From Azolla caroliniana (lineage: Eukaryota; Plantae; Polypodiophyta), in NCBI GenBank assembly GCA_043228905.1, contig JBHGNT010000008.1, positions 3,100,001 to 3,164,000 of the forward strand: 64,000 nt of DNA, given 5' to 3'. The position numbers were made by a program, and so were the translations under genes. Below the pieces are notes generated by a model. It ran no database searches and was not told where the DNA came from. It saw nothing but the letters and a program-made list of their open reading frames with translations. Positions 1 to 64,000 of this stretch are shown here, piece by piece. Position 1 is the stretch's first letter. Each line of letters opens with the position of its first letter.

Positions 1-819
1 TTCTTTATTCATTTTTTGGCAAGGAACTTCTCACCCTCTCTCCCTATAGTGATTGCATATATCTGTGTATTCATACTAATCTAGAATAGTTAACAACCAA
101 GTTCATGGCCCTAGAGCAAGAGAATTTGAGGATTCTTAGGGATTTACAACAAGTGAATACTTAGAGTTAGTATTATGGATTTCGTTTTAGGTCCAAGTTT
201 TATTATTATAAAAAGATACTTCCCATTAGTTAGGTAGAGTCTTTACACTCCAATATGTACAACAGAAATGAGGTCCAAGTTGGAAGTGCTAATTTATCAT
301 ATAAAAATAAATGAGAAAAGATAATTATCCTAGGTTTTGAGGAAACCTAGCATGGTGAGCACACGTAGGCACATATATGGGGGTCAAGGGGTATTTAGCT
401 TAAAATATAATTATGAGACTAACTACCTCATTTTATCATCTCCTTAGTGAAACTCGTAGACTTTGGTGGTTTGTCAAAGTTCTTCTTTCAAGGCACATAT
501 CATCTAATCTAGATTCTAATCCAAGGTGGAGAAGAAAAGAAGACAAAGAAAACAATATCTATGTGTCAAGGAGAATAAAAGACCAATGTAGCTCAAAAGT
601 TCTCTAAAGGAGGGTTGAAACGTGAGGTATAAATTCATACAAATTAATACAATTGTTTCCATTGAGAATGTTTTATGTGAAGTATTGAGCCATGAGTTAA
701 TAGTTTAATACACATAAAAAGAACTTTATTTAAGGATACATTGTGGTCTATTAATGGAAATGATTTAATATACCGTGAAATTCATAAGTTCGAGACATAG
801 CTTGGCAAAATCAAAACTT

Positions 820-2830
820 ATGAACCATCTTTTGCCCCCTCCATCGTCACTTGTGGATTGCATCTTGGTGCTTACATGGAACACACACTTCACAACATAT
901 TTGGTGGACTAAAGGTGGACAAAACGGGTCCTAGATGGAGGCATCACAAATGATGGATGTAGTCTTGGCAACATACAACTTAAGAGGAGTTACAAATAAA
1001 AAATCCAAGATATTTCTCCTAGTGAAGTTTAACAATACTTTATACAATTTTGAGGATTATTGATTCATGTGCATTTAATAATGCAAATTTATCCCACCCA
1101 ATATCCAACTAATGCAACATGAGTAGGGTTCATTGGTTGGGGCTCTATTGACTAGTACAACACTATCTTGGTTGGATATTTCAAGGAATTTTGATGAGTT
1201 TATAAAGGAATGTTAAGCTTGTTTTGGAGATATGCATAGCTTAAGAATCGTTGTTAGAAGATTCAAAGGTTAGGGCAAGGAGCACACCTAACCTCAGCCC
1301 TTGGGACGAAGATTTTAATGGACCAATTTAGGCAAGGACTTCATAACAACATGAAAAAACTACACTCACATTTCACGAAGATCCTAAATCACCTATAGAG
1401 GTGATCAATTGAATCGTTTGATGTGACAACCATATATTTGGGCAGTGTTCCGCATATTGGCAATTGTCTTGTCCTAGATCCCAAGCAAGAGGGTAGTTAG
1501 TGATAGCACATTCATCAAAAAATCTCCTTTTGTAGTCGATCACTTAATAAGAGAGATTGAGAATCTTGAGAGGAATCATGGGAGAGGCATATAAAAACCA
1601 ATCAACGTATCTCGTTAAGTTGGAGAGTTGTATACCATCCATTCGAATGTGGTGGAACTCTATTCAACAACCTGAGGACAAGCAACATTATCGTCATCAA
1701 GAACTATGGAAGCCCCTATCATTATTTCAATAGGTGGCCTCACACCAATGCAAATCGATGCAACATGTCATCGAGAACCTTGACAAGGGTAAAAAGCAAT
1801 GGCATTGAGCAGACCATCTACGTCTACATCAAGAACCATGGAAACACCTAACCTTACTCTAGTACATGACCACAATCCAATGGAGATCGATGCAACATCT
1901 CATTGAGGACCTTGACGAAAGGTAAAAAGCAATTACATTGAGCAAACCGTCTATGTCTACATTGTGTTTGTCTAGGACACAACGATAAATTATCCTCATC
2001 AGCCTAGACATAAAATTTACCAAGTGCGGGCTAGTAGTAAACAAATCGTGATTGTCCAATTATATCTAGCTCAATCTGGGTAGTCCTGCACCATCCAATG
2101 GTTTGAAGTATTTAGCCAACTAAATAAAGTGTTAAATGAGCAAGTTCAGCCAAAATAAAAGCTACTTAGTTAGACAACCCAAAATTTGTAAAGTTAATCC
2201 AAAGTAATGGTTCCATTCCATTGAATCGAATTAGAAGGATTTTGCGACACATGTTAAACTTAGTATTTCTAATTGCCATCTTGTCATCAAATGCTTGTCT
2301 CTACTCTCTTAGAACTAGAACCCAACTCTTGCTTATGTATCAAAAAATTTCCTCGACACAAAAAAATCCTCTAGAACCTACCTTGTCCAATGTGTACATT
2401 ATTCCAAAACCCAAATGTAGGATGTCATCAAATCTTTAACAACCTCTCTAGAAAGGTTACATAAAGAGGGATAGAAAGAAAAAATGTTTGTATTTGAGGT
2501 GGTGAAAAAACACCATTCCAAATCCATAAAAGCCAAAAACCACACTTCTAACTTGGTGTCAAGAATTTAAATATATCTTTGATAAGGAAAAGACTAGTAT
2601 ACTCCTAGAACATCAACCTTATGATTGTCCTATCAAACTGATATAGGAAAAGACCCCTCATGAGACTAATTTAGAACCTAATCCCATTAGAGCGCAATGT
2701 TTTTCAAGAACATATTGATCAGAATTTGGCAAATTTCATTCAGCGTTTAGATCTCTTGTTGGCACACTAATCTTCTATGTTAAGAAATCATGGTATACTC
2801 ACCCTCTATGCACTCTAACTAAGAGTATAA
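820..2830 (+). mobile_element. Heavily decayed Gypsy/chromovirus remnant (gag, protease, start of RT) related to the intact element at 18243-23907
   Basis: Colinear similarity by eye to the intact element: 1020-1140 to gag VKFDG..YPTDASRVG (18990-19110); 1295-1430 to PWDD..RCDN (19325-19465); 2610-2790 to HRPYDCPIDL..IFFVKK (20550-20735). Many stops and frameshifts; ends approximate. Confidence 0.75.
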
Positions 2831-3664
2831 GTTCACATCACAACATGCAATCTAAGAAAGAACATGTGTCCATTGCACATCAAGACATGCTCATTAAAAG
2901 AGCACATAGTTCACCAATTACTGATGTGCGCTAGCCAAGAGTACATGTTCACCTCATAATACACAATCTAGCAAAGAATACATGCTTACAAATCATCAAC
3001 TCGTTCACAAACTCTTACTAGGAACATGTGATCCGACAGCGCTATGCTAGAAGTGCCCACACCAACCATCAACCTCCAAATAACTTCCCTAAGATTATTA
3101 GACATTGTCAACTTCATCACACACCAGGAAATGCTTCACCTTTTCTCAAAGTGCAGAATGGTCATTTAGGTCTTCAAATTGCTGAAAAACATTTCTATAT
3201 CTTGGAGAGAGGCCAAACACAGGCGAGAAGAAAAGCATCGATCTTTCCATCCTTATCAAGGGAGACCTAAAACTTTACCCTTACACTCAATATCTTTTGC
3301 ATTCCTAACTTAACAATACATTAAAAAGTAGGTTTTTCATGAAATTTAAAACACGACCTTTATTTCAGAGGATAAAACCTTCGATGTCTAGAGCTGAGGG
3401 CTGTCTATACTTGAAATCAGGGGAAAAGAAAAAAGAAACAATATCAGGCTATCATGAAGAAGTTACTTATTATTAAAAATGATAAGATGCATTGAAGTCT
3501 TCAGGCACTGATATTAAAATGAGTACTTGGTTTTTGACAACACCTCTTAATATAGATATTAAAATGATAACCAGGGTGTTGCAAAAAGGTAGCAGTGATT
3601 GATGTCAAATCTTAACATAGATATTTGGTCTAGCAGCACCTTTTTCCAATGTGTTGCCCAAAAT

Positions 3665-6600
3665 TCAGTATGACTGATGCTTCAAAACCCATTGCACCAA
3701 AGTGTTCACTGCAAATCCGGTAGCAATTTTCTTTTTGTCATTCCAGACAGGTCCAGCAATATCAAGGTGAGCCCATGGTATATTTTCATCAACAAACTGC
3801 AATTTGTTAAAGAATTTGTTGTAATGTAATCAGTAGCCAGTATATGCACTTTACAGTTCAGTCAATTGCGTGTCATATATTGGAGATACTCTAAATTCTA
3901 ATGAATATGTAATGCTCAATATTAAATATAATAACAAATTGACAAATCTATATATACCTGCTTCAAGAATAGAGAAGCTGTAATTGATCCACCTGCTCGA
4001 GGACCCGTGTTAACCATATCGGCAATGCTCGATTTCATTCCTTCCCAATAAGCTTCTTCTAGTGGCATTCTCCATAGTTTCTCCCCAGCCTTTTCACATG
4101 ATTCTGACAGTTCCTTTGCAAGCTCATCATTTGGGCTGAACAAGCCTACCAAATCGAAATATGGTTGATCATGGCTTTAAGGAAAGCAAAACCACACTCT
4201 GAATTCTTATTAAAGAGGCAACCAAAGAATACCTCCTATATCATTTCCAAGCGCAATAATAGCTGCTCCTGTTAATGTAGCTAGGTCGACTATCTGCTAA
4301 TACATCAGAGATACATGTAGAGATCTATCATCTTTCCTTTGCATAGAAATGTCTCATTCCTGACCTTCCATTTAGATCCTACCTAAGCCTGGAAATGAGA
4401 ACCTATCATTTTTCCTTCATCTAGAAAAGTCTCATTACTTTTCCTTCCATTTAGATCCTTGCTAAGTTTGGAACATTAAAATCTAACATTTTTCCTTCAA
4501 GCCAAAAAGTCTCATTCATTTTCCTTCTTTTAGATTTGATCAAAGTTTGGAATAAGTTAAAATCAATGTCGAGCATCGATAAGATATACGTAAGGTTCCA
4601 AATAAAATAATGCATTGACCTTTTCAACTCCTAGCTTACAGGTATACACCAGTACATCAGCCAATACTAGTCTACCTTCTGCATCTGTATTATTCACCTG
4701 CATGTAAAATCCGTTTAGCTATTGGATCTTATACCTTCATGCTAGGTCTAAAAAACAGTGAAATTGAAACTGTACCTCAATGGTTTTTCCATTTGAAGCT
4801 GTTATTATATCACCTGGCCTCATGCCTGCACCACTGATCATATTTTCACAAGCTCCAACAATAAAATTCACCTGCACAAAAATATCCTCCGATGCAATTA
4901 TCATTAACATTTTTGGAAGAGAACAGTAACCTTGACTATATCATTCCTCCTATGTAGAGTTTTTATTTTGAGGATTCTTGACAATATGATTCTAAGGGAT
5001 GGAAATTTGTAAACAGTACAGAAGACTACAAATGATCATTCTTTATACCAGCATGATCTCTATTGAAAAAAATCCAATCTTCTCAGATATCATCATTCCT
5101 AGTAATCAATATTGATGATGGTAGTGATAGTAGAGGAAACTCATCATTTCTCAAAGTTAAGAAGTTCACTCCATTATGTTAAAAGAATAGTTGTTCTCAG
5201 AGGAGAATCGAAATATATACAGGAACGTTCCCTCAATAAATAAAAAACAAGAACCAAAAGCGAACCTCACAATTTTTCAGACTTAAAGAGACATAAGGGA
5301 AACAAAATGAAACCATCAAATAAAGCTAAAAGAATAGACAACTGCAATATAAAAATGTCAACTAAAGCTCAAGCTTATATTTGATGTTCTCAGGTATGTA
5401 AATTTCACGTGATGTCATAAGATTAGATCACTCATAATAGAAGGAAATGAACCTCAACAGAATATTTGACAATATGATTAACATGATGAATCCCTGCTGC
5501 AAACAGTAAAGTAAGTAAGCCTTGAAATAAAATTTCCCGACAAGGAAAACCTGGAGATAGAATTCACAAAGAGTCTACACTACCTCAACACCAAGAGGAC
5601 GTATGGCAGCAATTGCTTTAGCAGCACCAAAGGCAGCTCCAGCTCCTCCCATATCAAATTTCATAAACTCGATTGAAGATCCCGAAAGCTTCAAATTGTA
5701 ACCTCCACTGTTTATAAATAAGTTTAAATAATGAGTTTTACAAACTATCTAATGTGAGCAATGAAAATTAATCTATCAAACTACATGTTCTCTTACAGTA
5801 TTAATAAAGCATGACAAACAAATGGAGACACAATGTGTGAGCCCGCAAAAATGTATGACAAGAAAATGGCCTTAAAAACTAAAAGAAACAATAAGAAGAT
5901 GAAGAAGAAGATTATTTTAGGCAAAAGGAACAATCACAAAAAATTTAAAACCCCTAAAATCTGAAAATTCCAACTCATCAGCTAAGGAAAATATACTATA
6001 TTCTACAATGAATATGATCTTATGAGCTAAATGAATATTTAAACCAATCTTTCTATTCTGAAACAAAGGTTCAGCTGTTTTTGATAAACAAAACAACACA
6101 CCTGTGAGCCTCAATGCAAACCCATATCTGATGACTGTGTTGTCAACGTAGGATATGGTCCGTCTCAAAGTGTTATAGGCATAACCTTATAGACCAGTTA
6201 TATAGCTAATTATAGTGGGTTAAGTGTGGGATAGATGGGAAACCAATTATTGTAGGATCTGGGACAAACCCATAAGGACCTATGACACAATAGAACATCC
6301 GGTGGTTTGGGAGCCATCCGTGTTGGGCTAAATATAAAAGGGGATCACTATCACCTTCATTACGGCATCTTGAGACATTGTTGGGACTCTATTAGTGAGG
6401 CTAAGCTCTCTTGTTCAGATCCGTTATTCAACTACCAAGGTATAACATAAAGTAATGTTACATGGTATGGGACACCAATGGTACTTAATGTTTGTCTCAT
6501 GTCCTTTGCTTAGGGGTGTTGGGTTGGTTAAGCACCATTAATCCATTCTTCTCCTTGATCTCTTATTCCTTTGCTTATCATTCATGTAATATTTACCATT

Positions 6601-8850
6601 ATTAATTTATTAGGTGTTTAGAATGGTAATGTTACCTGTCAAATGTCAAGCCTTTTCCAACAATTGCCAATTTAACATTTGTCTGACCACTAGGGGGCTT
6701 GTATTTAATGTGAATAAATTTAGGCGGATTGGTTGAGGCAGCAGCTACAGCAAGGTATGACCCCATCTTTAGTTCTCTACATTTCTCTTCATCAAGTATT
6801 TCTACACTCAAAACATCCTTAAAGGCTGAGGACAATCCCAAGGCCTCCTCTGCAAAACTAGCTGCACAAGCATAGGGAAAATAGAGCAGCATATACAATC
6901 AGAAGCATGTTCCAATTCAAATCGCAATGCTTTGGAGAGTTGTGGTCATAAAGAAAAGTGGCTTCTATACCAGGTGTGAGAACGTTTGCAGGGGAATTAA
7001 CAAGCTCTCTTGTGAAAATTACACCTTCAGATATCGTTTTACTCAGCTTAAGCTGATATTCCAATTCAGCTCCTTTTCCAAATCCAATGAATTCCAGATA
7101 CGTAAGGGTTGGGGTTTTTCTTTCCGACTTAAATCTTGTATCTTCATGTGTCCCCAAAATCACACCTGTTATGGCCATTATAAAACAATCAACATGTCTT
7201 GTTCAGTACAAAATGCAAATGATAAAATTAGTATTCTCCATCAAACAGTGAAGCATTTCAATCCCAACAACCAAACAAATTAGACAGGCTATGATTTAAA
7301 TTGAGTCCTGGAACACTGCTAGCTCACGAATAGCTAAGCATTTCAAATTCAACAACTAAAGGATTAGGAGGGCAATGATTTAATTTGACTTGTTGAACAC
7401 TCCCAGCTTATTTGAATTCATATGACGTAATTTTAGCAATGCAGAGGAACTGAAATCTCATAAATTTCTGAATAGATCTTAAAGACATACCCAAGGCGAT
7501 GGAATGAGCTCTAAGGTTTAAGGATGCCTCATCCACAGGTCCAAAATTTGCCAACGTAAGACCCAGAGACGTTGCTTGGGCAGACTTAGTAGCAGCTACC
7601 ACAGATTCTCCAAAGCTCCTCCAGTTTGCCGGAGTTAAGACACCTGAATTTTGATAGGCCACTAGGCCAATCCTTTTGAACTCATATCCAGATACTCGCA
7701 ATAATATAGACTGACCAGCTTTACCCGTAAAGTCTTCTTCTTTCACAACATCTGTTAGAATTCCTTTAAGAAGCTCGTCAAGTTTTTTCAGTGTTGCATT
7801 TTTAAAGCCTCCATCTTCCTCCTTTTCCAGATCAGATGTAGATGTTCCAACCACCAGTATATCTCCTTTCCAATGAGCTGGATCAAGCTCGGATGCAGAA
7901 GCACTAATCTGATATCACCACAGATATTGTACGGGCTCATTAAGTTTACTGAATTTAATGAATCAAAAATACATTTCTGCTCAGAAAGTGCAATTTGGTA
8001 TAAGACTAACAGTTAAAATTGTCAACGTAAAAAATCCTTAATCTGGGAAATGCTTGAAGCCAAATTTTGAACTTAAAATAGAACTAGTATCACTAACAAA
8101 ACAGTATACTGTGATGGATCTACAACAACTCAATATATTTAGACCAAGACCATTCATATTCTGGGATAAGGTCCCATGATCATAAATTTATTCACACAGT
8201 TTCTCACCATTTGATAATCATGTACACAGTACAAGTCAATAACTGAATTTCAGAACAAACTAAGGATTTATAATGTGATAGATCTAAAATAGCAGCATGA
8301 ATTCATCAGTAAAATTCCAAAATATAACCTTTGTGCCTATTCCAACCACATGAATCTCAGCTTGATATGAAGAATTGAAAAAATTTCTCGCAGCTGTCTT
8401 TCACTAATGCATAACCACACCTATTAAATCAGACTATTAAAATTTCACAACTCCTAAATTCATCTCTATCGTCCAACAAGGCATCTGGTCATAGTTTTTG
8501 TTGCAGGCGTTGGAGAAACCATCAGTAAGAGGACAAGGTTGGAGTAGGACAAACACCAGTAGGTGAGCAACAATATAAAGGGAAATAAACAGGATCATAC
8601 ATCATGGGGATGCAAGAGGCAATGAAGACCATGATTGGAGAGAATCTGATTTAAAAAGAGTGCCTTATTACAGTTTTTTTCTCAAGAATACGCACATATT
8701 AGTCTCCACGGATAAAGGTTTTTAATTGAGCAACACTTTTAAGTGCTCCAGATTGACACTCTGTGGAAAGATAACTCGAATGCAATCAAAGGTGGACAAT
8801 TGTAGAGAGAGTGTGCATGTGCTTGTGTGTACATGCATGTTTGTGTGGGC

Positions 8851-8882
<32 letters not shown>

Positions 8883-10407
8883 GAGCTTTTGAGTTTGTGT
8901 ACTTGTGTGCTCGTGTGCTCGTGTGTCTGTGTGTGCAAGAAACAATATGCCATTCTGCAGAATCTTCCGTGATATGTGATGTGCATGCAGGTTGAGGACC
9001 CACACTTTCAGGCATTGACCAGTATCTATTCCAATTAACAGCCTGTTCTTGCCGTTCTCCTCCTCCATGGAACACTTCCAAACACAAATTAGGTTTAAAA
9101 ATTACCCAAAAAACTCCAGGGAGCATTGGTATCCTTAGAAAAAAAACAAGATTGATTGAGACATGACTGTGTTTTAAGATCAAACTTGAAGCACGTGTCC
9201 ATCCTCCAAAAGGAATCAGATCAGATCAACTCATAAGAGCCTTTCCATGCTTTGAATAGCATCAGATCAGCCTTGGCAACAAATTATGCCACAAATAAGC
9301 TAAATAACTCATAGAACATTTCTACGCTCTGAATAGGTATAATATTAAACTTGGGAGTATAGAAGTACATGAGTAGGTATAAGACTTAAATACATGAATT
9401 TGCTTTAAGATCAGGGATTTACACTACAAATTAAGTTTAAACAAGGCATAAAAATCAGACTTTCAGTGAGAATTAATGTGCAGATAGAGCACATGCGCGA
9501 ATCTCTATCTTAGAAAAAAGGATAATATCAAGTTTGAATTCAAGAAACTGCCGTAAGCTCAGTTTTCCAATCATAAATTAGCATAAAACAAGATCAAAAG
9601 AATTCCAAATATAATATGTATCTGATCACATTGCAATTCAAAGACACGAATTTTCTTCAGATCACACTTTGCGTTCAAAAACTAGGTAGAAAATAGACTG
9701 CACACCTCCTATGGTGTCCAATAAGGGTATCAGATCAACTTTCAACATGAATTTTAGGCAAGATCAGACTTTCAGCCACAAATTAGATAAGAGTAAATAT
9801 CTAAACAGCTTTCATTTGCACAATGAGAGAGGATAAATCAAACAGAAACAATGAAAGAAATGGATAATAAAAGCCAAGAATTAGGAAGAACACGATGGTT
9901 AAGTTAGCTAGTTCGTTGCCTGTTGAGTGATGCGGTTGGAAGGAACCGTCAATCGAAGGGAATGTTTCAGGTTACAGAAATTGAAGCAGAGGCAGTGAAA
10001 GGATGGGAGAATGAAAACAGAAAATTAGGAAGATGAGTAAGATGGACATCTTCGTTAGTTATACCTGTTGAACGATGGAATTGGAAGGAAACTTCAATCC
10101 AAGGGGATGTTACAGATTATATGAATAGACGCAGAAACAGTGAAAGGAAGGGAGAATAATAACAGCAAAATTTAGGAAGCAGAAGAAGAAGAAGAAGATG
10201 GTTACTTAGTTAGTTACCTGTTGAACGATAGAGATGGGAGGAATCATCAAACGGAAGGGATGTTAAAGGTTATAAGAAAGGAATCATCGATCGGAAGGGG
10301 ATTGTTACAGGCTATAAGAATAGAATCAGAAGCAATATGATAGTTCGTTCACTCACCTGTGGAAGGATGGAGTTGGAAGGGGTCGTCAATCCAAGGGAAG
10401 GCGCCAT
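3665..10407 (-). CDS. LAP: Leucine aminopeptidase (M17 family), 10 exons, ~522 aa, no obvious in-frame transit peptide
   Basis: Exons (-): 10357-10407, 7491-7908, 6971-7165, 6636-6861, 5584-5707, 4776-4871, 4620-4697, 4233-4293, 3958-4145, 3665-3796. All introns GT-AG; total 1569 nt in frame. Motifs [43 protein letters not shown]; N-terminus [19 protein letters not shown] resembles plant LAP1. Confidence 0.96.
4320..4555. repeat. Three degenerate ~78 bp tandem copies in a LAP intron
   Basis: Repeated atcatttttcctt..gtctcatt..ccttccatttagatcct..aagtttggaa unit. Confidence 0.75.
6138..6475 (+). mobile_element. Possible solo LTR plus PBS-like remnant in a LAP intron
   Basis: Begins TGTTG, has a TATAAAAG box near 6333, ends ..TGTTACA followed by TGGTAT; higher GC than the flanking intron. 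No TSD confirmed. Confidence 0.3.
8805..8940. repeat. (GT)n microsatellite with degenerate flanks in LAP intron 1
   Basis: Pure GT run at ~8851-8878 within TG-rich sequence. Confidence 0.95.
9900..10400 (-). repeat. Tandem ~140-150 bp copies, each containing the 3' part of LAP exon 1 plus its splice donor
   Basis: CCCTT..TTGA..CC..CA..CATC....ACAG|GT/GC recurs with junctions at 10357 (true), 10218, 10065 and 9920. Confidence 0.8.
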
Positions 10408-10687
10408 GGCTGAAGTCTGCAGAGCAGAAAATCGGAGGAAGAAGACGAAGACAGAGCCTTTCTCTCTCTCTCTCTCTCTGTGTCTCCTGCTCTGTTGCTC
10501 TGCTCTGCTGCTCTTCCATGGTTTTAGGGTTTTTCTTTATTTCACAGACTACCCCCCCCCCCAAATGGTTTTCTATATTTACCGAAATGCCCCTCCCTGC
10601 CCCCCCTTCCCATTTTAAAGAAAATCAAATGAAAAACACAAAACAACAAACAAAAAAGAAGCCTATGGTTCCTAGATACATACATAG

Positions 10688-10940
10688 TAGGAATCGGCAA
10701 TGGCTCCGTTCAAGCCTAAACCAAACCGCGAAACCGTTTTTAAACTGTTTGGCATTTTGGCCTAAACCAAACCGCGAAACCAAGCTCGGTTTGGGATGGC
10801 TCAAACCGAACTGGACTGATTTGGGCTAAGACGGTTAAGGCTTAATCGGCTTGGTTAAGCCATTTCAGTTCAAGTTGGGAAACTCCCAAACCGGTTTAGG
10901 CTTAACTGGTAAGCCGAAACCGAACCATTGCCGATTCCTA
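10688..10940. mobile_element. hAT-type MITE, 253 bp
   Basis: Perfect 16 bp TIRs TAGGAATCGGCAATGG / CCATTGCCGATTCCTA; 8 bp TSD ATACATAG at 10680-10687 and 10941-10948; many internal AAACCG/CGGTTT motifs. Confidence 0.93.
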
Positions 10941-10978
10941 ATACATAGTGTGGTCACTCCAGGTTTCATCAATACGTG

Positions 10979-11215
10979 TAGGAATCAGCTCAACATAAGC
11001 CTAAACCAAACCATTAAACCGTTTTCAAATGGTTTGGCAATTCAAGCTTCCTTAACCAATTTGGGATGGCTTAGGCTGAACCGAACCAATTTGGGCCAAA
11101 CCAATTAAGGCTTAATCGGCTTGGCTAAACTGGTTTAGGAACCGGATCGATTCAAGTTTGGAAACTCCCAACAAGGTTAACGCTTAACTTGTTTGGTTTG
11201 GACAAGGCCAAACTG
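10979..11215. mobile_element. Older degenerate copy of the same hAT MITE
   Basis: Starts TAGGAATC and is colinear with 10688-10940 (aagcctaaaccaaacc..ttaaggcttaatcggcttgg..gaaactccca); right TIR eroded. Confidence 0.8.
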
Positions 11216-14089
11216 ATTCTATTTGTTGTTTGTCGAGAAACCATAATCGTGTTGCAACCCATTTTAGGACAAGTTCATAATGTTCTGTTTTTTTTATCCC
11301 GTATACCTGCTTGTATTGAATTGGACCATGAATTTCGACAACGAGTCTTGTTGAGCCATATGATCTTTTTTTAACAACGAGATACTTTGTCAAGGTGTAG
11401 TAGTGTTGAAAACATAATTGTATTGTTGTAGTTTGATAAACTGAATCTTTAATCTCTTGCTTATCGAATCATGTCAAAACCATGATCGTTTGTTCATGGG
11501 CAAGCTACATTAAACTCACCAAAATCCTATCGAGCAACAATAATTTCCATGCCGAGTTTGGATGGTCACTATATCAAGCAACAAGTTTTATGCCAAATTT
11601 GGATGTTTATCATCAATCCACTTATCAAGCTATAGTTTTGAAAATGGAGTATCTTCTTGTCACAACACAACAAAAGGATAGATTATTTCAAACATGCCAT
11701 AAGAATCCAAATCACATACGTCTTAACTTTTCTAACCGAACGAATTGAAGGAATTATAGGGTTTTTCTCTTGGAGCAAAGATCTTTGTAATAGCCCCCTC
11801 AAGTTTAGTTGGCTCCTTCTTTGAATAGGTTCATTTCATTGAGTGTATTGAATATTTAATAGCATTGACACAGTTCCATGACTGAAGGTATCTAGAGCTC
11901 GAAAGATAATTGAATAATGCAAGAATGTATGATACTGAAAGAAAGAAGTAATATAAGATACTAACATTTTCACTATTTCTTAAATAGTACTCCATAGATT
12001 CATGTTTTATGACATCTTAGTCTACAACTATTGCAATGCTCCTTGTTATGCACAATTACTTAATTGTAGACAAAGTGGCACACATGCATGACAAGTGGAA
12101 ACTGTGTATAACACATTGATGTACTAATATATAGAAGTCCTTCTCTTGTACGAACCATTCCAATTCACAACCGACCTTGCACCCTTATATATGTTGACAA
12201 TCTTGTTCATCTTACGAATTCCCTTTTCTCTTTACTGTCCTTATCTATTTAACATAGTTATTGGCTTCAACCCATGACACATCTCACCCAACAAATTATT
12301 TCTTTTGCTTCTTACTTCAATTGCATCAACCCACACCCAACAATGACCAAATGCACTGAATCTTTCAACTCTATTTGTTGAAATCACAACAAGCCACAAT
12401 CATCAAGAAGTGGTTGCATTAAGATAACTATTGAATTTTGAAACCACATCAAGCCATCATTTGAACAATGAATGACTTAGTCAAGCTATAGTTTGGAAAA
12501 TGGATCCTAATTTCATCTAAACATTCAATCTTTCATCTCAACTTATCAAATAACATCAACGCCTAACCAATAATGAGCAAGGCACATTAAACTTTTGTTT
12601 CTATTTGTCAAAATCACATTGAGTCACAATCATTTTAACAAGTTTCATTGTTTATCATCATTGTATTGGGACGCAAAATATTAATCGAGACAACATGATT
12701 TTTGGAGGTCAAGACTATGTGGCACACATTTTTGTTGCGCCAGTTTCTAAGCGGATTCTCATGGAATCATTCTTCTTTCTCTAACTAATATTTTATTCGT
12801 GTTATGTTTTGGTTAGCTCCTAGAAACTTCTTTTGGTGGGAAGGTTGGATTGTAAGTGGATATATCCTCCAATATTTCATTGAAGAACACATTTGATTGG
12901 GATCTTTCACTACAAAATTTAAAAAAGCTAGAGTTGGGTGTGCATTAAAAATGCACAAATACTAAACGCACATGAGGAAAACACAATGACTTTTAAAAGG
13001 TACATATGCACTTGGTTGTGTTATTCACCATGATACTTAGACACATATAAAAAACATGCCAATAGATGACATACCATGGTTACATCTCCTTGTCCAGTAA
13101 GAAGTGTTACTATGACACCACAAAATAAATTGTAAGATCCACCTTATCCCATCATTGATCACATGGTTAACCTTTCTTGTTGGCATCAATTCAATGTCTT
13201 TTCTTTTTCTTTTTCCTATAACTCAATTCAATGTCTTAATGCTGACATCACTCAAGAAAATGATGGTTTTGACGGATATTATTGCTATAGGTGATAAAAT
13301 GTTAAAATTTACATTTCTTGTTCTTAGTGCCATTTCGTGAGAAGAAATAATAGCATCTTTCACTCCTACTTTAAAGAGTACTCAATGTAAACTACTGCCT
13401 TTATTTGTCAAGTGAGCGATCTAAACAAAGGTTATCCAAAAGTAGACATGACTAATTATTCGCGATGCAATTGCTAGCATGATTGGATTAAAATACACTA
13501 GTCCCTAGCTTATGATAATGCAATCTTGTTATGATGTGCAACATGTGGAAAGGATTATGTAAAAACAAAAGTATATCTAAAGGGATGTGGTAAGAATCAT
13601 TCTAGTTTATTAAAAATATGTACAGATACATTGTATTATTTTGTTAAGTACTTTTCTTTCTGAAGACATTGGAACCAGCTTTGAGGATACAACATCCAAG
13701 ATTAAGAGTGGCACTTGCCACTTGGAAATGGAAGGGAAAGACATTGTCCAAGTACACTAATGCAAAACACTTTAGTCAGAGAAGTACATAGGTCATTTGT
13801 TGAGTAACATAAACATCTCCTTGGCTTTCTATACTTAAGCTAGAGTTATTCTTTGCACACATTTTTGTGTAGGTCTTGTATCTTGATTAACTCAGTAATT
13901 GAACGTTATCTCCTTCTCTTTCTTAAGACCTCCAACCACCCCTTAGGTTATTAACATACATTAAATGTACAATATCGAAACTCTTTTATCTATGTTTATT
14001 TTTATTTTATTTTCGATGATTAGGTACACATTCCATTTTGTTGTAAACCAATTGTCTCATGGGCCAAATTTGGTCTTAGAATACGTTAA

Positions 14090-14133
<44 letters not shown>

Positions 14134-17100
14134 GTGAAATGCACATAAGAGATCAAAACCAATCCACTTAGCTTCTTACTTCTTGCTCAATTTATAGTTG
14201 ATACAAAGGTACCCATTTGGGTTGGCTTAGCTAAAAAGGGCGTGCTAAAAGGGTGGGTCGTCTTAGGTACATGCATCCTAAAAAGGGCGTGCTCAAAGGG
14301 TGGCACAAAGGAACACATGCACACCACATTCCCCCCCTGAGAGAAACAAGAGATTGAGGAGTAGGAACAGGAACAAGAGCAATGACTTGTCGAAGGAGGG
14401 TGAGCATTTGTTTGAGATAGAGCTCCCACAACCTAGTGCAACGTGTGAACACACACCCTTTGAGAATCTATGATCACGTACAGGTCAAGAGTCACACCAC
14501 TACTCTCTACACATTAACTATGTGTCATAGAATCATATTCTATGACACATAACTAATGAGTTTCATATTCCCCATGACTAATGAGTCTTCACATTCCCAA
14601 GAGAGAGTGGTTGTTGTAGAAAGTTAATGAAGAGAGAGGGTGACCATATAAAGCACCCTCCTGCTTCATACTAAGTCGGTTGTGACTCCTTGTAATGCTA
14701 CATTTTTAATTGGTATTCTCCTTGTGAATATACATCCTCTTCTTGAGTATTCCATTTTCCTCTCACACATACACATAAGACACACCTCTTCCGTAGCACA
14801 AGAATCATACCATGATTCTTTACTTGGTATCAGAGTGGTTTGGTAGCTCGATCTAGCCCATTTTCGTGTGTTGTGTTCTACGCCGATGTTCAAGAAGAAC
14901 CGACTCATCGTTATCGTAGTGCGACTACATAGCTCGTGTTCGAGAGAGAAGGAAAAGAAGAAAGAAAGCTTCATTGACAATGAATACTCAAATGGGGAGC
15001 GCTCTCCCTAGCGAGAAGTTGGATCGAAACAACTTTGCATCTTGGGAGTACAAGATGCACCAATACCTTGTCAATCAAGGACATTGGAACATAAGAAAAT
15101 CGACCTGACCCGAAAGACGTTGACTACTCAACATGAGAGCAAGCGGCAAGCTGAGTGATGTATTGGTTAGCGACATGTGTTCATGACCACATGCTCGACT
15201 TCATTCAAGAAGCCGAGACGCCGAAGGAAGCATGGGAGAATCTCAAGAAGATTTTCGTCGCCAACACGACGACACGAAAGCTTCAACTCCGCCAAGAGTT
15301 GAACAACATCCAACAAAGGGATATGTCCATCACAAGCTACACCTTGAAGATCAAGGAGCTTTGTGACTCACTAGGCTCAATAAGCGTCAATGTGGATGAT
15401 GATTAGATGGTGAAAATATGCCTCGACGGCCTTGCACCACGATTCAACACGATGAGGACCACCGTACTAGCACGAGAGAATCCTCCCTCTTTCACCAATC
15501 TTCAATCCATGTTGTTGGTCGAAGAAAACCATGTTCGAACAAGAAGCAATGCCTAAGAAGGCCACATGCTCTACACACATTCGAACGGAGGAAGAGGACG
15601 CGGCCGATTCGGCCAAGGACAAGGCAGACAAGGCTCGACTTACGAAAACAACTCACAATTTCGGCAACAAGATGGAAGCCATCGAGGAACCTTCAGAAGT
15701 AGGGGGAGCTTCCATTCTAGTCCGAGTTGACAAAACTCGATCGAATGTGGATATTGTGGCAAAATTTGCCACCACGACGAAGAGTGCCAAAAGAAGATGT
15801 GCGAGTCGGCTTCCACTAGCTGACAACTCACCAATTACGCCACCAACTCCAACTATGATGATCATGGCAGAATGTTCGTGATGAGACAGACATAGAGCAA
15901 ATTCTATGTCGGCTTCTACTTCAACTAGTGCCTCCGGTCTAGAAGACGTATGGTTCGTCGACTCTGGTGCCTCGAACCATATGACGTCTCATCAAGAATG
16001 GTTCCAAGACCTTCAAGTGGCGGATCGACCCGGCTATGTCGAAACCAGAGAAGACACTACTCATATGATTCGGCATATCGGCAAACTTACATTAAGAATG
16101 TCTTGCATGTACCAACTATTACTCAGAAGAATTTCATGTCTCCGTCAACCAAATTGTTGAGCAAGGGATGCAAGTTTGATTTAATCAAGGCGGTTGTTTC
16201 ATCGAGGAAAAGGGTCGACTCATCGCTCCCGCACGAAGAGAGGACCGAATGTTCATTCTCGACTCGCACGAGATGAAATCGGCCATGTTTGCAAAATGCA
16301 CCAAAGCCGACACCGACATAGAGTTGTGGCACAAGAGGATTGACCACATCAACCTCCAAAAGCTCAAGGCAATGCAATCGAAAGGAGTCATCATTGGACT
16401 CCCGACCTTCAAAGAGAAAGAGATTGAAGGCGTATGTGCAACATGCCAATTCTGTAAGCAACATCGACACCCGTTTCCATAGGAGAGGAACGTGAGAAAA
16501 GGTGTACTCGACGTAATTCATTCTGATGTATGGGGACCGACTTAAATGGCTACATTCGACGGATGTCGATACTACATGGCCTTCATCGACGACTTCTCCA
16601 GGCACACCTGGATCTACCCCATGCGGCAAAATAACGAAGTGTTCAGACACTTCCAGAAATTCAGAAGGGAAGTCGAAAAGACAATCGGTAGTCATGTGGG
16701 ATGTCTTCGATTAGATGGAGGAAACGAGTAGCTCTCCAACGAATTCTTGGCTTTTCTCCGGAAAAAAGGAATTCAGCAAGAGTTTTCGTGTCAACATACG
16801 CCACAATAGAACGTAGTAGCCGAACGAAAGAATCAACACATCCTCGAAGTAGCATGGGCCATGCTTAACGAGAAGCACATGCCGAAGTCGTATTGGGCAG
16901 AAGCCGCCAACACAGCCGTCTACCTAATGAACTAGTGTACAACATCCAGCGTGCATGAGGTTACCCTGCACGAGAAGTTTTTCGGAAAGAAGCCGGATCT
17001 ATCGCATGTTCGGATATTCAGATCCATTGCATACGTGCACATCCCCGATGAGAAGCGACAAAAGCTTGACCCAAAGTCGGAGAAATGTATCCTTGTAGGA

Positions 17101-17446
17101 CATTCACTAGAGCAAATGGGGTACAAGTGCTATAACCCCTCTACGCGTAAGGTTCGTGTAAGCCGAGATGTAGTCTTCGACGAATCGACATCATGGTACG
17201 AACCCGAGCCAAATCCTCCCGAACCATTTCCAGTCGATCCGGAATCCGCCGAACAAGAGATAGAAGATGGAGATCGACTCGAACACATGTTCAAAGAAAG
17301 TCTGATTATGACAAGGCTTAGTGGGCCACAAGAACCCTTGAGCGACCAAAGCACATCTTGGCCTAGTCCGAAGATGGACAAAGGCAAGGCGAAAATGCCA
17401 GAATATGAAGACGATCAATTCGACGACAACGAATCGACTCACTCAT

Positions 17447-17905
17447 TCGACAGTGAGTTCGGTGGTTTCAATGTACCTATCATGAGGACACATGGCGTAA
17501 AGAAAGCCATTGCCAAGACAAACGAAAAACTCTGTCGCTCCACCCATGAGAAGAATCATGTAAGCCGATTCGGCTACAATAATTATATGGCATACCACTA
17601 TGTCTTTGTGATGAAGGTGGCAACAATTCGAGAACCGGAAAGTTTTTCGGAAGCAGCCAAGGATCCACGATGGGTCGACAGTGAGTTCGGTGGTTTCGAT
17701 GTACCTATCATGAGGACACATGGCGTAAAGAAAGCCATTGCCAAGACAAACGAAAAACTCTGTCGCTCCACCCATGAGAAGAATCATGTAAGCCGATTCG
17801 GCTACAATAATTATATGGCATACCACTATGTCTTTGTGATGAAGGTGGCAACAGTTCGAGAACCGGAAAGTTTTTTGGAAGCAGCCAAGGATCCACGATG
17901 GGTCG
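17447..17905 (+). repeat. In-frame 228 bp tandem duplication in the Copia integrase-RT linker
   Basis: Near-identical copies start at 17447 and 17675 (DSEFGGF..KDPRWV twice), joined at a TCGA microhomology. Confidence 0.95.
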
Positions 17906-18740
17906 AAACAATGAACGAGGAGATGCGCGCACTATGCAAGAAATGAGACATGGGATCTCGTTCCCCACTCACCGCACAAGAAAGCAATCGGCTGCAAATG
18001 GATTTATAAGGTGAAGTATAATGCCGATGGCTCCGTCAACCACTAAAAAGCTCGACTCGTAGCAAAAGGATACGCATAGACACATGGAGTCGACTACGAA
18101 GAGACATTTGCCACGGTGGCAAAGATGACGACTGTGTGGACCGTGATCGCACTCGCAGCAGTGGAAGGGTGGCATCTCCACCAGATGGACGTCAAGAACG
18201 CCTTTCTTCAAGGCGAATTAGAAGAGGAGGTGTACATGGTACTGTCAGGAGATGGCAAGACTCGAACCCATGACCTTATGGTATATGGGTCGAACTCTTA
18301 ACCATCTCACCATCTATTGTAATTCATAGAATATTATTTTCATTTATGTTTTATTATAAGAAAGTAATGTATATTCCAGATTTCTCTGGAACATTCTAGA
18401 AGCTTCAGGATTATTCCTGAGAACACTATAAAAGAAGGCACTAAGCATTATGTTGAACCAAATTGGTTCAACACCAGTCTTAAGCCTCTTAGTCGATTTG
18501 TACTTATCTTTCATATAATATAAGAGCTGTTGTCATCATCCTATTTCCCTCTCTCTCTCCTCTTCTCACTTCCTCTCTCTCGGGAATCTTACGCAGTCCC
18601 GTCCCCTTAGTACTAATAGTACTACTCTTCTTAGTACTAATTCCATCTCTGTTTTAGTACTATTCCTGACAGTTTGAACCAATTTTTTCCTCTAGCCTAC
18701 TTGTCACTCTCCCTCATCCTCCTACCCTTTCCCCTATACT

Positions 18741-19898
18741 ATGGCTACTGTTAGCGCCCAAGAATACCAATCTGTTTTCTCCGAGCTACAGTGCCTAAAA
18801 GAAAAGTTTGTTGCCTTGGAACAAGAAAACCAACGGCTGATAGGGGATCTGCAACAAATCGCTCTAGAAAAACAACAAACGCAACAACAACATGGGGAGT
18901 TAGCGTTACGGGTACAACAACTCGAAGCAGCGTTGCAACAACAAGGATCCAGTCCCCAAGGATTTCATAAAGAGCCCAAGATTGGACTTCCTGTGAAATT
19001 TGATGGAACGCGTTCGCAATTTCGGGGATTCCTTAATCAGGTACGCTTAGTCATCCAGATGCATCCTTCCCGATATCCCACTGATGCATCTCGAGTCGGC
19101 CTAATAGGCACGCTACTTAGCGGCTCAGCCTTGGCATGGTTCGCTCCGCTTCTAGAAAAACAATCGCCCTTGCTTAATAACTTTGAAGATTTTATTGGTG
19201 AGTTTAAAGCCTGCTTTGGAGACACCGACAGCATCAGGACGGCGATCAACAAGATCCGGCGATTGCGTCAAGGCGATCGTCCAGCCTCTGCCTACGCGGC
19301 GGATTTCCGCCTACTTGCTTCAGATATACCCTGGGATGATCAAGCACTAATGGAGCAGTTTCGCTATGGCTTGCGAAACGATGTCAAAGATCTACTTCTA
19401 ACTTTCCCCGAAGAACCAAAGTCTCTTACGGAGGCAATCAGTCGAGCAGTTCGATGTGACAACCGCCTTTTTGAACGGCGTTCAGAACGTCAATTACAGA
19501 TACCACGCTCTAGGCCAGAGCCCACTTACGCCGCAGTCGCGGCTAAACCGTTTGCACGAGACATACCTCAAGCAAATACTTCGACACCGATGGAGATCGA
19601 TACCATGCGTCGACGCGGCCCGTTATCGGAAGAAGAAAAGCAACGACGACGTGCCAATCGATTATGCCTTTATTGCGGTGGACCAGGACATATCGCCATC
19701 AATTGTCCCCATAGGCCAAGAAGACAGGTAAATCAAATTGTCGCCTGTACTAAACCTGAGTCAATTCTTCCCTTCGGAGTGTCTGATAGTAGTAATAGTA
19801 CTAATAGAGTGTCAGATAGTATTCATAGTACTAATAGCCCAAGTATCTCAAATAAATTTGAAATCCTTAGTCAATTAGATGAAGAGTTAAACGATTGA
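18741..19898 (+). CDS. gag: Gag (coiled coil, retrotransposon capsid, CCHC zinc knuckle)
   Basis: 385 aa ORF with PVKFDG, LRQG, PMEID and CLYCGGPGHIAINC motifs. Confidence 0.95.
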   Translation: MATVSAQEYQSVFSELQCLKEKFVALEQENQRLIGDLQQIALEKQQTQQQHGELALRVQQLEAALQQQGSSPQGFHKEPKIGLPVKFDGTRSQFRGFLNQVRLVIQMHPSRYPTDASRVGLIGTLLSGSALAWFAPLLEKQSPLLNNFEDFIGEFKACFGDTDSIRTAINKIRRLRQGDRPASAYAADFRLLASDIPWDDQALMEQFRYGLRNDVKDLLLTFPEEPKSLTEAISRAVRCDNRLFERRSERQLQIPRSRPEPTYAAVAAKPFARDIPQANTSTPMEIDTMRRRGPLSEEEKQRRRANRLCLYCGGPGHIAINCPHRPRRQVNQIVACTKPESILPFGVSDSSNSTNRVSDSIHSTNSPSISNKFEILSQLDEELND

Positions 19899-22800
19899 GT
19901 CCAGCCAAAATAGGAGCCATTTGGTTGGACAGCAGCCCTAGATCTGTACAGCCCATTAGTGGTTCCATTCCTTCCAAGCAAGTTAGCAATGTGTTCCTAG
20001 CCCAAGTCATTGTTAGTACTAAAAGTACTCCCCCAGTACCCGTCCTAGCACTTTTAGATTCCGGAGCTAATTCCTGTTTCATGGATCGAAATTTTGCCCA
20101 AGCTTCTCAGATATCCTTAAGAAAACTTCCTTGTCCCGCATCTGTAGTGGTCATTGATGGTCGTCCCATTGCTTCCGGGAATATTGTAGAAGAATCAGAA
20201 CCCATTCAAGTTGTCCTAGGTAGTTTTGTGTGTATAATATCATTTAATATAATTAGTAGTCCAGAGCATCCCATTGTCCTAGGATTACCTTGGCTTGAGT
20301 TACATAATCCAGCCATAGATTGGAGAACAAGAGAAGTCCGATATCGACCACCCCAAGAATCAACTCGCCGAGTTTCGACCATTTCACTCCATCAACTACG
20401 CGAAGAAGGACCCAAGGAGGCAATGTTCCTATTTTCCATATCAGTACATCCTTCCAGCACTATTAAGAAGGACTCCTCAGTACAACTTCCGGCAAAATAT
20501 CATCCTTATGCCGATGTATTTGACAAGGTAAAAGCCGGTACCCTTCCTCATCACCGTCCCTATGACTGTCCCATCGATTTACAACCAGGAACCGAGCCAC
20601 CATGGGGACCAATTTACAACCTGTCACCCACCGAGTTAGAAGTCCTTCGAGCCTACATAGAGGAGAACTTGGCAAGCGGGTTCATCCGTCATTCGAAATC
20701 TCCGGCCGGTGCACCCATCTTCTTTGTCAAGAAGAAAGATGGCTCACTTCGTCTTGTCGTTGATTACCGCGGATTAAATAAAGTCACCATCCGGAATAGG
20801 TATGCACTTCCTCTTATATCAAGTCTTTTAGAGCGAGTTAATGGTGCCAAGTTTTTTACTAAAATCGACCTACGCGGAGCGTATAATCTCGTGCGGATCC
20901 GACCGGGAGATGAGTGGAAGACCGCTTTTCGCACGCGGTATGGGCATTTTGAGTATACTGTTATGCCGTTTGGCCTAACCAATGCACCCGCAGTCTTCCA
21001 ACACATGGCAAATGATATATTCAGAGACCTCTTGGATATCTGTTTGATCATTTATCTGGATGATCTGTTGATTTATTCGAAGACCCAGGAAGAGCACGAC
21101 TCTCATGTACTATTAGTACTAAAGCGACTCCGCGAGAATGGTCTTTATGCCAAGCTAGAAAAATGTAGCTTTGACTGCAAGCAGGTGGAATTTCTAGGCT
21201 ACGTCATCTCCTCAAAGGGCATCGCCATGGATCCAGCTAAGATCCAAACTGTACTAGAGTGGCAAATTCCACGGTCGGTACGAGATGTACAATGTTTTCT
21301 AGGTTTTGCTAACTTCTACCGTAAGTTTATACAGGATTACTCGAAGATTATTTTACCTCTCACACAACTTACGAAGAAGGGCCAAGCATTTCTTTGGTCC
21401 ATTGAAGCAGATATGGCTTTTCGGCATCTTAAGAAAGCCTTTACATCAGCACCGATTCTAGCTCATGTGGATACAAGCAAACCATTCATCATGGAGGCCG
21501 ACGCATCAGATTTCGCCCTCGGTAGCATCCTTTCTCAACAAGGTGATAAAGAAGAGTTGCATCCGGTGGCTTTCCATTCGCGCAAATTCGATGTCGCAGA
21601 AATCAACTACGAAATACATGACAAGGAGTTATTAGCCATCATGGATTCATTTGTACAATGGCGGCATTTCTTAGAGGGCTCTCCACATCAGGTCATTGTC
21701 TTTAGCGATCATAAAAATCTTGCTTATTTTCAGAACGCTCGCGTACTAAATCGACGGCAAGCTCGGTGGGCGCAATTCCTCACGCGTTTCGACTTCAAAA
21801 TCACATATCGACCGGGGAAGCAGCAAGGAAAAGCAGATGCACTATCACGACGTTCATATCTTGCACCTCGTCCTGGTGAAGCAACATTTGATAATCAAAA
21901 GCAAGTAATCTTGGGACCAACACGATTGCACACGACGCGGATTTTTCACACCCCGATGGATTCACGGATTACCGATGACATACGTGCAACCTTGAAGACG
22001 GATAGTTTTGCTCAAGACATCCTGGCGCACATTGATACTTCTCGGGCATCCTGTTCTCAGTCTCAACAACCAGGTATTGACTACCGACAATTCGAATATC
22101 ATGATGGTTTGTTATTCTTTAAAAAGCGCGTATATGTCCCCGATTGCTCCTGTCGCCTTCAAATTGTCCAACATTGTCACGACACCCATACGGCGGGACA
22201 TTTCGGTAGTACTAAGACGTTGGAGCTAGTGCAGCGATCTTTTTGGTGGCCCCACATGCGCCGTTTTGTCGACGACTACGTTCGGACCTGTGATGCTTGC
22301 TGCCGAGCAAAGATGCCACGACACCATCCATATGGCTTGTTGGAACCTTTACCAATTCCAAGTAAGCCATGGCAGTCTATTTGTCTTGATTTTATCACAG
22401 ATCTGCCGGTCTCGAAAGGGTTCGATGCTATCCTAACCGTCGTCGATCGATATACGAAGATGGCACATTTTGTGCCATGTACTAAAGCCATCACTAGCGA
22501 GGAAACCGCCGCTCTTGTTATGCGTGAGGTTTTTCGGCATCATGGCCTCCCAGACAGTATTATCAGTGACCGAGGCCCGCAATTTGTCTCCAAATTTTGG
22601 CAGCATCTCTTCAAGATGCTCAAGGTCTCCTGCAACCTCTCCTCCGGCTACCATCCTCAGACCGATGGACAGGCGGAACGAACAAACCAAACGCTGGAGC
22701 AATATCTCCGGTGTTTCCTGAGTTATCAACAGGACGATTGGGCCGAGATTCTCCACTTTGCGGAGTTTGCGTATAATAATGCTATTCACTCCTCGACTCG

Positions 22801-23467
22801 GGTCTCCCCATTTTTCGCTTATACCGGTTTCCATCCCCGCTGGTCGGTGATCGACACTCCGGAGCTACCTACCAACCCTCGTGCCGAGGATCATTTGGAG
22901 AGGCTACGCAAGATCCAGAAGGATCTCTCTACTCACCTTCGTCAGGCTCAACACACACAGAAGACTTATGCGGATCGTCATCGGATTCCCTCCTCTTTTG
23001 CCATCGGAGATCGAGTATGGCTCTTACGTCGTCACATCAAGACTACTCGACCGTGCGACAAGTTGGATTATCGACGACTCGGTCCTTTCCGTATTACGGG
23101 GAAGATTAATGATGTCACCTTCCGCCTTGATCTCCCTCCGCAGCTTCAGATACATCCGGTTTTCCATTGTTCTCTTCTTGAACCTTATAAAGCAAACACC
23201 ATTCCCGATCGTGTGACACCACCGCCGCCCCCACTGGAGTTGGACGCCGGCCCGGAGTATGAAGTTGCTGACATCCTCGATTCCAAACTTGTTCGCAACA
23301 AACTCTATTACTTGGTCGATTGGCTCGGTTATAGTCCGAGCGAACGTACTTGGGAACCCGTCGAGAATGTTGCCAATGCACAAGATCTTCTTGCTGATTT
23401 CCACCGAAAGTATCCGGACAAACCCGGTCCGCAAGTAGCGCTGACTCGTTCCACTCGTCGTCTTTAA
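19883..23467 (+). CDS. pol: Pol (protease, RT, RNase H, integrase, chromodomain), in the -1 frame relative to gag
   Basis: LLDSGA protease, YLDD RT, RNase H EADASD..DHKNL, HHCC plus DDE integrase, GPF motif, C-terminal chromodomain EYEVADILD..YLVDWLGY..TWEP. Confidence 0.96.
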   Translation, partial: RVKRLSPAKIGAIWLDSSPRSVQPISGSIPSKQVSNVFLAQVIVSTKSTPPVPVLALLDSGANSCFMDRNFAQASQISLRKLPCPASVVVIDGRPIASGNIVEESEPIQVVLGSFVCIISFNIISSPEHPIVLGLPWLELHNPAIDWRTREVRYRPPQESTRRVSTISLHQLREEGPKEAMFLFSISVHPSSTIKKDSSVQLPAKYHPYADVFDKVKAGTLPHHRPYDCPIDLQPGTEPPWGPIYNLSPTELEVLRAYIEENLASGFIRHSKSPAGAPIFFVKKKDGSLRLVVDYRGLNKVTIRNRYALPLISSLLERVNGAKFFTKIDLRGAYNLVRIRPGDEWKTAFRTRYGHFEYTVMPFGLTNAPAVFQHMANDIFRDLLDICLIIYLDDLLIYSKTQEEHDSHVLLVLKRLRENGLYAKLEKCSFDCKQVEFLGYVISSKGIAMDPAKIQTVLEWQIPRSVRDVQCFLGFANFYRKFIQDYSKIILPLTQLTKKGQAFLWSIEADMAFRHLKKAFTSAPILAHVDTSKPFIMEADASDFALGSILSQQGDKEELHPVAFHSRKFDVAEINYEIHDKELLAIMDSFVQWRHFLEGSPHQVIVFSDHKNLAYFQNARVLNRRQARWAQFLTRFDFKITYRPGKQQGKADALSRRSYLAPRPGEATFDNQKQVILGPTRLHTTRIFHTPMDSRITDDIRATLKTDSFAQDILAHIDTSRASCSQSQQPGIDYRQFEYHDGLLFFKKRVYVPDCSCRLQIVQHCHDTHTAGHFGSTKTLELVQRSFWWPHMRRFVDDYVRTCDACCRAKMPRHHPYGLLEPLPIPSKPWQSICLDFITDLPVSKGFDAILTVVDRYTKMAHFVPCTKAITSEETAALVMREVFRHHGLPDSIISDRGPQFVSKFWQHLFKMLKVSCNLSSGYHPQTDGQAERTNQTLEQYLRCFLSYQQDDWAEILHFAEFAYNNAIHSSTRVSPFFAYTGFHPRWSVIDTPELPTNPRAEDHLERLRKIQKDLSTHLRQAQHTQKTYADRHRIPSSFAIGDRVWLLRRHIKTTRPCDKLDYRRLGPFRITGKINDVTFRLDLPPQLQIHPVFHCSLLEPYKANTIPDRVTPPPPPLELDAGPEYEVADILDSKLVRNKLYYLVDWLGYSPSERTWEPVENVANAQDLLADFHRKYPDKPGPQVALTRSTRRL
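19886..19942 (+). promoter_or_regulatory. Putative -1 programmed ribosomal frameshift signal
   Basis: Heptamer G_TTA_AAC (19886-19892) in the gag frame, 6 nt spacer, then an 11 bp stem GTCCAGCCAAA/TTTGGTTGGAC. Confidence 0.8.
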
Positions 23468-25179
23468 GGGGGAGATAGTGTCAGGAGATGGCAAGACTCG
23501 AACCCATGACCTTATGGTATATGGGTCGAACTCTTAACCATCTCACCATCTATTGTAATTCATAGAATATTATTTTCATTTATGTTTTATTATAAGAAAG
23601 TAATGTATATTCCAGATTTCTCTGGAACATTCTAGAAGCTTCAGGATTATTCCTGAGAACACTATAAAAGAAGGCACTAAGCATTATGTTGAACCAAATT
23701 GGTTCAACACCAGTCTTAAGCCTCTTAGTCGATTTGTACTTATCTTTCATATAATATAAGAGCTGTTGTCATCATCCTATTTCCCTCTCTCTCTCCTCTT
23801 CTCACTTCCTCTCTCTCGGGAATCTTACGCAGTCCCGTCCCCTTAGTACTAATAGTACTACTCTTCTTAGTACTAATTCCATCTCTGTTTTAGTACTATT
23901 CCTGACAGGTACAACCACCCGGTTTCGAATCCAGCATTCATCCGAAAGCCATCTACCAACTCAAGAAGCTTCTCTACAGCCTTAAGCAAGCACTGCGTGC
24001 TTGGCATTCAAAGATAATGCAATATCTTCATCAAATGGGCTTTCGAATGTCGAAATCTGACAACTCCCTCTACGTACGAAACGACTCTAGAAGCCCGATT
24101 GTTGTCATCCTATACATGGATGATCTAGTTATTGGAGATGAGCATTTAGTTGGCATCAACAAGGTGAAGTCCCTCCTCTCCAACAAATTTGAGATGACGG
24201 ACATGAAGGAGTTCCATTACTTCCTTGGCATCGAGGTAATTCGGACTCCGGCCGGCATTATGATCTTTCAACGACACTACATCCTTAACTTGTTATTCAA
24301 GTTCGGGATGGCTGAGTGTAAACTTGTGGCAACCCCTCTCGATCGAAACCTCAAACTGGATGCCGACTCCGGCACAGAAGAGTGCGAGCCGACTCAATAT
24401 CGACAACTAATCTGGAGTCTCATCTACTTCACGATCACTCGACCCAACCTAAGCTATTAGGTCGGCCTCCTTAGCCAATTCATGCAAACTCCACGAGATA
24501 TCCATTTGGATTGTGCTAAGCGAGTTTTACAATACGTGAGCGGCACAATGGATTGTGGTATTCTCTACGAATCAGTCACACTAATTCGACTAGAAGGGTA
24601 CACAGATGATGATTGGGCTGGTTGCATAGCCGATTGACATTCAACCTCCGGATTTGTCTTCTCGCTCGACATCGGAGCAATATCTTGGAGTAGTAAGAAA
24701 CAGCCTATTGTCACACTTTCGAGCACGGAGGCTGAATACAGAGCCACAGAACACACATCTCTTCTGTTGCACAAGAATCATACCACGATTCTTTACACTA
24801 TCCATGTTGGCAAGTGTCGAATGGACATCAATGGACAATTCTGGTGGAAGGCAAGCGTTACGTCCATAAAATGCTAGAAAAGGGTTGATCTGTGTTGACA
24901 TACGTACAGATGTATTGTAGGCGTGGGTGATGAAAGACAAGATTTGATCCCAGGTTTTGTAGCATGGATCGATGTAAGCGGGGATCTCCTTCTTGAGGGT
25001 CTTGTTGAAGCATCCAGTGAGGCCATTTGTCTGAGGATGGTATTGGGACTTAAACACTTGTTGGACACCTAGTTGAGCTGCAACAACGTTGAGGACATCC
25101 CTGTGGAACTTATGACCTTGATAATATAATAGTTGGACGGGGCTTGTGATAGAAAACGAGTTAACAATTGGTAGATAGA

Positions 25180-26245
25180 GATCAATGACTCATGTGGACT
25201 GAGGGCCACCTGGACTTGGCTGAGGTGGGGGACATGAGGACTATCGTGTAGGAGGGGGATCGGGGGAAGATCAATTAGCAGAGAAAGATAAACCACTCCT
25301 GTGGATTGAGGGCCACCTAGACTTGGTTGAGGTGGGGGACATGAGGGCTATCGTGTAGGAGGGGGATCAAGGGAAGATCAATCACTCATGTGGACTGAGG
25401 GCCACTTGGACTTGGATGAGATGGGGGATAGGAGGGCTATTGTGCAAGAGAGGAATTGGGGGAAGATCAATTAGTGGAGAAAGATCAATCAGTCATGGGA
25501 CTGAGGACCACCTGGACTTGGATGAGGTGGGAGACAAGAGGGCTATCATGTAGGAGGGGGATCGAGGGAAAGATCAATTGCTCCTATGGACTGAGGGCCA
25601 CCTGGACTTGGTTGAGGTGGGGGAAAAGAGGGCTATCATGTTAGAGGGTGATTGAGGAAAGATCAATTGGTGGAGAAACATCAATCGCTCTTGTGGACTG
25701 AGGGCTACCTGGACTTGGCTGAGGTGGGGGACATGAGGGCTATCGTGTAGGAGGGGGATCGAGGGAAGATGAATTAGCGGAGAAAGATAAACCACTCCCT
25801 TGGATTGATGGCTACCTAGACTTGGTTGAGGTGGGGGACAGGAGGGCTATCGTGTAGGAAGGGAAGGTCAATTAGTGGAGAAAGATCAATCACTCATGCG
25901 GACTGAGGGCCACTTGGACTTGCCAGATGAGATGGGGGATAGGAGGGCTATTGTGTAGGAGAGGATTTGGGGGAAGATCAATTAGTGGAGAAAGATCAAC
26001 CAGTCCTGTGGACTTGGATGAGGTGGGGTACAAGAGGGCTATCATGTAGGAGGGGGATCGAGGGAAAGATCAATCGCTCCTATGGACTAAGGGCCACCTG
26101 AACTTGGTTGAGGTGGGGGAAAAGAGGGCTATCGTGTCAGAGGCTGATCGAGGAAAGATCAATTGGCGGAGAAACATCAATTGCTCATGTGGACTGAGGG
26201 CTACCTGGACTTGGTTGAGGTGGGGGACATGAGGGCTATCGTGGG
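25180..26245. repeat. Tandem array of ~11 G-rich 90-107 bp units with a ~500 bp higher-order period
   Basis: Unit gatcaat..tggactgagggccacctggacttgg.tgaggtggggg..gagggctatc.tgtaggagggggat; variant blocks recur at ~25236, 25736 and 26231. Confidence 0.93.
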
Positions 26246-27122
26246 ATAAGAAGTTAGTGGACAACCTAAGGTGAGGGGGAAGAGGTGGATGCTTGGACGT
26301 GGGGGATTGGTACCCCCCCCATCTCCACCAATATGTGAAATGCACATAAGAGATTAAAACAAGTCCACTTAGCTTCTTACTTCTGGCTCAATTTATAGTT
26401 GATTCAAAGGTACCCATTTGGGTGTGTTAAAATGGTGGGTCGGCTTAGGTACGTACATCCTAAAAAGGGTGTGCTAAAAGGGTGGCACAAAGGAACACAT
26501 GCACACCACAATATATATAAATAAGAAGTCTTTAGTGTATCCCTAAACCATAAAATTGGAGACGTGATGTTTTGTATATACTTAGCAAGGTGTTTATATA
26601 GGCAATGATAATGATGGAGGGGAGGTCATCCCTCCATCATACTATATTTACATTCATTTACATAGGCAACTCATGAATGAGGCTTACATAGAAGTCTATT
26701 CTAATCCTCACTCTTTATGTATCTAGGCTAAATCTATCCACACAAAAAATGCACATTTCTTTTACTTTTTACATTTCTAACATCTAGTCCTAATTATTTA
26801 CAAAACCTTTATACAATTGGCCCTTTGAACAACGAATGAATATCTTTTGATATCTAAAAATGGTTTAAGGTTACTTGTATTCTTGGCCAATTTTACACCT
26901 AAAATAAACTCTAAAATTAAGTAAATTATTCTCTAAAACAAATTCCAAAAGTACGAAATCTAATTTCAACAACTAAAAAAATTTGTTGTTATGCAAAAAT
27001 AATGACTGGTGAGGTAATTGGTGCACATAAATGCGGTTTAATATTTTGGTCTTGTTCTTGCTATGAAACTTCTCCAAAGAAGCTAGAAATTCTTCGGTAA
27101 CTAAATAAACAACAACATAATT

Positions 27123-30100
27123 ACCTATCAATTGGAATGGAGATAATTGGAGGTTGATGTGGCTGAATGCTGGAATGATATGTGGGAGTTTTCATAATTC
27201 TTGCATTAAAAAACAGATTTTACTATGCCTAGAGGAGATGATAGACCCTCTTGATGAGGTGTTGCACTTCCATGAGGAGGAAATGGCTGAAGCTACAAGG
27301 CAAGATGTTGTTTTAGGATGGGAGAGGATCAATTCGAGAGGTTGGGCATGGGCTCGTGGGGAGGGACTATGTCCGGCTTGGGAGACCTCACAATTGTTCT
27401 CATGAAATTAATCACGTGGAACATACAAGGTCTAGGCGGTAGCAAATGTATGTTGGAGAGGAAGAACCTCCGCCAAGAGTTCAAATCCCCTAGCTTTAGG
27501 GGGATCCCAGACATTTTGCTCTTGCAAGAGCACCATTCGAGTGCGAACAGAATCTCGAGTATTGGCAATCCTCTAGCGGGGGATTGGCATACTATTTGGT
27601 CCCCAGCGCAAGGTGAGCATGGTAGAAAAGGGGGTGTTTGTACATCTATTAAGAATAATCCAGATATAATTGTTGTGGGCCAAGGCACCATCGTGGAGGG
27701 ACGTGCCATCTAGTGACAATCAGATGGCAACAACGTATCATTGGAATAATAAATGTGTACGCGCCCAATTCGACAGTGATGCGGGCCCTTTTTTGGAGGC
27801 AATTGGCTGATGGATTGCCGATGGCAGATGCATGGATCCTCGCAGGGGATTTTAACATGACTATGCACGCAGAAGACAAGGTGGGGGGCATGCATACGGC
27901 GGTGCAGGGGTCAGAGCTAGTTGCATGGGATTTGTTGATGGGCAGAATGGGAGTGAAAGATGCTTGGTATGTACTAAAAAAGCCTCGGAGCTCATTACGC
28001 TTCTCAAGAGCAGGCTGTAATATAAATGGCTATTGTATGTCTCGCATAGACAGAATATACATAAGCTCGGAACTGGAAAAATATGGCAGTAATGTTGAAA
28101 TCATCGCAGGTTCAGCTTACTCTGATCACATGCCGGTTTCGATTACGTTGGTCACTCAGAGGCTGAACAAAAGGGACTGCAACTTAAGGATTAGTAATAA
28201 GCTTTTTGAGGATGTGGAGGTGAGAAGTAAGATAAGGAGTATATGGGAAAATAATCTAGCTGGTTGTGGTGCTTTGGATAATCTTCAAGGAAAGATTATT
28301 GAAACTTCAAAGTATTTGCATGAAGAGACTAAAAATAGATTGGAGAGATCTAAGGAAAGAGAGGTGAGACTAAGAAGATCGATAGCGGCTGCCCAAAGAA
28401 TGCTCCAGAAAAATCCCAAGTGTCTTTGGTCAAGATCAGGTTTGGAGGCTGCCAAAGAAACACTACAACGGCTGATTGTGTCAAGAAATAAGATGGTATT
28501 CAGGAGTTCAGCAGCTTGGTGGAGTAGGAATGGGGACAAGGTGAACCAACAATTTTTTAAGTTTAAAAAACCGTGCACAATTGGTAACTTCATTCCTAAA
28601 TTGATCAAGGAGGTTGGTTCACTGTCAAAAGATGTATCAGAGATCATGGAGGCAGTCACATCTCACTATAATGGGCTACTATCAAATAATTATAGTCTCC
28701 CAGACCAGCCCTCACTGGCAGAATTTGTATTGGAGGGAATGCAACCAAGAATTTCAGAGGTTGCACAAGTTAAGTTGTCAGGGCCACTCTTGGAAGAGGA
28801 GGTGTCAGATGCTCTGGCAAGTATATGTAGAACGTCTTGTCCAGGAGACGATGGATTATCAAAAGATTTTTATGAAAATTTTTGGGAAATAATTAAGGTT
28901 GACCTGGTTGCTGGACTAAATGAGGCATGGGATGATGGGTACCTCCCTGAACATTTTAAAGAGGGACTAATATTTCTAATTCCTAAGGTAAAGGGTATAG
29001 TATCAGATGTGAGGCAATGGAGACCGATTACGTTGCTCAACACAATCTATAAGATTTTTGCTAATATGCTGGCCAAGAGGGTCAAACCCCACTTACATGC
29101 GCTAATTAATGTTGGACAAACAGGATTCATGGAAAATAGATGTGTAATCGATAATGTGTTGACCTTTTGGGAAGCGATTGCCCTGGCGAAGAAAACCAAT
29201 CAACATATTGCATGCCTCATGCTTGACTTTGAGAAGGCATATGATAGAGTACAATGGCCTTTTTTAGACAAAGTCATGGAGCGGTTGGGACTACCCTCAA
29301 AATGGAGAGCAGCTGCGTTGGCGCTTTACAAAGGAAGCTTGAGTAGGGTGTTGGTACTAGGGCAACGGGGCCCATCAATTCCATTATGCAAGTCTGTCAG
29401 ACAGGGGTGCCCATTGGCCCCCTACCTTTATTTATTTATCTCAGAGGCATTCTCTTTCTTTTTAAATAGACCGGATGCAGGAATTCGAGGTTTGGTTGTC
29501 CCACATGCTTGTAAGGACTTGTTGGACTCCATGTATGCAGATGACACCATGCTCTATCTGCAAGGCAATGATGCTAATTTACAACAGGCTGAAAATCGAA
29601 TTGAGTTGTTCTGTAAAGCATCAGGTGGGAAAATTAATTGGAACAAAAGTAGAGGGTTTTGGGTAAGTCCAAACTCTTGGCCGAATTGGCAACCTAATGC
29701 TGATTTTCAATGGGTTCCTAATGGAAGGGTTGTTAAGTATTTGGGCTTTTTGGTGGGAATAGAGATTCAGAAAAATCAGCAACTTGAGCAAGTGAAAGAC
29801 AAAATCAGAAAAAATCTTCGGTTATGGGCATCAGTAAAGCTTTCCCTTGCAGGTAGAGTGGTTGTGGTAAACCATATTTTGTTGGCCACCATGTGGCACT
29901 CGTTGGCATGCTGGATGTTAGATAAAGAGTGCATAAAAAATATTAAGGCAATGGTGAGAGGGTTCCTTTGGTCGGGTAGAGACCATGAGACTGCTTCAGC
30001 TAAAGTGGCCTGGAGTTGTTTGATCAAGGCAAAAAGTCAAGGTGGACTTGGGATGGTGGATCCAGGTCACCAAAGTAAGGCTTTACTTGGTAAGCTCTTG

Positions 30101-31907
30101 GTGCGAAGTCTCCAACCTGGACCAGAATTGTGGAAATTGCTTCTTAGAGACAGAGCTGAACTCTGGAGTCCGAGGAATGGCGGCCCTTGGAAGGCAAAGA
30201 TGTGGTGGTTGTTTAGTCCAGGCCTAACGTTAAAAGAACTTACTAGCATGGAGGATAGGGTGGCCCGCACCATAATGAGGGCCTGGTCAGGTTGAAGAGA
30301 GGGGCTGGTCTTAATGCAGCCAAAAACAATGGAGGAACAACTCCGTCAACCTCTGTTTTGGAACCCCAGGATTCGAAGTGATGATGGTATGATGCTTGGT
30401 CAGAAAAAATACTTGCCATGGGGAAAAATGGTAGGGCACAATGTTAGTTCAGTAAGAGACTGGGAGGAGTTCAAAAGGAGAAGAAGGGAGGGTCTGGTTG
30501 GAAGTCCTCGATTTACCAGCAGGCTGGAAAAGGTTACCCACTTGATAGATAAGGTTGTTGATGGTCTAGCTAGGCTGAATGAAGAAGAGGGGGTCTGGTT
30601 TGGGTGGTTTGTAGGTGAGGGCGATGCACAAATTATCCGAGGCAAGTGCCCATCTAATGAGTATCGTTTGTGGGGCAACCTAAGTGCTTTGGCAGACAAT
30701 GGCCAATGGTTGGCAGTGCGAGTGGCAATGTTGGAAGGTAAGAAGTGGCAAGTAAACCCGGACCCAGGGAAGCTGGAATCTGATCGTAAACTCTGGATAG
30801 TTGACAACAAGCCCATATGTGATCTGGATTGGGATCCACTAGAGGTGTGGTGGCAGAAACCGGGTACAGACAAACTTGAATAGTTTTTCGAGTACACTAC
30901 CAAGCTAGGAAGGCAAATCATTGGCTCTAAATTGATGGGTGCTGGCCTAACTCGCAATAGTTGGAAGGATAAAGGCATTTCTGATGACTGGTTGAAGTCG
31001 TTTTGGAGGAGGCTATGGGCGTTTGATATGCCAGAAAAAATAAAGCTTTGGTTGTGGCTTCTTAGCCACAAAGCGGTGCCAGTGGGGGAGTGGCTTAGGT
31101 GTCGTGGTGGTGAGGCTGGATGCAAAAGTTGTGGACACCCTTTGGAATCAATTCCTCATTGTTTTTGGAACTGCAGCGAGGCTATTAACATTTGGGGTAG
31201 AAGTCTCAGGATAGTGGCAGCATGCGGAGTGAATGGGAGAGTTATATGGGGGTCCGTACAAGGGCTGAAGTTAACAGGGGAAGGCTGGGCTGAACAGTTA
31301 AATCCCCACGGACATGGTTTTATAGTGCAGGATGGCAAAGTGTTTCAACGGGCTGGAGTTCGACATGGCACTAACTCAGAATTTTTTGAGGAGATATGGA
31401 TGATGGTGTCTTGTTTATCGGTCTGACACATTTGGACCAACCGTTGTAAATTTGTTTTTCAACAACAAAAGATCCCTAGCGGTGAGGTATTATTAAATAT
31501 CTGGTTTGAGTTGGTATCTTGGCTGCGGGGACGATACGACTCAATCAAGGGGGAATCTGATGCAGCTGAAAGATCTCGATCAAAGTTCTTGCTGAAATGG
31601 GGTAATTCTCCTATGGTGGGCAGATCCTCATCAGGGCCTCAATGGAACTACCAAGCACCCCGATGGCTGTTTCCGGTTTCCAACAGCGTCTAGGTGCTGT
31701 AAATCTGTATAGATATGGTACAAATTATTAGGTTATTGGAGTTGTTTGGATACGTTTGTTGAAAATGAGGTGGGGACTATGTCCACTTTGGTGGGAAGGC
31801 CAGAGTGAGGGCTGGTGAGAAGAACTTTGGGTGTTCTATGATGTAATTTTGTTTGCTAACTAATGCGAAGTAGTGTTTTTTTGGAAAAAAAAAAAAAAAA
31901 AAACAAC
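27123..31907 (+). mobile_element. 5'-truncated L1/Tx1-like LINE (ORF1 tail plus nearly complete ORF2)
   Basis: ORF2 27402-31693: APE endonuclease (TWNIQG, LQE, GDFN, SRIDR, SDH), RT (DFEKAYD, RQGCPL, YADD), zf-RVT (CKSC..ESIPHCFWNC). One frameshift near 27710 and three in-frame stops. Poly(A) 31885-31903; TSD AACAACAACATAATT (27108-27122, 31908-31922). Confidence 0.95.
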
Positions 31908-32705
31908 AACAACAACATAATTTACTTATAGTGTTTTTGTCACAAGAAATATAGCCTTGTGTTGATATAGATTGAAAGGAAGAACATTTTTACTAGGTGT
32001 ATGTGTTTTTTTATGGGCAAAATGGTCTATGACAGGCATGAAACCCGTCAAATTCTTGCCCTAACGAGGATATGTATCCCAAGAAAAGTGCATCAAAAAA
32101 GTGGTTCAATTACCAACATGAAAGCATTAAATGTACCTTTGTAGCCACACGTCAATTGCGCAGAAAAAGACTCCCCAAAAGATGATTGAATAAGCAATTC
32201 ATTGAAGGTTGTACCATATGCTAAAGTAGTTTGTGGTTCTTTGATGTGGCTATGGTTGCTACAAGTCCAAACATACACATGCTATGGGATTTTTTTGGCA
32301 ACTTCATGTCTAATTTTGGAAAGGCACATTGTGTAGCCATAACCATGAGTTCTAACAATCCACTCAAAATCTTCCACCAAATTAACAATGGATACAAATG
32401 CATCTTATGTAGCATAAAATTAGAGAAATTGCAACCATTGCCATTAGTTAAACGCACAATGAAAATACTTAGGTATATCTAGGGATAAGAAAAGTTACAA
32501 ATTGGCAACAAATCTTGGGCTACACAACTTTGGTATAGTCCTTGTTTGGCTCGATATCAAGTTATTCCATTGTAAAACCTCACTTGAGTTGGGAACGAGA
32601 ATTTATATATTTTAGATCCAAATCCTAAAGTTGAATTTCCATTTTTTTGAGACCTTAGACTTCAACTTCTAATTATTTGTTAAGAATCAAACTCAACTTC
32701 CCTAG

Positions 32706-33029
32706 TGTGGGAACACACCTTAGGAATACCCAAGTGTGTAACCATCCCACCTCCTTTGTATCATAACTAATGTGTCATAGAAGTTAAATCCTATGACACA
32801 TATTTAGTAGGTAGTTAAGTCTCCACCTCGTTCTCAAGAAAAGGGTGGTAGTAAGAGAATGTAAAGAGAAGGTGACAACATAAACACATCCTTTCTCCTC
32901 TTTGCACGAGTTGGCTATTATTCTTCTTGTTAATACAATTTGACTATTTTTTGTATATTCTCTCTCTCGCTCTCTCACACACACATACACACATTTATTC
33001 CGTTGCACAAAATCACCCGATTCTTTACA
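32706..33029 (+). mobile_element. Solo LTR related to the Copia 5' LTR at 14444-14824
   Basis: Starts TGTG..AACACACC, shares the tgtgtcatagaa..ctatgacacat hairpin and ends gcacaa..gattctttaCA like the Copia LTR. No clear TSD. Confidence 0.7.
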
Positions 33030-33519
33030 TTCTTTAACCCATAGACTCTCATTTGTTGAGTAATAATTCTCATTAATCAAGTAGCCTTATCAAGGTCAGG
33101 GGAGATGGCTTTAACCTTCAAATGGATAAAGTTTGAAGGTTAAACCCCACCGGAAATCCCACATCTATTCAATAGAGTCATCATAACCCAATCAATGCTC
33201 ATCAAACTATAGTTTATTAGCTAGCATCAATGGTTTTCCATTGTCTTACTTCACTCATTAGATACCGATCCTATTCTCAGTTCCTTTTTGTTATGCATTC
33301 ACCATCCCTTAAAAGTATAAGCGTGTGGAGTTTTTCGTAGGCAATGCGCATGTTACAACAAACAAGAGATAACTTGGCTCTTTTAACATTCTCTCTTAAA
33401 CTAGTGCTACAATTAGTCTAATGATCGTTTATACATGATATCATCTAAGTTATATCGAATTTCCGGTATTCAAGGAACACCCCCGTAAATTTTAACAAAC
33501 AATAAATCTAACCATAGAA

Positions 33520-34245
33520 ACTTGTAACCCTAAGCCCTCATTGGTTAAACCCTAAACACCAAAACATTAAGCATTCATTCAACACACATTCCTCAAACAA
33601 TAGTAAAGAAACACATTTAATGAATAAACATTCACTCATTGAGCCTTCAAACACTACTGAGATTACTTGTGTGTACACTAGAATGAATTGACCCAAAAAC
33701 TCTAAACACTAATGAACAAACCCAAAAACCCTAAAAGTGCCTAATGCAAAAACCCTAATCCATAAAACACAAAACCCTATAACATGAAATGAATCAACCC
33801 CAAAACCCTAAACACTAATGCACGAACCCAAAAACCCTAAAAGCACCTAATGTAACAAACCTAATCAATAATCCACAAAACCCAATAACATCTAATGAAT
33901 CAACCCCAAAACCCTAAACACTAAGGCACGAACCCAAAAACCCTAAAAGCACCTAATGCAAAAAAACCTAATCGAAAATCCACAAAACCCTAAAACACCT
34001 AATGAATCTACCCCGAAAAACACTAATGCACGAACCCAATATACCCTAAAAGCACCTGATCCAAAAACCCTAATCGATAATCCACAAAACCCTAAAACAT
34101 CTAATGAATCAACCCCAAAACCCTAAAAGCACCTAGTCCAAAAACCCTAATCCATAATCCACAAAACCCTAAAACATCTAATGAATCAACCCCAAAACCC
34201 TAAAACATGTAATGAATCGACCCTCCAAATTTCTAAACCCTGAAT
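33520..34245. repeat. Tandem ~108 bp repeat rich in telomere-like AAACCCTAA motifs
   Basis: Unit aatgaatcaaccccaaaaccctaaacactaatgcacgaacccaaaaaccctaaaagcacctaa..ccacaaaaccctaaaac repeated ~5 times, with degenerate flanks. Confidence 0.9.
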
Positions 34246-34269
34246 CTAGAGATTCTACGAGGTGATGAT

Positions 34270-34295
34270 GAGCCTGCATGGCTAATCCACGTGTA
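34270..34295 (+). promoter_or_regulatory. RY-like element plus G-box/ABRE upstream of the vicilin-like gene
   Basis: TGCATG at ~34274 and CACGTG at ~34288, about 100-120 bp before the ATG; this pairing is typical of storage-protein promoters. Confidence 0.5.
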
Positions 34296-34392
34296 AACAC
34301 CGCCTCCATCTCTCTGTTTGATCTTTCTTTCTTTTTATTGCTATATCTTTCTCCATATCATTTCTCTGATCATCGCCTGCTTCCTGTTCAAC

Positions 34393-37300
34393 ATGAGCTC
34401 ATCATCAGTCAGAATGCCCAGAAAACAGAGCTTCTTGCATGTTATTGCACATCTCCTCCTCTTCTCTTGCTACACATTTCTGCTGAATCTTATGCGAGAT
34501 GGCTCTGCCACTGCATCTGCGGAGCATAGTCAATCGTTTTACTCTGTTTCTTCTTTATCTTCTTCCTCCTCCCCTTTTGTCTTTACCAGGCCTGATCAGC
34601 AATTCACAACGGAGTATGGGGAATTTAAAGCAGTAATCCTAGAAGAAGAGAATTTAATGCAAAAGAGGAGATTTGCTGTCGGAATGCTCACCATGGAACC
34701 TCAAACGCTGCTTCTTCCCCACTATATCAATGGGCCTTCTGTTGTATATGTTCATAAAGGTATGTATGGATGTGCCACAGGATTTTGAAGCATATCATGC
34801 CGCAAAACAAGATCAGTGGCTCATGGGACATGTTTTGCTGTCACTAAAGACACCATATATGTGGTAGTGGTTTAGCATTTTTGTTTTCATGATTCAATTA
34901 AATTGATGATTTAACCATGATTATGATCTTTGCAAGAACAAAGAAAGCATTTTGGTTTCCATGATTGAATTGAATTGATGGCTTAACCATGATTATGATC
35001 TTTGCAAGAACAAAGATAGAAGATTTATTTTTGTAACTTTATATCATGGTTTGGAATATATCTCTTAAATTGTTGTAAATTGCTGCTTTACCTAAGATTA
35101 TAATCTCGAAAGAAGTAATCTGAAGTAAAAAACAGAACAAACCTAGATTATAATTGAATAGAATAGATGCTTTGATTAAACAATTATATAGCCATATTAT
35201 TATGCAATTTCTGTTTCATTAACATGGATACCTTTGGGCTCAGAAAGCTTATACATACCATCAATATATGTATATGAAATCGGTATGTGTTACAAGAATA
35301 ACAAAATTTCCATTTCAGTGGGTGTTAACTTGCATGCATATAAATAATCTTCACCATATAAACTTGATGAATTTTATCGGAAAGCTTTACCATCAATATA
35401 TGTATATGAATCGATATGTGTTACAAGAAAACAAAATTTCCATTTCAGTGGGTGTTACCTTGCATACATATAAATAATCTTCACCATATAAACTTGATGA
35501 ATTTGATCCTGTGTCCTTTTCAATTTGTAAAAATTGAGAGATTACCATTCTGCAGACATTGAATTCAAAGGAAAAAATTGACATGCACCAAGTAATGAGA
35601 TTTACCTTTGATAGCTCAGAAACTTATGGTATCAACTTATCATTTTGTGCTATGGGAGGTAATATTTCTGGCAAATTTGTGTTTCTGTTGTTTTTTTCCA
35701 GGTCAAGCGAGAATTTCACAAGTCAGTCATTCCAATGGGGAAGTCGAGAGTGTTGAACTCACGGATAGCGAAATTCACATAATCTCCGGAGGCACAATAT
35801 TGTATGTGGTGAATCCTGAAGTCAACGAGAATCTTGAGATTCTACTCCTAATAGACCTGTCAGAGCTTCCTAAAGGGGTGGCATTGCAGGTAGTTCTCTC
35901 TCCACAATATAATTTGCTTTTGATGGTGTTTGTCTACATATATCACATTTTTCTGGTTATATGCGGAAACAAATTTTGTTATTTATTATATATCTGGGTA
36001 CTCTGCAGAGCTTTTATTTAGCAGGTGGTACATACCCAACCAGCATTTTGTCTGGTTTTACAGATGATCTTCTTGGTTCAGCTTTCAAGGTATGTTATAT
36101 GTAATTGTTTTATGCAAAACTTGTGTAATATGAATGCTTGATATGTTTGGTAAATGTATATGGGCTTCAGTAACCCCAATTTAAGATGCTTGCTTCCAAG
36201 TTAGGTGCATGGTAGAAACTTGCAAACCCTAGAGCAAGAAGCATCAGCTTTTTTAAGTTGTGAATTAATAGACTTATGCTAGGTTGCCCTGGTTGAAAGG
36301 TGCATAATATATGCGTTTTTAAGGTGTATTATGATTAGTTCTCATGATACTAATCTATGTTATTATGATTATGATATCAATCATTGTTTAAGTAGTTTCA
36401 GCTTTGAAAGTATCAATTAAAAAGTATATGCTCAAAATATGTGCATGTGATAGGTAATTCAAGCTTGTATGTTTCTAGGTTTCAAGTGTGGTGTGAACTT
36501 GCTCAAAATAGTTGGGTGTTGTCAATACATTGACATGTATGGTGTGCAAAACAATCTGACAGTAAGGATATGGACTTGCATACGTGTGCAAAACAATCTG
36601 ATAATAAGGATATGGACTTGCTAAAAACAGTTGTTGGTTGTCAATGTTATGGTTTATGTGTGGAACCTAATTTGTGTATGTACAATCTGACAATAAGGAT
36701 ATGAAGTTGCTAAAAACTGTTGTAAACTTGGTCAAAATAGTTGGTGTTGTAAATACATTGTCATGTATGGTGTGCAAAACAATCTTGACAATAAGGATAC
36801 AAACTTGCTAAAATGTTATGGTTCATGTATGGAACCTAATTTGGGTATGTACAATCTGACAATAAGGATCTAAAGTTGATAAAAACAGCTAGTGTTGTCA
36901 ATGTTATGGTTTTTATGTATGGATTCTAATTTCTATATATAATGTAATGTAATGCATGTAGGATGGATGGTAGGTTTCCCCCAAAGAGGTGAAGTGACTT
37001 TCTTTGCTAACTTTGTGTATGTAATGTAATGCATGTATGGATGGGTGCTAGGTTGCCCCCAAAGAGGTCCGGGACTTTCTTCGCTTACAACACCAAGGAC
37101 CTATAGTAAATGCTTCAAACATGGTTGAAGACTTCAAAGAGAAGTCCTTGGCATTTAGAAGTGACGAAGAAGCTTCTCCCGAGGAGGAGAACAAGAAGAA
37201 AAGAGACAAAAAGAAGGGAAAAGGAAGCAAAGACAAGCACTACCTCCTCTTGGACGAAAAGCATGTATTTCGAAACCGTAACGGGTGGATGGCGAGATTA

Positions 37301-38187
37301 GATGAGAAGAATGCAAAGATTTTAAAGAGGGCGAATGTAGGCATACTTGCAGTTGGCCTCAAATCCGTGTGTATCTCTATCTCTGTCCATTAGATCTCGA
37401 TATTTGCACATTTGACCATAAGTTAAAAGCACTAAAAATTGGTAGTTGCACATTTGATCATAAGTTAAAAGCACAAAAAATTGATATTTGTACATTTGAT
37501 CATAAGTTAAAAGAACTAAACATTCATTTTTTTTAAAAGTTAAAAGCACTAAAAATTCATATTTGCATTTGATTTATTTGCTGTAAACTGATTTTTCCTC
37601 AATTGCCCAATGAAACTAAAACATGACATCCTTTTACTTGCATCTGAACTAAAATTGGTAGTTGCACATTTGATCATAAGTTAAAAGCACTAAAAATTCA
37701 TATTTGCATTTGATTTATTTGCTGTAAACTGATTTTTCCGCATTTGTCCAATGGAACTAAAACATGACATCCTTTTACTTCCATGTGAATAATCAATCCA
37801 CAGGGTAGCATGTTGGCACCGCATTGGAATCCTGATATGAGTATAATTGGTGTGGTCACTCATGGGAGAGGCTCCATTCAGATCATTCGCTCGGATGGTT
37901 TCATTGCCACGAACAAAGAGCTCGAACCGGGGTCTGTTTTTATTGTACCACGATATCACCCTTCTTGTCAACTTGCAATGGATGATTCGGATTTCGAATT
38001 TGTCGGGTTTGCAACATCTTCTCAGCCCGTCAACCCCCAATTCCTCGCAGGCGCGAACTCGATCTTCACGTCGATAGATAGAAACTTCCTCTCCAAAGTT
38101 TTCAATGTCGACAAGGAAATCCTCTCTGACTTGGCAGGAGCCCAACCCGATGCGATGATTCTAACAATGCAAAGTAGCGATTGGTGA
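34393..38187 (+). CDS. Vicilin-like (7S globulin, bicupin) storage protein, 5 exons, ~444 aa
   Basis: Exons 34393-34759, 35702-35889, 36009-36089, 37052-37366, 37804-38187 (1335 nt, in frame, GT-AG). Hydrophobic N-terminus; cupin motifs MEPQTLLLPHY..YVHKG, SFYLAGG..SILSGF, GSMLAPHWNP..VTHGRG, FIVPRYHP, FVGF..PQFLAG. Confidence 0.92.
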
Positions 38188-40753
38188 AAATAGGGAAAGA
38201 TATAATGATATGACAAATGTGATATGAAAGTTTGTGTAGACAAAAATTATATGGAAGTATTGTGTAGCATGTGATGTTTACTATTGTAAGGGCCTTTAAG
38301 GGCATATTGTATCTTTGTTGTGCATATATTGTATTTTGATGTTTAATATAAGGGCAAGTGCATTTTGAATCTTGATTTTGGCTACCTAGTTCACTATTAT
38401 GGAACCAATCAACAACTTTGAAGTGGGTTGCTTTCCCCTTCCAACAAATTCGTGTTAGGGGTGAGATTAATCTTCAAACATGTCTACAAGATTATGCATT
38501 GCATAGACATTGTCTACAATAAATTCATAGTTCAATTGTTGTCAAATTGAGATTATGCATCTTCAAACACTGTCTACAAGATTATGCATTGCGTAGACAT
38601 TGTCTACAATAAATTCATAGTTCCTCAACAAAATTGTAGTCAAATTGAGATTATGCATTTTCATATGTGGGTGTTGGAAATTAATAGAGAAGGTATTTTT
38701 TTATCGCAAGTGATTACAAGCAACAACAATTGTGGGGTATCTACTCACTATGGTGGTTGGGCATAGTCTGTTTTGTGACTCGGAGCTAGACTTTATTGTA
38801 AGATATACATGTGTAGTGTGTTTTGTGAGTGAAACTAGACCTTTATTGATGCATCTTAGATATGTCTATTGGTTCATATCCTCAATCAAAATCACGAAAA
38901 TGATGAGGAAACAACTCCTTGGTGGCTTTTTGACAAAGCAAGGCTAATATGATCAAGTTGATACTCTTTTAACTATTTTAAGACGAATACAATATAATCT
39001 CAAACTAATATCTTGGAAGTAACACGAGCATGATTTATATGCACCCCTAAATATTGAGGCCACTTTTGCAACAAAATGATAATACTTCATTCAATATTGT
39101 TTAATAAGATGGGTTATTTCTTATATATTCAATACAATAACCATATGAAAATTTGAAAGAATATAGTGAATGAGTACTTCATATGGTCATCATCCACAAT
39201 CTTGTGCAATGGAGAAAGGTTCATAGAGACATTGTAGCTTCGAGAGGGCGATTCTTACTACTATGGTAACAAACCAATGGCGGTCTCAAAAAGTATAAAG
39301 CATTGCAAAGGGAAAGTCACTTAATAGTTTTACGCCAAGTCGTCTTCTAAAATGAAAATGGATTCCATGACTAATAACGTTGAGGGTGTACACATCACTT
39401 TTTAACATTTTTGCATTTCTCTTTCCATCTTTTTATTCCATACAAAGTACTCTACAATGAAGGTACAATTTCCTCTCCATTGATTTGTCTCATCAGAAAT
39501 GTCGCCCTAATGACTTTCTTGATCTTCTCCGAACTTTTAACTTGATTCACATGGCAAAAAATGGCGGACCTTTTATTGTCACTTTCTACCAGCCTTTTAT
39601 TGTCACATACGCCAAGATTACAACTTTTTACCATCACATACAAATTAGGATTATGGCAACTAAAACTCTCGTGCTTCTAGACATGAAATGATATCTTTTC
39701 CTAAGTTTTGGGAGGATATTCTTGCTTTTATTTTGTGTAACATTCACACTTTTTCAAAAATCGCATGTGTACTCTACAACCTTACCTAAGCAATATTACA
39801 CAAGCAAAGCATTTCCCATCGACAACAAATCATGTTCAAATAGATGTGGGCTCCCCTTGGCATACATTTGAAGGGGTATTGTATCTCAAATGATAACATT
39901 TGTATGGAATCTTAGTACCTTTTTATTTAATTTATATGCGCTTTTTATCCATGTTTTTTGTGCATGTGTTAGTGTCTATTAAAATTAAATACATCTATTC
40001 CCATGGAAATCTTTGTTTAGATAATCTTACCCACAACTTAACCATTTACATAATTACATGAACTATGACATACTATAACTAACTGAGATCTTAACTATGA
40101 AATTGGAGCTAGGGGATTCAAGGATATGACCTACCTACTCAAGGTTTGATCATTAGTTTTGAAGACCTTATGAGTATTTACGGTTACTATTTAATGTCCA
40201 TATAGATGTCCTAAAACATGCACATCGAATGTTTCTAAGCTCCTTACAATGACCATCACGACGACTTCTCCTTTCTTGAAATGTCATCCTCATTATAACC
40301 CTAGATCTCCTTGATCATACCATAAAAATCACCTCCAACCATAAAGGTACCTTGGACCTTGTTCCACAATCAAATACATGCATGACCCACATACAACAAG
40401 ATCCCTTCACCCACCTTGGTAAAGAAAAAACAAGGATTTAACATTCAAATCTTAATAAGTAGCAAAGACCACACATAAAAGTGAAAACCAATCTTTCCAT
40501 TGGGCGAATACGCAGTAAGTGTATAAAGCAAAAAGCAAGGACCAACATCTCATTTATAAATAGCAGAAATTCAGTAGTGAATGAATTTACAATGAATGTG
40601 ATATGGTGTTTTCATTCCCTCCTAGATGAACAGAAACACGAGGTTGTGTTTCACATTCCAGTTCAATAGATGGTTTTCGTAAGGTTTATGTTTACTATAT
40701 ACGGGGAATTGATCAAACTTGCAATATTGGTCTTAGGCACATCAAACTTTCGG

Positions 40754-43700
40754 CTATGACATCCTCCATTGTCTTCCCTACACAAACGATCAAATTGAAC
40801 AAACTATAGTCAATTCCATTATACTAGAAAAACCAACATATTTTCGACAAATTATTATTAACCAATAATTACCTCTGATCCACGAGAGGGCACTCCAAAG
40901 AGCCCATCTCGGTTCAAAAGATTGGACCCCATCTCAAGCTCATGCCTAATCACATGTTGATATGCTCTCACAGCCACAAGAGCCACGAAAGCTACAGAAG
41001 GAAAGCAAGAAAACCAAACCATTACTTTCACAAAAAATAGAACATGTGAGGTTTCTTATGTGTATGGTGAAAAAAACTCACCCCCGCAAGCCCGTGTAGA
41101 GACTGACGAAAGGTTCCAGACGATGATGAATGCAATGAATAAAACAGCTTTTTTGTGGGCACATGCACCCCATGTAGTCCAAACCCAGCTTAAGAGCTTC
41201 CTAACTGCAAGAACACTTATAATGCTTATTAAATTTATCCCAACATATATGTGAGCTTAATGAGTATTTGTTCAAACACTTCATTCACTTATACAAACAT
41301 AACTGTGCCATATAAGGTATTTTGTTGGCATGCATTCACTTATCCCAAAATTAGTGAGCCTTGTGTACATTTTTTCCACACTTATTTATCCCGAAATAAG
41401 TGAGCCTAATAAGCATTTGTTCACGCATTTGTTCACTGTAACAACATAAGCTTACCTTGTTCACGCATTTGTTCACTGTAACATGAATAGCACTTGGGTA
41501 TTGTGAACATGGCCAAATAAGCTGCCAAATAGGATTGAATTAAGATGAGAATGTATTGTGCTCATACACATAATGGTATGCAATAGGTACCAATGCAATA
41601 CCTATTCTTGTAAGGGTCCATATGTCCATCAGTGATCCAACTTGTGCCAAAAACCAAAGCGCAGCTGCCACCTGTACATATTTATATATATTGACCCCAT
41701 CACGAGAATTAGCAGATGTATCAAACAAAGATGTTCATATCAAGCTTGTATTGGAAGATGTTCATGTTAAATTTGTATTACAAAATATATATCCATGTTA
41801 AGCTTGTATAAGGGAAAGGCTGTTCATTACCCTGAGTGTGACCGTGGGTTCTCCTGAAAAAAGCTCCCCTAGCTTTTCAAGCATTAGATTTAAGGGTGGC
41901 AACAATACTCGAATCACCCGCAAAGCATCAGCTTCAGTTACCACATATGCATATGATGCAGAATCCACATGTGCTGCATCACTGAAATGCAACATTGTCA
42001 ATCATGGGCATAAAACATCATCACACCAAGTATGGTCCTGGGGACTGACCTTCTTCGGACTGTGCGCTTGATGAAAGTAACCGCCAAGTAAAGTAGTGCA
42101 ACATAAGCAATGGTTGATATCACACTGAAAGACATCATTTCGATATCAAACTATGCTCATCGAATGGGGAGCAAACCCTAAAAACTAATACTAGTGTTTA
42201 ATTCCTAGACAATAGATCAGGAACCCTAAGCCCGAGACAACCATAAACTCAAAAACCAACACAAAAAAAGCAGCAAAACCAAAACTCAAAACAGAGACAT
42301 GCTATTGTTATTGGACTGCTCATATAACACTCTCAAAGATTCAACCTGTATTTCATATCTTGGATGACCGAGGCAGATATAATGCAGAAGCACCCAGCTC
42401 CAAACAGCAATGCTGATCGAGGGAAATGCGTCCACATGATGACATCCCCTGCCATAGTAACAAGATATATCAAAGAAGAATATGTTACATATCTCGAGAA
42501 GCCATGAGCAGAATAAACACCCAAACACAATTTCACAACCCACAAATCTCACCTATGAACTGCAACCAGTCTAACCCCTCCAATGAGGTTCTTGTCTCTG
42601 CAGTCAAGAGAGTACACATCATCAAATTTTTGAGATATGTATAAATGTTGGGAATTCACTCTTTTAATTACATAATATTAACCTCAGACATTCAGAAAGC
42701 TAGGTTGTTATTTTCAAACCAGCCATGAGCCCCATAGTCTAGTTATGCATATATATCTCAATAATAATGAAAATCAACATAAAACATTATATGCATTGAG
42801 ACCTTACATCATTCATATCTTTGCAAGAACGAGATCAATTATAGATAGCATCAATTATAGATAGCATTCCTACTTTAACATTGCCTAACTCATAAAGAAT
42901 ATAGATATAGGTGAAGAATCAATAGCTAACCTCGACCATTTCTTCGTGACAATGGTGGTGGCAGAACAGATGATGTTAGGGTCGACGGTCGAGGTGCCCT
43001 ATAAGCTAAGGTATCAATTTTTGGAGGATGATGTACATTTTGAGCTAAAGAAGGAGGGGTATCATTTTGCTGAGCCAGATAAGAAGTATCCTTCTCTTGA
43101 ACCAAATGGGCATCCAAAATGAGTGATTGGGTGGCCACAGCACTTCCCGAAATGGGCATTGGGTCAGCCAATTTATGACCTGATTCTTCAGAAGATTTAC
43201 GCTTGTTACGACTCTGAGAGGTGGTACCCTTCTTTGTTACCCTAATGATATCCCCCATTCCTATATCTTCTTCTTCTTCTTCTTCTTGATCATGATGATT
43301 AAATGCTTCTTGTGAATTATAATCCTCAGAATAAACCTTGGACCGTCCAGTAGTTATTCGATGCGATCTTCTATGAGTAGAAAGAGTGTTTCCTTCTGCA
43401 ACTTGTGAAGATTCAATGGAGTTCTTTGTTACCCTATTGATATCCCCCATTCCTATATCTTCTTCTTCTTCTTCTTCTTGATCATGATGATTAAATACTT
43501 CTTGTGAATTATAATCCTCAGAATAAACCTTGGACCTTCGAGTAGTTATTCGATGTGATCTTCTATGAGTAGAAATAGTGTTTCCTTCTGCAACTTGTGA
43601 AGCTTCCATGGAGTTCTTGGTTGCCCTTCTTCTTCTTGAAGCAGAGGCAGAAACAGAGTTGGATGGCATGGTCATAACTACGGCTTCTGATGAGGAAGAT

Positions 43701-44122
43701 CTCAGTCTTGGTGATGGTATAGGGCTTCTATGGCGCCTAGAGCTCTGTGGCGGGATTTCAGAATTAGTCCTGGCCATGGGAATACCTTCTTCGTCTGCTT
43801 CTTTCTTTTTATCTGTTTCCCCTTCTTCTTCCGCATCGTCTTCTTCTTCTGCGGTTATTTTTGAAACGGTAACAAACAGTGACTTCTGGGTTCGATCCAT
43901 AGAGAAGCTTCTCTGTGCGAGATTAGGATTAGCACGAAGGATGGCTGCTTGGAAATCGACTTCTGGAGAATCAGAGTTTGGATTATTGAGGTTAGAATCA
44001 GGGTTAGGGTTAGTGTAACCTGGCATAGCCGCAGATGAGGTAATGGAGCCACCTTGAAGAAGAAACTCGTCTCTGCGGAGAAGGAGAGAAGGAGATGCAG
44101 ACGAAAAGGCTTGGCCCGCCAT
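40754..44122 (-). CDS. Reticulon-like protein (RTNLB17/18/21 type, long disordered N-terminus), 9 exons, ~640 aa
   Basis: Exons (-): 42931-44122, 42346-42448, 42050-42124, 41831-41981, 41602-41671, 41456-41521, 41082-41204, 40873-40991, 40754-40777 (1923 nt, in frame). Reticulon domain DVIMW..RSALLFGAG..LLPPLN..LFSGEPTVTLRVA..FTIPKCYSCY..WGACAHKK. Confidence 0.9.
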
Positions 44123-44160
44123 GGCTGGCAAGCTATTAACAGACTAGAAGAGAAGGAAGC

Positions 44161-44162
<2 letters not shown>

Positions 44163-44231
<69 letters not shown>

Positions 44232-44410
44232 CTATCTGGATATCTGCAATCAGGTTTCTATGCTAATGGGTTTTCTGCGAATACAGCGTGCAAAATGCAG
44301 AAATCTCCACCGCCATAGACCAAACTTTTCTACCTCGCTAGATCTATCGGCAAAACATGCAGAAAATGGCAGAAATCTGTGGCGCCACAACCAAAATCTC
44401 TCTCTGTCTC

Positions 44411-44447
<37 letters not shown>

Positions 44448-44542
44448 GTCTGTCTGTGTGTCTATGCTGAGATGTCTGCAAGGAGTGTGCAAGAGAACCC
44501 ACGAAGCTTCATTGCAGAAACAGAGAGCCGTTGGGCAAATGA

Positions 44543-44581
<39 letters not shown>

Positions 44582-44610
44582 GCCATGGCCATGGCCATGG
44601 CCATGCCATA
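44163..44610. repeat. Microsatellite cluster (CT)n, (CTGT)n, (GAT)n, (GGCCAT)n in the reticulon 5' region
   Basis: Directly visible simple repeats. Confidence 0.95.
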
Positions 44611-46157
44611 GCATGCGACGTATCTATTATGACACAAATCATAAAGAGGACCGGTGAGGGAATCGCGGCCACAGACGGTCTGCAGGTTGCTCAGAGAAGG
44701 CGCACAATGCGATCTGCACCATCGAATTTCGATAAGGAAGAAGGCGCGAAAAATAAAGGTGTGCAGAGGTCGCCCAACCGAAATATATTTTTAACGGGAT
44801 CGCCCAACCAACTCACTAAAAGATGCAGGGTCGCCCAACCATTTATTTTTAAAACGGTTGGGTGACCAGTTTAAGCAGGTTGCCCAACTGCTTTAGGGTT
44901 TATATTGAGTTGGTCACCCAACCAACTCAATACAAGATGCAGGTCACCCAACCGTTTATTTTTAAAGCAGTTGGGTGACCAGTTTAAGCAGGTTGTCCAA
45001 CTGCTTTAGGGTTTATATTGAGTTGGTCACCCAACCAACCCAATAAAAGATGTAGGTCGCCCAACCGATGACTATAAAAGCCTTAAACCTGTCATTATCT
45101 CTCATTTTTTCAAACGAGATTGACAGGTTTCTTTTGCCGGGAAAGAGTTGGGCGTCAGGCGGCTTGCAATCGACATACACAACAATCAATCTCCTCCATC
45201 ACTATTCCCAGGTATGTACTAAACCCTATCACATCACTTTTTCTGTTTTTTTTACATGTGGTAGGAATAGTTGACGGATTAGGGTTTGGAGTAGTTGACG
45301 GATTTTGTTTCTTGTTGAGGGATTACAAGGATAAGTAGGTTGAGTTGGTCACCCAACCAACTCAATAAAAGTTTATTCAATCATCTCTCTTTTTCATGTT
45401 TGTTTTTACAATAATCTCTCTCTTCTTAGCAGAAATATTTGTCTTTTTTTCATGTACTTCTGCAACAAATTTTGTATTCATAAATCTCTAATTTGTTTTT
45501 GTTTATGTATTACTTTGTACACAATCTCAAGCATTCTGTATCGGAATATTGAGAGGATTCCAAGAAAAACAGGGATATTAACAATCTCTCCGTTCTTCAC
45601 ATTATTTTTGTAATAATATTTCTCGTCTTTCCATAATAATCTTTCTTTGCCATATATGCGTTTTATGCACAATTCAATGGTTTTTCATCACGTCGGGGTA
45701 CAATATCCATCATCCCTAATGTGGGCTATGATGATGATTTTTGCCTTTTTTTGGGATTTAGTTTGCATTCTAGAAACTTAGGTTATAGCTGAAATTATAG
45801 AAAAATACTAGCCATTTTTGGGGGGGGTTTTGGGTTTCATTCGACATTGTTACAGCTTAGACAAATGTTGAAATTCGAATTAATGTAAAACTATTCATCT
45901 TTAGGGACTAGGGCCTCATCCTACATAAACTTAATCATGTAAAAAACACTCATTTTATAGGACATTGGGATTTGAGTCTCATTCCTGCTTAATCTAATTA
46001 TTGCAACATGATAAGTAGGATATAACATATGGGGAGATTTGGAAGTGAGGGATTAGGGTTTCGGGTTTAGGGTTGAATGTTTTGCTTGCTTAAACTTAAT
46101 ATTGTGTGTGTTTGAGTATTAAATTCAAAAAATGTTTGATTACTTGAATGGTGGTAG

Positions 46158-47960
46158 ATGGCTTCCAAGTCCAACTACAAAGATTGGTAGGATTTCGATA
46201 ACAGTGACATATATCCAACTCAAGAGAGGTATGTCACGAACCAATCTCCCCTAATACTGGTTTAGGGTTTGATGCATGTATGTTGACTCGTTATTTGTTA
46301 AAGGGTATTCGTTAGAAGACATTGGCGAAGTTCATCAACCAACATGTGTACGAGTGGGGACAGAATGGATCAGACACATACGCCTCAGATCGAGCCCATA
46401 CATGCCACGACAACATTCGACCAAGATGCTCCTCCAATTGGTATGTGGATTTGGTGTCGTTGCAATATGCCAATCTTTATGTCAATCTTAAATATGTAAC
46501 ACATACAGAAGGAACAGCTGATCCTCGCCCAGACTCGTTGTATAAGGCTGGAAGAGATGCAAATGGGAACAAGGCCCGTGCGTGTATCTATACTGAGTAT
46601 TGCCGCCTCTCGCCAAGGTGGTATCGCAAAAAAAGTGACATGGAATCACATTTACGTAGGGAACATGGAATAGACATAGTCCTACCACGAGGGATGCGTA
46701 TAGAGGAGGAGGGTATTCCGGGGGCATGCTTTAATAGCTATCAGCGTCAGAGATCACTCAGAAGATTCATGGACCCCAAAATCAAGTACAACAGAAATCG
46801 GCAAACATATATCCGGAAGTTGAAGGTTAGGGTTGTTTTGAGGTACAACTCTATTCCTGCTGAACTCCGTCTTGACACAGAGGCAGAGTTCGTGGTGCGA
46901 TTTATGGACAACGAGATGGCCATATACAACTCCAAAAAGGATGAGCGTTTGGAGATGTTGACGAAGAAGATAACATCCGATTTGGATTTTTATGTAAGTA
47001 TGAGCGAGGATTTCATTTCAGATATGTGTTGGAGGGTTTATTGGCAGAATTCAGATAATAACATGTGTCTTATTGTGGTGAAACAGTGTAAAAAGGCGGG
47101 GATATCCACCCAACCGCAGGGTGTGTCCATGGATTTGGATGAGGCTCTAAACCCATCTGAGGGTGGTGTGTCCACTCCCCCGAGACGGAGACGACAGAAG
47201 ATGCTAGTCCGACGGAAGGAGGTCAAGTCACACACTGATGTTTATTCCCTAACATCAGATTCAGATGATGTTGCACCGGATGTAGCCATAGTTCAAATTC
47301 AGCATGGCAAGGGCATAAGGTTATGGATCCAAACACCAAATAAACATTTTTCAGGTAGGGTTTATGTGAAATATAAACTAGTATCCTACTAACTGACATG
47401 GGGTGTGATGTACCTACTCAAACTACATATTTCTATGCATTCAGGTACCAATTGACCTGCCAACGTCTCGATTTGGCCCTTGATGTTACCGAGTTAGATC
47501 TTGAGACCATGTGCAAGTAACGTGGACTATGACCTTATTCACGTTGTGGATGGAGTATTCGTTGCCACTCGAGGTGATATAACGCTTCACCGTCGTCGAC
47601 CCACTGTGGGTGACGCTACACCAGCAGACGATGAAGGGGCAAGCCATCCTTAGGAAGGTGGCTGAATGTGATTTTATGTTCATTCCGATCATGCTTGACG
47701 GGCATTGGGTGTTGTGGACGAAGATGTGATACAAAGTTTCAAAGCTAACTAGCAAATGCCTTATTCATGTGGATTGTGTATAGATGTGTTCTTATACATA
47801 TTTGGTGACAGGGCACAAAGATGTGGTTCACCAAATGCGAAGTGGATCCACTTCGGAATCATATGGACGAGTGGGCACGAAGTGGATTCACTTCAGAATC
47901 ACATGTAAATTGTGTGAATGTTGTTTTCAACACAGATTTTGCTATAGAGTTGATGTTGTA
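46158..47960 (+). pseudogene. MULE accessory gene: C2H2-like zinc finger plus putative Ulp1-like (C48) protease segment, intron-containing and decayed
   Basis: ORF 46322-47392 with C....C.......Y.......H....H spacing; downstream segment ~47450-47730 reads ..CDFMFIPIMLDGHWVLW, resembling the Ulp1 catalytic-His motif. In-frame stops present; boundaries approximate. Confidence 0.5.
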
Positions 47961-48639
47961 ACTATATTTTGGAATCCACACAAATTTTGTATAGCGAGAA
48001 TCGACTCATTGTATATCGCGATTACTTATTAATGGAAATGTTGTTTACAACAAGTGTTTATCTCAAGTTGATTTGTTGTTTTAAACCAATCACAAGTTGT
48101 GATCTAAAGTTGATTTGTTGTTTTCAACCAATCTAAGTTGTGGTCTAAAGTTGATTTGTTGTTTTAAAAGTTTCTCAAGTTGTGATCTCCAATAGATTTG
48201 ATGTTTTAACCAATCATCTACTTAATCCTTTCTCTATCTTATTAGTAATATCACCTTGCAAGAAAAAGAAGCAACAACTGGTGTGGGAGAGTCAGAGTCG
48301 AAAAGAAGATTTTCGATCTTCCCGCTCATTCAGAACCGTGCATGAAATTCTAATTTCACATGGCTCCTGGTTCCTAAAAGACTTTCAATTGACTTTAGCA
48401 ACGTTCCTAGAACCTTCCTCGCGTATGTCTAAAAAAAGGACTTTTTTTATTTCTTTAATGAACGACGATTTTTCATTCAGCAGAGAAACTTACCCTTTAA
48501 CTTCTCGAGGAATCCTTGATCAATCTCAAATGTAAACTAATTGATTCGCGAAAAAGTTAATCTCTTCGAAAGAGCTGATTTGGAAAAGCTGTTTTAAACC
48601 AATCTCTCTCCCAACCCTTGTAAAAAACATCAATGGTAA

Positions 48640-48840
48640 TAAACCAAGTTGCCCAAACCTCTTAAAATTAATTCTCTTTTGATATGGTCACCCAACCAGG
48701 TTGCCCAAACCTCTTAAAATTAATTCTATGTTGAAATGGTAACCCAACCAGGTTGCCCAAACCTCTTAAAATTAATTCTGTGTTGATATGATCACCCAAC
48801 CAGGTTGCCCAAACCTCATAATCTAGGTCGCCCAACTTGT
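48640..48840. repeat. Internal ~51 bp tandem repeats carrying the MULE subterminal motif
   Basis: caaccaggttgcccaaacctcttaaaattaattct..ggt(c/a)acccaacc repeated 3-4 times immediately upstream of the transposase ATG. Confidence 0.85.
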
Positions 48841-48948
48841 TACCTAAACGGCCAAAAAAACGTCTCTATCTTAATCAAATTCACTTTATCACATTCTCTA
48901 GCTTAAATTACTACTGATTAATCACTACAAGAAAACCAAGTTGTCGAG

Positions 48949-51900
48949 ATGAATCCAAATGAAATAGATTTCATCACATCCTTGTATGATTCTAAGGATG
49001 GTTATGCATCACCATACTCCGCAACCATCGACGAAGACTTGGATTCATCTACATCCGAAGACTATGAGTCGGCTTCATTCAAAGAAGAGGCAGAGGAGGT
49101 TGATCCCTTCATGTACTGTTCGGCGAGGTATTTTGCGTTCACTAGAGGTATGTACGATTTAATGCTTAAAGATTTATTGGGTCAAGTTAAGGTAACATTT
49201 GAAATATTAAGCACACTCGCAAGGGGTGCACCTCTTAATTTACATGCATGGAGGCGCATGAAGAGTCGTCTCACGCTTAGAAATGAGAATGCAATACACC
49301 TTAAGGCATCGCCTCATCTTCAGATTACGCACGTAGAGAAATGGAGGGAGATAGTATCGGCGTCACATTGTGGCGCATCACACCGTTCTTTGACTAGTAC
49401 TCTGACAGAGTTAAAGAGACTTTGGTTCAATGACCTTCGTGACCATGGGATCCCTAGTGCGTATGTGAAAGCAATGATTGACCAATGTGGTTGTCAGAGG
49501 TTAACTCCATCTGACATGGAGGGGACAAGTGTCGCGAAATATAAAAAGTCTAGACCCATAGAAGTGATCAAGATAGAGGCACATAGGGTTGATGATACGC
49601 TCATAGATGTTCAATTGAGTTATCACACACGCTTCCATACAGGGATCACAAGGGGTGCACATGTGACTAGGTATAATTGTCACCGATGCGGTGTGGCCAA
49701 CAAGCAATATCCATGCACGCGACATAGAAAGCATTCATCTTGATGTGGGTGTACTTTTCATGTGAACGCTCGAATGAATGGCGGGGTTGACCATGGGACA
49801 GTGACTGTTTCAATATATGGATCTCATACGGGTCATGTTCTGGGAAGTAGACCATATGTGTACTATTTGCCAGTGGCCCCAAATGTTATAAGTTGTTGTA
49901 GAGATTACCTTTTTGATGTTGGTTGCACACGACATGTGGCACGGATGAGCATGTGTAAGGAAGCATATCATAAGTCCAAGGCTAGTCCATTAGACCTTGT
50001 GAGTTATAGGTTCTTTATGATACCAAAGGAGGTCAATAACATGGCCAACAAGTTAAAAATTGGAAGTGCCATGTCAGGGGTTGTTTGGTCTTTGATGATG
50101 CAAGATGCCTATGCCCTCCGAGATCTTGGGAAGGTGGCTCATGTCCAACCCTACTTGCCTGGTGAATATGGATCTCCCGCATGGCAACCGTTCATCTTGG
50201 TGCTCCAAGATGAATGGATGTTAGAGATGTGTGAGCAATTGTCAATAAACAACTTTTGGGCAATCGACTCCACGTTTAAAACAAACCAATTTGGCTTGCC
50301 ATTATATGCATATGTGGCCCCAAATGCCATGGGAGTTGGTATCCCATTATGGTACATGATATGTAGTTCTGATAAGGGGTCTAACCATGAGCAAGTAGAT
50401 TTAGAAACTTGCTTGAGAGTCATATTTGCACGGATGCCCAATGTGAGGCCAAATGCCATAGTCATCGATAAAAGTTGGACATCATATAATGCCATAAGTA
50501 ATGTGGTTGCAACAAATCGATTATCTTGGATAGTTACAAATGGGCAAAGGTTGCAAACACATTGTCGACTTTTGTTGTGTCACTTCCACGCAAAAAAAGC
50601 ATGGTTGGACAACTTGTTGCCAAAGGTAAGTGCAATTGAGAGAAACCATCTTTATAATCGGATGTGCCAACTCATGCAATGCATTACGGAATCCACATTC
50701 AAATTGAATGCCCAATGTGAGGAGTTAAAGGTAGAATATGCAAACAAGCCGGGTGTTTGGCAATATATAGGAGGATGGTGTGGCTTGACATGTGTGTGGA
50801 GGAAACTATGGCCCAAATTTGGTAGAATGTTCAACTACGGACATTGTTACCCAGCCGGCAAGAAGGCTTAAGGATGTCTAGACTAGAGTGTGAAAGGAAT
50901 AGTTTATTCGGGAAATGTTGTAATTATTTTATTAATAAGGACGGACGGACCAGAAACGGTATGCCAATCCGGATCCGGACCGATTTCGAATAGGTGCCGG
51001 TTGGCACCGTTTTGTACTTCGCATTGGAGACCTATATAAAGGCCCGATTACAATGTAATTGATAGCGGATAATTAATAGAACTTATTGCCTTAACCTTTT
51101 AGTATTGATTACCGTTCTGCACTCATTGTTATATCTTACGCGTGTAATGACGTATTGTTAAGTAACCAATTAAGGTTTAATTAAGCATTGTGTCGTAAGT
51201 CATCTTACCGTAACACCCTTTGGTGAAGTGTCTTAAGTGGACACCCTGTGTTAGGCTGTTGTCCGGCCCTAGGATTAACACAGTTTTTGGCGACCACTAA
51301 GGCGACCCCCCTTTGGAGACGGAGTCAAAGGATGATACGCGTCGATGCAAGACATAGTGACTAAGCGGTTAGAAACGATGACGATGTGTGAGTGTGTGGT
51401 TAGCGATAAATGATGGTGGCAAAGTGCAAGACGAAGTTAAGCATGATATGCGATGACGATGTCCGCAAAGAAGTCAATGAAGGGACGCAGTGAAGGAATG
51501 TACAAGAAATCAGATTGACGATGTGCGGCAAATGGTGATCACAATGTGCTAGCGTAAATCACAAAATGAGACATGACGATACGGATGTGCGAGTGTACGA
51601 GAACTAGCAATGTGCGTGTGCAGGAAATGAACAAAGATGGGAGCAGTTGGACAACAACCGAACCGACTGCCGGAACCGACTGGAACGAGCCGTACTAAGA
51701 AAGCTCGATGGCTAGACCAGCGACATCGACAGAGGAGAGACCGGAGAGCGACCAAAGAGTGGTCGCAGTGGCTGACCGTCACCGAAACAGAAGTGGCCAG
51801 ATGGGTTGAACAAAGAACCGCCAAACAACGACCACAATGGGCCGAACAGTCGGAACGGTGATGGAGCCGGGACGACGATCGGACGGCGGTGGCCACATAC

Positions 51901-53268
51901 CAACGGCTAGAGTGGTGGCCGACCAACAGCCACCGGGTCGGATAGAGACAGTGATCGGATGGAGTGGCGGTCGTACAACGGCAACGACAGAGCGACAGCC
52001 GCCGAATAGTGGCTGGATCGATTTCCGGTATGCACAAAGACACATAACGGCCTGACAGAGACAACCTAACGAGCGGACGACGGAAATAGCCGAACCGACG
52101 GCCAGACAACAACAAAAGAGTAACCAAACTAGCGAACACAGAGAGGGGAGACGAAAACGGTTGGACATACGAGCGGACAGTGGATGGCCGTACAGCAGCC
52201 AACGGCCGGAAGGAACGGTGGCGGCTTGAAACCCTAAACAACATCCGGAATGGCCAAACAACCATTTGCTGAACAGAGAGACAGACACCGTCGACAGAGC
52301 CAACAACCATCACAAGAGGAGACCTGACAGGGGGCCGACGAGATACATCAAAACAGAAAGACGAAGACAAGAACGAAAGCACACAGGAAGAGGAAAGAAA
52401 GAGGAAAGAGAGGCAGCAGTGGCATAAGAGAGAAAAAGAAGAAGAGAAAGAAGAAAATCGAAGAAGAGAAAGGCATAGAGAGACAAACGTGAGCACGAGA
52501 GAGACAGGGATACAAGAGCAAGAAGAAGAAATAAAGAGAAAAACCTATAATAAAATTGAAAACAGAGGGAAAAAGAAGAAAAAAAAAGGGGGGGCATGTA
52601 ACAAATATTGAAACCCTGAGGGTGCTGAATGAAATTGTGAAACCTCGAGGGTACATATCAAAATTTTAAAAAACAAGAGGGCACCACCAAAATTTTGAAA
52701 ATCCCCAAGACTACTTACACACACTCAAAACAAAGGAAGAACATACATATACACGACATGATTTTGGACCCATGACAAAGGTCATAAGCCGACAAAACGA
52801 GAATGTTTGTGTTGCGGAAAGATTTGCTGACCGACAAAGAGGTTCGAGTCAAGCACTCTGATCGAGGGAGTCGATCGTTGAAGAGACCGATGGAAGTTCT
52901 GGTCGAAGAAATATCATCATCAAGGCATGTGGGATCAACGTGCAAGGCACTTCCCACAGGCGTGCCATATTGTGTTACCCCGTACGAGATGAACGGAGAG
53001 TCAAGTGTGATGAGCGAGGGTCGAATGTTATCATGATGTTGTTGTGTATGTGTAGGGGGCATAAATATAATTGTGAGTCTATACATATGTGAACACATGC
53101 ACACGTGTGTGCATGTGGATGGATACGAGGAGGCGTGAGTGAGTGTCCAGTATGAATGCTCGAGGGGGCTTACACCCCTATGTATCTACCCCCTCTTGTA
53201 CTATTTAACCCCCTTATGGGGAATGAATGAAAAATGAATGAATCATTTCTCTCTATCTATCTCTCTTT

Positions 53269-53315
<47 letters not shown>

Positions 53316-54465
53316 CCTTAACGTTGAACCCCTTGGGAGGGGGGTGGAGCCATTCTAGGCACCACCCCCCACCCCGCAATGCTTCTCAATGATTCTCAAC
53401 ATCTTCATCTCAATCTCTCTCACCATCATACCCTCCACCATCTTCACTATTCCACCATTTCTATCTTTGTCATCGATAATCATCATTACCATTAACCCTA
53501 ACCCTAAAACCTACAACAGACATGTTGACACTACCAATCTCGTGGAGAGACATTGACAATTTATCAAATATACTGCCTTAAGAGGGAGGATAAACCGATC
53601 AATTACCGATCTTGTGCATGTTTTAATCGGGGACAGTCAAACTGGCACTTGCATCGGGGGTACTGTTATTGAATGGTACAAGCAACGACAAGAAATATGT
53701 GAGAGTGGTAGATTTGCACCACGTGCAAATTGTAGGGATCAAACAACAAGACTTAAAGAGAACGAAAGGCTACTAGAGAGGTATGAAACTAATGATGCGA
53801 CAATGCATATTGTGGACAAGCCTCGATATTGGTTTAAAATATTGAGCTTGACAAAACTGAATGTATGGTATAATGTATCGCTCCAATGTTCATATTGTGA
53901 TTGCCAAGACCCTACGAGTAAATGTAAGCATATACTCAACATCATGATGATTATTGAGAGGCACATGCCACATCTATGTGGGTCGTTGCCTTTTATAGAT
54001 CATGCAACCCATATGTGCAATGACCATTTCACAGAGACGGAAGTGGAGACAGAGGTAGAACCAGTCGAGGAGACAAACCCTATAACATCACAAATGGAGG
54101 AATGGGAGTCGAAAATACAAACAGTTGTGGGGGCTATTCAATGTCTTACGCAAGGGTTACGATCCCTCGACCGTGCAACAATTTTGGCATGTATGGAGTC
54201 CATTGAAGAAATAGGTCAGACGTTGGTGTATCACCTAGGTGCACCGAAACCAACCAATGAAGAAGATTGTGGATCCATAGGGCGTAAGCAAGCAATTGGT
54301 GCAAAAAGGGGAGCATCAATCAACATTTCACAAGATCTTATTGGAAGCTCCCCAAACACTTCCAAGGCACACATAGGAAAAATGCAAAGAGGCGCAAGTC
54401 GAGCTAGAGGCGGTTGCCAATATGTGCAACAGAGAAGATGTGATGCTTGCATTGTGATGCCTTGA
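48949..54465 (+). pseudogene. MULE transposase (HHCC-like, WRKY/FAR1-like zinc finger, MULE DDE, SWIM), disrupted by stops and a 2.7 kb insertion
   Basis: 48949-50844 and 53524-54465 join in frame (..FNYGH|VDTTNLVERH..). Motifs AIDSTFKTN..LPLY, VIDKS, LLCHFHAKKAW, SWIM CDCQD....CKH; stops at 49741 and ~53554. Confidence 0.88.
50845..53518 (+). mobile_element. Non-coding LTR-type insertion with two dissimilar LTR-like ends
   Basis: TG..CA termini; 5 bp TSD GACAT (50840-50844, 53519-53523); PBS-like TGGCGACCACT at 51288; PPT AAAAAAAGGGGGGG 52581-52594 followed by TGTAAC at 52597. Confidence 0.8.
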
Positions 54466-55182
54466 CCTTTAGATCAAGGGACTCAAATGTTGATTGTTGC
54501 AAGAATTGTGGTCACATCTTGCCATCATCTCCGGATGAGCCATAAACATAGCTTGAGTGGTTTTGCGGACCGGTGCATTTAGGTTTACAATGTTTCAAGT
54601 GGATTTATGTTGATTTATGAGTGCATTTGGGAGTATGTCATATGTTGATTTATGTTTTTAAATATGGTGTTTAAAGTGGATTTACGTTCTCTGTTTTAAG
54701 TTTTATGTTTTTTAACTTTTAAGTTTTATGTTTTAATATGATTATTTGTTTTAACATAAGTATGGTAAAGATCGTCGATTTTGAATAATTTAAGGTTGGA
54801 TTTTGTGACTGTTTGATATGTCATTGTAAGTTTTAAGGGTAATGAACAAGCTTATTTGAAGATTTTGGTCGAAATGATACATTTGGTTGGGCGACCTGTA
54901 ACGGTTGGACAACCAATCGGTTGGGCAACCTGCAAATGTCAGGGTTGGGTGACCTAAAACGGTTGGGTGACTTGCAATAATCAGAGTTGGCCGACCAATT
55001 GTGGTTGGGTGACCAACAACTCAGAGTTGGGCGACCTCTGACAACTTTTTTTTTCGCACGTTCTTCCTTATCGAAATCTGACGATGCAGATCACACGCGC
55101 CTTCCTCTAAACGACCTACACCGTCTGTGGCCGCGATTCCCTCGCCAACCCTCTTTATGATTTGATGCAGAATAGACACGAG

Positions 55183-55375
55183 CCATAGCATGACTTATGG
55201 TGATGATGATGATGATGATGATGGCCATGCCATACCATAGCCCATGGTGATGGTGATGGTGATGGCGATGATGGCCATGCCATACCATAGCCCATGGTGA
55301 TAGTGATGATGATGGTCGTGGCCATACCATGGTCTATGCTCGTGATGATGATGGCCATGCCAATACCATGCCCTA
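55183..55375. repeat. (GAT)n-GGCCATGCCATACCAT composite repeat
   Basis: Four GATGGCCATGCCATACCAT-type units separated by GAT/GGT runs; the same family occurs at 44540-44615 and 56940-57010. Confidence 0.9.
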
Positions 55376-55639
55376 ATGGTTGGATCCTTTTTAAGCTTTT
55401 GGTCCCTCAAGATGTGTGTGATCTCTGAAGAGATTTCTCTCTTGTCACTATGAATCTTGTGATCTTCAAAGTTTTTGGTCTTTGAACACATACATGAGTT
55501 TTGAAGTGTGAATAATTTGAAGTCGAAGATGTGTGTGATCTCTGAAATTTTCTGGTGACTCCGAATCTTGTGATCTTCGAAGTTTTTGGTCTTTGAACAT
55601 GTGTGAGTTTCTGAAGTGTGAATAATTTGAAGTTTTTGG

Positions 55640-55988
55640 TCTCTGTAGAAAACTAGGTGGGGTTAAATGCAGGTAGCAAGGTCAATTGCAGGTAGCCCAA
55701 TTGGAAAGTTGAATCACCCGGGCTAGGAAAAATAGTCGGCCAACCGATTTAGAAACATTGTGCTCGGTTAGAAGTGACAGAAGTAGGAACATACCCGGGT
55801 TGGAAATGATAGACATAGGGACAAAGTCGGGTCAGAAGTGATAGAGTCAGGGTTAGAAATGGGTGCGTGGTTTTTTTTTATAATGACAGATTTCATGGGA
55901 TTGTCGACGTCAAAATCATCTTTGCACCATTTGTGACCGTGATTCCCTCACCTCCTCTATATTAATATTTGGTTGCAAATAAACACGA
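55640..55988 (+). mobile_element. Orphan right-end (TIR-like) fragment of a related MULE
   Basis: gtgaccgtgattccctcacctcctctat..aaacacgag resembles 55125-55182 in the same orientation and is followed (after a LINE insert) by the same GATGGCCATGCCATA repeat. Confidence 0.6.
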
Positions 55989-55996
55989 GTTCATGA

Positions 55997-56926
55997 GCAA
56001 CGATACAGGTTTATAATATTGGAAGTTCATGACATTATGGAAAAGGAAGGATATGAAAGTTCATGTGTCACATCCGACTTCCTAACAAAGTTTTGGATGA
56101 CATTATGGAAAAGGAAGCAATATATGAAAATAAATGTCTTCCAATGGCTTGTAATACATAGAGCATTACCAGTCGGCTAGTGGCTGCTACAATCAGCTAG
56201 ACTGACCGCATGCATCTATTGTAGTTGCCAGATGGAGACATGGGAATGTCATGTTGCACAACAAGTTTGGAGACGAGTGTTCGAATTCTAACCTTTATGT
56301 TTAGGGATGGTAGTTTTTCGTGGGGTATGGTAGTATGGGCTATGGTGGCACAAATGATGTGGACATATAAGGCATGTCCAAATGATATGATTATTAGAAT
56401 TCAAAGAGGAAGGATAACAATGGTGCAACAAAGTCATACAGAAGCTCCGTATATGTTAAAGGCAATGCAAGAAGTATGGGAGCCACTATGCACCACTACA
56501 ATGTGGTTTATTTGGATTGCTAGGTGTTCTAAGGTTTTTGGTAATACTATTGTTCATCTAGTGGAAAGTGTATGGAATGTCTGGATGCAAATGGTGCATA
56601 CCTTGAAAGGGAGGTATGATGAAATTAAAGGTGAGACAGAGGTTGCAGTGTTGCAATGCCTCGAATTTATTGCCTATTGGAAGAATGCCCCTTTTTTTAC
56701 ATTACAAAATGCAAGACCCAAATGGTGCTTAGCACCACCAGTATAGTTGTTCCCACCACCAATCCCCTAACTAGGTTATGGAGTGGTAGAGTGTTGATAC
56801 TATTTATATCCTTTAGGGATGGGGACCTAAGGAAGAATGTAACATATCAATGGTAGCTTGATGGTCAGTCAACATTCTTGTAATAACTGTTTATAACTAA
56901 CGAAAGGATATTTTACAGGGAAAAAA
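55997..56926 (+). mobile_element. 5'-truncated LINE 3' end
   Basis: zf-RVT region remnants, IWIARC..LKGRYDEIKGE..PKW..APP similar to the C-terminus of the LINE at 31400-31690; A-tail; 16 bp TSD AAACACGAGTTCATGA (55981-55996, 56927-56942). Confidence 0.88.
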
Positions 56927-57399
56927 AAACACGAGTTCATGATGGCCATGCCATACCATGGGCCACGGTGATGGTGATGATGATGATGATGGCCATGCCA
57001 TACCATGCCTAAACCTCATTTTCTATCTATTTCCATATATTATGATCATTGTGTTTGCGAACCGACGACCATGTTGTGTCACCTCACAACTACTTGCCAC
57101 CTCTATGGAGCCAAGTTATTCTGATGTTTCCTCTAAGCGTGTTGGTCATGGATTCTTCACGACGTACCATTTGTGACACTTTGATGCTTCTTCTTCTTCT
57201 TCTTAATCAAGCATCATGCGTGGTCATTTGTGGGCAAGTTCCAAATATGGTGTTGCCTGACTTGCATCCGGCAACTTTTGGTACGTGCTCTTGGGTTGAG
57301 TGTACGTATGTTAGCAGCTAGTTGAAGAATCAAGTGTTGTTACATGCGATTTGTTGTGGTGGTTAGTGTGAGATTGATGATCATTGATAGTATTATGAC

Positions 57400-59795
57400 C
57401 TTTCAAATTAATGTGTGTTGGGTTGAAGTTCTCCTCCATTGAGCTTTAAGGAATAACCATTTAACTTGAAATGTCCTCGAGGAAGGTTCCATCCACATTA
57501 GGACAAGGTTTTCTTCATCCAGTTGTTTTGCCACGATCTACCCACAACTCTCGAGGACTTGTTTCCTTGCATTGCATCAATATAACAAATCCAAGTTTGT
57601 ATACCAATAGAAGATATATATGTACAATTTGATGCATTTTTGTAAGAAGGTAGACCAAGAGTCCACATGGCAAGTTCAAGTATTACGATCTCGACCCTTT
57701 TTGTGCTTCTACATTATTGATGCAAATATGTGATTTAGGTTTTGTTCGTGGACTTGACTAAGTTGTTGTCATCTATTTTCAAGCCTATACTAAATATTTT
57801 ATTGGACACCCATTGATTGATATATCGTTTTGCACGTAGTAAATCATTGGGTTCCAATACATAGTGAGGGAAAGAACGTTGACAATTACTTAAATGATGT
57901 GTATAGACCTAAAGGACATTAGGAATCTGACCTTTATGGTTTGCACCTTTTGTTTTGTTGTCATGCTCTTTCCATTGGAGCTTTCGACATTGCTCTTTTG
58001 TATGATCGTTCTTTCTGCGGAACATGCAAAAAGGATGATGTCGCTTACAATCGTGATCCATGAATTCGTTGGGTGTCTTGCGTTTCCCAACGAATTGCGG
58101 CTGCTTAGTCCCGTGCGCTTCGTTGGGTTTGTTATGGTCCTTCTTCGAAGTGCATTGATAGCGAATAACTATTTCAATGGCCTCTTCGAAGGATTTTGGA
58201 TCCTTATCGTGCACTATCCAATGATAGTCCAAATTGGGGATGTCATTGACAAAACAAGCTATCAACCAATTGTCCCCTTCTAGACTTGGTTTATGGATTT
58301 GGTTTTTAGCATAGTGAACATAGTCTTCTAGCGAGGAAAACTTCCTGCTAGAGAGGTTCATTAAAGCTTGTGCTGCCTCAGTTCGAGAGGGAGGTTGCAG
58401 AAATTGGCCCTTGAAAATTGTGACAAAATTTGTCCAGGTATCAGGCAATTTCCCCAAGGTACGTAGCCCACACCACCATGTGGCAGCCTTACCCCTAATT
58501 CTCGGCCGACATATGCAATCTTCGTACTATCTAACGTGGGATAGAGCTCAAAATGAGACTCCCATCGGCCAACTACGTGCAGATTGCTTCTTCGGTTCTT
58601 TCATTTTTTTCTCCCGTAAATGGCTTTACGACAAATGATGGTTCACCCTTACGCTCATCGGGTCTATTAGTGTCACGTTGTAAACTAATGACACATGCCT
58701 CGAGAGCACTTTGAGATTGCTAAAGTTCAGACATCTGATGAGTGGTTGAACTAAGGAAATTTTGTATTTGTAAGAAATATGACTCAATGGAGATTGGCCC
58801 AGGAAGATTTCCTTAAGTTCCTTTTGCTTGAGCGGATGACATCGGGTTGTTATGATGAGCCATTGAATGATAATTTCTGGCAAAGAAATCGGATAAGGTC
58901 AAACAAATGGTCATAACACCATGTCGTGATGTAAACATATCATGGGCCAACATTAATCGATATCATGATCTCACATCAATACCCCTCTAGACGTATGAGA
59001 TGAGGTTCAAGATCAGGTTATTATGGTAACACAAAGGTGTTTTAAAAACCATGGTGGTGATAAGTGAATGTCTTTCCCTGATCTCTATATTGATTTTTTC
59101 ATGGCGACTCACCGAGGCTCAACCATGTATGTTCGATGAGGTATTGATCTCATACACATATGAATATGTTTTATACAACCAATCCGTTACCACTACAATA
59201 TCATTGAATCAATAAAGAAAAAACATATTGACTATACATGATTAGATTGGGAGAATAAAGAATAGAAAAAAAACAAGAAAGAGTTACCGAAGTTCATTTG
59301 TTGATTGCTATCTAGATCAAGGTCGATTGCATGTCGATCAATCACCATCCATCAAGAAGACAATAAAAACCAACAGAAGAAACATTACAAACATAAGCTC
59401 TGATATCAACTGTTAGAGTGATGATCTAATGTAAGTATATGATAAGGATATAATATATATGAAATAAGAAAGGAGAGAGAGAAAGAAGGGTGTCGATTCA
59501 CCCGACCACCCCTGAGCGAAGGGATTGAGACGGACTCGAGCCTTGATCGGTGTCCCATACCACCGTCGTGGCGTCGAGTTGTACCTGGTGTTGGTGTGCT
59601 CATTACAAGAGTTGACCCACCACGAAACAGAGTCTTGACGTAGTCAATAGATGATAAAATGAGGGTAGGTAGGCCTCATATTTATAGCGAGACCTAAGGC
59701 CCCCAAGCAAGTTCACACTTGGCCTAATGGGTTGTCTCAATCCCGAGGATTAAAAGTAATCTTCCCCTTATTTACACTCTTGTTTAACCCTCACA
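57400..59795 (-). mobile_element. Decayed Gypsy-type LTR remnant (LTR, PBS, gag, protease trace)
   Basis: PBS-like TGATATCAGAGCT (59396-59408, -) next to an LTR-like block at ~59410-59795; gag remnant 57909-58457 (WTNFVTIFKGQF, degenerate zinc knuckle); protease-like YVQ..INGCPIKYLV trace near 57780-57840. Confidence 0.65.
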
Positions 59796-59869
59796 CTTAT
59801 CCACGTGTATAGAATACTATTGTAAATTTTCACCAAGGGATATTATATGGTCATGCCCACAACAAACAG

Positions 59870-60152
59870 AGCAGCGCCTCGAATTTATCGCCTATTGGAA
59901 GAAGGCCCCTTTTCTCACACTACAAAATGCAAGACCCATGTGGTGCTTAACATCACTAGTATGCTTGTTCCCACCACCAATTACATAACTAGGTTATGGA
60001 GTGGTGGAGTGTTGATACTATTTATCCTTTAGGGATGGGGACCCAAGGAAGAGTGCAACATACCGAGGGTAGCTTGACGGTAGGTCAACATTCTTGGAAT
60101 AACTGTTTATAATTAATGAAAGGATATTTTCTAGGAAAAAAAAGAAAAGAAA
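59870..60152 (+). mobile_element. Short LINE 3'-end fragment of the same family as 55997-56926
   Basis: Colinear with 56653-56929 (cctcgaattta..gaaaggatatttt plus A-tail). Confidence 0.85.
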
Positions 60153-62382
60153 GCATTTTCATCGTTTAAGTCTTAGCTATTACAATGAAAAACGATGCAT
60201 GTATTGCAAGCCTAACCAAGTAGTCATTGGAAGCATTTTGAATATTAGTTTACGCCCTATTGATGTCAATAACATAGATGATGATGTGTAAACAAGTCCT
60301 CATAACCTAGTGTGGGGGAGACTCCACAATCTATGTATGAAAGTCACTGTTTAAAATAAAGCTTCAACTCCCATGACCCCATTTGGAGTTGACAGGTTTG
60401 CTTGAATCATTTCTTGTGCTCGTATTGTAATTTTTGTGCACAAAAAAGAGAGGACAAAGTCATGCACTCAATCCGTTACATTCAATAGTTCACCAGATAA
60501 TATTTCACTATGGATGTCCTTATCTCTTGTAGGATTGTCACAAACGAGGGCCAATTTATTTTTGCCATTGGGATCTCTCTATAGAAGTATATACAAGAAA
60601 CCTTGTCCTAAAAGTTACTATAAAGCATGTACTTTAGGATAAAAAATTTGTTATTGCTTTTGCTTATGGAAGTCACATAGTATTGAGTGTTTGTCAATAA
60701 GTGTATGCTCCAGCATCTCTCTTACGACATTCTAAAGGTTAATTCATCACTACGTTTGGTAAATGGGAAGCATCCAAGATTCACACGACACTACATTGTG
60801 CACATGGATCATGTCTAGTTTCTAGTAAAGAAAACAAACTGCACAACTACCTAAACATTGTTTCTCAATTCTCGTTAAAAAGACATCATCAAATACCTTT
60901 TGTTTTCCTCAGATCGAAGATAGGCTTTTTACAATAAGTTCTCAAATGCGAGACACACACACACACCAGACAAATTGTGGCGCGCCATTAGCTAACAAAA
61001 ATCCATGTGATATTACCAACAATGTATAGGATGGGTTCTAAACAATGCCCAATCCCTTCCAAGGCTCAGGAAAGCGATACGCTCGTGTGCGCGTTCGGTA
61101 ACAAACAAGTGCATGACGACATGCTCAGATCCACGCAGATCATGCATTATATAAACAAATCAATGCGATCTTAGCGGCAATCTCTTGGGCGGGCGGATGG
61201 ATGGGTTCCGAATAATGCTCAATCATTTCCATGCCTCGGAAAAATGTTAACAAGCAAGTTCGTTCGATCCACCCAATGTATGTAGATTATGGTCTTGTTC
61301 CATGCATAAATACTTGAAATTAGCTATGAACGAGAACTACATCCTCCTATTCACATATTTTGTCATGAGGCTTTTGTTGCTTTCTGGGCTCAAATCCGAA
61401 ACAGGGGCACTTTTGAACATATTTTTTCCCACAAAATAACAAACACCAAAAAACAAGAGCCATTATTAGCTCTTTATGCGAGACTGATGAAAATGTATGT
61501 TTATGTGTATATTGCAGCAGACCTTTAGAGCCCCCTGTTTTTTGTTGGCCTCTATTTCATACCTTCAGATTGCACTTCAAAGGTATGTGAATCAGTATTT
61601 CTTCTTGGGTTCTGTTATTTTGCTCTTAAAACGTTACATTCTTCATTATTTTGCTTCATGAATGCTCTATATTGTCTTTCATGGCTTATTTGATTTATGT
61701 AGCCAATGTTTGGGTTTGATCTCTTCATAATTGTACTATATCATTATCTTATTAAAGGTAAAAATGCTGATTTTGATTTATTCAGATTGCATTTGAAGAT
61801 CAATAAATAAATTCCTTTTGGTGTGTGTTATGTCTTTGCTTCAAAATTTCATTCCTTTTGAGGTACTACTTTCTTCATTTCACACGCTTATGGCTTCTTT
61901 CTTGTTCAATTTTGCTTCATAAGCGCACTATATCTTCATGCTTGTTTGACATGTCAAAATGTTTTGGTCTTACGTCATCAATGCAAAATTTACTCATGTT
62001 TATCTGCTATAGTTGTTTTTGCTTCATGAATGCACTATATCTTCACGCTTCTTTGATACAATTGGACTTTAATTCATAAATGCACTATGCCTTCATGGCT
62101 ACTTGATATAGCAAAATGTACATGCACTATGCACTATGTCTTCATGGGCACCAGAACTGATGTTTGGTTTCATCCATTGTGAATGAATTTAAAGGTAAAA
62201 TCACAATTTTGTTTTCTGTTTATGCCTCACATTTCAGCATTTGAATAACCATGTCTCCAGATTTACTTCTCAAATGCACTATATCTCTGTGCTTATGTGA
62301 TAGATCTTATGTTTGATTTGATCTCTTCTGGTTGTACGTTTCAGATAATACCACATCTATTCATTCATTGGCAATATTGAGA

Positions 62383-64000
62383 ATGTATTCCAATACAAAA
62401 GGGAAAAGCTCTTGCACTGTAAGAAACACTGTTAGGAAGAATGGAAAAGTTTCAGGTGGCCGCAAATCTTTCAGTACAATTCATTCCATGTAAGTTAAAC
62501 AGTTATAAACAGCATTCACTGCTGTAGGAAATCTTTCAATAGACGGACAATATTTAGCATTCTATGAAGTTTTTCAGTACAGTACAATTCATTCCATGTC
62601 GGATGAAATCAGTTATGGATGATATATACTATTCTACTGAGTATTTTTATACAATTCCTTTGACGTGTAAAACTGAAATTACCATTGTAATAAGGCTTTC
62701 AGTAAAATTCATTCCATGTGCGATGAAATTGGTTGGATGATATGTATTATTCTAGAAAGTCATTATTGTACAGCTCGTTCCATGTAGACTGCAAATTAGT
62801 GTTAGACAATATTTGCAATTCTAACAAGGAATTATTGAAAAATCTATAGAGAATGGGCATAGAAAAGAAAAGTGATGTAACCAAGCATTTGAGCTCAACA
62901 AAAAGGGATTAAGTCTAGACAATCAATAGAGATCTATAAGCTAAGTCTGCATATTTGAGGAATTGGGATAGAGGTAACTGGTATGTGCTATGATTTTTCA
63001 ATGGGACGAATTTTAACACATTCAACACTTTAAGCAAGGGAAGGCACTGCAACCCATTCAACACATTAGGTAAGAGAAGGCACTGCATTTCAATGCGACG
63101 ATTTTTAACATCTTTGCTGTACATCTTGGAACTTGGTATATCTAATGTGCCTTTGGTGGTAAATATTTTAGGAGACTTTCTTTGTATGAAGGTGATTTTA
63201 GAGTAGAAATGTCTTTGGAGTTGATTGGGTTCCTCTTTGACTGTATCCTCTACTTGATGAATGGCCATTTGAGAGTTCATTTTGTGGACAACCTTTTTAA
63301 TGGCTTGTTTTGTTTTGTTCTCCTTGTTGCCCAAGAATCATATTCAGTTTGTTGCAGCATATTTCATTAAAATGCCAAAAATTATCCACATCTGGATGTT
63401 CACATTTGTTTTTTGAGCCTTATAACGGACATGATATCTTCATATCTGCGTATAATGTTAGAACTATGTTTGACAGAAGGTTGCAACTATTTTCTATAGA
63501 ATTAGAACATCCGAAAACACTATTAATCTGTCAATTTGATTCATTGTTCAACAATTATTTCCCACCTTAGAGAGCAATACTTAAAAATTCTGTGCTTCGG
63601 ATGCATTTGCCTTATTGTAATTTCTGATATTCAATGGACAGATCAGAATCAACCGGAGAAAGGACTGTCAAGAAGTTGAGACTTTCTAAGGCATTGACCA
63701 TATCAGATGATACAACAGTGTTAGATGCCTGCCGACGCATGGTGACTGTCCGGGCAGATGCAGCACTCCTTACTGATTCTAGTGGTTTGTTGTGTGGGAT
63801 CATAACCGACAAAGTATTATAGTCAAGTCATGGCAATTGTTTGAATTTTCCAGCAAAATTATTTGCTATAATATAAATGATCATGGTTGTATGACTGTAG
63901 GATGTGACCACAAGGGTGGTAGCTGAGAATATGAAACCAGAGGAGACGCCTGTTTCAAAGGTTATGACACGGAATCCTGTGTATGTCATAAATGATACGC
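62383..64000 (+). CDS. CBS-domain protein (CBSCBSPB-like, CBS plus presumably PB1), 5' part only; runs off the window
   Basis: Exons 62383-62489, 63642-63813, 63901->64000: MYSN..GGRKSFST..|ESTGERTVKKLRLSKALT..DACRRM..DAALLTDS.GLLCGIITDK|DVTTRVVAE..TPVSKVMTRNP. A probable 5'UTR exon ends at ~61582. Confidence 0.88.

What the first reader, a model, noticed from the sequence alone, without database searches (positions are those of the whole stretch)
18427..18685. Plant chromovirus with a tRNA-independent, Tf1-like self-priming architecture
Seen: no TGG-type tRNA PBS follows the 5' LTR. Instead, 2 nt after the LTR end, TTGAACCAATTT (18674-18685) is the exact reverse complement of AAATTGGTTCAA (18460-18471), which lies ~33 nt downstream of the LTR TATAAAA box (18427), i.e. 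at the expected transcript 5' end. A 10 bp perfect inverted repeat TGTTGAACCA-AAT-TGGTTCAACA (18451-18473) also straddles that point, so the 3' LTR copy of R could be folded away. Established: fission yeast Tf1 primes reverse transcription with the first 11 nt of its own mRNA annealed to the PBS. Inference: this intact plant element self-primes, with an extra U3/R hairpin that may guard against mispriming. The decayed relative near 650 and 820 shows faint traces of the same pair.
Basis: partly seen in the sequence, partly recalled or inferred. Interest (0 to 1): 0.85.

Follow-up and report, generated by a model that had tools for sequence, protein, structure and literature searches.

The report
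Self-priming plant retrotransposon, primer-masking hairpin
A young, intact jumping gene in a probably non-seed plant has a primer-binding site that matches the predicted start of its own RNA, so it likely copies itself without a tRNA, as already predicted in print for its group; the newer part is a small hairpin, kept in several relatives, that is predicted to hide spare copies of that primer.

Summary
The core observation holds. The element (18243-23907) is an intact chromovirus with identical 429-bp LTRs. Its 12-nt PBS matches the LTR 33 nt below TATA (3 of 20,000 shuffles), and the 10-bp hairpin is real (8 of 2,000). In six close elements primer and PBS pair in 65 of 66 cells, with compensatory changes at 8 of 11 positions, which argues against a tRNA primer. 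Self-priming is already predicted for plant Tcn1 chromoviruses (83% of 1,500 elements; Neumann 2019), and this element fits their profile. The hairpin is the less-known part: significant in 8 of 27 elements and following different primer sequences, but weak in three close relatives. Folding models switch the primer away from the PBS when U3 is attached. Tf1's leader duplex is predicted in 1 of 7 hairpin elements against 14 of 17 without (by lineage p about 0.2). This scan noted self-priming and the hairpin before on other DNA. The claim about a decayed relative at 650/820 is not supported. No transcription start or cDNA data were available.

The parts
18238..18242 (+). 5' target-site duplication GGTAC
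   Evidence: same 5 nt at 23908-23912
18243..18671 (+). 5' LTR, 429 bp, TG...CA
   Evidence: identical to the 3' LTR
18246..18318 (-). degenerate antisense tRNA-like stretch with A-box-like and B-box-like motifs at the start of U3 (side observation)
   Evidence: not found by default ARAGORN or Rfam
18427..18433 (+). TATA box, 33 nt before the predicted +1
18451..18473 (+). U3/R hairpin: 5' arm 18451-18460, loop 18461-18463, 3' arm 18464-18473
   Evidence: 8 of 2,000 shuffles
18460..18471 (+). predicted self-primer, first 12 nt of R (start site inferred)
18672..18673 (+). 2-nt spacer GT between LTR end and PBS
   Evidence: a 2-nt spacer also in L001, L003, L005, L007, L074
18674..18685 (+). primer-binding site, exact complement of the self-primer
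   Evidence: 3 of 20,000 shuffles
18741..19898 (+). gag, 385 aa, with capsid and CCHC zinc knuckle
19883..23467 (+). pol frame (protease motif, RT, RNase H, integrase, SH3-like, chromodomain), overlapping gag by 16 nt in the -1 frame
23258..23410 (+). chromodomain with the three aromatic-cage residues
23466..23478 (+). polypurine tract
23479..23907 (+). 3' LTR
23687..23709 (+). 3' LTR copy of the U3/R hairpin, the copy present at the RNA 3' end (primer copy 23696-23707)
23908..23912 (+). 3' target-site duplication GGTAC

Best explanation
This is a recently inserted, intact Tf1/sushi-group (likely Tcn1-clade) chromovirus that likely primes its own reverse transcription with the predicted first 12 nt of its RNA, and whose U3/R hairpin is predicted to mask the other copies of that primer. 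Shown: the complement, the hairpin, their covariation in relatives, the element's anatomy. Inferred by analogy with Tf1: transcription starts at about 18460, the first 12 nt pair with the PBS, RNase H cuts them off, and RT extends across GT into U5. Inferred from folding models only: wherever U3 is attached to R (the RNA 3' end, plus-strand strong-stop DNA, transcripts that start upstream) the hairpin takes the primer copy away from the PBS, so only a correctly started 5' end can prime. Odds: self-priming about 0.9; hairpin maintained as a primer mask about 0.5.
For: Chance controls. RNA from +1 folds primer onto PBS, z -4.0, mean pairing probability 0.92. Six close elements: 65 of 66 cells pair, 8 of 11 positions with changes on both sides; primer against another element's PBS pairs only 4-11 of 11. 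TATA-like box 30-38 nt upstream in 23 of 27 elements. RT groups with fungal and vertebrate rows, apart from the seed-plant and algal rows (support 99, quick tree). Published Tcn1 profile matches. Hairpin: significant in 8 of 27 elements from 5 of 11 lineages (binomial 4e-8 at element level, not independent); the U3 arm follows different primers in L005, L007/L004, L015, L080, and own U3+R folds better than cross-lineage pairs. With 25 nt of U3 attached, primer-PBS pairing falls from 0.92 to 0.01; in a plus-strand DNA model it is 0.00, or 0.86 if the U3 arm is barred from pairing. PBS binding to R drops from -13.4 to -3.5 kcal/mol with U3 attached.
Against: No start site, cleavage or cDNA was observed. 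The hairpin is not significant in three close relatives under the stricter shuffle (L074 p 0.16, L001 0.42, L002 0.09), though they passed a looser one (0.013-0.023). In L001 the primer changed and the U3 arm did not follow, and the PBS still wins in the model (0.96); the same holds for L015 (0.98). 19 of 27 self-priming-type elements have no significant hairpin. In the window the share of primer bases masked is not beyond shuffles (p 0.40), only the stability is. A few contigs per run diverge just upstream of 18455-18456, which suggests subfamilies with a shorter arm. Many primers were found by scanning for a complement, so their number is not an independent test. No named Tcn1 reference was in the tree.
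Confidence: 0.6

Rival explanations
1. The element self-primes, but the hairpin is a by-product with no role in priming: fold-back template switching at the U3/R border creates and perfects inverted repeats, or the U3 bases are kept for promoter function.
For: Hairpin weak in L001, L074, L002 and not significant in 19 of 27 elements. The five U3 bases before +1 are the same in the five closest elements even where the primer core changed. The U3 arm matches R beyond the primer (to +14 or +16) and does not copy the bases upstream of the PBS, as a fold-back duplication would give.
Against: Long stems recur at this one place in 5 of 11 lineages with different primers, with different loop lengths and a bulge in L005; they tend to occur where the leader duplex is missing.
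Confidence: 0.25
2. The hairpin is functional but acts in another step: a 3'-end processing or strand-transfer structure at the RNA 3' end, or a switch that makes upstream-started transcripts unable to prime.
For: Start-site choice decides whether Tf2 RNA carries a self-primer (PMC5341516, passages). No AATAAA lies in this LTR. A transcript from -25 loses primer-PBS pairing in the model.
Against: No transcript data; the stem centres on the primer in each lineage, which fits masking most simply.
Confidence: 0.1
3. Priming is by a host tRNA fragment; the PBS resembles the complement of a tRNA T-loop (recalled motif) and the LTR match is secondary.
For: Half-tRNA priming exists in some plant copia lineages. 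Host tRNAs could not be compared: no genome is held and no tRNA gene lies in the window.
Against: The PBS changes with each element's own R start, including in the T-loop-like bases in L001, L005 and L007. No TGG follows the LTR.
Confidence: 0.05

Closest known systems
Plant Tcn1-clade chromoviruses (Novikova 2010, PMC2864245; Neumann 2019, PMC6317226; Novikov 2012, PMC3350952)
   Same: No tRNA PBS, LTR complement starting 0-5 nt after the LTR, 5-bp TSD, overlapping gag and pol frames, chromodomain with aromatic cage, length 5,665 bp within 5,466-9,444, probably non-seed host.
   Different: No U3/R hairpin is mentioned in the passages and the one supplementary table I read. SM-Tcn1 was reported with no recognisable primer site. 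No named Tcn1 element was in my tree.
Tf1/Tf2 of Schizosaccharomyces pombe and the Tf1/sushi 'pretzel' (passages of 10.1101/2022.12.06.519325, PMC7175516, PMC4600332)
   Same: Primer at the predicted RNA 5' end, paired to a PBS just after the LTR; RT groups with fungal and vertebrate elements.
   Different: 12-nt rather than 11-nt primer. The duplex between the leader after the PBS and R/U5 is not predicted here (p 0.5-0.8); a U3/R hairpin is present instead. From memory only, Tf1 may have a short U3 complement to its primer; I could not check this.
TAR-lineage copia elements (Houba, Osr-1), predicted self-primers in seed plants (PMC6317226)
   Same: Self-priming predicted in plants (89% of 203 elements).
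   Different: Ty1/copia superfamily; this element has gypsy domain order and a chromodomain.
Helenus TRIMs (Kojima 2024, PMC10886601), for the tRNA-like stretch in U3
   Same: tRNA-like sequence inside an LTR, not acting as the primer.
   Different: Helenus is non-autonomous and is thought to be transcribed from that sequence; here the stretch is degenerate, antisense, and in an autonomous element with a TATA promoter.

Membership tests
Tcn1 clade (plant Tf1/sushi chromoviruses) | RT clusters with fungal and vertebrate Tf1/sushi elements, apart from seed-plant chromoviruses | tested here: met
   (quick tree, 58 rows; only one seed-plant row); named hits are mostly amphibian, fish and fungal
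Tcn1 clade (plant Tf1/sushi chromoviruses) | RT falls in one clade with named Tcn1, SM-Tcn1 or Physcomitrella elements | tested here: inconclusive
   no named reference came back; the REXdb FASTA was too large to read
Tcn1 clade (plant Tf1/sushi chromoviruses) | Chromodomain with aromatic cage (group I) | tested here: met
   PF00385 E 1.7e-13; Y, W, Y at the cage positions by eye (positions)
Tcn1 clade (plant Tf1/sushi chromoviruses) | LTR complement of at least 10 bp starting 0-5 bp after the 5' LTR, no tRNA PBS | tested here: met
   12 bp at offset 2; criterion
Tcn1 clade (plant Tf1/sushi chromoviruses) | 5-bp TSD, overlapping gag/pol frames, length 5.5-9.4 kb | tested here: met
   against the table
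Tcn1 clade (plant Tf1/sushi chromoviruses) | Host is a moss or lycophyte | tested here: inconclusive
   neighbouring aminopeptidase exons: 62% to two Ceratopteris proteins, 58% to the eukprot Gb_18743 protein, 54-57% to four angiosperms; no moss or lycophyte protein was in the comparison
Tf1-type self-priming | [quoted passage not shown] | not testable with these tools
   only contigs were available; context fits (TATA -33, C/A at -1/+1)
Tf1-type self-priming | Primer and PBS co-vary across relatives | tested here: met
   65 of 66 cells, 8 of 11 positions compensatory
Tf1-type self-priming | Primer released by RNase H cleavage of the RNA duplex | not testable with these tools
   RNase H domain present; activity untested
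Tf1-type self-priming | Pretzel duplex upstream of the PBS (U5 end with R just after the primer) | tested here: inconclusive
   in the MFE of the window, L001, L003, L005 but weak against shuffles (window p 0.28; only L005 significant of 11)
Tf1-type self-priming | Pretzel duplex downstream of the PBS (leader with R/U5) | tested here: not met
   window -5.0 kcal/mol, p 0.78; absent in all six close elements, present in 15 of the other 18

The most novel reading that the evidence does not exclude
Self-priming retrotransposons have two interchangeable ways to tell the true 5' primer from its 3' copy: the Tf1 pretzel, which favours the 5' copy, and a U3/R hairpin, which disables every copy that has U3 attached. 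This plant lineage has lost the pretzel's leader duplex and uses the hairpin instead, and the swap has happened in several lineages.
Probability: 0.3. Interest if true: 0.65.

Novelty: new variant of a known kind. Interest (0 to 1): 0.4.

Why it matters
Self-priming in this plant clade is predicted in print but, in what I read, rests on sequence complementarity; the covariation here adds comparative support, and a young intact copy of a high-copy family is a good subject for mapping the start site and primer. The hairpin addresses a question that self-priming raises: the primer sequence occurs twice in the RNA and again in plus-strand strong-stop DNA, so something must stop the wrong copy from pairing with the PBS. 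If hairpin and pretzel are alternatives, that gives a directly testable design rule for this class of retroelements.

Tried and rejected
Own genome: none held, so no host tRNA comparison and no count of genomic copies. Sequencing runs: no RNA holder listed; only contigs, which cannot show a start site. Laying contigs on the 61-nt hairpin stretch gave no variant table. A 14-nt LTR/PBS pattern in viral contigs returned 80 loci that I did not analyse and take to be chance phage matches. Rfam found nothing credible in the LTR; default ARAGORN found no tRNA in the window; relaxed ARAGORN gave hits on both strands and is not evidence. Cluster look-ups and a short-RT search gave no named Tcn1 reference. 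The careful tree did not finish; the quick tree is used. The MAFFT alignment A1 misplaced the primers of L005 and L007, so pairs were counted by anchoring at the LTR end instead. Primary Tf1 papers and the 2015 review were not held. A search for Tcn1 in fern papers listed 20 of 180 papers, none with the term. Rejected: traces at 650/820; a tRNA primer; the U3 arm as a simple second copy of the PBS (it pairs with R beyond the primer).

Full report
Anatomy. The finding lies in the 5' LTR of a 5,665-bp element at 18243-23907. The two 429-bp LTRs are identical, flanked by the duplication GGTAC, with a polypurine tract before the 3' LTR. Gag (385 aa) and a pol frame overlapping it by 16 nt are open and carry RT, RNase H, integrase and a chromodomain. 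The element interrupts the RT frame of a decayed copia element. Contigs from four DNA runs lay on it by the thousand (4,130-8,348 per run on 901 bases), so the family is abundant. Exons of a neighbouring aminopeptidase gene match a fern better than seed plants (62% against 54-58%), with no moss or lycophyte in the comparison, so the host is probably a non-seed plant.

The observation. A match of 12 nt or more arose in 3 of 20,000 shuffles, a hairpin of 10 bp or more in 8 of 2,000. The side claim fails: the decayed relative's gag start maps to window 33-155, so 650 and 820 are not its LTR and PBS, and the best complement there is 6 nt.

Self-priming. RNA starting at 18460 folds the first 12 nt onto the PBS (z -4.0; probability 0.92). 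A metagenome scan found 592 stretches with a related RT and kept 79 loci; one more came from viral contigs. I could locate an LTR with its predicted start in 26 of these 80, taking only 3 of the 12 copies of one family with LTR pairs; the rest lacked the LTR, were near-copies left out, or I did not locate it. In the window and five close elements (L074, L001, L003, L005, L007), primer and PBS pair in 65 of 66 cells, with changes on both sides at 8 of 11 positions; a primer set against another element's PBS pairs 4-11 of 11. In all six the complement starts at an A after a C, 31-34 nt below a TATA-like box. The PBS therefore tracks each element's own RNA start and not a fixed tRNA. Among the 40 variant rows shown (203 not shown), none fell inside the primer or PBS; the one common change near the hairpin (18473, 61-87% of depth) turns its end pair into a G-U wobble. 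The start site itself is inferred.

What is known. Neumann et al. 2019 (PMC6317226; passages and supplementary file 5 read; files 1 and 3 too large to see and may bear on this) state that most plant Tcn1 elements lack a tRNA PBS and are predicted to self-prime like Tf1/sushi: 83% of 1,500 elements, 5-bp TSD, overlapping gag and pol. This element fits every listed trait, has the aromatic cage of group I chromodomains (PMC3350952, passages), and its RT groups with fungal and vertebrate rows (quick tree). No named Tcn1 reference was available, so clade membership is likely but not shown. The Tf1 mechanism and its three-duplex pretzel I take from passages of 10.1101/2022.12.06.519325, PMC7175516, PMC4600332 and PMC11042837; the primary papers were not held. 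The headline of the finding is thus already in print as a prediction.

The hairpin. Against dinucleotide shuffles of 26 nt of U3, the U3/R fold was significant (p at most 0.02) in 8 of 27 elements: window, L003, L005, L007, L004, L080, L015, L059, from 5 of 11 lineages (lineages, with L080 not in the tree). The U3 arm follows different primers, for example L005 against L007/L004, and own U3+R pairs fold better than cross-lineage pairs. Against this, L074, L001 and L002, all close to the window, are not significant in that test (they were in a looser one), and in L001 the primer changed without the arm. In models, attaching U3 moves the window's primer off the PBS: 0.92 to 0.01 in RNA, and 0.00 in plus-strand DNA against 0.86 when the arm is barred. 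Of 11 elements modelled, the RNA switch was strong in the window, L003, L005 and L059, partial in L074, and absent in L001, L015 and the four without a hairpin. U3 is attached to R at the RNA 3' end, in plus-strand strong-stop DNA and in upstream-started transcripts, so a mask would act in those three places. That function is inferred.

Hairpin against pretzel. The duplex between the leader after the PBS and R/U5, one of Tf1's three, is not predicted in the window or its five close relatives. Among the 24 elements with a visible PBS it was significant (p at most 0.05 at 18 nt, or at most 0.01 at 30 nt) in 1 of 7 with a hairpin and 14 of 17 without. Fisher p is 0.004 by element, but these are related; by lineage the split is 4 hairpin only, 4 leader only, 1 both, 1 neither, p 0.21. 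This is suggestive and is the most novel reading.

Novelty. Literature searches on self-priming with hairpin, pretzel, U3-R or stem-loop terms showed no description of a U3/R primer-masking hairpin in the listings and passages seen; subscription papers such as Butler 2001 and the Lin and Levin papers could not be read. Earlier notes of this scan report self-priming moss elements as known (e1-7364707, e1-7226285) and the same hairpin on other DNA (e1-7323663); my hairpin tests were designed before I saw them. The verdict is a known kind of element with a real, partly conserved extra structure of untested function.

Noticed in passing
window 18246-18318 (-) and its 3' LTR copy; L001, L002, L003 at the start of U3: Degenerate antisense tRNA-like stretch: A-box-like and B-box-like motifs 36-37 nt apart in the window, L001, L002 and L003, B-box only in L004, neither in L005, L007, L008. 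Rfam and default ARAGORN do not call it; the A-box pattern was read off these sequences.
   Followed up: partly
window 19888-19930: Likely -1 frameshift signal: a TTAAAC stretch at the gag end followed by a stem after the stop, conserved in L001, L003, L074 and partly L004.
   Followed up: partly
window about 15100-24760: The element sits inside the RT frame of a decayed copia element, which also has a 228-bp tandem duplication at 17447-17902.
   Followed up: partly
window 33-2640: Decayed relative of the same family; gag start near 33, with about 730 extra bases between 155 and 1044 relative to the intact element.
   Followed up: partly
L013, L019, L036, L042, L043, L046, L062 and kin: A distant family whose predicted self-primer pairs with the PBS across a 1-nt bulge, with a short R/U5 of about 90 nt.
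   Followed up: no
window 18603-18661: Repeated AGTACT palindromes in U5 form two small stems before the PBS, also in L074.
   Followed up: no
window about 3700-7914 (-): Intron-containing leucine aminopeptidase (M17) host gene.
   Followed up: partly
window 27659-31426 (+) and 49744-50871 (+): A LINE-type element (endonuclease, RT, zf-RVT) and a MULE transposase remnant.
   Followed up: no
P0035: A relative at 76% RT identity carries an extra PF00692 domain (dUTPase, name recalled) in pol.
   Followed up: no
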